The notes below the pieces were generated by a model. The model saw only the letters and a list, made by a program, of their open reading frames with translations, was not told where the DNA came from and did not search any database. Source: an uncultured Chloroflexia bacterium (GTDB lineage: Bacteria > Chloroflexota > Limnocylindria > Limnocylindrales > CSP1-4). Taken from it: 64,000 nucleotides of DNA. Shown piece after piece: positions 1 to 64,000 of the stretch. Within the stretch, counting starts at the first letter, position 1, and each line of letters opens with the position of its first letter. The stretch is from the NCBI GenBank assembly GCA_963772995.1, contig CAVYZQ010000004.1:15359-79358 (forward strand), written 5' to 3'. A program made the translations under genes and the position numbers.

Positions 1-126
1 GTCGTCGTGCGAGAACCCGTAGGTGAACCCGGGGTCCACGACGCCACCCGCGTAGGCCGCGATGCCCACGACCGCCGAAGCGGCGAGGATCGCCAGCGCC
101 AGCAGGGTGAGGCGAATCGACTTCAT
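1..126 (-). CDS. 5' end of a secreted/membrane protein gene that runs off the left edge (partial)
   Basis: Reverse-strand ATG at 126-124, then MKSIRLTLLALAILAASAVVGIAAYAGGVVDPGFTYGFSHDD. This is a basic n-region plus hydrophobic core, like a signal peptide or TM anchor. It is missing from the ORF track only because no stop lies inside the window. Confidence 0.45.
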   Translation of the reverse strand, partial: MKSIRLTLLALAILAASAVVGIAAYAGGVVDPGFTYGFSHDD

Positions 127-216
127 GCCGTGGACGCTAGCATCGCGACGACCGACTGAAACGACGGCAAAACCCGCCGGCAGCTCGCGCACACTCGCGC
201 GACGGAGCGCGAGGTC

Positions 217-411
217 GTGGTCGTCACCGCGGTCCTCGTTGCTGGATCGAAGAAGGCAGCCGCCCACCGCCTCGGCCTGTCGCACTCGACGGTGAAGCAC
301 CACCTGGCGAATGCGCGGTTGAAGATGGGGGCCGCGAACACTGCCCAGCTCGTGTGGATCCTGGCGCGGTGGCTGCCCGAAGCCCGACGGCCTGCCCGGA
401 CGGACGAGTAG
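217..411 (+). CDS. Small LuxR/GerE-type HTH transcriptional regulator
   Basis: ORF 217..411 reads ...TEREVVVVTAVLVAGSKKAAAHRLGLSHSTVKHHLANARLKMGAANTAQLV, matching the GerE/LuxR C-terminal HTH pattern. The frame is open from 160, so the true start is uncertain. Confidence 0.7.
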   Translation: MVVTAVLVAGSKKAAAHRLGLSHSTVKHHLANARLKMGAANTAQLVWILARWLPEARRPARTDE

Positions 412-519
412 CGAGCTGGACGACTTGACCGACAGCCCGTGAGCGAACTCCGTCTATGCTGGAACCAGCATCTGCGGGACGAACGTCCTATATGCACGGA
501 CGGATCCACGAGGCCCACG

Positions 520-930
520 ATGCCCAAGCGCGTGATTATCGCTGCGGTAGCAGTTCTGCTGGCCGGGGCTTGCGGCACTTCAGGTGCGGGACCATCGGCG
601 CGGACGCTTGGTGCGAATGAGTACGCCTTGCCGTCCGACCCGAGCCTCGTGCTGGGCCCAGACGCCACACCCCTCGCTTGCGCCGGCGTCGGTCTGGACG
701 CCGTGCTGGTCGGCAGCGCAAGCGATCCCCGGTACGTCTGGCTCTCTGACGCGCTGACCGGCCGCCGCATCGAGCTCGTGTGGCCCTCGGGCTTCACCGC
801 TCGCTTCGATCAGGGCACCGCGTTCGACGTACGCAATGCCGCCGGCAGGGTGGCCATCGTCGGCGGGTCCCACGTGAACGGCGCGTGCGTCGGTGCGGAC
901 GCGTACTGGCTGGACACCGAGGTCCAGTAG
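520..930 (+). CDS. Putative lipoprotein, function unknown
   Basis: Internal ATG at 520 of ORF 439..930 gives MPKRVIIAAVAVLLAGACGTSG, a signal peptide with an LAGAC lipobox. Confidence 0.6.
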   Translation: MPKRVIIAAVAVLLAGACGTSGAGPSARTLGANEYALPSDPSLVLGPDATPLACAGVGLDAVLVGSASDPRYVWLSDALTGRRIELVWPSGFTARFDQGTAFDVRNAAGRVAIVGGSHVNGACVGADAYWLDTEVQ

Positions 931-931
931 A

Positions 932-2276
932 GTGCGACGACTTCTCGGACTGGCGGCGGTCGCGGCCCTGCTCGCCTCGTGCTCCTCGACTGCACCAGCC
1001 GCGCCATCCAGCACCTCAGGTACGCCGATGGCGTCGCCCACGGCGAGTGTGCCCGGGCAGCCCTCGACAGCGCCCGCCAGTGGCTCGGTCGCGCCCACAC
1101 GCCAATCGCCAGACGCGACGTTCCCATCGAAGGTCGCCGGCCTGTCGGTGATCAGCGTTGCCGATGCCGTCGACACTGCTGCAGTCGGGCAAGCTCGACG
1201 GCCAGGCCGTCGCAGTCGCGGGCTACTTCAACGAGTTCACGCCGTCGTGCCCGCCTGTGGTGCGGTATGTCGGTCCGCTCGAGGGCTGGTGTCACTACAC
1301 GGCCCTCACGGACACACGCGACAGCGCGCGCCTGTGCCAGGCAGAGGGCGCCAATGGCACCCGTTGCGGCCTCCCGTCAGGAACCTACCTTGCCCCCTTC
1401 TTCATGCCCGAGACCAGCGGGGACGTGCACCCCTCGCCGACCGGGCAGGACCCCGTGGATGTCGTGCTCATCGGCCACGCCGGCGACGCTCGGCAATGGC
1501 AATGCACCAGTGCGACCCAGGCCGAGTGTGCGAACGCCTTCGTCGTCGACCGGATCGCTTGGGCGGAGGGTCACGACGTTCCGCCGGCGGCTCCCGAGAC
1601 CGGCGACCAGCAGACCGGCAAAGTGATCACGGCCCGGATGACCCTCGCGCAGGTCGCGGCGGCCGCCGGGCTCGGCGACGACCTGCTGACCGGGGCGGCG
1701 TTCCGGAAGGGCGACATCGCCACCATCGACCCGCGCTGGAATTTCGCCGGTGACGACATCGTGTGGCTGGTGCGCTCGCTCGGGCAGGGCGGGGCGTCGG
1801 GGGCAGGCGAAACACGCCCCGAGACGGTCTGGCTCGTCGACGACGCCACCGGCAAGGTCATCGACAGCCACCCCCTCCAGCTGGATGCGAGCTACCAGCC
1901 AGCACGGTTGTGGCAGATGGTCACCGCCCACGGGGTCGAGTGCTGCCTGGGCGACGTGCTCGCCTTCTACCGGGTGGCGTCTGGCGACGGCACCGTGGTC
2001 TACGAGGGCATGGTGCCCGGCGGCTCGTCGGGGGGAACGGACTCGACCACATTCGGTGGCAGTTACGGCTCGGGACCGCTCGTCCTGCCAGCTGGTGGGT
2101 ACTCGATCACCGCCTGGCTGGCACCGTACAGCGGCGGCGTCGCGGGCGCGCCCCGTGGCGAGTGTTCCACCCAGGTCTTGCTCCGGCCGCTCGACGACGT
2201 CGCGCTCAACGCCGACTTCCCACCCAACAAGGCGTGCACCTTCGGGCCGGCGCCCTCGCCGTCGCCCGAGCCATAG
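932..2276 (+). CDS. Putative lipoprotein, function unknown (1 frameshift)
   Basis: GTG at 932 gives VRRLLGLAAVAALLASCSS (lipobox) in the frame of ORF 893..1753. The body is ORF 1158..2276. The two frames join near 1176 (...SVISVADAVD / TLLQSGKLDGQAVAVAGYF...). Confidence 0.55.
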
Positions 2277-2284
2277 GGCCCGAC

Positions 2285-3166
2285 ATGGCGCGGAGAGCGA
2301 CGGGGCGCTACGCCCTCGTGCTGCTGGTCACGATGGCCATGGCTGGATGCGCCTTCGCGCCCGGGGCCACCGACCCGGCCGCTGCCCATCAGCGGGCACA
2401 AGAGGTGCTCTCGGCGTGGGCGGCCGCGGTGACCGCCGCCGGTGAGCACGCTGCGGTCACGCCGGTCGGCGAGCTGACAGGCCAGATCGGCGACTGGGAG
2501 GAGGCCGTGGGCGACAACAACAAGCGCGCGCTCATGGCCGGGATGGTCGCGTCCAATAGCCCCCTGTCCGAGGAGGCGCCGCCGGACGGCGAGGTGACCT
2601 GGCAGGACGGCACGACGACCAAGGTACCCCTGCTCTCGGCGCAGGACGCCATCGTCGCGATCGAGTCGACAACCGAGGCGCCCTGCTCCGACTGCACGAT
2701 GCTCCTGGTGACGGCCGCCGAGCTGACGTCCGGGCCGATCCAGACCTCGCGCGGACCGGCGACGGCACCGATATGGGCGTTCACCATGCAGGGCACGGCT
2801 GTCAAGGTCACGCGCGTCGCGATCGCCAATCCTGTCGTCGTCGCTCCCGACGAAGTCGGCTCGCAGCTGGGGCTGGCGATCGACTCGGCCAGCGGGTCGG
2901 TCGGCGGAACCGAGCTCACCGTCGCCTTCGTCGGCGCGCCCGATCCGGGGGACAAGCCGTGCGGTGAGGACTACACGGCGGAGGCCGTCGAGTCCGATCT
3001 CGCGGTCGTGGTCATCGTCACGCGGCATCCCCACGTGACGATCGGCGCATGTTCGGCCGTTGGGGCGCGCCGCACGGCGACGGCCACGCTGGCCGCCCCG
3101 CTCGGCGATCGGGTCGTGCTCGACCTGCAGACGGGAACCCCTGTCCCCGTCGTGCTTGCGCCCTGA
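2285..3166 (+). CDS. Putative lipoprotein, function unknown
   Basis: ATG at 2285 inside ORF 1763..3166 gives MARRATGRYALVLLVTMAMAGCAF, a signal peptide plus lipobox. The upstream part of the listed ORF is read-through. Confidence 0.6.
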   Translation: MARRATGRYALVLLVTMAMAGCAFAPGATDPAAAHQRAQEVLSAWAAAVTAAGEHAAVTPVGELTGQIGDWEEAVGDNNKRALMAGMVASNSPLSEEAPPDGEVTWQDGTTTKVPLLSAQDAIVAIESTTEAPCSDCTMLLVTAAELTSGPIQTSRGPATAPIWAFTMQGTAVKVTRVAIANPVVVAPDEVGSQLGLAIDSASGSVGGTELTVAFVGAPDPGDKPCGEDYTAEAVESDLAVVVIVTRHPHVTIGACSAVGARRTATATLAAPLGDRVVLDLQTGTPVPVVLAP

Positions 3167-3217
3167 TGCCTACGACGAAAGCGCAGGTACAGGGCTCCAG
3201 ATGTGGTGACGGTCGTC

Positions 3218-3586
3218 TCAGCGCCGGCCTATGAGCGAGAGCGCGATGGTCACGAGTCCGAACCCGAACACGGCAACTGCGAACAGCACCAGCGGCAACG
3301 GATCCGCGCCGCCGCAGCGATCGTCGAGGCAGGCCAGGGTGGTGTTGATCGCACCGTAGACGTAGACCCCGCCAGAGCCGACGAGAGCACCGGCTGCGAG
3401 CGCACTCCGCCGCGAGTCCCGCCTGATCAGACCCGCCGCGGCGAGAACGAGCACCGCGACGATCAGGGCGATCGAGACGACGGGCAGGAACGAGACGAGC
3501 AGGCCGAGCAGGACCCCGACGCCGACGGCGACCAAGAAGTCGCCCCAGGTCCAAACGGGGGACGCGACCTGACGTGACTCACCCAC
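3218..3586 (-). CDS. Small integral membrane protein, function unknown
   Basis: ORF 3218..3586 (122 aa) has about four hydrophobic segments (FLVAVGVGVLLGLLVSFLPVVSIALIVAVLVLAAAGLI..., LVLFAVAVFGFGLVTIALSLI). Confidence 0.5.
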   Translation of the reverse strand: MGESRQVASPVWTWGDFLVAVGVGVLLGLLVSFLPVVSIALIVAVLVLAAAGLIRRDSRRSALAAGALVGSGGVYVYGAINTTLACLDDRCGGADPLPLVLFAVAVFGFGLVTIALSLIGRR

Positions 3587-3725
3587 CGCGGCGTTCTTCC
3601 ATCATCTCATCGCCGGTAGTACGCCTCGTCGTCAGGGCACTAGCGCTGGAACTCCATGAGAGACCGGGAAAAGGCGGGCGAGCCGCCCCTCCATCTTGTG
3701 CCTACATGCGCTCGCGACACAAGGA

Positions 3726-5474
3726 TCAGCCCTGTAAAGCAACCGCCGGCGCTGAGCCCCGACCGAGCCGACAACCTGACGACATGGCCCAATCGGCGCT
3801 TGACGGCACTGAACCCCCGTCCCACGCGCAGAACGTGCTGCAGTCGCCGGTCGCGGTGGCGCTCGGGGCATCGGGTGAGGTCACACTGGCCGAGGGGTTC
3901 GCTGTCGTGGCCGCTCGGGTATCCAAATTCGAGATGCGCGACCACAATCGCTGCATGAGCAGTAGCCGGACTTCAATGACTGGCGCACTCTTCGCCGCGG
4001 TTGCCCTCAGCGTCTCGGCCTGTGTCGGCTCGTCTAGCGTCCCGACTGCGTCGATGGGGTCAGGTCGCCCAGCTCGGATCGGCAGGCAGCCTCCGGCCAG
4101 GACGCACATCAGCGGCACGAGGTATGCGTGGTAGCGCGGCTGGACCTCCAGCACGGTGTGGGCGGCCGCGCTCGCGAGGAAGATCAGCAAGATGAGCAGC
4201 ACCGTCGATCCGATCGTCCGCTGACGGAGCAGGCTTACGGCCGCCATCAGCACCACCATGGCGTAGGCCGCCTGCGACGCAACGCGCAGCAGCGGGGGAA
4301 CCGAAGGTGCCATCAGCGCCGCTGCGGGAGCCTTTGGATTGAACGGCCACTGCACCCCGTAGTTGTCGGTCGCCCACATGCGGCGGACCTTGCGGACCGC
4401 GAGGAACGCCACGCCAAGAGGATCATCGCGGATGTGCGCGACCGCCAGGCTCATCGCCCGCTTGTCGAACTCGATCGACCCCGGCTGCCCACCGACGGCC
4501 TTGGCCAGCTCCGGATCGAAGCCGCCCTCGTTGCCCGTCGCCGTCCCGACAAGCAGGCTCCAGCCCTGCCAGTGCGAGGTCGAGACCGACACTTCTCCCT
4601 GGGTCTCCAGGTTGTGGGCGATCACCGGGGCGAGCACGACGACAAACGATATGACGAGTGCCACGGCCACCCGACCGAGGCGCGCCGGGCGACCCGACTG
4701 CAGGATCGCGGCGGCAAGGAACGCAGCGACGAAGGCGGGCGTTTCGGCCCTCACGTACTGGCCCGCGCCGAGAAGGGCGCCGGCAGCAGCGCCCGCGAGC
4801 AATCCGATCCAGCCAAACCGGACGACGGCCCATACGGCTGCAGCGAGCAGGGTGGCGTACAGGGCCTCCGAGCCGAGCACGACGATGTACAGGACCTGCG
4901 CAGGCGCGATCGCATAGAGCCATAGCGCGAGAGCCGCCTCGCGCTGGCCGAAGGTGCGAAGCCCGATGTCGTACACGAGCCATCCCGTCACGACGGCCAT
5001 GGAGAGGCACATCAATTCGCCAACGACTGGGTTCGGCCCGAAGATGGCGTAGCCGACGCCGAGGACGGCCGGCCACCCGGGCGGCCGATCGTGCCAGACG
5101 GGCCCGAGCGCCGTGAACTCGATCGCCAGCCGATGGTAGGTGTGGAAATCCGAGAACACCGGTGACGGGATCAGCGCAACCGCGACGAGGCGCGACACGG
5201 CGAGGACGGCGAGGCCCGTGGCGAGGGGATGTGAGCGCAACGGCGCAGGCTGGATGATGCCAAGGGCCGTCAGACCCACCACGGCTGCCAGCGTGATCGC
5301 TACCGGAATGATCCCGGCGGCGCGTCCGGCCAGCAGCATCTCGTACCCGAGCACCACGGTGGCCGCCAGCGCAACGCCCGCGAAGAAGACGAGCCCGAGG
5401 GCCCAGACGACCCGCCGGGCGAGCCGGGCCAACCGGCCGACGGGCTGCCTCCAGGAAGGGGCGCCGATCCTCAC
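3726..5474 (-). CDS. Polytopic membrane glycosyltransferase, GT39/GT83 (PMT_2 / ArnT-like) type
   Basis: ORF 3726..5735 has many TM helices and family-typical stretches (FSDFHTYHRLAIEF, PPGWPAVLGVGYAIFG, EALYATLLAAAVWAV, EVQPRYHAYLVPLMCVLA). The likely start is GTG 5474 (VRIGAPSWRQPVGRL). The roughly 120 aa after YLVPLMCVLAGG are not protein-like, so the 3' end is uncertain. Confidence 0.65.
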   Translation of the reverse strand: MRIGAPSWRQPVGRLARLARRVVWALGLVFFAGVALAATVVLGYEMLLAGRAAGIIPVAITLAAVVGLTALGIIQPAPLRSHPLATGLAVLAVSRLVAVALIPSPVFSDFHTYHRLAIEFTALGPVWHDRPPGWPAVLGVGYAIFGPNPVVGELMCLSMAVVTGWLVYDIGLRTFGQREAALALWLYAIAPAQVLYIVVLGSEALYATLLAAAVWAVVRFGWIGLLAGAAAGALLGAGQYVRAETPAFVAAFLAAAILQSGRPARLGRVAVALVISFVVVLAPVIAHNLETQGEVSVSTSHWQGWSLLVGTATGNEGGFDPELAKAVGGQPGSIEFDKRAMSLAVAHIRDDPLGVAFLAVRKVRRMWATDNYGVQWPFNPKAPAAALMAPSVPPLLRVASQAAYAMVVLMAAVSLLRQRTIGSTVLLILLIFLASAAAHTVLEVQPRYHAYLVPLMCVLAGGCLPIRAGRPDPIDAVGTLDEPTQAETLRATAAKSAPVIEVRLLLMQRLWSRISNLDTRAATTANPSASVTSPDAPSATATGDCSTFCAWDGGSVPSSADWAMSSGCRLGRGSAPAVALQG

Positions 5475-5737
5475 GCGTCGACGAGCATGACGAGGAGGGC
5501 GTTCGGCAGTCCGGCTGGCGGCCGCAGGGACTCGATGGGCGGGAAAGAGGCGTCCCGGGCGTTCGCGGCGGAAGTCGACCGCACCGAGGGCGGCGCGTTC
5601 GAGGGGATCCGCGCGGACGACGTGTCCACGCCGACGGACATCGGGGTGGCACTGGCCGATGAGGACGATCCCGCCGGAGCCGAGCAGCCCACCACCAGGC
5701 CGATGCACAGGAGGGACGCGCCCTCGGTCCGCCACAT
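5471..5737 (-). CDS. Small Ser/Ala/Pro-rich putative lipoprotein, translationally coupled to the PMT-like glycosyltransferase
   Basis: ATG at 5737 inside ORF 5471..5818 gives MWRTEGASLLCIGLVVGCSAPAGSSSSASATP... (VVGC lipobox). Third codon positions are almost all G/C. Its TGA (5471-5473) overlaps GTG 5474-5472 of the next gene (GTGA). Confidence 0.4.
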   Translation of the reverse strand: MWRTEGASLLCIGLVVGCSAPAGSSSSASATPMSVGVDTSSARIPSNAPPSVRSTSAANARDASFPPIESLRPPAGLPNALLVMLVDA

Positions 5738-6103
5738 GACGACGCCTCCGATCGCGCGATGCCGTATCGGGAACGATGACCGGCCCGGCCTACGTCGCCA
5801 AGAGTCGTTGGTCACCAATCAATCGGAGCGGAGGCCCGCGGACGCGCGCTGGTGACCGTGCCGCGACATCGGCCGGATGGGGCGGCCGCGGCCACCACAC
5901 GTCGCTAGCCTGCTGGCGCCCAGCTGATGTCAGCGGTGGACAATCGCAACCACGGGTGTGCAGGATCAACCATGAGCCTGGGTGGCAGCAACGGCATCCG
6001 CCACCGATACTGGCGTGCGCTCAACGTGCGGCAGCCAATCTTGCCATTGCCCAGCAGCCATTGACCGACGCCCTCGCCCGCGAGGATCCATCAGGACGAC
6101 GGC

Positions 6104-6391
6104 GTGATGCGACGGTTCGTCAACGACGACGCGGGCTACGTCACCTGGCTCGCCGGCCATCCGCACGGGTACGTGCTCAACACCCCCACGGGGCATTCCT
6201 GTCTGCCGTCGCCAAGTCGCCCCTTGGCCTCCTGGCACAGGTTGGAACCGAGCGTCAGGTTCCGCAACTCGGGGCGCGACAGTCCGCTTTCAACGTCTGC
6301 CTTGGCTTCCCACCTGGTCACAGCGAGCGTGTCGCCACCGACCCGGCCCGTCGACGACGGCCGGTTCGATGCCGAGAACGACTGGCCGTGA
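6104..6391 (+). CDS. Possible small hypothetical protein (weak)
   Basis: ORF 6104..6391 starts MMRRFVNDDAGYVTWLAGHPHGYVLNT, which looks protein-like. The remainder is low-complexity and may be frameshifted. Confidence 0.2.
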   Translation: MMRRFVNDDAGYVTWLAGHPHGYVLNTPTGHSCLPSPSRPLASWHRLEPSVRFRNSGRDSPLSTSALASHLVTASVSPPTRPVDDGRFDAENDWP

Positions 6392-6409
6392 CCGCGATGC
6401 GTAGAGGAC

Positions 6410-6828
6410 GTGATCGACCTTCCGAGGTCGCAGGAAGGCGTGACCCTCGTGGTGGTCGAGACGCCGCGCGACTCCGGCAACAACCTCAAGTACGACCCCG
6501 AGCTCGGGTCATCCAGGCTCGACCGCGCGCTGCCGGCCGCCATGACGATCCCGGTCGCCTTCCGGTTTTCATCCCGCAGACCGTCGCCGAGGATGGCGAC
6601 CCCCTCGACGCGATCGTCCCGCTCGATTTACCGATCTATCCGGGTTGCGCCGTACCGGCTCGGCTCATCGGCAACCTGAAGGCGGAACAGCGCGAGGCCG
6701 ACTCGACCGAGTGGAAGCGCAACGACCGGCTTCTCGCGGTGGCGACCCCGACCCGGTCCACGCCATGCGGACGGCGACGCGCCGGTATCGGACCGCTGCC
6801 GCGAAAGGCCGTCACGACTCGCCGGTAG
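6410..6828 (+). pseudogene. ppa: Inorganic pyrophosphatase (family I), frameshifted and 3'-truncated
   Basis: ORF 6410..6679 reads VVVETPRDSGNNLKYDPELG..RLDRALPAAM. After a shift at the T-run 6566-6569 the frame of ORF 5776..6828 reads FIPQTVAEDGDPLDAIVPLDLPIYPGCAVPARLIGNLK...RNDRLLAV. Family-like sequence stops near 6750. The converging ROK gene ends at 6812, so about 40-50 C-terminal residues are missing. Confidence 0.6.
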
Positions 6829-7798
6829 CCTCCATCGCCAGGGCCAGTGCCCCGTAGAGCCCCGCACGCTCTCCGTGCATCCCCGTGACCAGGACGAGCC
6901 CGTCGCGGTGGACCGCGTAGATGTGCCGCCGCATCTCGGCCTCGACGCGGGGCAGCAGCAGGTCTGCCTGGGCCATGATCACGCCGCCGCCCCACACGAC
7001 GGCCTGCGGGTTGAGGACCTGGACGACGCTGGCCGTCATGACGCCGAGGTATCGGCCGGCGTCGTCGATGATCTGGGTGCACGCCGGATCCCCCGCGCGC
7101 GCGGCGTCGAAGACGAGTCTCGTCGTGACCTGGGTTGCGTCGCCCCCTGCGAGCTGCTCGAGCGCCGGAGACTGGTGCTGCACGAAGGTCGCGGCGCCGC
7201 GGCGGGCGATCGCCGGTCCTGAGGCCACCGCCTCCACACAACCGACGTTCCCGCACGGGCAGATCGGCCCGTCGGGGAACACGCACATGTGGCCCACCTC
7301 GCCGGCCACGCCCTGCCAGCCGCGGTAGATCCTGCCGTCGATGATGACGCCGCCGCCGATCCCGGTGCTCACGGTGATGAAGACCTGATCCCGAAAACCG
7401 GCGCCCGCCCCGAATCGTGCCTCGCCGATGCCCGCGCAGTTCGCGTCGTCGTCCATGACGACCGGGATCCCGCCCAGCTCGGCACTGAACCGCTCGACGA
7501 ACGGGTAGTCGAACCAGCCCACGTTGTGCGACGAAAGGACGACGCCGTGCTCGAGGTCGTTCGGTCCAGGGATGCTCGCGCCGATGCCGGCCAGCGGGGT
7601 GCCCGAAAGTCCGAGGTCGGCCTGCCCGTCGCGGATGGCCTGTGCCATCCGGCGCATCACGGCGTCGGGACCGTCGTCGCGATCGGTGGCGATCCGACGC
7701 GTCCCGAGGATCTCACCGTCACGGGCGATTCCGGTGGCCACCTTGGTGCCGCCCAGGTCGACCAGCCCGTACAGCTGCCCGCGTCGTGGTTCGTGCAT
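6812..7798 (-). CDS. ROK-family sugar kinase (glucokinase / N-acetylhexosamine kinase type)
   Basis: Intact ORF of 328 aa with LVDLGGTKVATG (ATP-binding), DDDANCAGIGE, ITVSTGIGGGVIIDG, and the ROK zinc motif GHMCVFPDGPICPCGNVGCVE. Confidence 0.9.
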   Translation of the reverse strand: MHEPRRGQLYGLVDLGGTKVATGIARDGEILGTRRIATDRDDGPDAVMRRMAQAIRDGQADLGLSGTPLAGIGASIPGPNDLEHGVVLSSHNVGWFDYPFVERFSAELGGIPVVMDDDANCAGIGEARFGAGAGFRDQVFITVSTGIGGGVIIDGRIYRGWQGVAGEVGHMCVFPDGPICPCGNVGCVEAVASGPAIARRGAATFVQHQSPALEQLAGGDATQVTTRLVFDAARAGDPACTQIIDDAGRYLGVMTASVVQVLNPQAVVWGGGVIMAQADLLLPRVEAEMRRHIYAVHRDGLVLVTGMHGERAGLYGALALAMEATGES

Positions 7799-7850
7799 CT
7801 CGCTCGTTCCCTCCAGGTCGGCGGCTCGGACGGATCCGGCCGACTTCGCT

Positions 7851-8884
7851 TCAGTACGTCCGAATCACCTTGACGAGTCCCGGCGGCCGATCGGGGTCCC
7901 GCCCCCTCGCGCGGGCGGCCGCCTCGGCCACGAGCTGGCCCGGGACCACGAACGTGAGCGGCGTGAGCTCCTCGGGCACGTTTCCGCCGAGGCACAGCGC
8001 ACCGGGTCGGTCGCGAACCTCTGAACCGCCGACGAGCCATCCCGACCCGCCCTGGAGGGAGGCGCCCTCGAGGGCGAGATCCACCGAATCTCCGGCCGGC
8101 CCGTCTGGCCGGATGGCAAGGAGCGGGACGTCGCCCGTCGCCAGCGCAACATACCCGTGGAGGAAGTCCGCGGCCGAGAGGCCGTCCGCGAGGATGCCGC
8201 CGGTCTCGGCGATCTTGAGTGCGGTCTCGCGGGCCGTGGCCAGGTTGTGGCCGCGCGACACCACGAGTGCCCGGTCGGTACCCGCCAGCGCGCTCACGAG
8301 CGAGGCTCCGGCTCCGTGGTCGAGCCAGGCGCGGCCGGCGTCGATCGCCGCGGCGACGTCCGAGGGTGCCCGCTCGAGCCTGCGCCCAGGGCCGCGTCGT
8401 CGGTCCAACCGACCACGATCGCGGCGAGCAACGCGAGCTCGGCCAGGTAGGACTTGGTCGCCGTGATCGCCTCGGCCCCGGCCCGGCAGGGGACCACCAC
8501 GTCCGCGGTGCCGGCCAGCGGGGAGTCCGGGTCGTTCGTGATGGCGATGGTCGGGGTCCCGCTCACCGACGCGTCGGCGACCAGGGTGCAGACATCGGGA
8601 CTCTGCCCCGCCTGCGAGATGCCCAGCACGACCGCCCGGTGCCACGCCATCCGCCGGCCGTAGATCGTGCGGGCTCCTGCGGATGCGTGGAGGACCGGGA
8701 TGCCGATCCGAGTCTCGATGAGCGACCGCGCATACAGGCCGGCGTATGCCGAGGATCCGCGCGCGGCGATCACGACGATGTCCGGCGCCGCCCCGCGGAT
8801 GAGCTCGACCGCCTCGGCGATCTCGGATCGACCGCGGAGACAGCGCTCGAGGACGGCCGGCTGTTCCTCGATCTCGCCGAGCAT
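7851..8884 (-). CDS. Two-SIS-domain sugar-phosphate isomerase/deaminase (GlmS C-terminal-like; FrlB or NagB-II/GlmD class), 1 frameshift
   Basis: N-terminal half is ORF 8294..8884 (MLGEIEEQPAVLERCL..., VVIAARGSSAYAGLY, VLGISQAGQSPD, TIAITND). C-terminal half is the 3' part of ORF 7851..9764 (VVSRGHNLATARETALKIAETGG...EELTPLTFVVPGQLVAEAAA). The frames join near 8390. Confidence 0.8.
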
Positions 8885-8932
8885 CCGGCTCGCGGCGGAC
8901 TTCCGATGACGGCGTCGTCCACGATCGAGACC

Positions 8933-9764
8933 CTATCTGCCGTCGAGACCGTCGAGGCCGTCGACACGCCATGCGAACCCGCCCCCAGAGCACCGGGTTT
9001 CGCGCGGGGAAGAGGTCCGGATCGATGATCCAGTCGAACATCGAGGGTTCCTCGAGGTAGTCGCGATAGAGCGGACGGTCCCGGCGACGGCCCCGACCAA
9101 TCCGTGGCCGGTGACCGCTGGAGGTCCGGCACCTCCGTGTATGCCGGGTTCCGGCGGGCACCACCATCGACGTCGATGTAGTAGGCCATGCCGTGGGCAG
9201 CCCGCACGTCGCTGTAGTTCGAGGGTAAGCTGACCGGCGACGACCCGGCGGTCGATGACATCGCTGAAGACGACCGGGTCGCCGACGAGGTTGACGGTCG
9301 CGTGGGACAGAAGCGGAGGAAGGACGATGCGATCGCCCGGCCGGGTCGTCACAAGCGCCGCGAAGGTGCTGCGCGGTCCCGGCAGCAGATCCTGGACGAT
9401 GAAGCCGACCGTCCCCTCGAGGATCTCGATGACCTTGGCCAGGCCGAAGACGGCCGGGCGCCGGCCGCGCGTGCGCATGCCCGAATGTCTTCGCCCGCTC
9501 CCAGCCGACCGACCGGTCGGGCAGGTACGTGAGGTCGTAGCATAGCCGCGGGTCTGCTCTTTCCGCGTCTGCCTCCCGGACCATGCCGTTGAGCATCCAG
9601 TACTGGATCCGTCGCGCGCCGGGCGAGACCGCGGTCGCTGAGACGGGGGCCATCGCGCCGAGCCGACGGGCTGCCCGCTCGAAGACCCGGATGCCCGGCG
9701 CCACGGCCGGGCGCCCGCGGCTCAGCCCGATCTCGAGGCCGGCCGGGACGCTGAACCGTTTCAC
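8933..9764 (-). CDS. Cupin-type glucose-6-phosphate isomerase family protein (at least 3 frameshifts)
   Basis: Three reverse frames carry the pieces: CYDLTYLPDRSVGWERAKTFGH; FGLAKVIEILEGTVGFIVQD...TTRPGDRIVLPPLLSHATVNL; SNYSDVRAAHGMAYYIDVDGG; RPLYRDYLEEPSMFDWIIDPDLF. The pattern matches archaeal-type cPGI cupins. The 3' end is uncertain. Confidence 0.6.
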
Positions 9765-11035
9765 GTCATCCTTCTCGACTCCGACAGGCCCGGCTCGGCC
9801 GGCATCGATCCGCCTGGCGACCGTGCGTCGATGGCGGCCAGGAGGCCCGTCGCCTGGGACCAGCCGCTGACCATGGGGTTCGCGAGGAGAGCTCGGAGAC
9901 GCGCGCCCGGAGCCGCACCTGGCTCCAGCGAGGCCGCGACGAGCGTCTCGTAGGCACCGTGTCGCGCCAGCAGGAGTGCCGGCAGCGCGGGACGCGAGGG
10001 AGGCTCGAGCGGCTCCAGGCGGCGAGGTCGGACGCGATGCGCCACTTCGATCATGGTGCCATCGGGCGCCTCGGGGAGGCGGCCGCTGTTCCGTACGCCG
10101 AGGATCATCGGTTCCTCGGGTCCGTGGATCCAGCCGTCCAGGAGCGGGGTGACCACCAGCCGATACCAGACGGCTCCCCGCTTCGGGCGGTCGCCGGCGA
10201 GGCCGGATGCGTAGGCGCCGAGCAGCGCCGCGTCGATCGACTTGAGCTGCTCGGCACGGCTGACGCGGCCGCGTTGTGCCTCGAGCTGACGCCCGGGTCG
10301 ACGTAGTAGCGCAGGTACGGGGTGGGCAGGGCCTCGTGGGCCTCGACGACGCCTGGGTCCATACCGACCACGAGGTCGGCCAGATGGTCGAGGTCGCCGG
10401 GGTCCTCGGGGACGTACCAGCCGCAGTGGTTCATCCCGACGTACCGGCGGGCGATCTCCGCGGCCGGGCGGCCGAGCCGGTCGGCGACGGTGGACGTGAA
10501 GGTGGTCGGTGCGTCGCACACCGAGACGATCCGAAGACCGGGCCAGCCCGCCGTCGGCGGCCCTCTGGACGATCCCGGCCGGGTTGGTGAGGTTGATGAC
10601 GAGGGCCTGCGGGCAGCTCGCGATGACACGTCCCAGGTGGAAGCCTGGCGGGCACGGTGCGGAGCGCGTCGGCGAACCCGCCGGGGCCCATGGTCTCCTC
10701 GCCCGGCAGGCCGAATGCCCGGGGGAACGTCTCGTCGAAGACGCGCGCGTCGAGACCGCCGACGCGTGCCTGGACGAGCACGAACGGCAGCGCCCTCGAG
10801 CGCCCGGTCCAGGGACGTGTCGGTGGTCACCTGGACGTCCGTCACGGACGTGGGGAGGCGCGCGCGGCATCGCCCGGCGACGGAGGTCGAGCTTCTCGAG
10901 GGAGCGACCCTGGAGCACCACGTCAAGGGGTGGGCGCCGGTCAGCGCCGCCTGGCCAGGCGGCGATGGCGTCCATCAGCTCCGGGGTGGACGCACCGCTG
11001 CCACCGATGACCGCCAGGCGGACGGCACCGTTCAC
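9761..11035 (-). CDS. Glycoside hydrolase family 4 (6-phospho-beta-glucosidase / ChbF-like), at least 5 frameshifts
   Basis: The N-terminus is VRLAVIGGSGASTPELMDAI. Other pieces are QARVGGLDARVFDETFPRAFGLPGEETMGPGGFADALRTVP, ALVINLTNPAGIVQRA, RYVGMNHCGWYV and a C-terminal block (ORF 9761..11035). The pieces are spread over all three reverse frames. The GTG start (11035) overlaps the upstream stop (GTGA). Confidence 0.8.
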   Translation of the reverse strand: MNGAVRLAVIGGSGASTPELMDAIAAWPGGADRRPPLDVVLQGRSLEKLDLRRRAMPRAPPHVRDGRPGDHRHVPGPGARGRCRSCSSRHASAVSTRASSTRRSPGHSACRARRPWAPAGSPTRSAPCPPGFHLGRVIASCPQALVINLTNPAGIVQRAADGGLARSSDRLGVRRTDHLHVHRRRPARPPGRGDRPPVRRDEPLRLVRPRGPRRPRPSGRPRGRYGPRRRRGPRGPAHPVPALLRRPGRQLEAQRGRVSRAEQLKSIDAALLGAYASGLAGDRPKRGAVWYRLVVTPLLDGWIHGPEEPMILGVRNSGRLPEAPDGTMIEVAHRVRPRRLEPLEPPSRPALPALLLARHGAYETLVAASLEPGAAPGARLRALLANPMVSGWSQATGLLAAIDARSPGGSMPAEPGLSESRRMT

Positions 11036-12181
11036 GAGACGTGATAGAACTCGCGGACGGCGGCTCCCGACGCGGTCGACCTCCGCGTCCGGTCAGCTCC
11101 GCGAACATCGGCAGGCAGAGCAGTCGCGGGACCAGGGAGCGGGCGACGCTCAGGTCGTCCGCGGCGCGCCACGGATGGGTGGCGTAGGCGCCCTGGTCCG
11201 GCACCAGCTTGGGGTAGATGAGCTGGGTGCCGATCCGCCGTGTCTCGAGGAAGGCCCGCAGCTCATCCCGGCCGGGCGCCAGCACGGTGTACATGTAGTA
11301 GACGTGCCGACCCGCGACATCGTGCGCGGGCGGCTCGGACGGGGCGTACCCGCGAGCAGCTCGGCGTACCGCTGGGCGACCCGCCGGCGACCGTCGACCT
11401 GGCCCTCGAGGTGGCGCAGCTTGACCCTCAGGAAGGCCGCCTGCATCTCGTCGAGCCGCTCCTGGTAGCCGAGGATGAGGTGCTCGTGCTTGACGCCTGC
11501 CTGGCCCATGTAGCGCAGCTGGCGCAGCCGGCGTCGAGCCCGTCGTCGGACGTGGTGAGGATGCCACCGTCACCGAGGGCGCCCATCACCTTGGAGGGAT
11601 AGAAGCTGAAGTCTGCCAGGTCCCCGAGACCGCCCGCCTTGCGGCCTCGGTAGGTCGCGCCGTGGGCATGGGCCGCGTCCTCGAGCACCGGGATGCCGGG
11701 CGCGGCGGCCCGGATGGCGTCGACGTCCGCGCACTGGCCCCACAGGTGGACGGGCAGGATCGCCTTCGTGCGCGAGCGTGACCGCGGCGGCGACCCGCGC
11801 CGGGTCCATGTTCGCGGTCATGGGGTCGACGTCGACGAACACCGGAACCGCCCCGACATACGTGATCGCGAACACGGTCGCGACATACGTGTTGGGGACG
11901 GTGATGACCTCGTCCCCGGGGCCGACGCCGAGCGCACGGAGGGCCAGCGCCAGAGCCGCGGTCCCGCTGCTGACACCGATGCCGTGTCCGGTCTCGCAGT
12001 ACGTCGCGAACTCCGCCTCAAAGGCCGCGAGCTGTGGCCCGAGGGTGAACCGGTTTCCTGGCAGGCAGGCCTCGAAGGCCTCACGCAACTCGCCGGCGAT
12101 CGCCGCGTGCCAGCGCACGATCGTTTCGGCGGGGATCTCGTCGGCGGCGACGTCGGCAGGGTGGCGTTCGGCGGTGGTCAT
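11032..12181 (-). CDS. DegT/DnrJ/EryC1/StrS-family PLP aminotransferase (at least 3 frameshifts)
   Basis: ORFs 11570..12181, 11428..11688, 11150..11509 and 10941..11573 carry [92 protein letters not shown], and [32 protein letters not shown]. Confidence 0.85.
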
Positions 12182-12184
12182 GGC

Positions 12185-12939
12185 TCAGCTCCTCGACGGT
12201 GTGGGTTCGGCGCGGCGGAGGACGTTGAACGTGAAGGCGTCGCCGCGGTGATAGTCATGGGAGTAGATGATCGGACTCCGTCCCGGGTGAAGTTGACGTG
12301 GACCATCAGCAGCCAGGGCGAGCGGGCGTCCCAACCGATCCGGCGGGCGGCGGCTGGCGACAGCGTCACCGCCCTGATCTGGGCGGTTGCGGTGGCCATC
12401 GCTAAGCCTCGTTCAGACAGGAGGCGCCCGAGGGAGCCGCTCCAATCGACGTCGAGCAGATCTTCCTCGATGAGGCGCCGCGGGATGACGTCGACCGAGT
12501 AGATCAACGGTTCCTCGCCCTGGAGGCGGAGGCGTTCCAGCCGGATCACCTTTCCGCCATCGGCGAGCTGGAGTGCCCGTGCCTCATCCTCCTGGGCGGC
12601 GTCCTCTTCCACCGAGATGACCCGGTTGGTGACCCGATAACCGAGCGCGGCCATCATCTCGGTCACGCTCTCGAGCCGGGTGATGGGGCGTTCGACCCGC
12701 GGCGCGACGAACCGGCCGACGCCGTGCTGGACGTGGATGACGCCGTCCTGCTCGAGGAGCTTCAGGGCCTCGCGGACGGTCGTGCGGGCGACGCCGAAGC
12801 GTGCCACGAGCTCGGTTTCCGCTGGCAGTTGGGCACCCGCGCTCAGCAGGCCATCGTCGACGAGGGCCATGATCTCGTCCCGCACCTGGAGCGCCAGTGG
12901 GCGGCGATCTCGCGCCAATGCCATGTAATCCTCAGACAT
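12185..12939 (-). CDS. GntR-family regulator, HutC subfamily (wHTH + UTRA), 1 frameshift
   Basis: ORF 12178..12939 reads LPAETELVARFGVARTTVREALKLLEQDGVIHVQHGVGRFV followed by a UTRA-like body. The last ~30 aa (PIIYSHDYHRGDAFTFNVLRRAEP) are recovered by a shift near 12278. Confidence 0.85.
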
Positions 12940-12968
12940 CAGACGTCAGACAACGGTCGTCAGTCTAC
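12932..12968. promoter_or_regulatory. Candidate operator: three tandem TCAGAC(A/G) heptamers plus an inverted GTCT element at the GntR start
   Basis: TCAGACA TCAGACG TCAGACA lies at 12932-12952 and overlaps the reverse-strand start codon (12939-12937). AACGGTCGTCAGTCTAC follows, giving an AGAC..GAC..GTC..GTCT imperfect palindrome. The site is in the 206-bp divergent region shared with the M20 gene. Confidence 0.35.
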
Positions 12969-13145
12969 TGGGCAGCCGGCCCTGGCGTCAATCTGAAAGC
13001 GACCCGTGTGCCACGGCGGGCGCGCCGGTGGCGCCGAGGGCATGCACCGAGCAAGCCTCGGGCCGCGACCGGTGGCACCGGAGCCCGAGCCTCGTGGTAC
13101 GTTGGCCACCTCCCACCAACCCGGACCCTGACCTCCCAGGCACCG

Positions 13146-14363
13146 ATGACCGATCGAACCCGGATGCCCATCGATCCGGCGCTCTCCATCGCCACCGACA
13201 CGGAGCAGCGCGTGCTCGCGGCAGTCGACGACGCCGAGACGCTGGACAACCTGGCCCGCCTGGTCCGAGCTCGATCGGAGAACCCGCCCGGGCAGGAATC
13301 GGAGGCTGCCGCCGTGGTCGCTGGAGCGTTGGCCCGGGTCGGGATCTTCGCCGAGCTGCGCGATGTGGCGCCCGGCCGGCCGAACGTGGTCGCCGCCATC
13401 GGCGCACGGGCCAGGCCCTCGCTCGTGTTCAACGGCCACACGGACACCATGCCAGCCGGCAGCGGCTGGACCGTCGACCCCTTCGCGGCGATCATCGATG
13501 GAGACCGGATGCTCGGTCGCGGTACCGCCGACACCAAGGGCGGGCTGGCCGCGATGGTGGGCGCGATCGCCGCGATCCACCGATCCGGCGTCTCGCTTGC
13601 CGGGCGACTCGAGCTCCATGCGGTCGTTGACGAGGAGTCCGGCGCTACCGGCACCGCGCGCGCGGTGGCGGACTGCCTCGCTGCCGACTGGGCGATCCTC
13701 GCCGAACCGACTGCGCTTCGGGTCGCCCGTGCCAGCAACGGCCAGGTCGACATGCGCATCAGGTTCCACGGCGAGGCCGCGCACGGCAGCACCCCGGGGG
13801 AGGGGCGAAGCGCCATCGCGGACGCCGCAAGGTTCGTGGGGCTCATCGAAGAGGCCAACGCGGGGTTGGCAGATGCACCGGTCCACCCCTTGACCGGCTC
13901 GCCAAGCGTCATGGTCGGGACGATCCAGGGCGGCGTCCAGACCTCGATCGTGCCGGCGGTCTGCGAGGTGACCGTCGACCGTCGGCTCATGCCGGGACAG
14001 GCCGCGGCCGAGGCGTTGACCGACCTCGACAGGCTGCTGGAACGGCTTGCAGCCGAGCGGCCGGGCCTCAGCGTCGAGCGCGAGGCATTCCTCTCGATCC
14101 CTCCTGTCGAGGTCGGCCCCGATGTGCGGGTCGTCCGCGAGCTGGAACGCGCGATCTACGGCCAGACCGACGTGATGGACGCTGTCACCGGCCTGCGGGC
14201 CACTTCCGACGCGGCCACCTACATCACGGCCGGCATCCCGGCGGTCGTGTTCGGACCGGGGAGCCTTGCCGATGCGCACCGCGCCGACGAAGGCGTCTCC
14301 CTGGCCCAGGTCCGAGCGGCGACCCGGATCCTCGCGCTCACGGCGGTGCGTCTGCTGGCATGA
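13146..14363 (+). CDS. M20-family metallopeptidase / deacylase (ArgE/DapE type)
   Basis: Intact from ATG 13146 within ORF 12897..14363, with LVFNGHTDTMPAG, MLGRGTADTKGGLAAM, VVDEESGATG, FHGEAAHGSTP and SDAATYITAGIPAVVFGPG. Confidence 0.9.
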   Translation: MTDRTRMPIDPALSIATDTEQRVLAAVDDAETLDNLARLVRARSENPPGQESEAAAVVAGALARVGIFAELRDVAPGRPNVVAAIGARARPSLVFNGHTDTMPAGSGWTVDPFAAIIDGDRMLGRGTADTKGGLAAMVGAIAAIHRSGVSLAGRLELHAVVDEESGATGTARAVADCLAADWAILAEPTALRVARASNGQVDMRIRFHGEAAHGSTPGEGRSAIADAARFVGLIEEANAGLADAPVHPLTGSPSVMVGTIQGGVQTSIVPAVCEVTVDRRLMPGQAAAEALTDLDRLLERLAAERPGLSVEREAFLSIPPVEVGPDVRVVRELERAIYGQTDVMDAVTGLRATSDAATYITAGIPAVVFGPGSLADAHRADEGVSLAQVRAATRILALTAVRLLA

Positions 14364-15697
14364 TGGGCGCCCGGGCCGTGGCGTCGGTCGCGCGCGCCGG
14401 GTCAGGAGGTTGCCGGACGGTGGGGACGAAACCCGGGGGGCCGTGGGCGGACGACGCCAGACGACTGGTCGAGCTGCTGCGAGCCCAAGACGACTACCGC
14501 CAGAGCTGCCTCAATCTCGTGGCGGCCGAGAACGTCATGAGCCCGCTGGCCCACTCGACGCTCGATTCGGACCTGGCCCACCGCTATGCGGACTATGCCG
14601 GCCGCGACCTGCGGGCCCGCAAGTACCTCGGAACCGACTACGTCGTGGCCATCGAGGAGCGTGTCCAGGAACTGTTGAAGGCCCTCTTCCGCGTCTCGTA
14701 CGTCGAGCCGCGACCGCTATCGGGGCACATCGCGGGGGCCGCGGTGCTCATGTCCCTGACGAAGCCCGGCGACATCGTCCTGGAGCTCGATGGACCGGGC
14801 GGTGGGCACCGGATCGCCGAGAAGCTCAACGCCACCCGCTTCGCGACGCTCGATGTGCGGCCGCTGCCCTTCGATACGGACGCGTACGGCGTCGACGTCG
14901 AGCGCGCGATCGAGACCGCCCGGCGCGTCCGGCCTCGGGTGATCATCCTCGGCAGCAGCCTCTTCCTCTTCCCGCACCCCGTGGCCGAGCTGTCGGTGGC
15001 ACTGGCCGACCAGCCCGAGACGGTCATCGCCTACGACGCCTCGCACGTACTGGGCCTGATCGCGGGCGGAGCGTTTCAGGACCCGTTGCGGGAGGGGGCG
15101 GCGGTCGTCTGGTCGAGCACGCACAAGACCTTCCCGGGACCGCCGGGCGGCCTGATCCTGACCGAGCGGTCGGACGTCATCGAGGCCGCCGCCGAGGCGG
15201 TCTACCCGGGTCTCGTTACCAATCACCACCCGGCCCGAATGCCGGCGCTGGGGATCGCCGCCGCCGAGATGCTCGCGTTCGGGCCTGCGTACGCGGCCGA
15301 CATCGTCGCGAACGCCCGGCGTCTCGCGGCCGGGATCGACGCCTGCGGGGTCCCGATGATCGCCGCCGCCCGGGGCTACACCGCGTCGCACACCGCGCTC
15401 ATGGTCGTGGACCGGTTCGGCTCCGCACCCGAGGTCGCCGCCCGGCTGGAGGCCGCCGGGATCATCACGACCGTGTCGAAGCTGCCGCCGGTGCTGGGAG
15501 GTGCCTGCGTCCGCCTGGGCCTGCAGGAGCTGACCCGACGCGGCGCCGGGCCGGAGGACATGCCCGAGATCGCCGCCCTCATCGCGGGCGTCGTGACGGG
15601 CGCCCGCACGCCAGACGCCTCGCGCCCGCTAGTCCGCGACCTCGCCGAGCGCTACCGGACGATCGAGTACACGTTCTCCGACGTCACATCGCCGTGA
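14360..15697 (+). CDS. Serine hydroxymethyltransferase-family PLP enzyme (SHMT-like)
   Basis: Intact ORF of 445 aa with LNLVAAENVMSP, RYADYAG, YDASHVLGLIAGG and SSTHKTFPGPPGG (PLP-lysine motif). ATG 14360 overlaps the M20 stop (ATGA). Confidence 0.8.
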   Translation: MMGARAVASVARAGSGGCRTVGTKPGGPWADDARRLVELLRAQDDYRQSCLNLVAAENVMSPLAHSTLDSDLAHRYADYAGRDLRARKYLGTDYVVAIEERVQELLKALFRVSYVEPRPLSGHIAGAAVLMSLTKPGDIVLELDGPGGGHRIAEKLNATRFATLDVRPLPFDTDAYGVDVERAIETARRVRPRVIILGSSLFLFPHPVAELSVALADQPETVIAYDASHVLGLIAGGAFQDPLREGAAVVWSSTHKTFPGPPGGLILTERSDVIEAAAEAVYPGLVTNHHPARMPALGIAAAEMLAFGPAYAADIVANARRLAAGIDACGVPMIAAARGYTASHTALMVVDRFGSAPEVAARLEAAGIITTVSKLPPVLGGACVRLGLQELTRRGAGPEDMPEIAALIAGVVTGARTPDASRPLVRDLAERYRTIEYTFSDVTSP

Positions 15698-17205
15698 CGG
15701 TGGGCGGTACACGCCGGGGACCATCGATCCTCGCGTTCGACATCGGCCTCACCAACGTGAAGGCCGTCCTGTTCGATGCCGACGGCCGGATGCTCGACCG
15801 CGAGAGCCTCCCGTACCCCACCATGCGCCCCGCCCCTGACCGCGTGGAGCAGGACCCCGACGACTGGCTGGCCGCCATGGTCCGTGTCGCGCAGGCCGTG
15901 TGGGCGCGCGACCCGGACGCCCCCGCGCGGGTTGCCGCGATCAGCGTCACGGCCCACATGCACGCGGTCGTCTGCCTGGGCAGCGAGGGACGGGCGCTCG
16001 GCCCGGCGTTAGTGCTCGGCGACCGGCGCGCCCTCGGCCACGCCGAGCGGCTCACCCGCGCGGTCGGGGCGACGCAGGTCTACACGGCGACCGGTGCCGA
16101 GCTGGACGCGTCGATGCCGGCGGCCAAGATGGCCTGGCTGCTCGACCAGGCACCCGAGATCGGCTCGCGGGCGAGAACATTCCTCTCCTGCAAGGACTAC
16201 GTTCGGCACCGGCTCACCGGCGATCTGCTGAGCGACCCGATCGACGCCTGTGCGACCTCGCTCTACGACATCGCCGCAGGCACCTGGTGGCCGCCCATCC
16301 TCGAGGCCATCGGCGTCGAGCGAGGCACGACTGCCGGAGGTCCGCCCACCGGATTCGATCGCCGGGACGCTGCTCCCCGAGATGGCCGGCACTCTGGGGC
16401 TGCCCGCCGGTATCCCGGTCGTCGTGGGTGGTGGCGACGACGTGGAGGTTCTCGGTAACGGCCTGCTGGGCCCCGGCAATTCGATCGAGCACCTCGGGAC
16501 GACCGGCTCCATCCTGACCGTCAGCGACCGCCTCGTCCTCGACCCGGAGATGCGCCTCGAGACATACCCGCACGCCATCCCCGGGTTTGGGTGGTGGGCG
16601 GGTCGATGACCGCGGCTGGAGCGGCGATCACGGCCGCCTGGCGACCTGCTCGGCGCCTCCACAGACGAGGCGCTTGCCGCCCTCGCCGCGAATCCGGTGC
16701 CCGCGCCCGCCGACCCGGTCTTCCTGCCGGACCTGGCGGGACTCCGGGCGCCCGTCCGCGCCCCGCACGCGAAGGGCGGCTGGCTCGGGCTCACGCCGGA
16801 GACGCGTCGCGAGGCGCTGATGGCAGCCTCCTACCGCGGGGTCGCCTACGGCCTGCGGCGGATCCTCGCCCGCATCGAGGACTTCGTCGGTCGCCAGCGG
16901 GTCATCACCGTCAGCGGCGGCTACGACGTCGATCCGGCCTGGCTGCAGCTCCGGGCCAACGTCTATGACCGACCAATCGCCTTCCTCGAGACGACCGAGC
17001 CGACCGCTCTTGGCGCCGCGATCCTGGCGGCCGCAGGGATCGGGCTCTACCCGGGCCTCGCGGCCGCGGTACGCGCGTCCGCGCGACGGGACGGGCGGTC
17101 TGGATCCGATCCCGGCACAGGCCGAGGCGCTGCGCCGGGACTATGCTGCGCTGGCTCCGTTTCAGCGACGCCCTGCTCGACGCCTGGGATCCGCCGTGCG
17201 CCTGA
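15694..17205 (+). CDS. FGGY-family carbohydrate kinase (xylulokinase/glycerol-kinase fold), at least 4 frameshifts
   Basis: ILAFDIGLTNVKAVLFDADG...EQDPDDWL...ISVTAHMHAVVCL comes from the tail of ORF 14266..16458. GIPVVVGGGDDVEVLGNGLLGPG..HLGTTGSI comes from ORF 16250..16609. FLPDLAGLRAPV...GWLGLT...VITVSGGY...TEPTALGAAILAAAG comes from ORF 16697..17401. The start GTG 15694 overlaps the SHMT-like stop. Confidence 0.8.
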
Positions 17206-17211
17206 GGCCCG

Positions 17212-18388
17212 TCAGTCCACCCGGTACTGCGCCAGCGCCTCACGGTCCAGCTCGACCCCAAGGCCAGGAGCCGTCGGTGCCGCCAGTTGGCCATCCGTCA
17301 TGACCAGGTGGTCCATGGTCAGCTCGCGGCGAAGGCGGGAGCCGGTCAGTTCGGCCGGCAGGTATTCGATGAACGCGCAGCCGGCGGTGGCGGCCGCGTA
17401 GTGCGCCGCGACCGCGATGGACACCCCGGACTTCCAGAGGTGCGGGACGATCGTCCGGCCGCGCTCCGCGGCCAGGTCGGCGACGCGCCGAGCCTCGGTC
17501 AGGCCACCCACGCGGCCGATATCGGGCTGGGCGACGTCCACCCGGCCGCGGTCCATCAGGTCGAGGAACTCGAACCGGGTGGTCAGCCATTCGCCCGCGG
17601 CGATCGGCGTCCCGAGCGCCATGTCGTGGAGGCGGGCGTAGCCCTCGAGGTCATCGGAGCGCAGCGGGGTCTCGACGAAGAAGAGGCCGAACGGCTTCCA
17701 GTCCGCGATGGTCCGGGCGGCCCGGTCGACGTCGTCCCAGGCGTACTGCACGTCGACCATCAGGGCCATCTCCGGCCCGACGGCGTCGCGGACGGCGGCG
17801 ATCACCTCGGTCGTCCGCTCGTCCGGCTCGTGGAGTCCCGACGTGGCGGTACGGCCCGTCGAAGGTCAGCTCGAGCTTGGCGGCCCGGAAGCCGAGGTCC
17901 CGGGCGCGGACGGCCCATCCCAGCAGCGAATCGCGGTAGGCGTCGAACCCGCGGGTGTCGGGCTGGAGCGAGGCATACGGCGTGATCTCCGGCTGTGCGA
18001 GACCGCCGAGCAGCTCGCTAGACACGGCACGCCGGCGGCCTTGCCCGGCGATGTCCCACAGGGCGATGTCGATGGCGCCGATGGCGTTGATGACCGCGCC
18101 CCGCCGGCCGTTCATCGCCGAGCCGACGTACAGCGTCTCCCAGATCGCCGGCGGGTCGAGCGGGTCCGCCCCGATCAGCATCTCGCGCAGTCCGCGGCCC
18201 ATCGTATGGGTCCCGGGCGCCTCCATGCACGCCCGCGCGATCCACGGGTTCACATCGGTCTCGCCGACGCCGGTGATGCCCTCGTCGGTGTGGACCTCGA
18301 CGATGAAGCTGTCCTGCGCCGAGCTGGTCGCATCGACGTCGTAGCCGGGCGCGACGAGCACGTGGCAGTCGATGCCCGTGACCCGCAT
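17212..18388 (-). CDS. Enolase-superfamily enzyme (mandelate racemase / sugar-acid dehydratase type), 1 frameshift
   Basis: ORF 17651..18388 reads MRVTGIDCHVL...VEVHTDEGITGVGE...IGAIDIALWDIAG. ORF 17212..17805 reads ALMVDVQYAWD...FVETPL...IAAGEW...DVAQPDIGRVGGLTEA. The frames join at the CCC run 17837-17839. Confidence 0.85.
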
Positions 18389-18395
18389 CGCGGCG

Positions 18396-19419
18396 TCAGC
18401 CCCGGTCGGCGGGTGCGGCCACCACAGACCCGTCGGCGCTGAGCCCGGCGACGCCCGTCACGCCCCCGTAGACGCACGCCGTGGAGCGTCGTCTCGAGCA
18501 CATCGCCGGGCTCCATGGTCCTGGCGCGGCCAAGCCGGACCGCGTCCGCGAGGATGCCCGGCCACGACGTCCACGCCTCCATCGCCGCGTGGTAGTAACC
18601 ACGCCAGCCGCCGTAGACCTGCCAGAGCCAGACGACCGGGAAGAAGCTCTGGTCGAAGACGAGGCCGAAGCCGCGCCCGATCGAGGTATCGGTGCAGGCC
18701 GCCCATCCGGCGTGCAGTCCGGTCAGGTAGTGGAGGCCGACGCTGCGGATCTCCGGACCGCCGACCCGACGGACGTCCACCTCGACCCCGTCGCGACGGG
18801 TAAGGATCGGCCAGCGGTAGGTATCGCCGCGGACCCCGAGCAGTTCCTCGCCGCCGTACTCGTCCACCTCGGCGTCGATCGCCGGGACGTCGAACCGGTG
18901 ATGCGGCGAGATGGCCAGACAGGGATGGGTGCCCATGATCATGTCGAACGGGCGCGTCCCGACGTGCTCGACGCGGATCCGCGACTCCACGACCGGCTCG
19001 TCGCCGCGGATCGTGAGCGTTCGCGTGTATCGAGCCGGGGTGAGCGGCGTCAGCACGCTGCACTCGAGCCCGACGCTGCCGTCCCCGGCGTCGATGACGC
19101 GCCACTCCCAGTTGGCGGCGGACCACAGCTCGCCCATGTACGGGGTCGGCTCGCCGTAGCGGTCGATGGACGGCGCCCCGCACGGGAACGCCTCGTCCCA
19201 GCCGCCCGACCAGTGGTCGTCAAATGTCGCGAAGACCGGCGCGCGGTGCGGCGGGATGCGGATGTTCTCCCACAGGACATTGCGGTCGCCCGGCTTGTCG
19301 ATGAGGCGGAAGATCTTGGCGCCGAGGTCCGGCAGGACCTCGAGGGCCATCGCGCGGTTCTCGATGCGGACGGCGGGCAGCCCGCGGTATGTCCAGTGCG
19401 GATCGATGCGGGCGGTCAT
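18396..19419 (-). CDS. Galactose-mutarotase-like (aldose 1-epimerase superfamily / DUF4432-like) protein, 1 frameshift
   Basis: The start is ATG 19419 (MTARIDPHWTYRGLPAVRIENRAMALEVLPDLGAKIFRLIDKPGDRNVLWEN...) in ORF 18250..19773. The tail VYGGVTGVAGLSADGSVV is in ORF 18396..18602. The assignment rests on pattern only. Confidence 0.55.
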
Positions 19420-20127
19420 AGTCGGATCCCCTCCAGCAGGTCCCCGGGATCGGTGACGAGGTGGGCGATCATCCGCTGCCGCGCGAGGGGCGCATCGTGC
19501 GCGGCGACGGCCTCGAACAGGCGGCGATGGGTCTCGTACCGCGCGTCCTCGAGCGGCGCGCTCGATCTCGAGCTCCTCGCCGCGTTCCATGAGCATCGGC
19601 GAATAGCGCCGGACGAACCCGAGCAGCACGTCGTTGTGGGCCGCCCCGAAGAGTCCCTGGTGGAATCGGACGCCCTCGCGGACCCGGTGCGGGAGCATCG
19701 ACGCTCCGCTCGTAGGACACGAGGCGCCGTTCGATGTCGGCGAGGTCCTCCTCGGTCGCGTGGATCGCGGCAAGTCCGGCGAGGGCCGGCTCGACGACCA
19801 GGCGGGCCTGGGTCAGCGCCCGCGTCACGCCGCGTTCGAGGGCGACATCGAGCGCTTCCGGGCTCGGGTGTCGCGGGGGCGGGCGACGCGACGAAGACGC
19901 CCTGGCCGTGGCGGATCTCGAGGACGCCGGTGAGAGCGAGGCCGTTGAGCGCCTCGCGGACCGTGGAACGACCCACGTGGAGGCGGGTCATCAGCTCGCG
20001 TTCCGACGGCAGACGGGTCCCCGGCGGCGAGGTCCTCGGCGCGAATTGCGCCGAGGAGAAGATCGGCCACCGTGTGACTGAGGCGCTGGCGGGGCGCCCG
20101 CTGCACGTCCAGGATGGACTCCCTCAT
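19416..20127 (-). CDS. GntR-family regulator, FadR subfamily (wHTH + FCD), at least 3 frameshifts
   Basis: MRESILDVQ...SHTVADLLLGAIRAEDL comes from ORF 19825..20208. LMTRLHVGRSTVREALNGLALTGVLEIRHGQGVFV comes from ORF 19416..19991. FCD-like helices are spread over three frames. The stop overlaps the next start (ATGA at 19416-19419). Confidence 0.75.
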
Positions 20128-20173
20128 GGTCAGTAATGTAGCATCACCAGACCAGTAGGTCAGCAGACCAGTA
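20128..20173. promoter_or_regulatory. Candidate FadR-type operator region in the 74-bp divergent intergenic gap
   Basis: The direct repeat CAGACCAGTA occurs at 20148-20157 and 20164-20173. GGTCAG(T/C)A elements lie at 20128 and 20158. An ACC-AGTA-GGT palindromic core lies at 20151-20160. Confidence 0.3.
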
Positions 20174-20201
20174 CATCGAGCGTCCCGCGCGGAGGGCTCG
20201 G

Positions 20202-20971
20202 ATGACATTCGAGGGCAGGACCGATCGTCGTGACGGGAGGCGCGTCCGGCATTGGCCGGGCCGTGGCCGAGGTCCTTGCCGCACGCGGCGCACAGGTCGC
20301 CGTGATCGACTGGAAGGAGGATACTAGCGCGAGAGACAGCCGCCCGAATCGGGGGCCGAGCCTACGTGGCCGACGTCAGCGACGAGCCCCAGGTCACCGC
20401 GGCGTTCGCTGCCATCGATGGCGACCTCGGACCGATCCATGGCCTCTCCACGAATGCCGGGATCGCCCAGCCCGAGGGTCTCGTCCACGAGGAGCCGGTC
20501 GAGGTGTGGGATCGGATCATCGCGGTCAACCTGCGGGGGACCTTCCTCGCGGTCCGCGCGGCGATGGCCCGCTTCGTCGCCCAGGGAACACCCGCGTCCA
20601 TCGTCTGCACCTCGTCGGTCGTGGCCGATGCCGCCATCCGTGGCGGGACCAATGCCTACACGGCCTCCAAGGGTGCCATCAACACCTTTGTGACCCAGGT
20701 GGCCGTTGACTACGCGGAGCGAGGCATCCGCATCAACGCCGTCGGCCCGGGTGCCACGGATACCCCGCTGATGTGGGACACCACTCCGCCCGAGGCGGTG
20801 GCCGACATGCGGCGGACCATCGATCACGACGTCCCGCTCGGTCGCATCGGTCGACCGGTGGAGGTCGCCAACCTCATCGCGTGGCTTCTCTCGGACGAGG
20901 CCTCGTACGTGACCGGCGCCTTCTATCTCGTCGACGGCGGGACGTCGGCCAAGAGCACGCTGACGGTCTGA
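20202..20971 (+). CDS. Short-chain dehydrogenase/reductase (SDR), at least 2 frameshifts
   Basis: MTFEGRT, then after a shift near 20222 [15 protein letters not shown] (TGxxxGxG). After a second shift near 20340 comes ORF 20366..20971 with [21 protein letters not shown] (YxxxK), PGATDTPL and AFYLVDGG. Confidence 0.85.
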
Positions 20972-21031
20972 TCGGAGCGGATCCAACCGGACGCGATCCC
21001 GGGAGACCGGGGTCGCCGGGAGAGGAGACAC

Positions 21032-22547
21032 ATGGCGGTCTACGGAGAGTCCAAACAGCCAGAACAGGGGATGATGGTCGCGCAGACCGAACTCGCCGCG
21101 GGGGCGATGGGGCTCGGCTCGGTCGTGGCGCAGGCGGTGACGCATATCGCGCCGGCGATGGGCTTCCTGACCGGCGCCACCTTCATCGCGACCTATGCCG
21201 GCACCGGCGTCCCGCTTGCCTACATCGGCGCGTTCCTCGTGTGCATGTCGATCGGGCTGACGCTGGTCCAGCTGGCCAAGCACCTGCCGTCGGCGGGTGG
21301 CTACTTCACGTATGTCAGCCGGACGCTCCACCCGCGCCTGGGCTTCATGACGGCATGGCTCTACTTCCTGTACGACCCGACGGTGCTCGCCATCAACCTG
21401 GCGATCGTCGGGGTGATCTTCGAGCAGACTCTGAAGACCTATGCCTCGATCACGTTCCCCTGGTGGGCGACCGTGCTCGTCGGGACCGCTGCCGTGATCG
21501 CGGTCATCTACCGGGGCGTCCGGATCTCGGGCAAGCTGCTGATCGTCCTCGCCTCGATCGAGATCGCGATGCTCCTGATCTTCGCGCTCATGGGGCTGCT
21601 CAATCCGGGTCCCGGCGGCGTCAGCACCATCCCGTTCCAGATCGACCCGGCCTACGGGCTCGACAAGACGTTCGTGGGCGTCGTGTTCGCGATCTTCGCG
21701 TTCACCGGCTTCGAGGCGGTCGCGCCGATGGCGGAGGAGACGCGCGAACCCGCGCCGGAACCTCCCCGCGCGATCGTCATCTCGCTCGTCCTGATGGGCA
21801 TCTTCTACGTCCTCGCCACGTTTGGGCTGGTCATCGGCTGGGGCACCGACACGTTCGACGAGACCTTCGCCGGCCAGAGCGTCAACGCCTTCATGGAGCT
21901 CGCCGTCCGGCTCTTCGGCTCGTGGGGCTGGATCGTGCTGTTCCTGGCGATCCTCAACAGCGTCATCGCCGTCGGGATCTCCGGGTCGAACGCGGCGACC
22001 CGCGTCTGGTTCTCGATGGCCCGCGGCGGGGCGCTGCCGAAGCCGCTGGCCAAGGTCCATCCCGTCTACAAGACCCCGACGAACGCGATCATCCTGTACG
22101 CCGTCGTGACGCTCGTGCTGGCGTTCGGCGGCGCCTGGCTGTTCGGAACGCGTCATCACCACGACCGAATCGGGCTTCGCCCCGGACGTGCTCTTCTACT
22201 GGTCCGGGCTCGCGATCACCCTCGGGCTGATCGGCGTGTACGGCCTGGGCAGCATCGGCGTCATCAGGTACTACTGGACCGAGCGGCGCGACGAGTTCAG
22301 CTGGCTCTGGCACCTCATCATCCCGGTGATCTCGATCGTCGCAATCCTCGTCGTCGGCTACTACTCGCTCCAGGGCCTGGCGGCGCCCTACCTGTACGCA
22401 CCGGTCTTCGTCGCGCTTTGGGTCATCGCCGGTGTCGTGATCCTGGTGGTCGCCCGGGCGCGCGGGGGCGAGGACTGGCTGCTGAAGGCGGGCGAGGTCG
22501 CCTATGAACGGCAGGCCACGCCGGAGGAGGTGGCCGGCGCCATCTGA
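21032..22547 (+). CDS. APC-superfamily amino acid / polyamine-type permease, 1 frameshift
   Basis: ORF 21032..22507 covers about 10 TM segments (AGGYFTYVSRTL, FAIFAFTGFEAVAPMAEE, ILNSVIAVGISGSNAATR). The last two TM segments are in ORF 22188..22547. The frames join near 22145-22148. Confidence 0.85.
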
Positions 22548-22559
22548 CCCAGGAGCGAC

Positions 22560-23661
22560 ATGCGCGACGAGCCGTTCGCGGATCGTTGCCGCGCCGCAGG
22601 GGCGGCGGCCTCCTCCCTCGGGGCCGCCGCCCTGCTCGCCTCCGACCCGGCCACCGTCCGCTGGCTGACCGGGCGGCAGGCCGAGATCGAGTTCGGTCCG
22701 CCGTACCCGATCTGGGCGGGTACATTCGTCGTGCTCGGTCCCGACGGGACCGGGCGGATCATCTGCAGCGAGGACGAGGTCAGCGCCGGGCCGCCGGTCC
22801 AGGGGCTGGAGGTCGTTCCGTACGAGGCGTACACGCTGGGTGAGCTGCGTCCGCTGGCGAACGCCGCCGCCGTGTTCGGGGACGCGGTTCCGCTGGCGAT
22901 CGAGCCGCACGCCCTTCCCCTCGCCATGGCCGATGGACGGCCGTGGATCGACGCCACGGCGGCCCTGCGCGAACTGCGCGTCCGCAAGGATCCGGCCGCG
23001 CGGGAACGCATCCGGCGGACCGCGTGCCGTGGTCTCGGCGGGCCAGCGCGCGTTCCGCGAGACCGCGGCGCCCGGCATGCGGGAGATCGAGGTCTTCTCG
23101 GCCGTGCATGCCGCGATGGAGCGGGAGGCGGGTGCCCGCGTCCCCGTCCTGCCGGACCTGCTGTCCGGCGAGCGGATGCTCGAGGTGGGTCGTCCGCCGA
23201 CCGACCGCGTGATGGGACCCGACGAGCTGGCGCTGTGCGACCTCGCCGCGCGCTATGACGGTTACTGGGCCGATTCGTGCACGACGATCTGCCTCGGGAC
23301 GCCAACCCGGGCGATGGTCGAGCTCCACGACGCCTGCTATCGCGCCCTCGACGTGGCGATCGCCGCGGCACGACCCGGCACGATCACCGGGGACCTTGAC
23401 GCGCGGGTCCGGGGGATGATGGCCGAGGCCGGATACGCGCTACCCGCACCACACCGGGCACGCCGTCGGGGTGACGTACCACGAGGAGCCCCGGATCGTG
23501 CCGGCACGCCACCGCCAGACTCGACGAGGGGATGATCGTCGCCCTGGAGCCGGCGGGATTCGGGAACGGGATCGGTTGCCGACTGGAGCACCTCGTGGAG
23601 GTGGCGGCATCGGGAGGCGTCGTGCTGACCGATTACGACCTCTCGCTCGTCGCTCGGTGAT
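22560..23661 (+). CDS. M24-family metallopeptidase (Xaa-Pro dipeptidase / creatinase fold), at least 3 frameshifts
   Basis: A creatinase-like N-terminal domain is in ORF 22560..23258. REIEVFSAVHAAMEREAG...LCDLAARYDGYWADSCTT...DLDARVRGMMAEAGY is in ORF 22840..23535. HHTGHAVGVTYHEEPRI and MIVALEPAGF follow in further frames. Confidence 0.8.
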
Positions 23662-23729
23662 CAGGAGCCCGGGGCTATCGATCGGCGGGGCACGCCCGGT
23701 GGCGGCTCGCAGGCGACCGGTTACCGGCC

Positions 23730-24473
23730 TCAGATGACCTGGGTCACCCGGCCGACGTAGCGGCCGAAGGCGCTCGCGTTGTTCGCCTCGGAGCCATCGA
23801 GGTTATACGAGCGCACGCGGGGCGGCTCCACCCCGCGACGGACGAGCTCGGCGACGGACTCGACAAGGACAGCATTGAGCAGGGCCGCGCCCAGGACCGT
23901 CGAGGTGGCCCCGGCCCGGACGGGGACGTCTCCGATCTCGAGGATCGCGTCGCCCGGCGGGCCGCCGGTATCGAGCACGACGTCGGCGAGCTCGTGCAGC
24001 CGCTTGCCCGAGGAGTGGCGCGAGAGGCTGGTGCTTGCGTAGTCGAGGGCGGTCAGGGCGATGATCGGCAGTCCGGCCGCCCGACCGGCCATCGCCATCT
24101 CGATCGGGGCGGGGTTGCGCCCGGAATTGCTGATGACGAACAGGCAGTCTTGCGGATCCATGACCGCGTCCCGGAGCAGGGTGGCAGCGTAGCCCTCGAG
24201 CTGCTCCGCCCGGCCGAACCCCGGATCGAAGATGACCTGCACGCCGGCGTAGCCGCCAGCGCGACCAGCGGCCTCCATGGCGAGCAGCTGGGAATGGCCG
24301 CTGCCGAACAGCCGGATGATCCCGTCGCCTTCCACGGCGTCGGCGACGATCGCGGCCGCCGCCGGGATCGACGTCTCGTTCGCCGTCCGCAGGTGCGCCA
24401 GCCGCTCGTCGATGGCATCGAGGTAGCGAATGGCGGTCGTAGCCGCCCCCTTGGATTGATCGCGATCAGGCAT
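23730..24473 (-). CDS. Single-SIS-domain protein (UPF0309-like sugar-phosphate binding/isomerase)
   Basis: Intact from ATG 24473 within ORF 23730..24566, with IIRLFGSGHSQLLAMEAAGRAGG, CLFVISNSGRNPAPIEMA and GATSTVLGAALLNA. Confidence 0.8.
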   Translation of the reverse strand: MPDRDQSKGAATTAIRYLDAIDERLAHLRTANETSIPAAAAIVADAVEGDGIIRLFGSGHSQLLAMEAAGRAGGYAGVQVIFDPGFGRAEQLEGYAATLLRDAVMDPQDCLFVISNSGRNPAPIEMAMAGRAAGLPIIALTALDYASTSLSRHSSGKRLHELADVVLDTGGPPGDAILEIGDVPVRAGATSTVLGAALLNAVLVESVAELVRRGVEPPRVRSYNLDGSEANNASAFGRYVGRVTQVI

Positions 24474-25474
24474 CGTCGCCTCCCATGCCCTGGGCAGCCA
24501 GCGCGTCCACGAGCGACGGCGTAGCCGCGATATGGCCCTCCCGGAGCGCCAGCAGGGCGGCACCACCGAGACCTGAGAGGCGCGGGTTCGCCAGGATCAC
24601 GGGGCGCGGGGTCAGCCGCTCCAGCGCCTCCCGGAACGGGTCCCGGTAGACGGCGCCCGCCCGGAAGATCTTCCCGAGCGTACCGACGAGGATCGGTTCG
24701 CGCTCCCAGTCGAGTCGATCGATCGCGGCGGCGACATCGACGGCAAAGTCCGCCGCGGCGCCCGCGACGATGTCACGCGCTTCGACGTCGCCATCGATCG
24801 CGAGCGCGGCCACATCCCTGGCGAGACGCGCCACCTCGCGGTATTCGATCTCGCCGGCGTAGACCCGATCGGGTACCTCCGGGATCTTCCGGCCCCAAAT
24901 CGCGCCAGCACGGCACGCCCGAGCGGCGAGGTCGACTGGTCGCGGTCCCATCGCCGGAGCATCGATCGGATGGTATTCGAGCCGATCTGCCAGCCGCTCC
25001 CCGGATCGCCGAAGAGGTACGCCCAACCGCCGGTGTCGGCGCGGTCGCCTCGCTCGTTGACGGCCACGACCACCGATCCGGTGCCGGCCATCGCCGCCAC
25101 GCCCGGCGCGCCGCCGGTCGCCCCCGCCCACGCGACGATCCCGTCTCCCTCGACGATCCGGCGGGACGTCGGCCAGACGTCGGCGGCGATCGCGATGCCT
25201 ACCGGCTCGCTCGCCGTTCCCGGGACGACTGCCGTCAGGCCGAGGAACACGACGTCGGGGTCGCGCCCGTCGATCTGCGACTTGGCGCGAACCTCCGTCA
25301 GGACGTCACGGAGGATCCTCCCTCCGTCGGGAGCGAGGGCATGGACCAGGCCGCCCGCATCGGCCCGGCACAGGACGCGGCCGTCCTCCACGACCAGGAC
25401 CGCCCGCGTCCCGGTCTGGCCGCCATCCACGCCGAGGAACGTGCGCGATCCCGGACCGGTCTTTCGCGTTCGGT
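24466..25474 (-). CDS. BadF/BadG/BcrA/BcrD-type ATPase (N-acetylglucosamine-kinase-like), 1 frameshift
   Basis: FLGVDGGQTGTRAVLV...GLTAV...AMAGTGSVVVA...GGWAYLFGDPGSGWQIG is in ORF 24612..25889. The C-terminal half is ORF 24466..25131 (EPILVGTLGKIF...SGLGGAALLA). The frames join near 24900, and the gene overlaps the SIS gene by 8 nt. Confidence 0.8.
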
Positions 25475-25509
25475 CGTCGGACACCCGGAGAGCATACCGG
25501 GCGTCACCC

Positions 25510-25926
25510 GGCACTCGGGCCGTGTTCGTCGGCCCCGCCAGCCCGCAGACCATGACCATCGTGGCGACCGTCGCGGCGGCCGGCCCGCAGACCAACACCG
25601 CCACGATCGTCGCCCTCGACCAGGTCGACCCCGACACCACGAACAACAGCGCCAGCGCCAGCCTGGTCCCGGGGCGGGCCGACCTCGCGCTCAGCAAGAC
25701 GGTCGACCAGCCGAGCCCGGACCTCGGCGACCAGGTCACCTTCACGGTCACCCTGACCGACGGCGGGCCGGCGACCGCGACCGGGGTGACCGTCCTGGAC
25801 GCGCTCCCGGCCGGGCTCACGTTCGTGGCCGCGACCCCCAGCCAGGGCACCCATCGAGCAGATGCCGTCCGGAGCGAAACCGGCCGCATGGATCTGTCCG
25901 TCCTCCGCTCAGGCGACAGCGTATAA
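25510..25926 (+). pseudogene. Internal fragment of a DUF11 (conserved repeat domain) surface-protein gene
   Basis: The tail of ORF 24970..25926 reads MTIVATVAAAGPQTNTATIVALDQVDPDTTNNSASASL, the end of one DUF11 domain. ADLALSKTVDQPSPDLGDQVTFTVTLTDGGPATATGVTVLDALPAGLTFVAATPSQGT follows, the start of the next. There is no start, no signal peptide and no anchor. The fragment abuts the kinase start. Confidence 0.7.
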
Positions 25927-25993
25927 CTGGGCCAGGATGGTGGGAGGAACCGCGCTCAGGCAGTGCTCAAGCCACAGCGCTGGGGGTCTCAGA

Positions 25994-26032
25994 CTTGGGA
26001 AGCAGACACTCTGCCAGCTGAGTTACTCCCGC
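25994..26032 (-). tRNA. Truncated tRNA-Gly(CCC): 5' half only (acceptor 5' strand, D-arm, anticodon stem 5' strand and loop)
   Basis: The reverse strand reads GCGGGAG TA ACTC AGCTGGCA GAGT G TCTGC TTCCCAA G. The D-stem ACTC/GAGT pairs and the anticodon loop is TTCCCAA. The next bases (TCTGAGACC...) cannot pair with TCTGC. No T-arm or CTCCCGC acceptor strand follows. Confidence 0.6.
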
Positions 26033-26045
26033 TCGGGAGACGCAT

Positions 26046-26073
26046 ATTGTAGCCAGCCGCGGAGGGTGGGCAA
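26046..26073 (-). promoter_or_regulatory. Sigma70-like promoter of the tRNA remnant (TTGCCC-N16-TACAAT)
   Basis: On the reverse strand TACAAT (26051-26046) lies 13 nt upstream of the tRNA 5' end. TTGCCC (26073-26068) lies 16 nt further upstream. Confidence 0.4.
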
Positions 26074-26367
26074 TCGGGGAACTGGCTGCCCTAGCCGAGG
26101 TCCGAGAGTGTGGGCTGCATTTCCATGCAAGTCGGCGTCGCGCTCTATGAAGAGATCGACGCTGTCCTACCCCTAGGGGCGAGCCCGCAGCTTGCTCTCT
26201 AGGCAAGCGGTCCGCGTGACGCTAAAGCTGCGACCAGGCATCTGGGTTTGGACGACCGACGGGGCCGGCCAGCGCGTCGGCAGCGTTCTTGCAGTCGGCT
26301 CGACCCCGGTCCCAGCGGGGCGCGAGGCTATCGCATTCTCCAGGCTAGACCGGGCGCCCTTGTTAAG

Positions 26368-26397
26368 CCGAAGGGGCTCCCGAAGGAGCCCCTTCGG
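26368..26397 (-). terminator. Stem-loop terminator after the BNR gene
   Basis: CCGAAGGGGCTCC-CGAA-GGAGCCCCTTCGG forms a perfect 13-bp stem with a 4-nt loop. It lies 17 nt past the stop at 26414. The U-tail on the reverse strand is weak (CTTAAC). Confidence 0.6.
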
Positions 26398-26413
26398 AGC
26401 TGTCCCGATGACG

Positions 26414-28051
26414 CTACTTCTGGACGCTGGTGAAGATGTCCGTCTCGCCGATGCCGGTCTCGCCGATCGCGGTGTTGCGCCCGTCGGTCCAGACGGCGTA
26501 CACGGCGTCGGTGCTGGCCGCGAGCCCGTTGTAGTCGCCGATGAAGGCGCCGCTCGTGAAGAACCCGTCGTTCGGATTCCAGTCACGGGTGCTGATCTTG
26601 TCGCTGGAGAAGCTCGCCGCATCGTTCTTCGAGACCGCCTGCCACGTGTTGATGTTCACGTTGGCGGGGTCGAGACGGCGGTCGAACCAGATCACGTAGA
26701 AGCGGCCGTTCTCATCGGATGCGGCCCAGGGGAAGAACTGGTCGTTGTCGGCAGGCTGGCCGGACGACGCGGTCGAGAGGAACTTGCGAGTTCGACCAGT
26801 GCAGCCCGCCGTCGCTCGAGGTCTGGTAGGAGATGTCGGCCTCCGAGGTCGGCCGGTTGATGTTGTTCTGGTAGACGTAGAGCAGCGTGCCCGTCTTCGG
26901 GCTGTAGGCGAGGGACACGGTGTTCGGCGCGCGGAAGGCCGTGGGCGGGATGGTGTCGTGAGCCCGTCCCGTCGATGAAGTCCGCGTACTGACCGGGCTT
27001 GTCGATCTGCACCGCGCTCGGCAGGAACGTCTGCCCGCCGTCGGTCGAGCGCTGGAAGAGCAGGTGCGGGTCGACGGAGTCGTTGCAGTTCTCGGAGACG
27101 AACCCGACGTCGAGCGTGCCGTTCTTCTCGACCACGGGGTCGCTGAACTGGTTCGCCGAGGCGCCGGTGCCGTTACCGCCCGGGTTGTCCGGCTGGATCG
27201 AGGTGTGCGACCAGGTCGAGAGCGCCGGGTTCTCGGTCGGGATCGAGTCGGTGTAGGCTGAGCTGGAGCGGGCAGTAGTCGCTGAACCCGTTCGGCTGGA
27301 GGTGGAACTTGGTGTAGGTGACGTAGATCCGCCCGTAGTGCGGGCTGCTCGGGTTGTTGTCGACCGCGATCAGCTCCTTGTCGTTGAAGATCGAATCGTC
27401 GACCGTGCCCGTGCTGTAGTCGAAGTTGGAGGCCGCACGCGCGGCCTGGCGGCCCGGCGTCCAGGTCTGGCCGTCGTCGACGGACTTGTAGACCTGCACC
27501 TCGGAGAAGGGCAGCGCGCGGAAGAAGCACAGCTGCGAGATGTAGAACGCGCGGTCCCGCCGGCTGTAGGCGACTCCTGGGTCGCCGCCGCTGCAGAAGT
27601 CCCGGGTGCCGCCGAACTGCGGACTGATCCGGGTGCTCGCCCAGTGCTTGCCGCTGTCCGACGTCCGCATCACGACGACGCCGCCGCTGACGTAGTCGTT
27701 CGCCGCCGCGACCGCCATCTCCGGGTGGACCACGTTGTAGGCGACCGCGGTCTCGTTCTGGGGCATCGGCGGATAGCTGTCGTCGTTCATCTGGACGTTC
27801 GAACCGAGATTGTTCCCGTGGCCGGCCCCAGGCGCCGCCGCGGCCCTCCTGGCGCTATCGGGGTCCTGAGCGGCGACGGCTCGCGCGGTGCCGGAGATGC
27901 CGCCCGCGAAGTTCTCGACATGGGTGACCCACAGCGGCCTCGTACCCCAGTTCGTGGCCGGAATGGGGGCTCCCAAACCGGCTGGGATCGTGCCCCAGGT
28001 CACTGCGACCAGGGCCGCAAGGAACGCACAGGCTCGGACGAGTCGTCTCAC
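26414..28051 (-). CDS. Secreted BNR/Asp-box repeat protein (sialidase-like beta-propeller), at least 4 frameshifts
   Basis: The signal peptide is MRRLVRACAFLAALVAVTWG. Four Asp-boxes are present: SDSGKHW, SVDDGQTW, STDGGQTF and SSDGGLHW. The reading runs through ORFs 27173..28051, 26692..27135, 26712..27530 and 26414..26695. Confidence 0.8.
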
Positions 28052-28351
28052 TGGGGTCCTCCTTCGTCACGTGCGGTGCGAAGTCCGGAAGCTCTCCGGC
28101 CGCCTCCCACCCGGACCTCCAGTGTGTCCGGATGCACCGCCGAAGGCAAGGCAGTGCATCTCCGAAAAGTGGTGCGGCGACGCAACAGGGCCGCCGAACA
28201 CGTTCCCCACGCCTGGTCAACGGCATCGCCGTCGCGACGGATTCGGCGCTCACGCAAGACCGGTGTTGAGGCGATTGGCGGCAAGCAGTTCGCGGGCGGT
28301 CACCGACAGCGGGCGGATGAAAGTGTCAAGCGGTGGGCGTACCCCGGTGCG

Positions 28352-29512
28352 CGTGGGGGTCGGAAACCCGGATTCGATCATGCGGCGAGGCCGTGGTACT
28401 CGTGGATGAGTCCGCCGAGCACGTCCCGGCGGCGAACATCGCGCGGACTGACCTGGATCGGCTGTGCGGCCGCTGCGAGCGGTGGAGCGAGGCCGAGGGC
28501 GCGCTGGGGCCGGCCGCGGTCGTCGTGCTCGGCGCAGGTCCGGAGGGTTCGATCGAGATGCCGCCGCCCCTCGATGAGCGTCCGGTCGAGGCACTCGGCC
28601 CGCATCGTCTCGATCACCCGTTCCGCGTCGGCGTTGGCGTTCGGAGCCCGGATCGGGGTGCGGATGACCCGCAGTCCCTCCGAGCGGAGGACAGCGTCAC
28701 ACGAGCCACTGGACGTCGCGTCCCGGTCGCGGATGAGGAAGCGGACGGGGCTCGCCCGAGCGTCGAGGTCCAGGGCGAGGTTCCGGGCCTGCTGGGTGAC
28801 CCACGCCGAATCGGGGTGAGCCGTTGATGGGCCGAGGTGGATCCGCCGGCTGCCGAGCTCGATGACCACGAGGATGGAGAGCGTCGTGAGCCAGGCGGTC
28901 TCGACGGTCAAGACGTCGCACGCGATGATGCCATCCGCTTGCGCGCGGAGGGACTCGGTCCAAGTCGGGCCGGTCCGTCGTGGGGCAGGACCCGCTCGGG
29001 CAGTTCGGAGCAGGGTCCGGATCGTCGTTGCGCCGACGCGCACCCCGAGCTGTCGAAGTTCCCCTCCGATCCGGACACAGCCCCACCGGGGGTTCTCCCG
29101 AGCGAACCGGAGGATGAGCGCGCGGATCGCAGGATCGATCGGTGGTCGGCCTGGCCGACCGGTCCTGCGGGAGGTCCATTTCCGGTTCACGAGCTCGCGG
29201 TGCCAGCGGAGGAGGGTCGCCGGGGTGACGAGGAAGGCGACCCAGCGGTCACGCGGGATGACCCGGCTCGCGGCCGCGAGCAGGACCCGGTCGATGGGCC
29301 GGAGCCTCGGGTGGGCCCGCCGTCCGGCGGAGCACCCGGAGCTGATGACGGAGGACGAGCATCTCGAGGTCCTTCGAGCGCTCGTCGTCTCGGCCACGCC
29401 CACCGCTGGCGAGGAGACGGACGAGGGCCCGGACGACGAGGTAGAGGAGCGACCACATCGGCCGATCGTACCCGGGTGATCCGATCGCGATCCGGGGTTT
29501 CCGACCCCCACG
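28352..29512 (-). mobile_element. IS481-like insertion sequence (single rve-type transposase, 22/23-bp terminal inverted repeats)
   Basis: The left end is CGTGGGGGTCGGAAACCCGGAT (28352-28373). The reverse complement of the right end 29490-29512 is CGTGGGGGTCGGAAACCCCGGAT. The two are identical except for CCC versus CCCC. Weaker similarity extends about 8 bp outward. Confidence 0.75.
28378..29458 (-). CDS. DDE (rve / integrase-core) transposase of the IS481-like element, 1 frameshift
   Basis: The N-terminus is MWSLLYLVVRALVRLLA...SKDLEMLVLRHQLRVLRR (ORF 29249..29815). After a shift near 29330 comes RAHPRLRPIDRVLLAAASRV...NPRWGCVRIGGELRQLGVRVGATTIRTLL...FLIRDRDATS...NANADAERV (ORF 28378..29511). 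Confidence 0.85.
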
Positions 29513-29540
29513 GGCGACCACCCCGGCCGATCCGCCCGTC

Positions 29541-30092
29541 GTGTACGGCGATTCCGCGTACGGGACGGGCCCGCTGCTCGCGACGCTCGAGGCCGCAGGG
29601 GTCGTGAGCCGGGTCAAGGTCCAGCCGCCCAACGCTCCCGGCGGCCGCTTCACCAAGGATGACTTCACGATCGACCTCGTCAGCCGCACGGTCACCTGCC
29701 CGGCCGGACGGGTGGCGGCGTTCCGGGGCAGCGCCCGCACGTACGCCGAGTTCGGCCGCGCCTGCGCCACCTGCCCGCTGGCCGCCCGGTGCACCATCTC
29801 CCCGGACGGGCGCAAGATCGAGATCGGTCCCCACGAGGCACGCCTCGCGCACGGCCGCGCCGCGAGCCGCGATCCCGCCTGGCTGGCCGACTACCGGGCG
29901 ACGCGGCCGAAGGTCGAGCGCAAGCTCGCCCACCTCATGCGCCGTCGCCACGGTGGCCGGCGGGCGAGGGTCCGGGGCCGGCTCAAGGTCGGCGCCGACT
30001 TCTCCCTCCTCGCCGCCGCGGCGAACCTCGCACGGCTGGCGGTCCTCGGGCTCACGGGGAGCTGCGGCACCTGGGCGACCCGGACCGGCTGA
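29541..30092 (+). pseudogene. 3' fragment of an IS1182/IS5-type DDE transposase gene
   Basis: ORF 29541..30092 reads YGDSAYGTGPLLATLEAAG...CPAGR...CATCPLAARCT...HEARLAHGRA...YRATRPKVERKLAHLMRRRHGGRRARVRGRLKVGADFSLLAAAANLARLA. This is the typical C-terminal third of such a transposase. The N-terminal two thirds are absent, and the IS481-like element abuts the break. Confidence 0.75.
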
Positions 30093-30348
30093 CGCCACCG
30101 AGAGCCGGACGCCTCGCCGATCGCCGGTCTGCGGTTCGTGCCGGTCCGGGTATGAGAGAGCCAGACCCGGGATCCCGTGGCCAACCCTTGCCAGTGCCCC
30201 GCTCTGTTCGCACCTGTCCGTCAGCCCGTCAGAACGCGCGTTTCACACCAGCCACCCAGTGAAGGGCGCTGACGCGCCCCTCAAACCGTCGAGAGAGGAG
30301 AGCTGGGCGGGCTAACCTTTCGGGTCTTCGAAGCTCGAGAGGTGTGCC

Positions 30349-31933
30349 ATGCCCAGCGCTCTGAGCGTACTCCAGGACCACACCGTCCTCCAGTGCCGCT
30401 CGCTCGACCGGCTGTATCTCAACGCCTACGTTCCCGAGCTCCAACGGCCAGCGCTCGTGAAGCGCTTCCTGGAGCGCGAGGTGACGCCGATCGCCTCGCC
30501 GGCACTGTTCCAAGCCCGGTCGGACGCCTTCGTCAAGGACCTCCGGGCCTATGCCCAGGCCCACGGGGCGCCGTGGATCACCTTCGAGCGCGGTGAACGC
30601 AAGGAAGACCGGATGCGGCCGCTGTTCGAGGCCGCCGAGCAGCGCCTCCTGCCCGGCCTCGTCGCGGTCGGCGTCGCCCAGGAGCGGACGACCGGCTGGA
30701 AGGGCACCAAGCAGGCCCTCGACCGGGGCGGCTTCACGTTCGGGTTCTCCCGGGTCAGCGTCTATGTGAACCAGTACTACTGCTATCTCTGGGATGCCGA
30801 GTGGGGCCCGTCGTTCATCAAGCTCAGCGGCTACGCGCCGTGGGGCGGCCGGATCTGGCTCAACGGCCACGAGTGGGCCAAGCGCCAGCTGGCCAAGCGC
30901 GGCGTCGGCTATGTCAGCCTCGACAACGGCTTTCGCTCGGTCGATGACCCGGCCCTCCTCGACGAGCTCACCGGCTCACTCGGCGCCGACGAGATCCGGG
31001 CCTACTTCGCCCGCTGGATGGCCCAGCTCCCGCAACCGCTGACCGCCGAGGACCGGGCCGCCGGCTACGGCTACGCGCTCTCGATGCTCCAGGTCGAGGT
31101 GTCCGACACCCGCGTCTTCGATCGGCCCGATCCGGGCCCGTCAGTGGTTCGAGGCGACGATCACCGAGCAGCTCACCCTCGGCCGACCCGAGAAAGTCAG
31201 CCTGCTCTTCGGGCGTCGCCCCAACCGGCGCAGCACCTGGCGCTTCGAGACCCGCGTCGTCAACGCCTACACGAGCCCGACGATCACCTTCCGCTACAAG
31301 CACTCGACGGTGAAGCAGTACCTCAAAGGAGGGCTCGCGCTGCGGACCGAGACGACCATCAATGATGCCTACGACTTCGACCTCGGCCGACGCATCGACA
31401 ACCTCGCCTCGGTGCGAGCGCGGGGCGAGGCGATCAACGCGGCACTCCTCGAGCACGAAGCGAACGCCGAGACCGCGCGGCTCGAAGGCCCCGAGCTCAC
31501 CGAACTCGTCCGGCCGACCGTCGTCGATGGTCGACGGATCGCCGCCCTCCGGCTCGGCGATCCGCGGGTCATGGCGCTCCTTGCGGCGGTGGTGATGCTG
31601 GCTCACCTCCCCGCGGGCTTCTCAAACGCCCAACTCCGGCGACACGTCGCCGCGCTCCTGAGCATGCCGCTCGGGGAGTACACGAGCGCCCGGATGACCT
31701 ACGACCTCGGCCGCCTCGTCGGTCACGGCCTGATCGAGCGGATCGCCAAGAGCCACCGCTACCGGCTGACGCCAGACGGTCTTCGCCAGTGCGCCTTCTT
31801 GACCAAGCTCGCCGACCGCATCCTCGATCCCGGGCTGGCCCGCTGCGGTCCACCGGTGCCGGCCGGGAGACCTTGGGAGGCGTTCGATCGTTCGATCGGC
31901 GTCCTCCTCACGCGCGCCAATCTCGCCGCCTGA
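30349..31933 (+). CDS. Conserved hypothetical protein (about 525 aa) with a C-terminal winged-helix-like segment; possibly mobile-element associated (about 2 frameshifts)
   Basis: ORF 30349..31365 reads LDRLYLNAYVPELQ...YYCYLWDAEWGPSFIKLSGYAPW...LNGHEWAKRQLAKRGVGYVSLDNGF...LSMLQVEVSDTRVFDRP. ORF 31310..31933 reads RTETTINDAYDFDLGRRIDNL...TYDLGRLVGHGLIERIAKSHRYRLTPDG. I recognise no catalytic motif. Confidence 0.6.
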
Positions 31934-31961
31934 CCTCAAACTTCGCTCATTTGGTCACCTC

Positions 31962-31983
31962 CTAGCCCCGCAAGCAGGGCTAG
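31962..31983. terminator. Short hairpin between converging genes (overlaps the stop of the giant gene)
   Basis: CTAGCCC-CGCAAGCA-GGGCTAG forms a 7-bp stem. It lies in the 46-nt gap between the stops at 31933 (+) and 31980 (-). Confidence 0.3.
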
Positions 31984-34900
31984 CGGTCGTCGCTACGACG
32001 CCCACGTGGACCCGCAGGGATGACGAACAGCAGGCCGAGCGCCAGAAGCGCAAGTACGACGCCGCCGACCATGAGACTCCCACTCGGTCCGAGCGCCCAA
32101 ATCGCCTCAGAGACGGCTTCGGTCGGTGGCGGTTCGACGGGGCAGTTGACGGTGATCGCGATCGGGCCGCCGCCGGGCTGCCGTCGTTGGTGCTGACGAG
32201 GCTGGCGCTGTTGTTGTACGTGGCGCAGCTCGCCGAGGTCGTGGCCGCCGTGACGTGGACCACGAGGCTCTGGCCCGGGGCGAGCGTGATCGGCTGGCCC
32301 GCGAGGCTGAGCACCTGGCTGCCGGGGCCGCCCGTGAGGCTGAAGCTGCCGGGGTTGCCTGTCGTGCCGTCGATGACCCAGGTGACGGGCGTGGCGGCGT
32401 TGCCGCCGGGCAGGCTGTCGGCGAGCTCGACGCCGGTGGCGTTGCCCTGGCCCGTGTTGCTGATCGTGAGCGTGTAGCCGATCGGGTCGCCGGCGCTGGC
32501 GCTGGCGGCGTCGGCGGTCTTGGTGAGCCCTAGGTCGGGGCAGTTGACGACGATGGCGATCGGGCCGACCGCGGGGCTGCCGTCGTTGGTGCTGTCGGCC
32601 GTGGCGCTGTTGCTGACCGTGCCGCAGGTGGCGCCGGTCGTCGGGCTGGTGATGTGGACGTGGACCGAGGCACCCGCCGCGAGGGACGCCGGGCCGAAGC
32701 CGAGCACGCCGCCGGCGATCGTCCAGCCGGGGCTCGAGCCGGCCGCGTCGATGCTCCAGGCGAGGCCGGGCGGCGTCGTCGGCAGGCGTGTCGCTGACGG
32801 TGAGCCCGGTGACCGCGCCGGCGCCGTTGTTGGTGACGGTGACGACGTAGCCGATCGGGCTGCCGGCGCTGACGCTCGGGGCGTCGGCGGTCTTGGTGAT
32901 GGCGAGGTCGCCGCAGTTGACGGTGATCGCGATCGGGCCCGACCGATCGGGCTGCCGTCGTTGGTGCTGACGAGGCTGGCGCTGTTGTTGTACGTGGCGC
33001 AGCTCGCCGAGGTCGTGGCCGCCGTGACGTGGACCACGAGGCTCTGGCCCGGGGCGAGCGTGATCGGCTGGCCGCGAGGCTGAGCACCTGGCTGCCGGGG
33101 CCGCCGGTGAGGCTGAAGCTGCCGGGTTGCCTGTCGTGCCGTCGATGACCCAGGTGACGGGCGTGGCGGCGTTGCCGCCGGGCAGGCTGTCGGCGAGGCT
33201 CGACGCCGGTGGCGTTGCCCTGGCCCGTGTTGCTGATCGTGAGCGTGTAGCCGATCGGGTCGCCGGCGCTGGCGCTGGCGGCGTCGGCGGTCTTGGTGAG
33301 CGCGAGGTCGGGGCAGTTGACGACGATGGCGATCGGGCCGACCGAGGGGCTGCCGTCGTTGGTGCTGTCGGCCGTGGCGCTGTTGCTGACCGTGCCGCAG
33401 GTGGCGCCGGTCGTCGGGCTGGTGATGTGGACGTGGACCGAGGCACCCGCCGCGAGGGACGCCGGGCCGAAGCCGAGCACGCCGCCGGCGATCGTCCAGC
33501 CGGGGCTCGAGCCGGCCGCGTCGATGCTCCAGGCGAGGCCGGGCGGCGTCGTCGGCAGCGTGTCGCTGACGGTGAGCCCGGTGACCGCGCCGGCGCCGTT
33601 GTTGGTGACGGTGACGACGTAGCCGATCGGGCTGCCGGCGCTGACGCTCGGGGCGTCGGCGGTCTTGGTGATGGCGAGGTCGCCGCAGTTGACGGTGATC
33701 GCGATCGGGCCCGCCGGTCGGGCTGCCGTCGTTGGTGCTGACGAGGCTTGCGCTGTTGTTGTACGTGGCGCAGCTCGCCGAGGTCGTGGCCGCCGTGACG
33801 TGGACCACGAGGCTCTGGCCCGGGGCGAGCGTGATCGGCTGGCCCGCGAGGCTGAGCACCTGGCTGCCGGGGCCACCCGTGAGGCTGAAGCTGCCGGGGT
33901 TGCCTGTCGTGCCGTCGATGACCCAGGTGACGGGCGTGGCGGCGTTGCCGCCGGGCAGGCTGTCGGCGAGCTCGACGCCGGTGGCGTTGCCCTGGCCCGT
34001 GTTGCTGATCGTGAGCGTGTAGCCGATCGGGTCGCCGGCGCTGGCGCTGGCGGCGTCGGCGGTCTTTGTGAGCCCTAGGTCGGGGCAGTTGACGACGATG
34101 GCGATCGGGCCGACCGCGGGGCTGCCGTCGTTGGTGCTGTCGGCCGTGGCGCTGTTGCTGACCGTGCCGCAGGTGGCGCCTGTCGTCGGGCTGGTGATGT
34201 GGACGTGGACCGAGGCACCCGCCGCGAGGGACGCCGGGCCGAAGCCGAGCACGCCGCCGGCGATCGTCCAGCCGGGGCTCGAGCCGGCCGCGTCGATGCT
34301 CCAGGCGAGGCCGGGCGGCGTCGTCGGCAGCGTGTCGCTGACGGTGAGCCCGGTGACCGCGCCGGCGCCGTTGTTGGTGACGGTGACGACGTAGCCGATC
34401 GGGCTGCCGGCGCTGACGCTCGGGGCGTCGGCGGTCTTGGTGATGGCGAGGTCGCCGCAGTTGACGGTGATCGCGATCGGGCCCGCGGTCGGGCTGCCGT
34501 CGTTGGTGCTGACGAGGCTTGCGCTGTTGTTGTACGTGGCGCAGCTCGCCGAGGTCGTGGCCGCCGTGACGTGGACCACGAGGCTCTGGCCCGGGGCGAG
34601 CGTGATCGGCTGGCCCGCGAGGCTGAGCACCTGGCTGCCGGGGCGCCGGTGAGGCTGAAGGCGGCCGGGTTGGCCCGTCGGCCGTGTCGATGACCCAGGT
34701 GACGGGCGTGGCGGCGTTGCCGCCGGGCAGGCTGTCGGCGAGGCTGACGCCGGTGGCGTTGCCCTGGCCGGTGTTGCTGATCGTGAGCGTGTAGCCGATC
34801 GTGTCGCCGGCCGAGACCGAGGCGGCGTCGGCGGTCTTGGTGATGGCGAGGTCAGGGCAGTTGACGGCGATCGGCACGTCGGTGACCGAGGGGCTGCCGT

Positions 34901-37900
34901 CGTTGGTGCTGACGAGGTGGCGCTGTTGTTGTACGTGGCGCAGCTCGCCGAGGTCGTGGCCGCCGTGACGTGGACCCGAGGCTCTGGCCCGGGGCGAGCG
35001 TGATCGGCTGGCCCGCGAGGCTGAGCACCTGGCTGCCGGGGCCACCCGTGAGGCTGAAGCTGCCGGGGTTGCCTGTCGTGCCGTCGATGACCCAGGTGAC
35101 GGGCGTGGCGGCGTTGCCGCCGGGCAGGCTGTCGGCGAGCTCGACGCCGGTGGCGTTGCCCTGGCCCGTGTTGCTGATCGTGAGCGTGTAGCCGATCGGG
35201 TCGCCGGCGCTGGCGCTGGCGGCGTCGGCGGTCTTTGTGAGCCCTAGGTCGGGGCAGTTGACGACGATGGCGATCGGGCCGACCGCGGGGCTGCCGTCGT
35301 TGGTGCTGTCGGCCGTGGCGCTGTTGCTGACCGTGCCGCAGGTGGCGCCTGTCGTCGGGCTGGTGATGTGGACGTGGACCGAGGCACCCGCCGCGAGGGA
35401 CGCCGGGCCGAAGCCGAGCACGCCGCCGGCGATCGTCCAGCCGGGGCTCGAGCCGGCCGCGTCGATGCTCCAGGCGAGGCCGGGCGGCGTCGTCGGCAGC
35501 GTGTCGCTGACGGTGAGCCCGGTGACCGCGCCGGCGCCGTTGTTGGTGACGGTGACGACGTAGCCGATCGGGCTGCCGGCGCTGACGCTCGGGGCGTCGG
35601 CGGTCTTGGTGATGGCGAGGTCGCCGCAGTTGACGGTGATCGCGATCGGGCCCGCGGTCGGGCTGCCGTCGTTGGTGCTGACGAGGCTTGCGCTGTTGTT
35701 GTACGTGGCGCAGCTCGCCGAGGTCGTGGCCGCCGTGACGTGGACCACGAGGCTCTGGCCCGGGGCGAGCGTGATCGGCTGGCCCGCGAGGCTGAGCACC
35801 TGGCTGCCGGGGCCGCCCGTGAGGCTGAAGCTGCCGGGGTTGCCTGTCGTGCCGTCGATGACCCAGGTGACGGGCGTGGCGGCGTTGCCGCCGGGCAGGC
35901 TGTCGGCGAGCTCGACGCCGGTGGCGTTGCCCTGGCCCGTGTTGCTGATCGTGAGCGTGTAGCCGATCGGGTCGCCGGCGCTGGCGCTGGCGGCGTCGGC
36001 GGTCTTGGTGAGCCCTAGGTCGGGGCAGTTGACGACGATGGCGATCGGGCCGACCGCGGGGCTGCCGTCGTTGGTGCTGTCGGCCGTGGCGCTGTTGCTG
36101 ACCGTGCCGCAGGTGGCGCCTGTCGTCGGGCTGGTGATGTGGACGTGGACCGAGGCACCCGCCGCGAGGGACGCCGGGCCGAAGCCGAGCACGCCGCCGG
36201 CGATCGTCCAGCCGGGGCTCGAGCCGGCCGCGTCGATGCTCCAGGCGAGGCCGGGCGGCGTCGTCGGCAGCGTGTCGCTGACGGTGAGCCCGGTGACCGC
36301 GCCGGCGCCGTTGTTGGTGACGGTGACGACGTAGCCGATCGGGCTGCCGGCGCTGACGCTCGGGGCGTCGGCGGTCTTGGTGATGGCGAGGTCGCCGCAG
36401 TTGACGGTGATCGCGATCGGGCCCGCGGTCGGGCTGCCGTCGTTGGTGCTGACGAGGCTTGCGCTGTTGTTGTACGTGGCGCAGCTCGCCGAGGTCGTGG
36501 CCGCCGTGACGTGGACCACGAGGCTCTGGCCCGGGGCGAGCGTGATCGGCTGGCCCGCGAGGCTGAGCACCTGGCTGCCGGGGCCGCCCGTGAGGCTGAA
36601 GCTGCCGGGGTTGCCTGTCGTGCCGTCGATGACCCAGGTGACGGGCGTGGCGGCGTTGCCGCCGGGCAGGCTGTCGGCGAGGCTCGACGCCGGTGGCGTT
36701 GCCCTGGCCCGTGTTGCTGATCGTGAGCGTGTAGCCGATCGGGTCGCCGGCGCTGGCGCTGGCGGCGTCGGCGGTCTTGGTGAGCGCCGAGGTCGGGGCA
36801 GTTGACGACGATGGCGATCGGGCCGACCGCGGGGCTGCCGTCGTTGGTGCTGTCGGCCGTGGCGCTGTTGCTGACCGTGCCGCAGGTGGCGCCTGTCGTC
36901 GGGCTGGTGATGTGGACGTGGACCGAGGCACCCGCCGCGAGGGACGCCGGGCCGAAGCCGAGCACGCCGCCGGCGATCGTCCAGCCGGGGCTCGAGCCGG
37001 CCGCGTCGATGCTCCAGGCGAGGCCGGGCGGCGTCGTCGGCAGCGTGTCGCTGACGGTGAGCCCGGTGACCGCGCCGGCGCCGTTGTTGGTGACGGTGAC
37101 GACGTAGCCGATCGGGCTGCCGGCGCTGACGCTCGGGGCGTCGGCGGTCTTGGTGATGGCGAGGTCGCCGCAGTTGACGGTGATCGCGACCGGGCCCGCG
37201 GTCGGGCTGCCGTCGTTGGTGCTGACGAGGCTGGCGCTGTTGTTGTACGTGGCGCAGCTCGCCGAGGTCGTGGCCGCCGTGACGTGGACCACGAGGCTCT
37301 GGCCCGGGGCGAGCGTGATCGGCTGGCCGGCGAGGCTGAGCACCTGGCTGCCGGGGCCGCCGGTGAGGCTGAAGCTGGCCGGGTTGCCTGTCGTGCCGTC
37401 GATGACCCAGGTGACGGGCGTGGCGGCGTTGCCGCCGGGCAGGCTGTCGGCGAGCTCGACGCCGGTGGCGTTGCCCTGGCCCGTGTTGCTGATCGTGAGC
37501 GTGTAGCCGATCGGGTCGCCGGCGCTGGCGCTGGCGGCGTCGGCGGTCTTGGTGAGCGCCTAGGTCGGGGCAGTTGACGACGATGGCGATCGGGCCGACC
37601 GCGGGGCTGCCGTCGTTGGTGCTGTTGGCCGTGGCGCTGTTGCTGACCGTGCCGCAGGTGGCGCCTGTCGTCGGGCTGGTGATGTGGACGTGGACCGAGG
37701 CACCCGCCGCGAGGGACGCCGGGCCGAAGCCGAGCACGCCGCCGGCGATCGTCCAGCCGGGGCTCGAGCCGGCCGCGTCGATGCTCCAGGCGAGGCCGGG
37801 CGGCGTCGTCGGCAGGGTGTCGCTGACGGTGAGCCCGGTGACCGCGCCGGCGCCGTTGTTGGTGACGGTGACGACGTAGCCGATCGGGCTGCCGGCGCTG

Positions 37901-40900
37901 ACGCTCGGGGCGTCGGCGGTCTTGGTGATGGCGAGGTCGCCGCAGTTGACGGTGATCGCGATCGGGCCCGCGGTCGGGCTGCCGTCGTTGGTGCTGACGA
38001 GGCTGGCGCTGTTGTTGTACGTGGCGCAGCTCGTCGAGGTCGTGGCCGCCGTGACGTGGACCACGAGGCTCTGGCCCGGGGCGAGCGTGATCGGCTGGCC
38101 CGCGAGGCTGAGCACCTGGCTGCCGGGGCCGCCGGTGAGGCTGAAGCTGGCCGGGTTGCCGGTCGTGCCGTCGATGACCCAGGTGACGGGCGTGGCGGCG
38201 TTGCCGCCGGGCAGGCTGTCGGCGAGGCTGACGCCGGTGGCGTTGCCCGGGCCGGTGTTGCTGATCGTGAGCGTGTAGCCGATCGGGTCGCCGGCGCTGG
38301 CGCTGGCGGCGTCGGCGGTCTTGGTGAGCGCCGAGGTCGGGGCAGTTGACGACGATGGCGATCGGGCCGACCGAGGGGCTGCCGTCGTTGGTGCTGTCGG
38401 CCGTGGCGCGTGTTGTTGACCGTGCCGCAGCTGGCGCCGTCGTCGGGCTGGTGATGTGGACGTGGACCGAGGCACCCGCCGCGAGGGACGCCGGGCCGAA
38501 GCCGAGCACGCCGCCGGCGATCGTCCAGCCGGGGCTCGAGCCGGCCGCGTCGATGCTCCAGGCGAGGCCGGGCGGCGTCGTCGGCAGGGTGTCGCTGACG
38601 GTGAGCGCCGGTGACCGCGCCGGCGCCGTTGTTGGTGACGGTGATGACGTAGCCGATCGGGCTGCCGGCGCTGACGCTCGGGGCGTCGGCGGTCTTGGTG
38701 ATGGCGAGGTCGCCGCAGTTGACGGTGATCGTCGACCGGGCCCGCCGGTCGGGCTGCCGTCGTTGGTGCTGACGAGGCTGGCGCTGTTGTTGTACGTGGC
38801 GCAGCTCGTCGAGGTCGTGGCCGCCGTGACGTGGACCACGAGGCTCTGGCCCGCGGCGAGCGTGATCGGCTGGCCGGCGAGGCTGAGCACCTGGCTGCCG
38901 GGGCCGCCGGTGAGGCTGAAGCTGGCCGGGTTGCCGTGTCGTGCCGTCGATCACCCAGGTGACGGGCGTGGCGGCGTTGCCGCCGGGCAGGCTGTCGGTG
39001 AGGCTCGACGCCGGTGGCGTTGCCGTCGCCGGTGTTGCTGATCGTGAGCGTGTAGCCGATCGGGTCGCCGGCGCTGGCGCTGGCGGCGTCGGCGGTCTTG
39101 GTGACCGTCAGGGCGGCGCAGCTGCAGACGATCGAGGCGGGCGCGGAGTTGCCGCCGTCGTTGGTGCTGGCGACCGTGGCGGTGTTGTTGTAGGTCGAGC
39201 ACTCGCTGGCCGAGGTCTGGGCGCTGATGTGGACGGTGAGGCGTGGCGCCGGCGGCGAGGATGATCGGCTGGCCCGCCAGCGTCAGCGTCTGGCTGCCCT
39301 TGGCGCCGGCCAGCGTGAAGGCGGCCGGGGTACCGGGGGTGGGGTCCTTGACCCAGGTGACGCCCGTGCCCGAGCCGACCGGGAGCGCATCGGTCAGGGT
39401 GACGCCGGTCGCGCTGCCGGTGCCGCCGTTGTGGACGGTGACTGTGAAGCCGAGCGGGTCGCCCGCGTTGACCGGGCTCGCGTCGGCGGTCTTGGTGACC
39501 GTCAGGGCGGCCGAGCTGCAGACGATCGAGGCGGGCGCGGAGTTGCCGCCGTCGTTGGTGCTGGCGACCGTGGCCGTGTTGTTGTAGGTCGAGCACTCGC
39601 TGGCCGAGGTCTGGGCGCTGATGTGGACGGTGAGCGTGGCGCCGGCGGCGAGGATGATCGGCTGGCCCGCCAGCGTCAGCGTCTGGCTGCCCTTGGCGCC
39701 GGCCAGCGTGAAGGCGGCCGGGGTACCGGGGGTGGGGTCCTTGACCCAGGTGACGCCCGTGCCCGAGCCGACCGGGAGCGCATCGGTCAGGGTGACGCCG
39801 GTCGCGCTGCCGGTGCCGCCGTTGTGGACGGTGACCGTGAAGCCGATGCGGGTCGCCCGCGTTGACCGGGCTCGCGTCGGCGGTCTTGGTGACCGTCAGG
39901 GCGGCGCGAGCTGCAGACGATCGAGGCGGGCGCGGAGTTGCCGCCGTCGTTGGTGCTGGCGACCGTGGCCGTGTTGTTGTAGGTCGAGCACTCGCTGGCC
40001 GAGGTCTGGGCGCTGATGTGGACGGTGAGCGTGGCGCCGGCGGCGAGGGTGATCGGCTGGCCCGCCAGCGTCAGCGTCTGGCTGCCCTTGGCGCCGGCCA
40101 GCGTGAAGGCGGCCGGGTTACCGGGGGCGGGGTCCTTGACCCAGGTGACGCCCGTGCCCGAGCCGACCGGGCAGCGCATCGGTCAGGGTGACGCCGGTCG
40201 CGCTGCCGGTGCCGCCGTTGTGGACGGTGACCGTGAAGCCGATGCGGGTCGCCCGCGTTGACCGGGCTCGCGTCGGCGGTCTTGGTGACCGTCAGGGCGG
40301 CGCACAGGACATACTCGGATGCGCTCGGCCGAGTCATTGCCGGCGTTCGTGGTCGTGACGCTGGCGGTGTTGTCGTAGGTCTTGCAGGAGCGCTGGCGTC
40401 GTGTCTGGCTCACGACGTGGACGGTCGGGCTCGCGCCAGGGGCGAGGGTCGTGGGCGTGTAGACCAGGGTCTGGCTGGGCACGGCGCCGCCGATCGACGC
40501 AGCCGGGCCGACGGCGCGTGGGATCGTCCAGGCTGACGCCCGTGCCCGGCGGGCAGCGCGTCGGTGAACGCGACGCCCGTGGCGGTGCCGGTGCCGGTGT
40601 TGGCGAGTGTCACCGTGAAGCCGATGGGGCTGCCTGCGCTGACGCTCGCCGCGTCGGCCGTCTTGGTGACGTCGATCGCGGCGCGGCTGGATGGAGTTCG
40701 CGTAGGTGCAGGTGACCCCCTCGCCCTCGGCGAGGGCGATCGTCGCGGTCGAGCCGTTGACCGTCCGGCTGCCGCCGTTCTCGGTTCCCGGAAGCACCGA
40801 GCAGCTGAGGGTGTTGAACGTCCAGTTCTGGGGCAACGTGGTCTCGTTGACCGTGTAGGTCTGGAAGTTCGTGATCGTGTTGAACCAGCACGCTCGGGGC

Positions 40901-41891
40901 GTCGGGTCCGCCGCCTGAGCCGCCGCTCGTCGTGATCGAGCAGTTGGCCAGCGGGCTCGGGCTGGCCGTGTAACCGAAGGTGGCGTCGCCGCCCGTCGTG
41001 GTCTTGTTGACGTGGATGAAGCCCGGGAAGATGACTGCAGCCGCCGACAGCGATCGATCCTGGTTGCCACCGCTACCGTCGAGCTCGATCAGGCGGGTGT
41101 GGTACGGCGAGCCCGAAATGGCGACTGCCGAGTTGCCGAGGCCCCAGCCACCGGAGCCGCTGTCGGGGAAGCGCTGGGCGATGTGACCCCCCCAGGCAAG
41201 GACAGGATTCGGCACGGAGGCCGTGAACGTGATCGTGATGCGCCGTGAGTTGTTACCAGCGGGCCAGACAACCCCTCCGCCCGAGTAGGCGCTCACGCCT
41301 GTGATGACGCCCGCCGAAGATCGTGAAGTCGCCCGAAGCCTGACCCGGGGCGGAAATCTTCTCCGCCCCGCTGGTCATCTGATCGTCGGCAGGGATCGGG
41401 AACGTCTTTCCGGCGGCGAGAGTACAGCCGGCGACGCCCAGGCACGGGTTGGCATCAAGCACTGACCGGTTGAACGTCGTGAGGTAGTCGAGTGCATGCT
41501 TGCCGCTCTGGGTGGTGTCCCATTCGATGGTGACTGTGTGGCTGCCGGTGGTCGATAGCCCGCTCATGGTCAGGCGATACGGGACCGAGTCGCCTTCGAG
41601 GTACACCGACTTGCTGGCGCCAAGGTTGCCGTTGACCCAGTCCGAGGCGCTCGTCGAGCAGCCATCCGTGTTCGGCGACGGCGCAGGGTCGTTGGCGCAC
41701 TGGTCAAGGTTCGCCGACGCGTTGGCCGCGACGACAGGGGTGACCGTGGACCCGCCCAAGAATGCCGCGGCGATGAGCGCGATCTGCGCGGAGCCGAGCA
41801 GCGCCTTCGACAGGAAGCCGCGAAGCGCGACGGGCCGCCGTCGCCTCCCTGAGAGATGAGCGTTGGCAGAACCGGCCGTCGTGTCCGTCAT
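31980..41891 (-). CDS. Giant (about 3300 aa) cell-surface protein: signal peptide, Cys-rich N-terminal module, prealbumin-like domain, about 22 DUF11-type repeat domains, C-terminal membrane anchor (many frameshifts)
   Basis: The reading was reconstructed across reverse ORFs 41253..41891, 40610..41296, 40183..41070, 39787..40179, 37560..38954, 34852..38475, 36015..37343, 32530..33876 and 31980..35045. Elements in order: MTDTTAGS..GRRRRPVALRGFLSKALLGSAQIALIAAAFLGG..VVAANA; ANLDQCANDPAPSPNTDGC..YLEGDSVPYRL; TYTVNETTLPQNWTF..VTCTYAN; repeated xTKTADA..SAGxPIGY..NxG.G.ATGV..C..N(S/T)A..STNDG..VNC; and the end ...VNCPVEPPPTEAVSEAIWALGPSGSLMVGGVVLALLALGLLFVIPAGPRGRRSDDR. Confidence 0.85.
32140..39100 (-). 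repeat. Coding tandem array, 771-bp unit (two alternating DUF11 domain types A and B): about 10 A and 8 B domains
   Basis: The junction motif recurs at 32525, 33298, about 34073, 35239, 36010, 36782, 37554 and about 38326. Spacing is 770-775 nt apart from one 1169-nt step. By eye, 35239-36009 and 36010-36781 differ at only three small sites. Confidence 0.9.
39100..40290 (-). repeat. Coding tandem array, about 394-bp unit (DUF11 domain type C), 3 copies
   Basis: Mirror ORFs start at 39227/39243, 39621 and 40016 with near-identical text. The sense reading is LTVTKTADASPVNAGDP..TGSATGVTLTDALP..VTWVKDP..FTLAGAKGSQTLTLAGQPI..LTVHISAQTSASECSTYNNTATVASTNDGGNSAPASIVC. Confidence 0.8.
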
Positions 41892-42496
41892 GGCTGTCTT
41901 TTCCCCGCCTGGATTCGCCCTGATGGTGCCTCGATGAGGACGGCAGATCCGGTCCCAACGGAAAGGGTTGCCCTGTCCCGAGGGACGCCCGTGTAACGGA
42001 TAAGGAAGGGTCCGGACCGCTCAGACCCTTCGCCCGCGCTCCGATAACCGCAAGTGGTACCGGGCAACAACGGGACTTTCCACGGCGAACGTAGCCGTAG
42101 CTAGGGTGAAAGTCAATCGGAAGGAGGCTCCGCTTGCTCGTGACCGAGCTGCCCGGCGAGCGGAGGCCGAGGGCATCCCAGGCGTCAACGCGCTCGAGGG
42201 TGGCAATCACGTTGCTGGCCGAAGCAGCTGACCGGCATCTCGCGCGAATCTCCAACCTTCGGCCGAACGTTTAGGCGCGGCTCACGTAAATCCAGCGCGG
42301 GCAACACGTGTCTCAAGCCGGACGTTCATCGGCCGCGAGGTCGAGCTTGTGAGGCGCCATTCCGCCCTCGGCGGCCCGTCGAGGAGCGTGATGCCTGTCG
42401 CCCTTGCGAGGTGGCGGGGGGTGCCCGCGGATGTGGCTGCCGAGTACCTTAAGGGAGCATTCGAGAAGACCCTCAGACTCAGAGACCGCTACGGTT

Positions 42497-43638
42497 TCAG
42501 TTGTTCATAGGCAAAGGTCGGCGCAGACTCGAAACGCTGATCGCCGGGATCGCGATGAGCCTGTTCGTCATCGAGCACGTGACGTTCGCAGCGGGTGCGA
42601 CGTTCACTGTCGCGGAAACCGATCCGGGCGTGCCGGTCGTGCCGTTGTTACAGGTCCAGGTGCCGACCGTATAGCCGCCCTGCGACGTCTCCGCGATCGT
42701 GTGGGTGCCAGGCCGGAGGGTCACGGGCGTGGCCGTCGTCGCGGCGTTTCCGTCGATCGTCAGCGGGAAGTCTGCGGCGGTTTTGTACCCGGGCCCGCTC
42801 TGGCCGAGATTGTCGACGACCTTGACGAGCGTCAGCCTGCCGTCGGCGGGCGAGTCGGTGAACGTGCACACGGTCTCGAGACCGCGCTGATCGTCAGGTT
42901 GTCAACGCCGCTTGCGGTCGGTGTTCCGGTCGGCGACGATGCCGCGTTCTTGACGACGCAGGAGCGTGCGTCGAGCCGCCAAGTCGGTGGGACCACCTCA
43001 TTCAGGTCGAGCGTCGTCGTGGCGACGTGCGGGATGAGTTCTTGCGAGCCGCTGCCGTTGATCGTCCACGTCGCGGTGTTGTCGGTTGCAGCTTCCGACG
43101 CGTTGAAGACGAACGGAGTGCCGTCGTTCGGATTCGCCACCTTCACGATCGTCAAGAACCCGGAATCCGGTGCCACGACGCATTCGCCTGGTGCCGAGCC
43201 AAGACCCGACGGATAGCTGCAGACGTTCACGAGGGACGCGGGGGCCCCTCCGAAGTCGCTCAGAGCGATCGTCACATCGGCGACGGTGTCATCTGTATGA
43301 CACGCGGGCTCGGTCGTGCAGACGTTCTGCTTCTTGTGAGCGAGGAAATTTTTGAACGGATCCGACCGGGGATGGTCGACTCCGGTGGCGCTCGACGCCG
43401 TTGGCGGCGCGACTGCCACCGGAGTCGTGCACCGGCTGGGCGAGGTGTTCCCGCATGAAACGAGGGTGGTTGACGCGGTCCCGTTCGACGCAACGCTGAT
43501 GCAGAACGCGTAGTTGGCGAGACCGTCCCCACTGGTGTCGAACAGGGCGCAGCCCTCACGCGTGTTGCTGCCGCTGGTCGCGGTGTCGTCCCAGCCCCAT
43601 AGCACGTTGATCGTCGACCCGAGGTAGTCGACCGTCAT
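42497..43638 (-). CDS. Cys-rich protein with two prealbumin-like (SpaA/Cna-B-like) beta-sandwich domains, no recognisable signal peptide (1 frameshift)
   Basis: ORF 42832..43638 reads INVLWGWDDTA...CALFDTSGDGLANYAFC...FLTIVKVANPNDGTPFVFNAS...LDLNEVVPPTWRLDARSC. ORF 42497..42871 reads VCTFTDSPADGRLTLVKVVDN...THTIAETSQGGYTVGTWTCNNG...VTCSMTN. The frames join near 42860. Confidence 0.65.
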
Positions 43639-43836
43639 GAAGCTCAGGTCCTTCTGCCCAGAGCGGGCGACCTGGCCGCGCGTCCCCCGCCATTGCGTCC
43701 GAACATCGTCGCGAAGGGGCTGGGCTCCCTGCAGCAGCGGTGATCGAGCCGTCGAGGCTCGGTTGCTAGGCGGCTGTCACGCGCGCCGCCTTTCCCCCGG
43801 GTTCGCCGTGAAGCGACGAGACTCATCCTCGCGGTC

Positions 43837-44090
43837 ATGCGCAGGCGCTCGACACGATCCACGATCGCGCTCGCGGTCCTGTTGGCAGCGGCGATCGTGG
43901 TACAGGCATGCTCCGCCCAGGAAAACACGGGCGGCGGCTGGACCTTCGGCCCGACCCTTGCGCCCTCCTCGGGTTCACCATCAGGAGCACCACGGGTTCG
44001 GCCGCCCCATCAGGAGGCGCCCCCGGTTCGGCCGCGCCGTCGGGAGGTGGCGCTGGGGGAGCCGCGCCGTCGACTAGCACCGGACAGTAG
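43837..44090 (+). CDS. Small Ser/Gly/Pro/Ala-rich putative lipoprotein (1 frameshift)
   Basis: MRRRSTRSTIALAVLLAAAIVVQACSAQENTGGGWTFGPTLAPSSGSPSG comes from ORF 43837..44133. The tail GSAAPSGGAPGSAAPSGGGAGGAAPSTSTGQ comes from ORF 43908..44090. Confidence 0.4.
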
Positions 44091-44142
44091 CCCCGCGCGG
44101 AACCGCCATCCTGGGCCTCCGCCAGACCGCTAGGATGCCAGC

Positions 44143-45271
44143 GTGGGTAGCGACTGGATCATCCTCGGCCAAGGCGGGAGGTTGCGCTGGGGCGGTGATC
44201 TCCGGCGCCACTATCTGCTGAAGGACTTGGGGATCACGACCGGTACCCGCCTCCGGCCGAGCTGGAATTGCGAATCACTCCAGGCTGCGCTCGACGAGCA
44301 TCCCACCGGCCGTCGGCTGCTCGCGAGCGCAGAACTGCTCGATGCCGACACCCTCGCGATCGCCCGAGCGCGGACCACGCCGACCCTTGTCGACCTCCAT
44401 GACGAGCCGATCAACCAGAGCAGCGAGCTCGGACACGTGCTCAGCGCCGAGGCAAAGGACGCGTTCCGGAACCTCGTCTCGACGAACGTGGCGGCGTTCC
44501 GCTACGTCGTGATGCCCACGCCCGAGTACGCGGCCTTCGCCGATGTGGACAGCGCGTCAGACGATCATCGCCTCGAACGGGACGGACACGCGCCTGATAG
44601 TTCCCGGTCCGTGGCCGGAGATCCCGACGGTCGGGATGGTCTCCGGCGCCTCGCCGCGCCGCGGGATCGAGGCCGTGATCGATGCTTGCCGAGGCCTGCG
44701 GTCCGAGATACCCGACCTCAAGCTGCGACTGGCGCTCGTCGGCACAACCATCGAGGGAAAGGCCTACCTGGACGCGCTCAAGTCATCCACGGCTGATGAG
44801 CCTGGGCTGACCATCGAGACCGTGCCCTTCGGTGAGCTGAGTCCGTGGCTGGCCAAGACGACCGTCCTGGTGCTCCCGCACCCTGCCGGGTCGTACTACG
44901 ACGCCGTGCTGCCGATCAAGCTGTTCGACTATCTCGCCGCCGGCCGGCCGATCGTGACGACACCCCGGGTCGCGACGGCCGACCGTGTAACAAGGCACGG
45001 TGCCGGCCTGGTGACCGAGGGCGACACGCCCGACGATCTGGCGGCGCCGATCGCGAGGCTGCTGGCGGACCCGGCGCTCGCACGTCGGATGGGGAGTACC
45101 GGCCGCGCGGCAGCGGAGTCGACCTACGACTGGCAGGCCATCGGGCGGCAGCTCGCGAGTGACCTGCTGCTTCGCGTGGACAAGGTCGCCTGGACGCGCC
45201 TGCAGGCCGGCCGTGTCGGGCGCCGAGTCCTGCGCTCGGCGGCCACGGGAGCGCACCGCCTGCGCATCTGA
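44143..45271 (+). CDS. GT-B glycosyltransferase (Glycos_transf_1 / GT4-like), 1 frameshift
   Basis: ORF 44543..45271 reads VLVLPHPAGSYYDAVLPIKLFDYLAAGRPIVTTP...GAGLVTEGDTPDDLAAPIARLLADPALARRMGSTGRAAAESTYDW. The N-terminal domain is in ORF 44143..44796. The frames join near 44560. Confidence 0.8.
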
Positions 45272-45278
45272 GCGGACG

Positions 45279-46645
45279 TCACGTGGCGGTCACCTCGTCC
45301 TTCGCGCGACGCCCTGGCCGACGGCCGGCAACGATGGCCATCCGCCGGCGACTCTCGCCTACCAGCCCACGCAACGCTTGGACCCGTCGGGAGCGGCTCG
45401 GCTCGTCCCGGGTCGCGGCCGCTTCGGCCAGGCTCCCGGAAGCTCCCGATGGACCGGTAGCCGTCCCGGCCGCGTGCGGCGTGGCGGGAACGATCGCGGC
45501 GATCGGCGCCCGCCGGACCGTGAGGCCGGCGCGCGTGATCTCCCCCGCCCGGATCGCCGCGCGCTCGCGTGGCTGGGCGTCCGCGGCGAGCCATGTCGCG
45601 AGGGCCTCGCGGGATGGGGAGAGCCGGCCCTCGCAGATGTCCACGAACTCCTCGCCGGTCATCTCCTCGATCTCGACGAGGTAGGCGGCGACCCGCTCGA
45701 GCAGATCGAGGTTGGCGCGGAGCGTGTCGAGCGCGGTCTCGTACGCCTCGTCGAGGATCGAGGCGATAGCACGGGTCGCGGCGGCCTCGGCCGGACCGCG
45801 GAGCGTGCCGTTCTCGCCGCCGACCAGGTAGCCGAGCGCGCCCCGGCCGGTGATCCCGCCGGCGGTCTCCGGATCGGCGCCGAGACCCCACCTGGTGACC
45901 ATCGCGTCGGCCAGCTGGTTCGCCTTCTCGAAGTCGTTCGACGCGCCACCGGTGTGGTCGACGAACAGCAGCGCCTCCGCCGCCCGACCGCCCATGAGCG
46001 CCACGAGCTGCCCCCGGAGCTGGCCCTCGGACGGCAGCAGCTCGTCTCCTTCGGACGTGAGCGTGTAGCCGAGGGCGTCGCCGTGGCGGAACATGCTGAT
46101 CCGTTCGACCGTGCGCGCCTCCGCGTGGATCTCGGCCGCAGATGGCGTGGCCTGCCTCGTGCGCGGCGATGATGGCTCCCGACGACCACGAATGCGGCGG
46201 CCGCCATCATGAGCGCCCCGGCCAACGGGCCGGTCGCCGGGCCGAAGCCTTGCCCGGCGGATGCCTGGGCCGAGATCAACCGGGCGTACCCGAGTGCCCG
46301 GAGGGCTTCGATGGCCTGGTCGGCCGTCTGCGCCAGCTGGACCTTCGCCCACCGTCCGTCGATCGTCCGTGCGCCCAGCTTGGGCGGGTCCGTCGTCTCG
46401 CTTCCGGTCCGAGCCGAGTGGTCGCCGGCGGTCGGTTCGATGACGGCGACGACCTCGCCCGCGCCGGCATCCCGGATCAGATCGGAAAGCGTCCAGGTCT
46501 CCGCGTAGATGACGTCGGGAGAGGGTTCGGGGTTGGGCGCAGTCGTCGACGGGATCCCCAGCACGCCGATCGCCGCGAACCCGAGCCCGACAAGGATGAG
46601 GAAGACCGGAAGGACGCCATCGAGTTTCCTGGGTATCCGATGCAT
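45279..46645 (-). CDS. FtsH-like membrane protein: TM, extracytoplasmic domain, TM, then directly an M41 zinc peptidase domain; no AAA+ module (2 frameshifts)
   Basis: The start is ATG 46645 (MHRIPRKLDGVLPVFLILVGLGFAAIGVL...). The second TM is GPLAGALMMAAAAFVVVG. HEAGHA is encoded at 46161-46144 in the third frame. ORF 45279..46352 then reads GYTLT...LRGQLVALMGGRAAEALLF..TGGASNDFEKANQLADAMVTRWGL. Confidence 0.7.
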
Positions 46646-47024
46646 GTCATCTCCGCGTGGGACCGACGGCTCGCGGGTCCGAGCCGAGCCTTCAGTCCTG
46701 CGGACCGTCAGCGCCGCTTCTGAGAGACCGACGGGAGGGACGCGGTCTCGCGGGCTCCGAGCCACGGTCGCGATGTGGACGCACCGTAGGGGCACGGGCC
46801 TTAAGGCGATCGCAAAGACGCCACCGGAACCGTTGCATTTCGTCACGGCGCGTGGCCGTCCTCGTCGCTGGAGCCTCGGTCCAGGCCGTGCCCGGGCGCG
46901 TCGTCGTCGCGGCGTCCCGGCAGACAGCAACGGAACTGATTCGCGCATGGCCCGCGGGACGCTTGTGCCGGACTGCCAAGATGAGCACAATCCTGTCGCG
47001 TTTCGCGTCAGGCTCATTCGGGGT

Positions 47025-48048
47025 ATGAAGTTGCGCAACCTGCGTCAACTCGCGACGGCCGTCGGCGCCGTGCTTCTCACGCTCGCCCTGACGACGACCG
47101 CAGTCACCCTCGAGGGGACCCGCGGATCGCCTGCGCCGCCCGCGGTCAACACGCCCGCCACCGCTCCGACGCCGGCGGCCCGTGCGAACACGCCGGACGG
47201 CGCGAGCCGCCGGGCCGGACCGGCCGTGGGAGGACCCGGTTCATCGGTCGCATCCGGCCCGGATCCATCGGTCGCATCCGGCCCCGATGTGGTTGCGGCG
47301 GTGACCGGGTCGGCGTCGGGATCCGCCGTGCTCGCGACGACCGGGACGCCACCGGCGGGCTTCACGATCCGGATCCCGGTGTTCATGTACCACCGGATCG
47401 CGCCCGACTCGCAGATCGGGCGCTCCCTGCCGGGCCTCGTGGTGAGCCCGGGACGGTTCGCCGCCCAGATGGACGCCCTGCATCGCGCTGGTTGGACCAC
47501 CATCACGGCCCGTCGAGCTGGCCGACGACCTGGCAGCCGGCCGGCGCCCACCGCGCCATTCGTTCGTCCTGACCTTCGATGACGGTCGCGAGGACGGGTA
47601 CAGATATGCATTCCCCATCCTCCGCAGGTACGGATTCACGGGCACGTTCTACGTGATCACGAACCGGATCGGCCATACGGGCAATCTCAATCCCACGGAA
47701 CTGCGGAGGATGGCCGCGGCCGGGATGGAGATCGCGAGCCACACCATGAGCCATGTCGATCTCACCCAGCTGTCGTCCACGTCCGTCCGTTCGCAGCTGA
47801 GCGGATCGGCGCGGGCGATCCGCACGGCGGTCGGTGTGCGGCCGATCACGCTCGCCTATCCCTTCGGCAAGTGGAACCGCGGCCTCGCCACCCCGCTCGC
47901 CGCGACCGGCTACCGGATCGCGTTCATCGAGGGCGGGACGTGTGCTCGGGTGACCTGGTCGACGCGCTTCGCGGTCGCGCGGCTGCGCGTCGAGCGATGG
48001 ACCTCAGTCGGCAGCCCGCTGGCCCGCGCGAGGGCGTGCTCGGGCTGA
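47025..48048 (+). CDS. Secreted polysaccharide deacetylase (NodB homology domain), about 2 frameshifts
   Basis: The signal peptide is MKLRNLRQLATAVGAVLLTLALTTTA. Further elements are IPVFMYHRI, FVLTFDDGREDGYRYAFPILRRYGFTGTFYVI, and ORF 47653..48048 (EIASHTMSHVDL...LAYPFGKWN). Confidence 0.8.
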
Positions 48049-48089
48049 CCGCGGCGCGGGCCCGCGGCGCACGCACGCGAGCCCGATCA

Positions 48090-48130
48090 GACCCGGACCC
48101 GGACGACCCGGACCCGGACCCGGACCCGGA
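48090..48130. repeat. Hexanucleotide microsatellite (GACCCG)n, 6 units with one GAC interruption
   Basis: The sequence is GACCCG GACCCG GAC GACCCG GACCCG GACCCG GACCCG GA. It lies in the 96-nt gap between converging genes that end at 48048 and 48145. Confidence 0.9.
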
Positions 48131-48144
48131 GAGACCGTCGCCGA

Positions 48145-48501
48145 CTACCAGTCGAGCAGGACGCAGGTCTCCTCGCCGACGACCGTCGCCTGGTGACCCG
48201 GCTCGATCATCAGATGGTCGCCGGCGCTCGCCTCCACTGCGCTCCCGTCGGACATCACGTAGCGGATGCGCCCGGCCACGACGAACTCCCGGTGGTGGAG
48301 CGGGCAGCGGTCGAATGGCACGTTCGGCTGGATGTTGCGCTCCCAGCTCCAGCCCGGTCGGAGCGTCGAACGCCAGACCGTCGACTCACTGCCCAGCCCG
48401 TAGCCGGCGATGCCGAGGGTGATCTTCTCGGCCTTGCCCTGGTCGCCGTAGTCGGTGACCTCGTCCGCCTCGTCGAAGCTCCGCTGCTCGATGCCCGCCA
48501 T
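48145..48501 (-). CDS. Cupin-domain protein
   Basis: From ATG 48501 in ORF 48145..48552, with HHREFVVAGRIRYVMSDGSAVEASAGDHLMIEPGHQATVVGEETCVLLDW (cupin motifs 1 and 2 pattern). Confidence 0.7.
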   Translation of the reverse strand: MAGIEQRSFDEADEVTDYGDQGKAEKITLGIAGYGLGSESTVWRSTLRPGWSWERNIQPNVPFDRCPLHHREFVVAGRIRYVMSDGSAVEASAGDHLMIEPGHQATVVGEETCVLLDW

Positions 48502-48637
48502 GCCAAACCCTCCGGCCTTTGCGCGAGGATGCCCCGTTGTCCGGCCGGCCACGGATCCTCGCTTTGACCGTGGCCGTTCCCGCGCTGCCGCCGGGCGCCG
48601 GCGGGGCGCGCCTACCGCGGACCCGGCTCGATCCGGA

Positions 48638-49018
48638 TCACATGCCGAGCGCCTGCTTCAGCGGCCCCGCGTCGGTCGCGCCGAGCGCGATCTGGACCCG
48701 ATCGCCGCTCATCCCGACCGGCACCGCCACCCGCAGGTTCACGCCGGCGTCGGCAAGCTTGCGGAACAGCTCCGCGCCGGCGCCCGGCTTGTTGTCAAGC
48801 TCGCTGACGACCATCTCGATCGGCGTCGCGGTGTGTCCGGTGTCGGCGATGGCCGCCTCGAGGCCGGCTTCGTCCTCGGCGCCGAGGACCATCAGCGCCG
48901 TCTTGCCGTCGGCGAGCCCATAGGCCTGCGTCACGTTCACGCCACGCGCCGCGGTCGCCTCCAGCAGCCGGCCGGCGACTCCCGGCTCGTCCGTGGTCGA
49001 GATCAGGAATGCCTTCAT
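48638..49018 (-). CDS. ACT-domain-like small regulatory protein
   Basis: From ATG 49018 in ORF 48638..49114. Two ACT-like halves are present: MKAFLISTTDEPGVAGRLLEATAARGVNV... and ELDNKPGAGAELFRKLADAGVNLRVAV. Confidence 0.6.
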   Translation of the reverse strand: MKAFLISTTDEPGVAGRLLEATAARGVNVTQAYGLADGKTALMVLGAEDEAGLEAAIADTGHTATPIEMVVSELDNKPGAGAELFRKLADAGVNLRVAVPVGMSGDRVQIALGATDAGPLKQALGM

Positions 49019-49117
49019 GCCAGCCCTCCTTCGTGCGCTGTGAACTCTTCGGAATCTGTATCGTCCCCGGCTCGTCAACAGGCGGCGACGGTCGCGCGCC
49101 GCGGGGCTGACCATCGG

Positions 49118-49537
49118 TCAGCGGAGCACGCCTGTTGACTGGCCCACTTCGATCAGGTGGCCGTCCGGGTCGCGGACGTAGGCGCGGATCTCGCGCCCGT
49201 GGTCCTTCGGTTCGGTCAGGAACTCGGCCCCGAGGGCGGTCCATTCGTCGTAGACCTTCGCGATGTCGGCGACCCGGACATTGAGGAACGCGCTCGTCCG
49301 ATCGGGATCGGGCGGGGTCGTCAGGGTGACGGTCGGCTTGTCGTCGGTCGGGCCGCCACCGACGTTGAGGATGAGCCACGTGTTCGCGACCTTCATGATC
49401 ACCGGATCGCGCTCCATGAGCACAAGCCCGTCGAACAGGCGCCGGTAGAACTCGCGGGACCGATCCTGGTCCGCGACGACCAGGAAGTGGGTGATGACCA
49501 GCCCCTCCTTCGGAGCGGGGAAGTCCTCTGGGTTCAT
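49118..49537 (-). CDS. VOC (glyoxalase/bleomycin-resistance/dioxygenase) family protein
   Basis: From ATG 49537 in ORF 49118..50131: ITHFLVVADQDRSREFYRRLFDG...FLNVRVADIAKVYDEWTALGAEFLTEPKDHGREIRAYVRDPDGHLIEV. Confidence 0.75.
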   Translation of the reverse strand: MNPEDFPAPKEGLVITHFLVVADQDRSREFYRRLFDGLVLMERDPVIMKVANTWLILNVGGGPTDDKPTVTLTTPPDPDRTSAFLNVRVADIAKVYDEWTALGAEFLTEPKDHGREIRAYVRDPDGHLIEVGQSTGVLR

Positions 49538-49627
49538 GTCGACCACCTCGGATGCGGGCGCGAACGTCGGCGCGCCGCGCGCTTCGCCCATCTTGCCTCG
49601 AACGCCGCCGTGTACTAAAACTGCCCC

Positions 49628-50137
49628 ATGAGCCTTCCGCAGGTCACCCCGATGCTGTCCTACGAGGACGTCGGCGCTGCCGCCGACTGGCTCTGCTCTG
49701 CGTTCGGATTCAGCGAGGCCTTCCGCATCGACGAAGGCGGACGGGTCACCCACGCGGAGTTGAGGTTCGGCGACGGCGTCGTGATGGCCGGCTGGCCCGG
49801 ACCGCACTATCAGAGCCCGAAACACCATGCCGAGGCATGCGAAGACGCGCGCAGGTGGCTGGCCAGCCCGTTCGTCGTAGACGGCGTCCATGTCATCGTC
49901 GACGACATCGACGCCCACTGTAAGCGAGCCCGTGCGGCCGGTGCGACGATCCTGAGCGAGGTCGAGGACAACGTCGAGGCCGGCCAGCGTCAGTACCGGG
50001 TCGCGGATCTCGAAGGCCACCGCTGGATGTTCGCCCAGCCACTGTGCGTGCGGCCGCGGCAGTTCCTGCCATATACGAGCGTGGATAGTGGTATGCGAGC
50101 TCCCGCATCCAACAAGCCGAATCCTTGCCACATATGA
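49628..50137 (+). CDS. VOC (glyoxalase-fold) family protein
   Basis: ORF 49628..50137 reads VTPMLSYEDVGAAADWLCSAFGF...THAELRFGDGVVM...HVIVDDIDAHCKRARAAGATIL...RQYRVADLEGHRWMF. Confidence 0.75.
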   Translation: MSLPQVTPMLSYEDVGAAADWLCSAFGFSEAFRIDEGGRVTHAELRFGDGVVMAGWPGPHYQSPKHHAEACEDARRWLASPFVVDGVHVIVDDIDAHCKRARAAGATILSEVEDNVEAGQRQYRVADLEGHRWMFAQPLCVRPRQFLPYTSVDSGMRAPASNKPNPCHI

Positions 50138-50297
50138 ATGGCCGTCGATTGAGCCCGTAAAAGAGCCCCATCCGATCCGTCGTTTCGCATAACACGAGCG
50201 CCATTTGTATCTGGCAAAGATCGACGACGACGTCGAACGGAGGCCCGAGACAAATCAGCTGCCGGGAGCGAAGAGCCGGATCTCGGGTCGGCTCCGG

Positions 50298-51663
50298 TCA
50301 GACCAGGCTGTCGTCGTACTCCAGCGGCGCCCTTGCGACGAGGTCGCGCAACCACCAACCGCTGTCCTTGACGATCCGGCGCAGGTCGTGATCGAAGTCG
50401 ACCCACACGACGCCGAACCGTTGCGTGTAGCCGGCCGCCCATTCGAAGTTGTCGAGCAGCGACCAGACGAGGTACCCGCGCACGTCGCAACCGTCGTCGA
50501 TCGCGCGGGCCAGCTGTCCGATGTGCCCGCTGAGGTAGTCGACCCGATCCGCGTCGTGAACGCGCCCGTCGGCGTCCCGGCGCAGTGGCCTCGGCGCAGC
50601 CGTTCTCCGTGATGTAGATGGGCGGATGCCCGTAGTCCCGGTCGAAGCGCATGACGAGACGGTGCAGAGCCGCGGGCCACACCTCCCAGCCGAAGGACGT
50701 TTTGCGGCCGGGCCCGTCGAGGAGGCGCGTCCCGTGGCGCTGGTTCGCCGGGTCGGCGGCCACGATGGCGCGCGAGTACATGTTCAGTGCGATGAAGTCG
50801 AAGGTGCTGGCCATCGACTCCATGTCCCCGGGCCGGATGTCCATCTTCGCGAGCGCCGCGTCCTGGTCGAGAAACGCCACCGGGTAGGTGCCGCGCACCA
50901 GGGGATCGAGGAACCAGGCGTTGACCAGGGCGTGGTGGCGCTCGGCTGCCGCGAGGTCTTCGGCGTCCTCGGACGCGGGGTATGCGACCGCGGTGTTGAA
51001 CGCCGACCCGACCGCCGCGTGCGAGGCGGCCGCCCGAGCCGCGCGGATGCCCTCGGCGTGGGCCAGGTTCACGACATGGCCGACCCGGAGCGCGAGGTCC
51101 GGGTCGCGGATGCCCGGGGCGTGCGTGCCGTCATGGTGGCCCTCCCTGACGAAGACCTCGGGCTCGTTGAGCACGGTCCACGTCGCGACCCGGTCGCCCA
51201 GGCTCCGCACGACCGCATCGACGTACTCGGCGAAGCGCCCGATGACGGCGCGATCGGCCCACCCACCGGCGTCCTGGACCCACTGCGGGAGGTCCCAGTG
51301 GTAGAGCGTCGGATACGGGACGATGTCGTGAGCCAGAAGCTCGTCCACCAGCCGGTCATAGTGGTCGAGGCCCGACTGGTTGACCTTGCCGGAGACATCG
51401 GGGACCACCCTCGACCACGCGATGCTGAACCGATAGGCACCGAGACCGAGCTGGCGAAGGAGGGCGATGTCGTCGGGATAGCGGTGGTATTGGTCGCACG
51501 CCACGTCGCCGGTCGAGCCATCCAGGATCGTCCCGGGCGTATGGGTGAACCGGTCCCAGATCGATTCGCTCTTGCCGTCTTCTTTCCGGGCGCCCTCGAC
51601 CTGGTAGGCGGACGTCGCCGCTCCCCAGACGAAGCCGGCCGGGAAGGTCGCGGTTCTCAGCAT
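50298..51663 (-). CDS. GH1 beta-glucosidase, 1-2 frameshifts near the C-terminal ITENG region
   Basis: From ATG 51663: FPAGFVWGAATSAYQVEGA, YRFSIAWSRV, TLYHWDLPQ, WTVLNEPEV and PIYITENGCAE (ORF 49990..51723). The sequence then continues DADRVDYL...VRGYLVWSLLDNFEWAAGYTQRFG (ORF 50298..50483). Confidence 0.85.
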
Positions 51664-51856
51664 GTGGGGGAGCCTCCTTGGGCACGGATCGCCGCGCGCG
51701 TCTCGCCGGATTCGTTGCGCCAATGGTCCGTCATCGGGACGAGCCGAGTCACGTCAGGCGGACATCGACGTCCATAACGGCTGCCCCGGGAACCTTGGCC
51801 TCCGCCGTGCCTTCCGACGCGTACTCTGAGGTCCGGCATCCGCGGGGAGGCATCAC

Positions 51857-52480
51857 GTGAACGGGACCGCGCTGGCGGCCGCACGGCTGGCGTTCGATCG
51901 GATCATCGTCGAGCCCACGCCGGCGGACTTGTGGCAACTCCAGAAGGCGCTCCTCGTCATCGGCGGCGAGCCCGCAGCACGCGGACGCGTGGTCGCGCGG
52001 GCCTTCCATGCCTGCCTCCGCGACCTCGAGAGCAAGTCCGCGTCGCGCGCATCCAGTCGCTGGGGTGCCGTCCTCGGCACCGCTGCCGTCGCCGCCGTCA
52101 GTCTCGGCGACATCGCCGACAGGCAGGAGGACGGGTTGGGCCGCCTGCTGCAGAGTGGCTTGCCGGCCATGCTCGAGATCGGCTCCGCGGTCAAGACCGC
52201 CCAGGCATGGGAGCTCGAGGCCGGGCTGATCTACGACGACCTGGCCTGGTTCCTGTACGAGGAACTCTGGGACGTCTCCACTCTCGCTCGACCCGGGCTT
52301 TCGCCCGCCGAGCGCCGCGACCAGATCGACAAGGTCCTCGATCCTCTGCTCGATGCGGCAGTTTCCGACGGCGAGCGAGCGAGTCTCGTGGTCGATCTCT
52401 TCCGGGCAGTGCTGGCGGCACGCCTCGTCCCGCTGTTCGACGGTCTGCCGCGCGACAGCCAGCCGGTGACCCCCGACTGA
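51857..52480 (+). CDS. Hypothetical, predicted all-helical protein
   Basis: Intact ORF of 207 aa with a GTG start and coding-like composition. I recognise no motif. Confidence 0.5.
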   Translation: MNGTALAAARLAFDRIIVEPTPADLWQLQKALLVIGGEPAARGRVVARAFHACLRDLESKSASRASSRWGAVLGTAAVAAVSLGDIADRQEDGLGRLLQSGLPAMLEIGSAVKTAQAWELEAGLIYDDLAWFLYEELWDVSTLARPGLSPAERRDQIDKVLDPLLDAAVSDGERASLVVDLFRAVLAARLVPLFDGLPRDSQPVTPD

Positions 52481-52548
52481 CCGGCGACCGGGCGACCGGC
52501 GGCGACCGGCGAGGACGCCCCGGACGGCCCGGACGGCCTCGACCAGCG

Positions 52549-53199
52549 TCAGGAGGTCGCGTCGGGCTCCGGCGCGTAGAACATCGTCGTGTTCGCGACG
52601 GCGCGGGCCGCCTCGTCAGGATCTGCGCCCGCCGCGACATGTGCCGTGCCCCACGCCTGGCTGCTCCTGGTCGCGAAATCTCGACCCTCCGCGGAGAGCT
52701 GCCAGGCGATCGGGTCTTCGAGGGCACCGCCGCGCAGGTGAAGGGCCAGCCCGAGCAGGCCACCCTCCCAGCCCACGCCCACGGCGCCGGGGCCGTATTG
52801 GTCCCAGAACTCGTCGGGCACGATCGCGACGTGCTCCAGCACCAGGACGGTCGCGTCGTCGCCGGCCGGAGAGAGCCGCACCTCGACCTCGGAGATGTCG
52901 CGGTCGCTCGCCGGCTCACCCAGGACCCACGTCGCGCGCAATCGGTTCGGCCGGTCGCAGGCAAGGATGGTCCCGCCGGCGTTGCCCTCGAACTGGTAAT
53001 GCCCGCCGATCCGGTAGTCGCCGCTCACCGGCAGGAACCAGCGCCCGATGCGCTCCGGGTCCGTGAGGGCATCCCAGACGTCCTCGATCGGGGCGTCGTA
53101 TGTCCGCCGGAGTCGGACGGCCCTCCCCTCCCCCGCCGGGATCCGGCCCTCGCCGAGCTCGCGCTGGACCTGGCCGATCTCGTTGGCGATGTCGATCAT
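52549..53199 (-). CDS. SRPBCC / AHSA1-type (START-like) protein
   Basis: From ATG 53199: RTYDAPIEDVWDALTDPERIGRWF...GGHYQFEGNAGGTILACDRPNRLRATW...VLEH. This is the usual partner of ArsR regulators. The start overlaps the ArsR stop (ATGA). Confidence 0.75.
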   Translation of the reverse strand: MIDIANEIGQVQRELGEGRIPAGEGRAVRLRRTYDAPIEDVWDALTDPERIGRWFLPVSGDYRIGGHYQFEGNAGGTILACDRPNRLRATWVLGEPASDRDISEVEVRLSPAGDDATVLVLEHVAIVPDEFWDQYGPGAVGVGWEGGLLGLALHLRGGALEDPIAWQLSAEGRDFATRSSQAWGTAHVAAGADPDEAARAVANTTMFYAPEPDATS

Positions 53200-53564
53200 G
53201 GTGCGGTCTCCCTTGTGAGGTCGGTGCTCGCGGCGCGCAAGCGACGCTCTCGCTTGCCACGGGCAAGCTCCGTCTCGAGCGAATCCAGGCGCTGCTCCCA
53301 GAACCCGCGGAACCGGTCGAGCCATCGGTCGACGTCGTGGAGCGGCTCCGATCCGACGGCGTACAGCCGCCTCGTGCCGTCCGGGCGAACCGTCGCGAAC
53401 CCGCTGTCCCGGAGGACCTTGAGATGCTGCGACACCGCCGGCTGCGAGATCCCGAACTCGGCCTGGATGACGGCCGTGATGGCGCCCGAAGCCGATTCAC
53501 CCTCGGCGAGGAGCTCGAGGATCCGGCGCCTGACCGGATCGCCTAGGACATCGAACGCGTGCAT
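53196..53564 (-). CDS. ArsR/SmtB-family transcriptional regulator
   Basis: Intact ORF: FDVLGDPVRRRILELLAEGESASGAITAVIQAEFGISQPAVSQHLKVLRDSGFATVRPDGTRRLYAV. Confidence 0.9.
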   Translation of the reverse strand: MHAFDVLGDPVRRRILELLAEGESASGAITAVIQAEFGISQPAVSQHLKVLRDSGFATVRPDGTRRLYAVGSEPLHDVDRWLDRFRGFWEQRLDSLETELARGKRERRLRAASTDLTRETAP

Positions 53565-53585
53565 CTCCGCGACGATACAAGGTTC

Positions 53586-53599
53586 GACTTATATAAGTC
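53586..53599. promoter_or_regulatory. Perfect 14-bp AT-rich palindrome, candidate ArsR operator / -10 region
   Basis: GACTTATATAAGTC lies 22 nt upstream of the ArsR start codon (53564). It is in an otherwise GC-rich 88-nt intergenic gap. Confidence 0.55.
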
Positions 53600-53652
53600 A
53601 AGAACGTTATTCGGCGGGTCTCCCTGTACGGGACGCGGGCGGCCTTCGCGGG

Positions 53653-54666
53653 CTACCCGACGCCCTGCAGGTCTCGGAGCGCGATCGCACGTCCCTGTTC
53701 GGCTGAGGCGTACGCCCCGAGGATGACCTTGAGCACGTTGATGCCCTCGACCTCGGTGTTGAGCGGCCGACGCCCCTCGCGGAGGCACGCCACGAAGTCG
53801 ATGACAGCGAGGGGGATCGTCTCGATCTTCTCGTGGGGCGGCGCGAGAAGCTGGATGACCTCGCCGCCGCGTGGCCGGTGGTAGAGGGCCTGACCATCGC
53901 TCCACAGGCTGCCGGCTTCGCCGACCACCGAGAACTTCTCCATGGAGTCAGGAGGCTGGTACGCCCAGCTCGTCGTCAGCGTTCCGATCGAGTCGTCGGC
54001 GAAACGGACGATGACCTGGGCCGAGTCTTCGCCCTCGAGGAAGGTCAGCCGGTGACGGGCCAGCATCGCGACGACCTCGACCGGCTCGCTTTCGACCAGG
54101 TTGAGCAGGAGGTACGTCGGGTGGTAGCCGGTGTCGATGAGCTCGCCGCCTCCACTCGTCGAGCGCTGCCCGCGCCACCCGATGGTCTCGGGTTTCAGGT
54201 TGTTGTAGAAGCTGTCGGTCGTCCTGGCCTCGTAGATCGTCCCGAGAAGGCCCTCGCGCACGAGCCTGCGCGCCTCCGCGACGGCCGGCAGGTAGAGCTG
54301 GTTGTGGGAGCACATCAGCGTGATGCCGGCGGCCGTGACTGCCTCCTGAACCCGTTGCGCCTCCTCCATCGTCAGGCACAGCGGCTTCTCGCACAGGATC
54401 TGCTTGCCCGCCTCGGCCGCCGCGACGATCGCTTCGGCATGAAGGTGATGGGGAAGGCAGATGTCCACGGCATCGACGTCGGCGGACGCGAGCAGGTCTC
54501 GATAGTCGAGGTGGACGCTGGCGCCGCCTGCGCGCGCGGCGAGGCCTTCGGCATGCTCGCGGTCGACGTCGGCGATCGCGGTGATGGTCGCCGCCTCGGG
54601 TGCCGCGAGGTAGCCCCTTACGTGCGCGCCGGCGATCGACCCCGCGCCGATGATGCCGATCCTCAC
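53653..54666 (-). CDS. Gfo/Idh/MocA-family NAD(P)-dependent oxidoreductase
   Basis: VRIGIIGAGSIAGAH (Rossmann), DAVDICLPHHLH, ILCEKPL, and a C-terminal alpha/beta domain, all within ORF 53653..54900. The start is GTG 54666 or ATG 54705. Confidence 0.85.
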   Translation of the reverse strand: MRIGIIGAGSIAGAHVRGYLAAPEAATITAIADVDREHAEGLAARAGGASVHLDYRDLLASADVDAVDICLPHHLHAEAIVAAAEAGKQILCEKPLCLTMEEAQRVQEAVTAAGITLMCSHNQLYLPAVAEARRLVREGLLGTIYEARTTDSFYNNLKPETIGWRGQRSTSGGGELIDTGYHPTYLLLNLVESEPVEVVAMLARHRLTFLEGEDSAQVIVRFADDSIGTLTTSWAYQPPDSMEKFSVVGEAGSLWSDGQALYHRPRGGEVIQLLAPPHEKIETIPLAVIDFVACLREGRRPLNTEVEGINVLKVILGAYASAEQGRAIALRDLQGVG

Positions 54667-54676
54667 CCGTCCGTCC

Positions 54677-55709
54677 TCATCCACCTCGTGCTGGCGCCTC
54701 CGCATCCTGGGCGGCGGGTCCCGGCTCGAGTGCCACCTCTCTGCCCGTCTGCGCCGATCGATTCGCCGCGTCGACCAGCACCGTGAGGTCGAGCGCCAGG
54801 GCGATGTTCTCGGTCGCGCTCGTGCCCTCGACGATGTGGCCCACCCACTGCCGGAAGGGCGACGGCGCCGAATCGGGGATCGGGATCTCGGTCCACGCAT
54901 CCCGGTCGGCGTTGGTGTCGCTGACGAGCAGGCGCGGCTCGGGCGTGCCGTAGAGCAGGCTTCCGCGTGTCCCGTGGACCTCGATGCTGAACGGCGAGCG
55001 CGGGTTGACGAAGCCGGTCTCGGCGATGCCGAGACCTCCGGTCGAGCGACGCAGGGTCACCACGGCGTTGTCCTCGACCGCGCGATCGGTGACGTGCCCG
55101 TATGCGGCGGAGACCGCCTCGGGCATGCCGCCGAGGAAAAGACGGGTCAGGTAGAGCGGATGGCAGCCCAGGTCCGCCAGGGCACCTCCACCTGCCTCGA
55201 CGGGATCGAAGAACTGGTCGGGGAGCCAGCGGCGGCCCACGGCGCCGTCGTGCGAGAGCCGGCAGCGCACCAGGGTCACCTCCCCGAGGCGGCCCGACCC
55301 CAGCAGCTCCCGGATCGCGATCGTATAGCCGTGAGCGAGCCTCGGAAGCGAGACCGTGAGCGTGACCCCGTTGGCATCGACCGTGTCGACGATGCGCCTG
55401 GCATCGGCCGGAGTGAGGGCCAGCACCTTCTCGGTGAAGACGTGCTTTCCCGGCCTCTGCCGCGGCCGTGATCACCTCGGGGTGGGCGCTCGTCCTGGTG
55501 GTGACGATGACGCCGTCGACGTCGTCCCGGGCGAGGAGCTCGGCAAGGTCGTCGTGGAACACGACACCGAGATCCGCCGCGCGGGCGCGCCCGCGGCCTG
55601 CGTCGTCGTCCCAGGCGGCCACCAGCTCCACGTCGGGATGCGCCTGCGCTTCGGCCGCATAGTCCTTGGCGTGCACGTGCCAGAAACCCAGGATGGCGAC
55701 TCGGATCAT
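54677..55709 (-). CDS. Gfo/Idh/MocA-family oxidoreductase (second copy), 1 frameshift
   Basis: MIRVAILGFWHVHAKDYA...DGVIVTTRTSAHPEVITAAAEAGK is in ORF 54663..55709. After a shift near 55440 come HVFTEKVLA and the C-terminal domain (ORF 54677..55426). Confidence 0.8.
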
Positions 55710-55725
55710 GGGCGAACGAGATCCA

Positions 55726-56481
55726 TCAGACCTGGGTCCGGAAGCTGAACTGGTGCGGGATCACGAGGACGTACTTGCCGGCCAGCCCGGGGTTGGACGA
55801 CGACGACCGACGGGGCACGAACTGGCGTCCCAGCGCCCCGACACTGAGGGCCGTGCCTGGCGCCGGGCTCGCTCCCCAGACACTCGAACCGCGCGGGTAG
55901 AGCGGGTCCTCGACGATCGCCGCGGTAACCCGGGCGCCGCCGCGAAGTGGGTCGGCGGTGGCGTGGAAGCCGCTCATCACCCAGGCGTGGCGGCCCCGCC
56001 ACATGAGCAATCCGACTGGCTTGCCGGTCGTGCGCATCGCGATGGCAGCCATCTGCATGGCTTCATCGATCGTGTCGGTCCCGACCACCAGATACGGTCC
56101 CGCGCCGGCGAGATTGAGCCCTGCCGCCCACCCGACGACGCTCGCGCCCTGGCGCTCGCGGCCTGGCGGTCGAGGCGGGCTCCAGGCCCTGGCGATGTTC
56201 TGGAGCCGGAGCTGTGTGCTCGCGGATCCGTCGGCACCGGGCTCGAGCATGTTGAGCATCATCTGCATGCTCGCGCCGACGCACTGGACGAGATTGGTCT
56301 GGGACACGAAGTCCGAGCGCTTGCCGAGGTCGTAGACGTACGGCTTCGTCGCCGCGGTCGCTCCGGACGGGACAAGGGCGAGGATCAGGACACAGACGAC
56401 GAGGACGCGGGCCCAGCGGACCGCGGCCCAGGCCGAGACGCGCGGCCGTCGATGCAGCATCGTGAAAGGATACGACCGCAC
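55726..56481 (-). CDS. Secreted/anchored protein with a papain-like (C39-like) cysteine-peptidase signature
   Basis: The N-terminal anchor is WARVLVVCVLILALVPSGATA. SQTNLVQCVGASMQMMLN is a candidate Q..C nucleophile motif and WRGRHAWVMSGF a candidate His. This is a pattern-level call only. Confidence 0.5.
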   Translation of the reverse strand: MRSYPFTMLHRRPRVSAWAAVRWARVLVVCVLILALVPSGATAATKPYVYDLGKRSDFVSQTNLVQCVGASMQMMLNMLEPGADGSASTQLRLQNIARAWSPPRPPGRERQGASVVGWAAGLNLAGAGPYLVVGTDTIDEAMQMAAIAMRTTGKPVGLLMWRGRHAWVMSGFHATADPLRGGARVTAAIVEDPLYPRGSSVWGASPAPGTALSVGALGRQFVPRRSSSSNPGLAGKYVLVIPHQFSFRTQV

Positions 56482-56518
56482 TGGCCGACTGGTTCCGGTC
56501 GCGGCGGAGAGCTCCCTG

Positions 56519-58300
56519 CTATCCCGCGCCGATGGCCTCGACAGTCACGCTGATCGTCGAGGTCCCGGACGTGATGACAAGGTGCCCGACATTCGTGCCG
56601 GCGGACAATCGCGTGCGGTCCACGGTCACCTGGACGGTGAACGGCGTTCCGGGTGTCAAGGCCCCCGAAGCTGGCTTGGCGCTCAACCATTCCTGGTCCG
56701 CGACGATACCGAACGGCACATGGCCGCGACAGCGGGAGGCGGTGATGGTCAGTGGTTTCTGCGTCGCCGTCGAGCCGAAGAGGACCGGATTCGGTGAGGC
56801 GACGAGAGACGGCGAGCAGGCCGGTGTGGCAGTCGGAGTCGGAGTCGGACGTCGGAGTCGGACGTCGGACGTCGGCGTCGGCGTCGGACGCGGACTCGGC
56901 GTCGGAGTCGGCGTCGACTTCGGTGGCAGCGTGGCAGGTCGCGGCGTCGCTGCCCGTGCCGGCGGTCGAGGTGAGGGCGTCGAGACCAGCGACGCTGTCG
57001 GAGTTGGTGGGGTCGGGCCGGTGAGCCCCGTCGACGTCGGCGACGGCGCACCCGGCGCATCGGCGATCACCGTTGATGTCGGCGACGGCGAGCCCGGCTG
57101 ATCCGCAAGCGCCGGCGCCGATGACGGAGGGGCGGCCGCCGGGGTTGGAGACGAGCCGGCTCCTCCGCCAAGCGCGTTTGTGGCCGATGCCGTCGGATCG
57201 CCGGCACCGTTGGCGTCGGCAAGGACGACGGACTCGCTCTCCGTCGCCCCCGCTTGGCTCGTCCCCGGCGCCGACCATGCGAACCGGACGAAGAGCACCG
57301 ATCCGAGGGCGAGCAGGATCAGCACGAGCACTGACGACCCGATCTTCCGCCACGAGTACGTGGTCGTCGGCAGTGCGCCGGGCTGAACGACCTCCGTCGG
57401 TGCCGAAGGGGGCCAGACCCCCGGCGCGGGCCCCGATACCGACGCCGACCCTGAACCCTCGTTCACGCGCCCGATCGGATGGCCAGCGCGATAGGCGACA
57501 GCGACGGCGTCGGTGATCCGGGCACGCGCGTCCGGCGCGAGCACGAGCGGCGTGAACCCGCCGAGGATCGCGAACGGCGAGGCGAGAGTCCGGCGTCGCT
57601 CGTTGCAGACCGCGCAGCCTGCCGTATGTCGATCGATCGCCCGGCGAACCTCCGGCGTCAGCTCGTCGGTCGCGAGCCCGGCGAGCACGGCGTCCAATTC
57701 CCGGCAACGCCGGAACGGCTGGCGCAGGAGGGCCAGCGCACCGATCGCCTCCTGAAGGGTGCGCTTCATCCGGTTGACCATGACGTAGGCGTTGTTCGTC
57801 GATACCCCGAGGACTGCAGCTAGCTCGGCGCCGCTGAAGCCCTGCCGGACGTTGAGATCGAGCACTGAGTACTGCCGTGGCTCGAGGGCCCGGGCGGCGT
57901 CCCAGACCAGCGCCGCGAGTCGCCGCGCCTCGAATGCCTCCTCCGGATCGCCGAAGCGGTTCGTGTCGACGACGTCGAACCCGGTCGCGTCCTCCTCTGA
58001 CCCCGCCCGGGCATCGAGCGGCTGGACACGACTCGCCTTCTCGAGGCGGTTGAGCGCCGTGTTCCTTGCGATGGTGAACACCCAGCCCTTGAAGCTCGCG
58101 CCACTCGAGAGGCCGCCGAGCCCGGTCATGGCCTTGATGAAGGTGTCCTGGGCGATGTCGGCCGCCTCGGCGCGGTCGTGGACGAGCCGGGTCAGGAAGT
58201 CGACGACGCGGTCGAAGTACCGCTCGTACAGCTCCGACATCGCGTCCTGGTCGCCCCCGGCAGCACGGCCGACGAGGTCTTCGTCCGTGTTCATCCCCAT
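56519..58300 (-). CDS. ECF sigma factor fused in one ORF to a ZAS-type anti-sigma domain, a TM helix, a Pro/Thr/Ser-rich linker and an Ig/BACON-like extracytoplasmic domain
   Basis: The gene lies in ORF 56519..59068 from ATG 58300/58294. Region 2 is ELYERYFDRVVDFL..IAQDTFIKAM..FKGWVFTIARNTALN. Region 4 is QYSVLDLNVRQGFSGAELAAVLGVSTNNAYVMVNRMKRTL. Twelve aa later comes CRELDAVLAG..DRHTAGCAVCNERR (HxxxCxxC). The TM is IGSSVLVLILLALGSVLFVRFAW. A PTPS-rich stretch of about 150 aa follows. The C-terminal beta domain is NPVLFGSTATQKPLTITA..TVQVTVDRTRLSAGTNVGHLVITSG. Confidence 0.8.
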   Translation of the reverse strand: MGMNTDEDLVGRAAGGDQDAMSELYERYFDRVVDFLTRLVHDRAEAADIAQDTFIKAMTGLGGLSSGASFKGWVFTIARNTALNRLEKASRVQPLDARAGSEEDATGFDVVDTNRFGDPEEAFEARRLAALVWDAARALEPRQYSVLDLNVRQGFSGAELAAVLGVSTNNAYVMVNRMKRTLQEAIGALALLRQPFRRCRELDAVLAGLATDELTPEVRRAIDRHTAGCAVCNERRRTLASPFAILGGFTPLVLAPDARARITDAVAVAYRAGHPIGRVNEGSGSASVSGPAPGVWPPSAPTEVVQPGALPTTTYSWRKIGSSVLVLILLALGSVLFVRFAWSAPGTSQAGATESESVVLADANGAGDPTASATNALGGGAGSSPTPAAAPPSSAPALADQPGSPSPTSTVIADAPGAPSPTSTGLTGPTPPTPTASLVSTPSPRPPARAATPRPATLPPKSTPTPTPSPRPTPTPTSDVRLRRPTPTPTATPACSPSLVASPNPVLFGSTATQKPLTITASRCRGHVPFGIVADQEWLSAKPASGALTPGTPFTVQVTVDRTRLSAGTNVGHLVITSGTSTISVTVEAIGAG

Positions 58301-58321
58301 CGCCAGTCTCGGGCATCGGTC

Positions 58322-58347
58322 AACGGGGAGATGGCTTGTAAGGATTC
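58322..58347 (-). promoter_or_regulatory. Possible ECF-type promoter upstream of the sigma gene (GAATCC-N16-CGTT)
   Basis: The reverse strand reads cGAATCC ttacaagccatctccc CGTT, which ends 21 nt before ATG 58300. It resembles GGAAC-N16/17-CGT(T) ECF promoters, but the -35 element is degenerate. Confidence 0.25.
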
Positions 58348-58397
58348 GGCGGCTCGGTGGTCGTACCCATGACGGCACCCGTACAGGAGCACCGAGC

Positions 58398-61026
58398 ATG
58401 AACCGGACCACCCGCGCAGCGACCATCGGCATCCTGGCCTGCATCGTCGTGACCACGGGCGCACTCGTGGCCACGTCGTCCCCGTCGGCTCCAGCGGTCG
58501 ACGCGGGGACGAACATCGAAACGGTCTCCGCACCGATCGAATCGGCCTCGCCATCGGCGCCGGCCACATCCGTCGCCGCGACACCTGCGCCGCCCTCGCC
58601 GAGCGCGTCGACCGAGACTTCGGCGGACTTCGACGTCTCGGTCGCGCCCCACCTGAAGCCGACCGTCGTCGAGGTCGAGGGCCTCGAGGACGGCGACGCG
58701 CCCCGCCCGGTCGGCAGGATCGCGGAGGCGGACGGCGCGAGCGACCTCGTCCGCGACGAGCTCATCGTCTCCACCCGAACCCAGGCGGAGCTCGAGGGCT
58801 TCCTCGCCCGATGGAACGGCGTGGTGCTCGACTCGTTCCCGACGGCCGACGACGGCATGACCGACCACCTGGTCCGCATCGATCCATCGACCGCCGACGT
58901 CTCGAACGTCGCCGCGGATCTCGCCGCCTTCGAGCCGCACGACGACATCTCCGTGAGCGACGATGCGACGCTTCGTCTGCTCGCGATCATGGCCGCCGAG
59001 ACCGCCCGGCATGGGACGCCGGTCATGCTCAACCAGCTCGAGGAAGCTGACGGCGTGCCCGACGGCAAGGCGCAGGAATCCAGCGATCAGGCGAATCCGT
59101 TTACCTGGTCCTACCTGCGCGGTGGCGGCACCCAGGACTTCGCCGTCGCCCCGGCGTGGCAGTTGCTCGCGGCCAAGGGTCGCCTGACGCGGAGCGTCCG
59201 CATCATGATCAACGACGGCGGGTTCACCTCGACGCCGGATTTCCCCGAGGACGTCACGCTCCGCAAGGCCGACTGGGGCGATGAGAACCCCTCCAAGTGC
59301 ACGGGCGGCAAGCCGTGTCCCTTCCACGGGACGGACGTGACCACGACGCTCGTCGGCCAGCTCGACAACGGGTACGGCTCGGTCGGTCCGGCCGGTCCCG
59401 TGGTCGACAAGCTCATCCTCGTGTCGATCCAGAAGGACACCTGGAAGCGGCTCCGGACCCTCGAGGACATGGTCGCCACGTACCGGCCGGACGTCGTGAA
59501 CATGAGCTACGGGGCAACGGTCACCGCCGCTCGCGCCGCGACGCAGGCGGCCTACGACCGCCGCTACAAGCACATGCGCGACATGGGCGCCCTGCTCGTC
59601 GCCGCGGCCGGCAACGATGGCTTCGACCTCGACCAGGAGAAGTGCGTGGCAGGGTCATGCTTCGAGCGTCGTCTCGTGTTCCCGTGCGAGAGCTCGTACG
59701 TCCTGTGCGTCGGCGGGATCGCGAGGGACACGACCGCGCGCGCCGGCAAGTCGAACTACGGCTGGAAGGACGATCGACGGTCGGTCGAGCTGTGGGGCCC
59801 GATGAGCGTCGTCACCATCAACGACCCGAACCGCACATTCCTCGACTTCACGACCAAGTGGACGGGCGGGACGAGCTTCAGCAGCCCGTTCGTGGCCGGG
59901 GTGGCCGCGCTCGTCAAGGCCGCCGACCCGTCGCTCGGCCCCGAGGAGATCCGGAAGATCCTGAACGAGACGGCCAACTCCGGCGTCCAGGGACAGTGGA
60001 TCACCGGCAGCCAGCGACGGGTCGACGCCCTGGCGGCCGTCGCCCGCGCGCTCCACGTCGATCTGCACGCGCCGAAGGTCGTGATCACCAACCCGACCAA
60101 CGGCAAGGACTATCCGCTCAGCGAGCTGTTGCAGCTCAAGGGCACCGCCATCGACTACCGCGGCGTCGCCCTGCCGATCACGTGGGTCGACAGCCTCGAT
60201 GGCAAGCTCGGCAACAAGGTCGGCACGGTCAGTCTGGGCGCGCTGTCCATCGGAAAGCACGTGCTCACCGCGACCGCGGTCGACGCCATCGGCCAGACAG
60301 GCAAGGCGCAGATCTCGTTCGAGGTGATCCGCCGGCCGGTCCAGGTCATAGTCAGCTCACCCGCGGACGGGACGCAGATCGAGGAAGGGCGATCCGCTCC
60401 TGCTCGCGGCCGGCACGGGTGACCCCGAGAACTACTGGCAGGCACTCGCGGACAGCGCCGTCCGCTGGGAGATCCGGCGGACGAACGGCAACACCGTGAT
60501 CTGGGCGCATGACGGGCACGACAACCTGGTCAATGGTTCCGCGCTCGAGCCCGGCTCGTACAAGGTGACATTCAAGGCGACGTCGCACGGGGCGACCGTG
60601 ACGGCGACCCGCTCGATCGTGGTCAAGGCACTCCCGCCCGGCCATCACAAGCCGGTCGTGACGATCAGCAAGCCGACTGACGGCAAGGTCCTGCACACCG
60701 GTGGCGCGCCCGTGGAGCTCAAGCTGGCGGGGTCGGCGGTCGACGCGGAAGACGGGCCACTGCCGGGGACGCGCTTCCAGTGGGTCGCGACGGCCGGCAA
60801 CAAGACGGTGGTCCTGTGCACGGGCTCGCAGTTCAAGGCGCCGACCGGGAACGGGCCCGCCGTGGCCGCGCCGGTCAAAGACTGCTCGAAGCCGACCGTC
60901 TCGCTCGGGGTCTCGCCGCTCGCGCCGAACGAGCCGACCTGGGAGATCAAGCTCCGGGTGCGCGACTTCGCGAACGACATCGGGACCGGGATCGTCACGG
61001 TGGACGTCATCGTGCAGATCGGCTGA
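58398..61026 (+). CDS. Secreted subtilisin-like S8 serine protease with a long N-terminal region and C-terminal Ig-like repeats, 1 frameshift
   Basis: ATG 58398 gives MNRTTRAATIGILACIVVTTGALVA. The catalytic triad contexts are IMINDGGF (Asp), PFHGTDVTTTLVG (His) and WTGGTSFSSPFVAGVAALV (Ser), all in ORF 57792..60422. The tail is ORF 60496..61026, joined by a shift near 60385. Confidence 0.85.
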
Positions 61027-61047
61027 CTCGGTCTGGTTGCGCGGGTC

Positions 61048-61080
61048 GATGGGCCGGCTGTCGCAGGGCAGCCGGCCATC
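61048..61080. terminator. Bidirectional stem-loop between converging genes
   Basis: GATGGGCCGGCTG-TCGCAGGG-CAGCCGGCCATC forms a 12-bp stem with one bulged G. It lies between the stops at 61026 (+) and 61115 (-). Confidence 0.45.
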
Positions 61081-61114
61081 GACGCTCGTATGGGCGCGGC
61101 CGTCACGTCGCCGC

Positions 61115-61525
61115 TTACAACGCCCCAAGCTCGACGAGGAACTCGGCCGGCGTCCGCACAGGGACGCCCGGTGCGAGCGAGGTCAGGTGGACGTCGCCCG
61201 AGACGATCACCGCCCGCTCGGCGGCGGCAAGGACGATGAGGTAGTCGACGTCAGGGTCCTCGGAGTGCACGGGCGGAGGCCAGGGAGGGTCCGCGGCGAC
61301 CAGTGCGGAACGCCCCAACCAAGCCACGTAGGTATCGGCGTCGATCGACGATACGAGTCGCTGAAGCTTTGGGTAGGCGAACGCGCGTTTTGCTTCGGCC
61401 AGAAGCTGGGCTGACACGACGAGCTCGGACTCGCCGGCCTGCCAGGCAAGCAGCAGCCGCGCGGGCGTTCCGCGTGGCGATAGGAGGGCCGAAATGAGGA
61501 CGTTGGCTTCCAGCACCGCGCGCAC
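61115..61525 (-). CDS. PIN-domain toxin (PIN_3 / TIGR00305-like)
   Basis: Intact ORF of 136 aa: AVLEANVLISALLSPRGTPARLL...DPDVDYLIVLAAAERAVIVSGDVHL. Confidence 0.8.
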   Translation of the reverse strand: MRAVLEANVLISALLSPRGTPARLLLAWQAGESELVVSAQLLAEAKRAFAYPKLQRLVSSIDADTYVAWLGRSALVAADPPWPPPVHSEDPDVDYLIVLAAAERAVIVSGDVHLTSLAPGVPVRTPAEFLVELGAL

Positions 61526-61530
61526 AGGCG

Positions 61531-61770
61531 TCAGGCGCGCGTGCGGTGCTGGGCCTCCAACGCGAGCGCGATCGCCTTATCCTCGGCGACGTCGTTCCTC
61601 GCCCACAGCCGGTCGAGCAGGTCGAGGCCGAGGTCGCGGCGCAGTGCGTCCTCGATCACGTCGCTGTCACCCTTGCCCAAACGAGCTGCGCGCACCTTGA
61701 CGGCACGCAGGACCTCGGCGTCGATCTTGAGCGTCGCGCGGCCGCGCTTCGGGATGTGCCGATCCGCGAC
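61531..61770 (-). CDS. Ribbon-helix-helix (CopG-like) antitoxin; start codon unresolved
   Basis: The 3' part of ORF 61531..62142 reads PKRGRATLKIDAEVLRAVKVRAARLGKGDSDVIEDALRRDLGLDLLDRLW. It ends 5 nt before the PIN start. No ATG, GTG or TTG lies in frame within about 50 codons upstream of the RHH strand. Confidence 0.6.
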   Translation of the reverse strand, partial: VADRHIPKRGRATLKIDAEVLRAVKVRAARLGKGDSDVIEDALRRDLGLDLLDRLWARNDVAEDKAIALALEAQHRTRA

Positions 61771-61799
61771 CGAGCAACCGGGCGCACCGTGCGATTGGT

Positions 61800-62133
61800 G
61801 GAACTCTTCGGGGACGACGACGGCATCTTCAACGAACAGGCGGACACCCTTCTGCAGAACGACCCGGCCATGCTCGACGCCGTCATCGAGTTCGAGGCCA
61901 CGCATGCGGGATACGAGGCCGAGCAGTTGCTCCCTCGTATCGAGTGTCCGGTGCTCCTGCTGCTGGCTGATGTTGGACCCGGCAGTGCCGTTTCCCCTGA
62001 GCACGCCGACCACGTCATCGGATTGCTGCGCGATGGCCGGGTCATCCGCGTGCCGGGGACCACGCACGGCCTGGTCTGGGAGGAGCCGGAGGCCGTCCTT
62101 GGGGCGATCGTGGGCTTCCTGGGCTCGATCTAG
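61800..62133 (+). pseudogene. 3' remnant of an alpha/beta-hydrolase gene
   Basis: The tail of ORF 61546..62133 reads LLPRIECPVLLLLADVGPGSAVSPEHADHVIGLLRDGRVIRVPGTTHGLVWEEPEAVLGAIVGFL. This is the C-terminal catalytic-His region. The N-terminal nucleophile-elbow part is absent. Confidence 0.6.
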
Positions 62134-62358
62134 CAAACCCATCCGCCCGTGACCGCGGGCTCTGGCTCATCGCGGGTAGCCTCGGTCTGGACCAGGACGG
62201 GCGCCGTCGCCTTGATGGACAGAAGCGGGGACGGTGCCATCGGATCCCGGCCGCGGATCCCGTCACTGAGCTTCTCGGCGAGCATCATCAGTGGCCGCGT
62301 TGAGGTTGGCGGGTGTCGACCCGCGGCCGGCTGCCGCGAGGCAGCCGACCCGACTCGA

Positions 62359-62856
62359 CTACGGTGCCGGCACCACCGTGTAGAAGCTGACGACCGCGAC
62401 CGAGAGCTGGATGCACAGGGCGATCGCATAGACCGCCAGCGAGCCGAACACCAGGCCATTTGCCCAGAAGAGCAGCGTCGCGGTCGGTCCGAGCGCGAAC
62501 AACAGGACGGCTGATCGCGACTGGTTCATCCCCGCTCGAAGGAACTGGCGTCCGCGCACGACGACAACCACGGTCGCGTAGACAGCGACCACAAGGCTCG
62601 CCACGACGATCGCGGCTCGGACATCCTCGAGCCACGCGTACGCGATCAACGGCGCGAGCGCCTCGAACGTGACGTTGAAGCTCGTCGACACGATCGCTCG
62701 CTGGCGGATGCGCATCGACGGGTGCCACGAGCCACCAGGCGGCACGAGCGTGGAGGTCACGCCCGTGAATCCCGCCACCACGACCGCGATCGCGGCGATT
62801 CCCAGCAGCAGCGCCTCGCCCGGCATGTCGCGCATCGTACGAACGGGATTCCACAT
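62359..62856 (-). CDS. Integral membrane protein, function unknown
   Basis: From ATG 62856 in ORF 62359..62958. There are about five hydrophobic segments (ALLLGIAAIAVVVAGF, IVVASLVVAVYATVVVVV, AVLLFALGPTATLLFWANGLVFGSLAVYAIAL). Confidence 0.5.
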   Translation of the reverse strand: MWNPVRTMRDMPGEALLLGIAAIAVVVAGFTGVTSTLVPPGGSWHPSMRIRQRAIVSTSFNVTFEALAPLIAYAWLEDVRAAIVVASLVVAVYATVVVVVRGRQFLRAGMNQSRSAVLLFALGPTATLLFWANGLVFGSLAVYAIALCIQLSVAVVSFYTVVPAP

Positions 62857-62929
62857 CTCCGTGACGTCGCCGGCGGCACGATGCCGCGGCGCGCGGTCGC
62901 GACATCGTGGATGGTCGAGGCCGGCTCGT

Positions 62930-64000
62930 TCAGCGCTCGCGTGAGGGCCTGGAGGCATCGAGGTGGGCTACGACGGCCCGGTCGACGTTGCCGTGGACGC
63001 TCGTGGCGCCGATCTCGTCGATGAACCCTTCGGCATCGAGCACCGCGAGCACGGACGGTTTGACCCGGGCGAGGCGCAGCGCGACGCCGTTCGCATCCGT
63101 GAACCCCTTGATCTCGGACAGCTTGCGGCGCCCTGGGCATCGATGAAATTGACCCCCTCGAGGTCGAGCACGAGGGTCGCGAGGCCTGGGGAGGCGTCGG
63201 AGATCGCCCGGACACGATCGTCGAGCGCTTCGGCAGTCGCAAAGAACAGGCCACCGTCGATGCGCAGGATGGCCACGTCGTGCGACATCTCGTCGTCCGG
63301 GTGCTGATCGAGGTCGCGGAAGACGGCCGTCCCCGCCTCGCGGCCGAGGAGCGGCATCGGACGGACTCGTCGCGACGTACACGAGCCATCCGAGAGACAA
63401 CACGATCCCGATCACGACGCCGAGGAGCACGCCCGCCGAGAGGACGCCGAGAACCGCGGCCATGGCGATCCAGAAGTCGAATCGCTTGACGCGACGCAGG
63501 CGGCGGAACTCGGACAGGTCGATCATCCCGAACACGACGGCGTCGATGATGACTGCGGCGAGCACTGCCTTGGGCAGCTCCGAGAAGATCGGAGCCAGCA
63601 CGATGAGCGTGCCGATGACGAGCCCACCGGTGACCAGCGACGCGACCGGAGTCCGGGCACCCGATGACTCGTTGAGCGAGCTTGCCGAGAGGCTGGTCGA
63701 GACGGGCATGCCCTGAAACACGCCGGCCCCGAGGTTGGCCATGCCCTGGGCGATCAATTCCTGGTTCACGTCGATGCGATAGCGGTGTCGGGTCGGCGAA
63801 TGCCCGGGCGTCGCCGGCAGTCTGGGAGAAGCCGATGAGCAGCAGAGCGACGGCCGAGATGAGGATCTCGGGAAAGTACTGCAGCACAAGGTCGGGCGCC
63901 GGGATCGATGGGAGCGGCAATCCGCGCGGGACCTCGCCGACGAGCGCGACGCCGTGCGCGCCAAGGTCGAGCGCGACCGAGGCGACGAGGCCGCCGATGA
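62930..64000 (-). CDS. SulP-family anion transporter with C-terminal STAS domain (partial, runs off the right edge; at least 3 frameshifts)
   Basis: IDVNQELIAQGMANLGAGVFQGMPVSTSLSASSLNESSGARTP...IIDAVVFGMID is in ORF 62930..63964. The STAS segment ILRIDGGLFFATAEAL...LVLDLEGVNFIDAQG is in ORF 62968..63357. The tail ALRLARVKPSVLAVLDAEGF is also present. Confidence 0.8.
   Translation of the reverse strand, partial: SSAASSPRSRSTLARTASRSSARSRADCRSHRSRRPTLCCSTFPRSSSRPSLCCSSASPRLPATPGHSPTRHRYRIDVNQELIAQGMANLGAGVFQGMPVSTSLSASSLNESSGARTPVASLVTGGLVIGTLIVLAPIFSELPKAVLAAVIIDAVVFGMIDLSEFRRLRRVKRFDFWIAMAAVLGVLSAGVLLGVVIGIVLSLGWLVYVATSPSDAAPRPRGGDGRLPRPRSAPGRRDVARRGHPAHRRWPVLCDCRSARRSCPGDLRRLPRPRDPRARPRGGQFHRCPGRRKLSEIKGFTDANGVALRLARVKPSVLAVLDAEGFIDEIGATSVHGNVDRAVVAHLDASRPSRER

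Follow-up and report, generated by a model that had tools for sequence, protein, structure and literature searches.

The gene described here occupies positions 56519 to 58300 of the minus strand of the window (the whole 64,000-nucleotide stretch of DNA that was analysed), where the ORF list and the sequence give 593 amino acids encoded without interruption. Its start is the ATG at 58300 or that at 58294, the latter matching the start of the homologues in the alignment, and its stop codon is at 56519-56521. The features of the gene and of its divergent neighbour are as follows:

56519..58300, minus strand: whole gene, a fusion of ECF sigma factor, zinc-binding anti-sigma (ZAS) domain, transmembrane (TM) helix, linker and BACON-like domain
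58028..58231, minus strand: sigma region 2, residues 24-91
57755..57907, minus strand: sigma region 4, residues 132-182
57482..57706, minus strand: predicted class I ZAS domain, residues 199-273
57704-57706, 57626-57628, 57614-57616 and 57605-57607, minus strand: predicted zinc ligands C199, H225, C229 and C232, from the alignment
57275..57343, minus strand: single TM helix, residues 320-342
56816..57268, minus strand: extracytoplasmic, disordered stalk rich in Pro, Thr, Ser and Ala, residues 345-495
56528..56815, minus strand: C-terminal BACON_2/PapD-like Ig beta-sandwich, residues 496-591
58336..58366, plus strand, towards the S8 gene: ECF-type promoter, with -35 GTAAGG at 58338-58343, a 16-nt spacer and -10 GTCGTAC at 58360-58366
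58398..61026, plus strand: secreted subtilase with Peptidase_S8 and Ig-like C-terminal domains (Pfam E 8e-21), the likely regulon target

The sigma and S8 genes are divergent and separated by a gap of 97 bp. The S8 protein carries an N-terminal signal or anchor, and its gene is preceded by a Shine-Dalgarno sequence, AGGAG, at 58385-58389; comparison with the orthologue at locus L081 located a break in its frame near 60361-60389, with 58398-60422 in one frame and 60361-61026 in another. Apparent frameshifts were also seen in a GFO oxidoreductase gene near 55430-55470 and in a repeat gene at 32-42 kb. On the downstream side, a 251-aa protein had no match in Pfam, NCBIfam or PDB, and synteny with relatives was found neither for its gene nor for the GFO genes or an RHH gene. 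Neither Rfam nor tRNA scans gave a match in the window or in five loci; for the 5' leader of the relatives, RNAalifold predicted one weak hairpin, and one terminator-like hairpin, at chance level, lies near the gene.

Judged by its sequence profile scores, the protein is an ECF (group 4) sigma-70 factor: NCBIfam TIGR02937 (sigma70-ECF) reached 85 bits (cut-off 42.9), Pfam Sigma70_ECF matched over its cut-off (E 8.5e-5), and Sigma70_r2 was matched with an E-value of 1.3e-14 in a region modelled at pLDDT >90. As a single sequence, the window protein fell under the cut-off for Sigma70_r4_2 (21.2 versus 25.7 bits; E 2e-4), a domain matched in 55 of 59 family members, and the model places helices at 141-193, with the last helix of sigma region 4 running on to about residue 193. 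A full-length profile searched against the PDB matched AlgU, RpoE and SigW with E-values of 1e-16 to 1e-21. Structurally, the sigma part of the AF2 model superposes as a whole on SigW of the SigW-RsiW complex (TM-score 0.79-0.80), but reaches only 0.46-0.48 against AlgU and RpoE from anti-sigma complexes and against RNAP-bound sigma-E. The conformation may be a closed one, nearest to RsiW-bound SigW, and AF2 may here merely reproduce known complexes.

Residues 199-273 are, by sequence comparison, a class I ZAS domain with predicted zinc binding. The ligand pattern C199-x25-H225-x3-C229-x2-C232 is invariant across 59 aligned sequences, its last three positions falling within HTAGCAVC (residues 225-232, nt 57605-57628), and the C-to-H spacing of 26 residues is also that of RsrA. 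For the window protein alone, the zf-HC2 match (residues 199-232, E 0.009) is under the Pfam cut-off, while 18 of the 59 family members are matched, at best with 1e-9. When a profile of residues 192-276 was compared with the PDB, it matched the ZAS domains of ChrR (7e-5), RsiW (1.4e-3) and RslA (0.018); anti-sigma chains were matched by this extension-only profile but not by the full-length one. The weak single-sequence scores for zf-HC2 and region 4 are thus rescued by the family counts, the invariant ligands and the PDB profile matches. The model adds helices at 200-209, 216-228, 230-239, 242-247 and 256-273, all with high confidence.

Beyond the ZAS domain, about 45-110 flexible residues (alignment and model) lead to the only hydrophobic segment, residues 320-342, with a Kyte-Doolittle value of 2.6 over 19 residues and a modelled helix at 323-341. 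Nearly all homologues have a TM segment at the equivalent position, and the R/K residues ahead of the helix (YSWRK) place the N-terminus in the cytoplasm. The stalk that follows is 51% P+T+S plus 16% A, is predicted to be disordered (pLDDT from below 50 up to about 65), and varies in length within the family. At its end, the C-terminal region is a member of the BACON_2 Ig-like domains by profile and model: PF19190 matches residues 502-588 with an E-value of 7e-11 and 42.3 bits (gathering cut-off 25), 29 of 59 relatives are matched as well, and nine strands are modelled at pLDDT 96-98. Foldseek matched this domain to a GH115 accessory domain and to HYDIN, ASH and PapD folds; C495, C524 and W538 are invariant in the alignment. 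The BACON_2/PapD-like fold is often found attached to glycoside hydrolases, and sugar binding here is putative. Across the family, the outer module is well conserved within clades, whereas other clades carry a different binding or enzymatic module in its place; the range includes BACON-like domains, HYDIN-like Ig domains, TSP3 repeats and a sortase domain.

The anatomy that the original prediction had drawn from the letters alone, with sigma regions 2 and 4, a zinc-binding anti-sigma motif (HTAGCAVC), one TM helix, a linker of about 150 aa and an extracellular Ig/BACON-like beta-sandwich in one frame, agrees with all of this. Pfam and NCBIfam, run as the HMM check it had proposed, place Sigma70_r2, Sigma70_ECF and TIGR02937 above their cut-offs; the motif is borne out by the invariant ligands and the matches to ChrR, RsiW and RslA, the single helix by hydropathy and model, the outer domain by BACON_2, pLDDT and Foldseek, and the arrangement as a whole by the homologues. 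The short junction predicted near 57700-57745 likewise holds, with a Pfam-based span of nt 57704-57754: 16 residues lie between the end of sigma region 4 (182) and the first zinc ligand (C199), and the two parts are joined by about 6-16 residues. The protein thus belongs with the ECF factors that carry a fused, membrane-spanning anti-sigma extension, and none of the neighbouring genes encodes an anti-sigma factor.

A fusion of this kind could in principle be an artefact, an indel having merged an ordinary sigma gene with a separate, overlapping ZAS anti-sigma gene downstream, as the original prediction had cautioned, and the apparent frameshifts in other window genes make indel errors in the assembly plausible. 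Over the junction itself, one frame runs without a stop and the other two are closed or nonsense. The comparative data refute the artefact: HxxxCxxC at about residue 205-235, then a TM segment, occurs in an uninterrupted fusion in all 120 homologues, which come from many independent assemblies; among 40 Chloroflexota genome loci, 36 encode sigma, ZAS and TM within a single ORF and not one is split between sigma region 4 and ZAS; and the junction aligns gap-free, with conserved sequence, with 20 relatives. Moreover, ZAS domains of this type hardly ever occur unless a sigma domain precedes them. With the anti-sigma/TM part alone as the query, 121 of 136 new remote matches had a sigma domain in front, and most of the others begin inside the last sigma-4 helix and are therefore fragments. 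We thus consider an assembly artefact exceedingly improbable; the orthologues that the prediction had wanted searched for share the fusion, and are not the consistently split ones that it had held would speak against it. A genome scan with a 21-sequence alignment as the query returned fused loci from Chloroflexota MAGs only, the non-Chloroflexota loci encoding ordinary sigma factors of 160-210 aa, and at least 225 clusters (50% identity) are reachable from the anti-sigma part alone.

Most relatives carry an ECF-type promoter motif upstream of the sigma gene, with the family consensus GTAAGA-N16-GTCTnAC. Of 42 upstream regions, 26 contain the strict pattern, whose background rate is 0.004 per region, and a PWM trained on 32 sites upstream of relatives' sigma genes detects the element at 33 loci; it also lies ahead of adjacent genes whose products are anchored or secreted and whose starts are 30-105 nt downstream. 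In the window, the site at 58336-58366 scores 26-28 bits, the highest value in the 64 kb (runner-up 6.6), and no second copy was found there. It is directed towards the S8 gene; each of the five clade relatives likewise has a single match in this orientation, with S8 always the divergent neighbour. On the minus strand, in the direction of the sigma gene, the element reads GTACGA-N16-TCCTTAC, a weaker match with mismatches at two positions that are otherwise invariant, and no sigma-70-type promoter was found in 55600-58500. Part of the motif is repeated in inverted form (GTAAGA / TCTTAC), with an invariant left half and a right half that varies as GTC-n-n-A-C; a symmetric operator for a dimeric regulator was considered and rejected as the main reading, the halves being conserved differently. 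We infer that the free sigma factor itself reads this promoter. Because the sole copy points at the S8 gene, the secreted S8 subtilase is the predicted output and likely target of the fusion sigma. The divergent S8 synteny, seen at loci L044 and L081-L084, is limited to the close clade.

Sigma factors fused to an anti-sigma domain and a membrane anchor have precedents. ECF48, ECF52 and ECF53 combine a sigma factor with a C-terminal zinc-finger anti-sigma domain, a TM helix, a Pro-rich linker and an outer domain of carbohydrate-binding or Ig type (PMC5826349, PMC8999054, PMC10766802); SCO4117 of Streptomyces coelicolor (ECF52) has been characterised (PMC5826349), and the three groups have been reviewed under 'activated by proteolysis' (PMC8999054). 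The mechanism proposed for them leads from an outer signal, through proteolysis or conformational change, to sigma release, with positive autoregulation (PMC5826349, PMC8999054, PMC10766802). Judged from these published descriptions, the window protein is like them in domain order and proposed mechanism. However, the three groups are described as confined to Actinobacteria, as is stated of ECF52 (PMC5826349), whereas the genome loci of the window family are from Chloroflexota only and the best fused relative seen in Actinobacteria (Nonomuraea, P0119) shows just 29% identity (E 1e-16). The Pro/Thr-rich linker is present as in ECF52, but the C-terminal domain is BACON_2/PapD-like instead of the NPCBM-type module of SCO4117, and the family promoter differs from the CSGYN-17-SRHA proposed for that protein.

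A second precedent is IutY of Pseudomonas putida (ECF243), a sigma/anti-sigma hybrid that, like the window protein, has a cytosolic ECF sigma, a TM segment and an extracytoplasmic part in one polypeptide, and whose release by Prc and then RseP was shown experimentally (PMC5411451). In IutY, though, the anti-sigma/sensor part is extracytoplasmic, and the protein is of the FecI/FecR cell-surface-signalling type with a TonB-dependent outer-membrane receptor and without a ZAS motif. The window protein falls outside this type: no FecR-family domain was matched in it by Pfam at E up to 1, and no TonB-dependent receptor was found as a neighbour. The ZAS domain is homologous to those of SigW-RsiW (Bacillus subtilis), the pair nearest to the modelled sigma conformation, ChrR-RpoE and RslA-SigL, which are, in contrast to this single chain, pairs of separate, co-transcribed proteins. 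RsiW, a ZAS anti-sigma factor that crosses the membrane once, is removed by regulated intramembrane proteolysis, and the general scheme of anti-sigma proteolysis has likewise been described (PMC8999054). Thus, where the original prediction had read a sigma factor inserted in the membrane and tethered to its own ZAS domain as a different mechanism, the anatomy stands, as does its suggestion of proteolytic release, which is probably needed; the implied novelty is not supported, since ECF48, ECF52, ECF53 and IutY were already published, and the literature likewise already treats such ECFs as 'one-component'. What is new here is a Chloroflexota-wide family with a variable outer module, and a conserved ECF-type promoter of that family upstream of sigma genes and of secreted-protein neighbours.

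We posit, with somewhat better than even confidence in the whole model including promoter and target, that the fusion acts as a single-polypeptide transmembrane signalling device in which an ECF sigma factor is held by its fused anti-sigma domain. The cytoplasmic sigma-2/sigma-4 core would be kept inactive in cis by the adjoining class I ZAS domain and anchored to the membrane through the flexible segment and the one TM helix, with the 150-aa Pro/Thr-rich stalk displaying the disulfide-containing BACON/PapD-like Ig domain outside as the input module. An outer signal or proteolytic trimming would turn the TM segment into a substrate for a site-2 intramembrane protease; the released sigma-ZAS fragment would shed its anti-sigma part, and sigma would bind RNA polymerase. 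Free sigma would then read GTAAGA-N16-GTCTnAC, whose single copy in the 97-bp gap would drive the S8 subtilase, and the nearly palindromic element could also permit weak autoregulation of the sigma gene. Release of the tethered sigma by regulated intramembrane proteolysis is proposed as probable, with precedents in IutY (PMC5411451) and in SCO4117 with ECF48/52/53 (PMC5826349, PMC8999054). The 64-kb window yielded no gene for a site-2 (M50) protease or for any other component that could effect release; its sole HExGH motif falls in an ORF without a Pfam match.

Alternatively, the ZAS domain could be the true sensor, with thiol oxidation or zinc loss in the cytoplasm opening the closed state, sigma acting while tethered or after a cytoplasmic cut, and the outer domain serving localisation or anchoring only. 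The ligand set Cys-His-Cys-Cys, all four positions of which are invariant, is that of the redox-sensing RsrA/RshA type, the flexible residues ahead of the TM helix could give a tethered sigma enough reach to contact RNA polymerase, and membrane-tethered transcription activators are known in ToxR and CadC. Yet this motif also occurs in many ZAS domains that do not sense redox state, and the best matches here, RsiW and ChrR, are inactivated by proteolysis or via other domains (PMC8999054). The outer module, conserved within clades, with an invariant Cys pair, and swapped between clades, shows the pattern of an input domain, and the only biochemically studied fused sigma/anti-sigma protein is freed by proteolysis (PMC5411451). 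On balance, we find sensing by the ZAS domain unlikely.

Proteolytic release could also involve the subtilase itself as the site-1 protease, trimming the Pro/Thr-rich stalk and licensing intramembrane cleavage; since the sigma factor would drive the subtilase gene, the outcome would be a self-amplifying switch. Without exception, the six clade members have the two genes paired divergently, whereas their remaining flanks differ, the family promoter is directed at the S8 gene, the S8 protein has its signal or anchor, and RseP acts on IutY only once its periplasmic part has been cut back to about 50 residues (PMC5411451). However, the S8 gene is frameshifted in the window and missing beside most family members, where Big_5 surface proteins or other neighbours take its place behind the same promoter; these neighbours therefore look like outputs and not machinery, and a site-1 role for the subtilase seems rather improbable to us. 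More doubtful still is a two-gene version of this switch, in which the near-palindrome (GTAAGG-N16-GTCGTAC / GTACGA-N16-TCCTTAC) would make one 31-bp element drive the subtilase strongly and the sigma fusion weakly, with the subtilase in turn trimming the stalk.

The finding opens no new mechanism: fusions of a sigma factor with its own membrane anti-sigma domain are already catalogued, and proteolytic release has been shown for one. It extends this kind of regulator beyond Actinobacteria to a sizeable Chloroflexota family with interchangeable outer modules. The sharply defined promoter motif makes members of the regulon readable directly from genomes, here a secreted subtilase, and the compact set of sigma factor, promoter and target has potential use as an orthogonal switch.

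The minus-strand gene at 56519-58300 encodes a single polypeptide that joins an ECF sigma factor to a zinc-binding anti-sigma (ZAS) domain, a transmembrane (TM) helix, a stalk and an outer BACON_2 domain (hereafter the sigma fusion); these elements, which the original prediction had read in one frame, were all recovered at the predicted coordinates by Pfam, the ECF model, hydropathy and composition. The frame is open from 59068, with the gene proper running from the ATG at 58300 to the stop at 56519 (593 aa), and an alternative start, ATG 58294, lines up with the MTTD... N-terminus of relatives. The product passes the NCBI ECF superfamily model, scoring 85 bits (cut-off 43).

Features of the sigma fusion (minus strand; residues of the product unless nucleotides are given)
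Residues 24-91: Sigma70_r2 (Pfam, E 1e-14)
Residues 132-182: Sigma70_r4_2 (Pfam match)
Nucleotides 57704-57754 (-): sigma-4/ZAS junction, in one frame without a stop
Residues 199-232: zf-HC2 (Pfam match, weak from the single sequence)
Residues 320-342: the single strong hydrophobic segment
Residues 345-495: stalk, 51% Pro+Thr+Ser
Residues 502-588: BACON_2 (Pfam, E 7e-11)

The assignment of the extension as an anti-sigma (ZAS) domain is supported by three lines of evidence: zf-HC2 was matched in 18 of 59 relatives (best 1e-9); a profile of residues 192-276 searched against all PDB chains retrieved the ZAS domains of ChrR (7e-5), RsiW (1.4e-3) and RslA (0.018); and an AlphaFold model built from a 59-sequence alignment (pTM 0.64) contained confident helices at 200-273. 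In the same model a TM helix spans 323-341, the stalk is disordered and the beta-sandwich has pLDDT of 96-98. In Foldseek comparisons, the entire sigma part superposed on SigW from the SigW-RsiW complex (TM 0.79-0.80), with only single-domain fits on AlgU/RpoE from anti-sigma complexes and on polymerase-bound sigma-E (TM 0.46-0.48), which agrees with a predicted closed, self-inhibited state. The C-terminal domain resembles the GH115 accessory Ig domain and PapD/ASH/HYDIN folds (PDB profile search and Foldseek), and carries a Cys pair, invariant in an alignment of 21 relatives, that fits an extracytoplasmic location.

The concern that an indel had joined two separate ORFs at the sigma-4/ZAS junction was fair, given probable indels elsewhere in the window (the S8 subtilase, a GFO oxidoreductase and a giant repeat gene), and is settled against an artefact by comparison with homologues. 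The motif H-x3-C-x2-C occurs at about residue 205-235 in all 120 listed homologues, nearly all of which have a TM segment after it, and the junction is conserved without gaps across the 21 aligned relatives. In a more diverse set of 59 sequences, no residue is invariant except W73, L202 and the predicted zinc ligands C199, H225, C229 and C232. On one-genome-per-species contigs, sigma, ZAS and TM lie in a single ORF in 36 of 40 Chloroflexota loci and no locus is interrupted between sigma-4 and ZAS, which excludes orthologues that are always split. When residues 190-345 (anti-sigma and TM only) were searched against 1.84 billion representatives, 225 matches were obtained, 136 of them new; a sigma domain precedes in 121 of these, and most of the other 15 begin within the last sigma-4 helix and are thus fragments. 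Two loci from Dehalococcoidia MAGs (L041 and L040) have sigma ORFs ending after 162 and 97 aa, with tblastn matches running on to residues 217 and 264, and are probably frameshifted copies in their own assemblies.

Several other minus-strand genes of the window appear irregular. The GFO/IDH/MocA oxidoreductase at 54663-55709 is apparently frameshifted, its Rossmann N-terminus (residues 2-89) lying in one frame and the remainder in an ORF that overlaps it (54677-55471); another GFO gene, at 53653-54900, is intact. The GH1 beta-glucosidase ORF at 49990-51723 aligns to just 3-365 of the 453 positions in the Pfam profile and may be truncated or frameshifted. A very large tandem-repeat surface-protein gene at about 32000-42000 (DUF11, DUF7507 and CARDB repeats) has all three frames open for kilobases, repeat units that change frame and a hydrophobic, anchor-like C-terminal tail. 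A HEAGH metalloprotease-like motif at about 46161 lies in the 459-aa ORF 45659-47038, which had no Pfam match in that frame and may be another frame-broken gene. On the same strand, 37 nt past the sigma stop, 55726-56481 encodes a protein of 251 aa that bears a signal or anchor at its N-terminus, without a match in Pfam, NCBIfam or PDB and not found beside the sigma gene in relatives; its Q...C pattern with a later H recalls, on our own reading, papain-like peptidases.

Fused loci recovered in the genome scan were all from Chloroflexota MAGs, labelled Dehalococcoidia, Chloroflexia, Anaerolineaceae, Thermomicrobiales, Tepidiformaceae, Thermoflexus and Ca. Amarobacter, and non-Chloroflexota loci in the same scan were ordinary short sigma factors. 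The nearest locus in the scan is 71% identical, and the window forms a clade with its five closest relatives (56-74% identity). BACON_2 is the outer module in 29 of 59 members, with HYDIN/Cep192-type Ig domains, TSP3 repeats or, in one member, a sortase domain elsewhere, and some proteins exceed 1000 aa. In homologues P0091, P0090, P0165 and P0232, the BACON-like module gives way to a sortase domain, to thrombospondin type 3 repeats or to >700 extra residues.

Alignment of the regions upstream of the sigma genes revealed a coding-strand motif, tGTAAGA-N16-GTCTnAC, 90-170 nt ahead of the start codon. Searched as a strict pattern, it was found in 26 of 42 upstream regions, the background being 14 matches in 891 kb (0.004 per region), and a weight matrix finds it in 33 loci. 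The left hexamer is invariant and the right element varies as GTC-n-n-A-C and resembles RpoE/AlgU-type -10 elements; AlgU and RpoE are also the best PDB sequence matches of the sigma core. The promoter recurs, always correctly oriented and 30-105 nt from the start codon, ahead of neighbouring genes for anchored or secreted proteins, including a recurrent ~400-aa family whose sole member with Pfam data (locus L079) has a Big_5 domain. Such placement is what is usually seen when an ECF sigma autoregulates and controls a few nearby genes. The promoter stands ahead of genes just 3' of the sigma gene at L001:7750-9022, L002:7765-11831, L003:7992-8393 and L079:7977-10361, where up to three tandem paralogues of the ~400-aa membrane-anchored proteins look like the regulon of those lineages. 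In the wider family, outside the window's clade, loci L004-L032 (e.g. L020:5897-5988) carry a conserved ~90-nt 5' leader after the promoter, with a hairpin showing UA/CG covariation (8 versus 8 sequences), an invariant UCGACGG stretch and no Rfam match.

In the window and all five closest relatives, the sigma gene adjoins a divergent gene for a ~855-aa secreted S8 subtilase, and the remaining flanks vary. The intergenic element is as follows.

58336-58366 (+): S8-directed family promoter, GTAAGG-N16-GTCGTAC, matrix 26-28 bits

This is the top matrix score on both strands of the 64-kb window (runner-up 6.6), and the relatives' elements have the same orientation (15-31 bits). From the end of its -10 element it is 31 nt to the S8 ATG (58398), with AGGAG at 58385-58389, and we read the subtilase as the direct target of the sigma fusion. 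Read toward the sigma gene, the near-palindromic element is GTACGA-N16-TCCTTAC, with two otherwise invariant positions mismatched, and may provide some autoregulation; no sigma-70-type promoter was detected near the sigma gene. The S8 gene itself (58398-61026, +) is divided between two frames, orthologue residues 1-647 mapping to 58398-60389 and 638-858 to 60361-61023, and the frameshift near 60361-60389 reflects an indel in the assembly or a pseudogene.

Mechanistically, we propose by analogy that the ZAS domain would sequester sigma in cis until regulated proteolysis releases it, with the outer part trimmed, the membrane segment then cleaved and the anti-sigma remnant finally removed. In Pseudomonas putida, Prc and RseP release the sigma/anti-sigma hybrid IutY, which is constitutively active when truncated so as to lose its anti-sigma part (PMC5411451). 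An unknown protease is proposed to cut the sigma domain out of SCO4117 (ECF52), whose sigma-only truncation is active and autoregulates (PMC5826349); a review classes ECF48, ECF52 and ECF53 as 'activated by proteolysis' (PMC8999054). It is unlikely that the ZAS domain instead senses redox or zinc while sigma acts tethered, and somewhat less likely still that the adjoining S8 subtilase serves as the site-1 protease in feedback on the sigma fusion.

ECF sigma factors that carry a ZnF/ZAS domain at the C-terminus, then a TM helix, a Pro-rich linker and an outer binding domain are an already known kind, to which the sigma fusion belongs, and the different mechanism originally suggested is not new, sigma/anti-sigma fusions having been published as ECF48/ECF52/ECF53 and IutY. 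On the taxonomic criterion, ECF52 proper, published as confined to Actinobacteria, would not include this Chloroflexota protein. What the sigma fusion adds is a Chloroflexota member whose promoter is defined and whose target is predicted.
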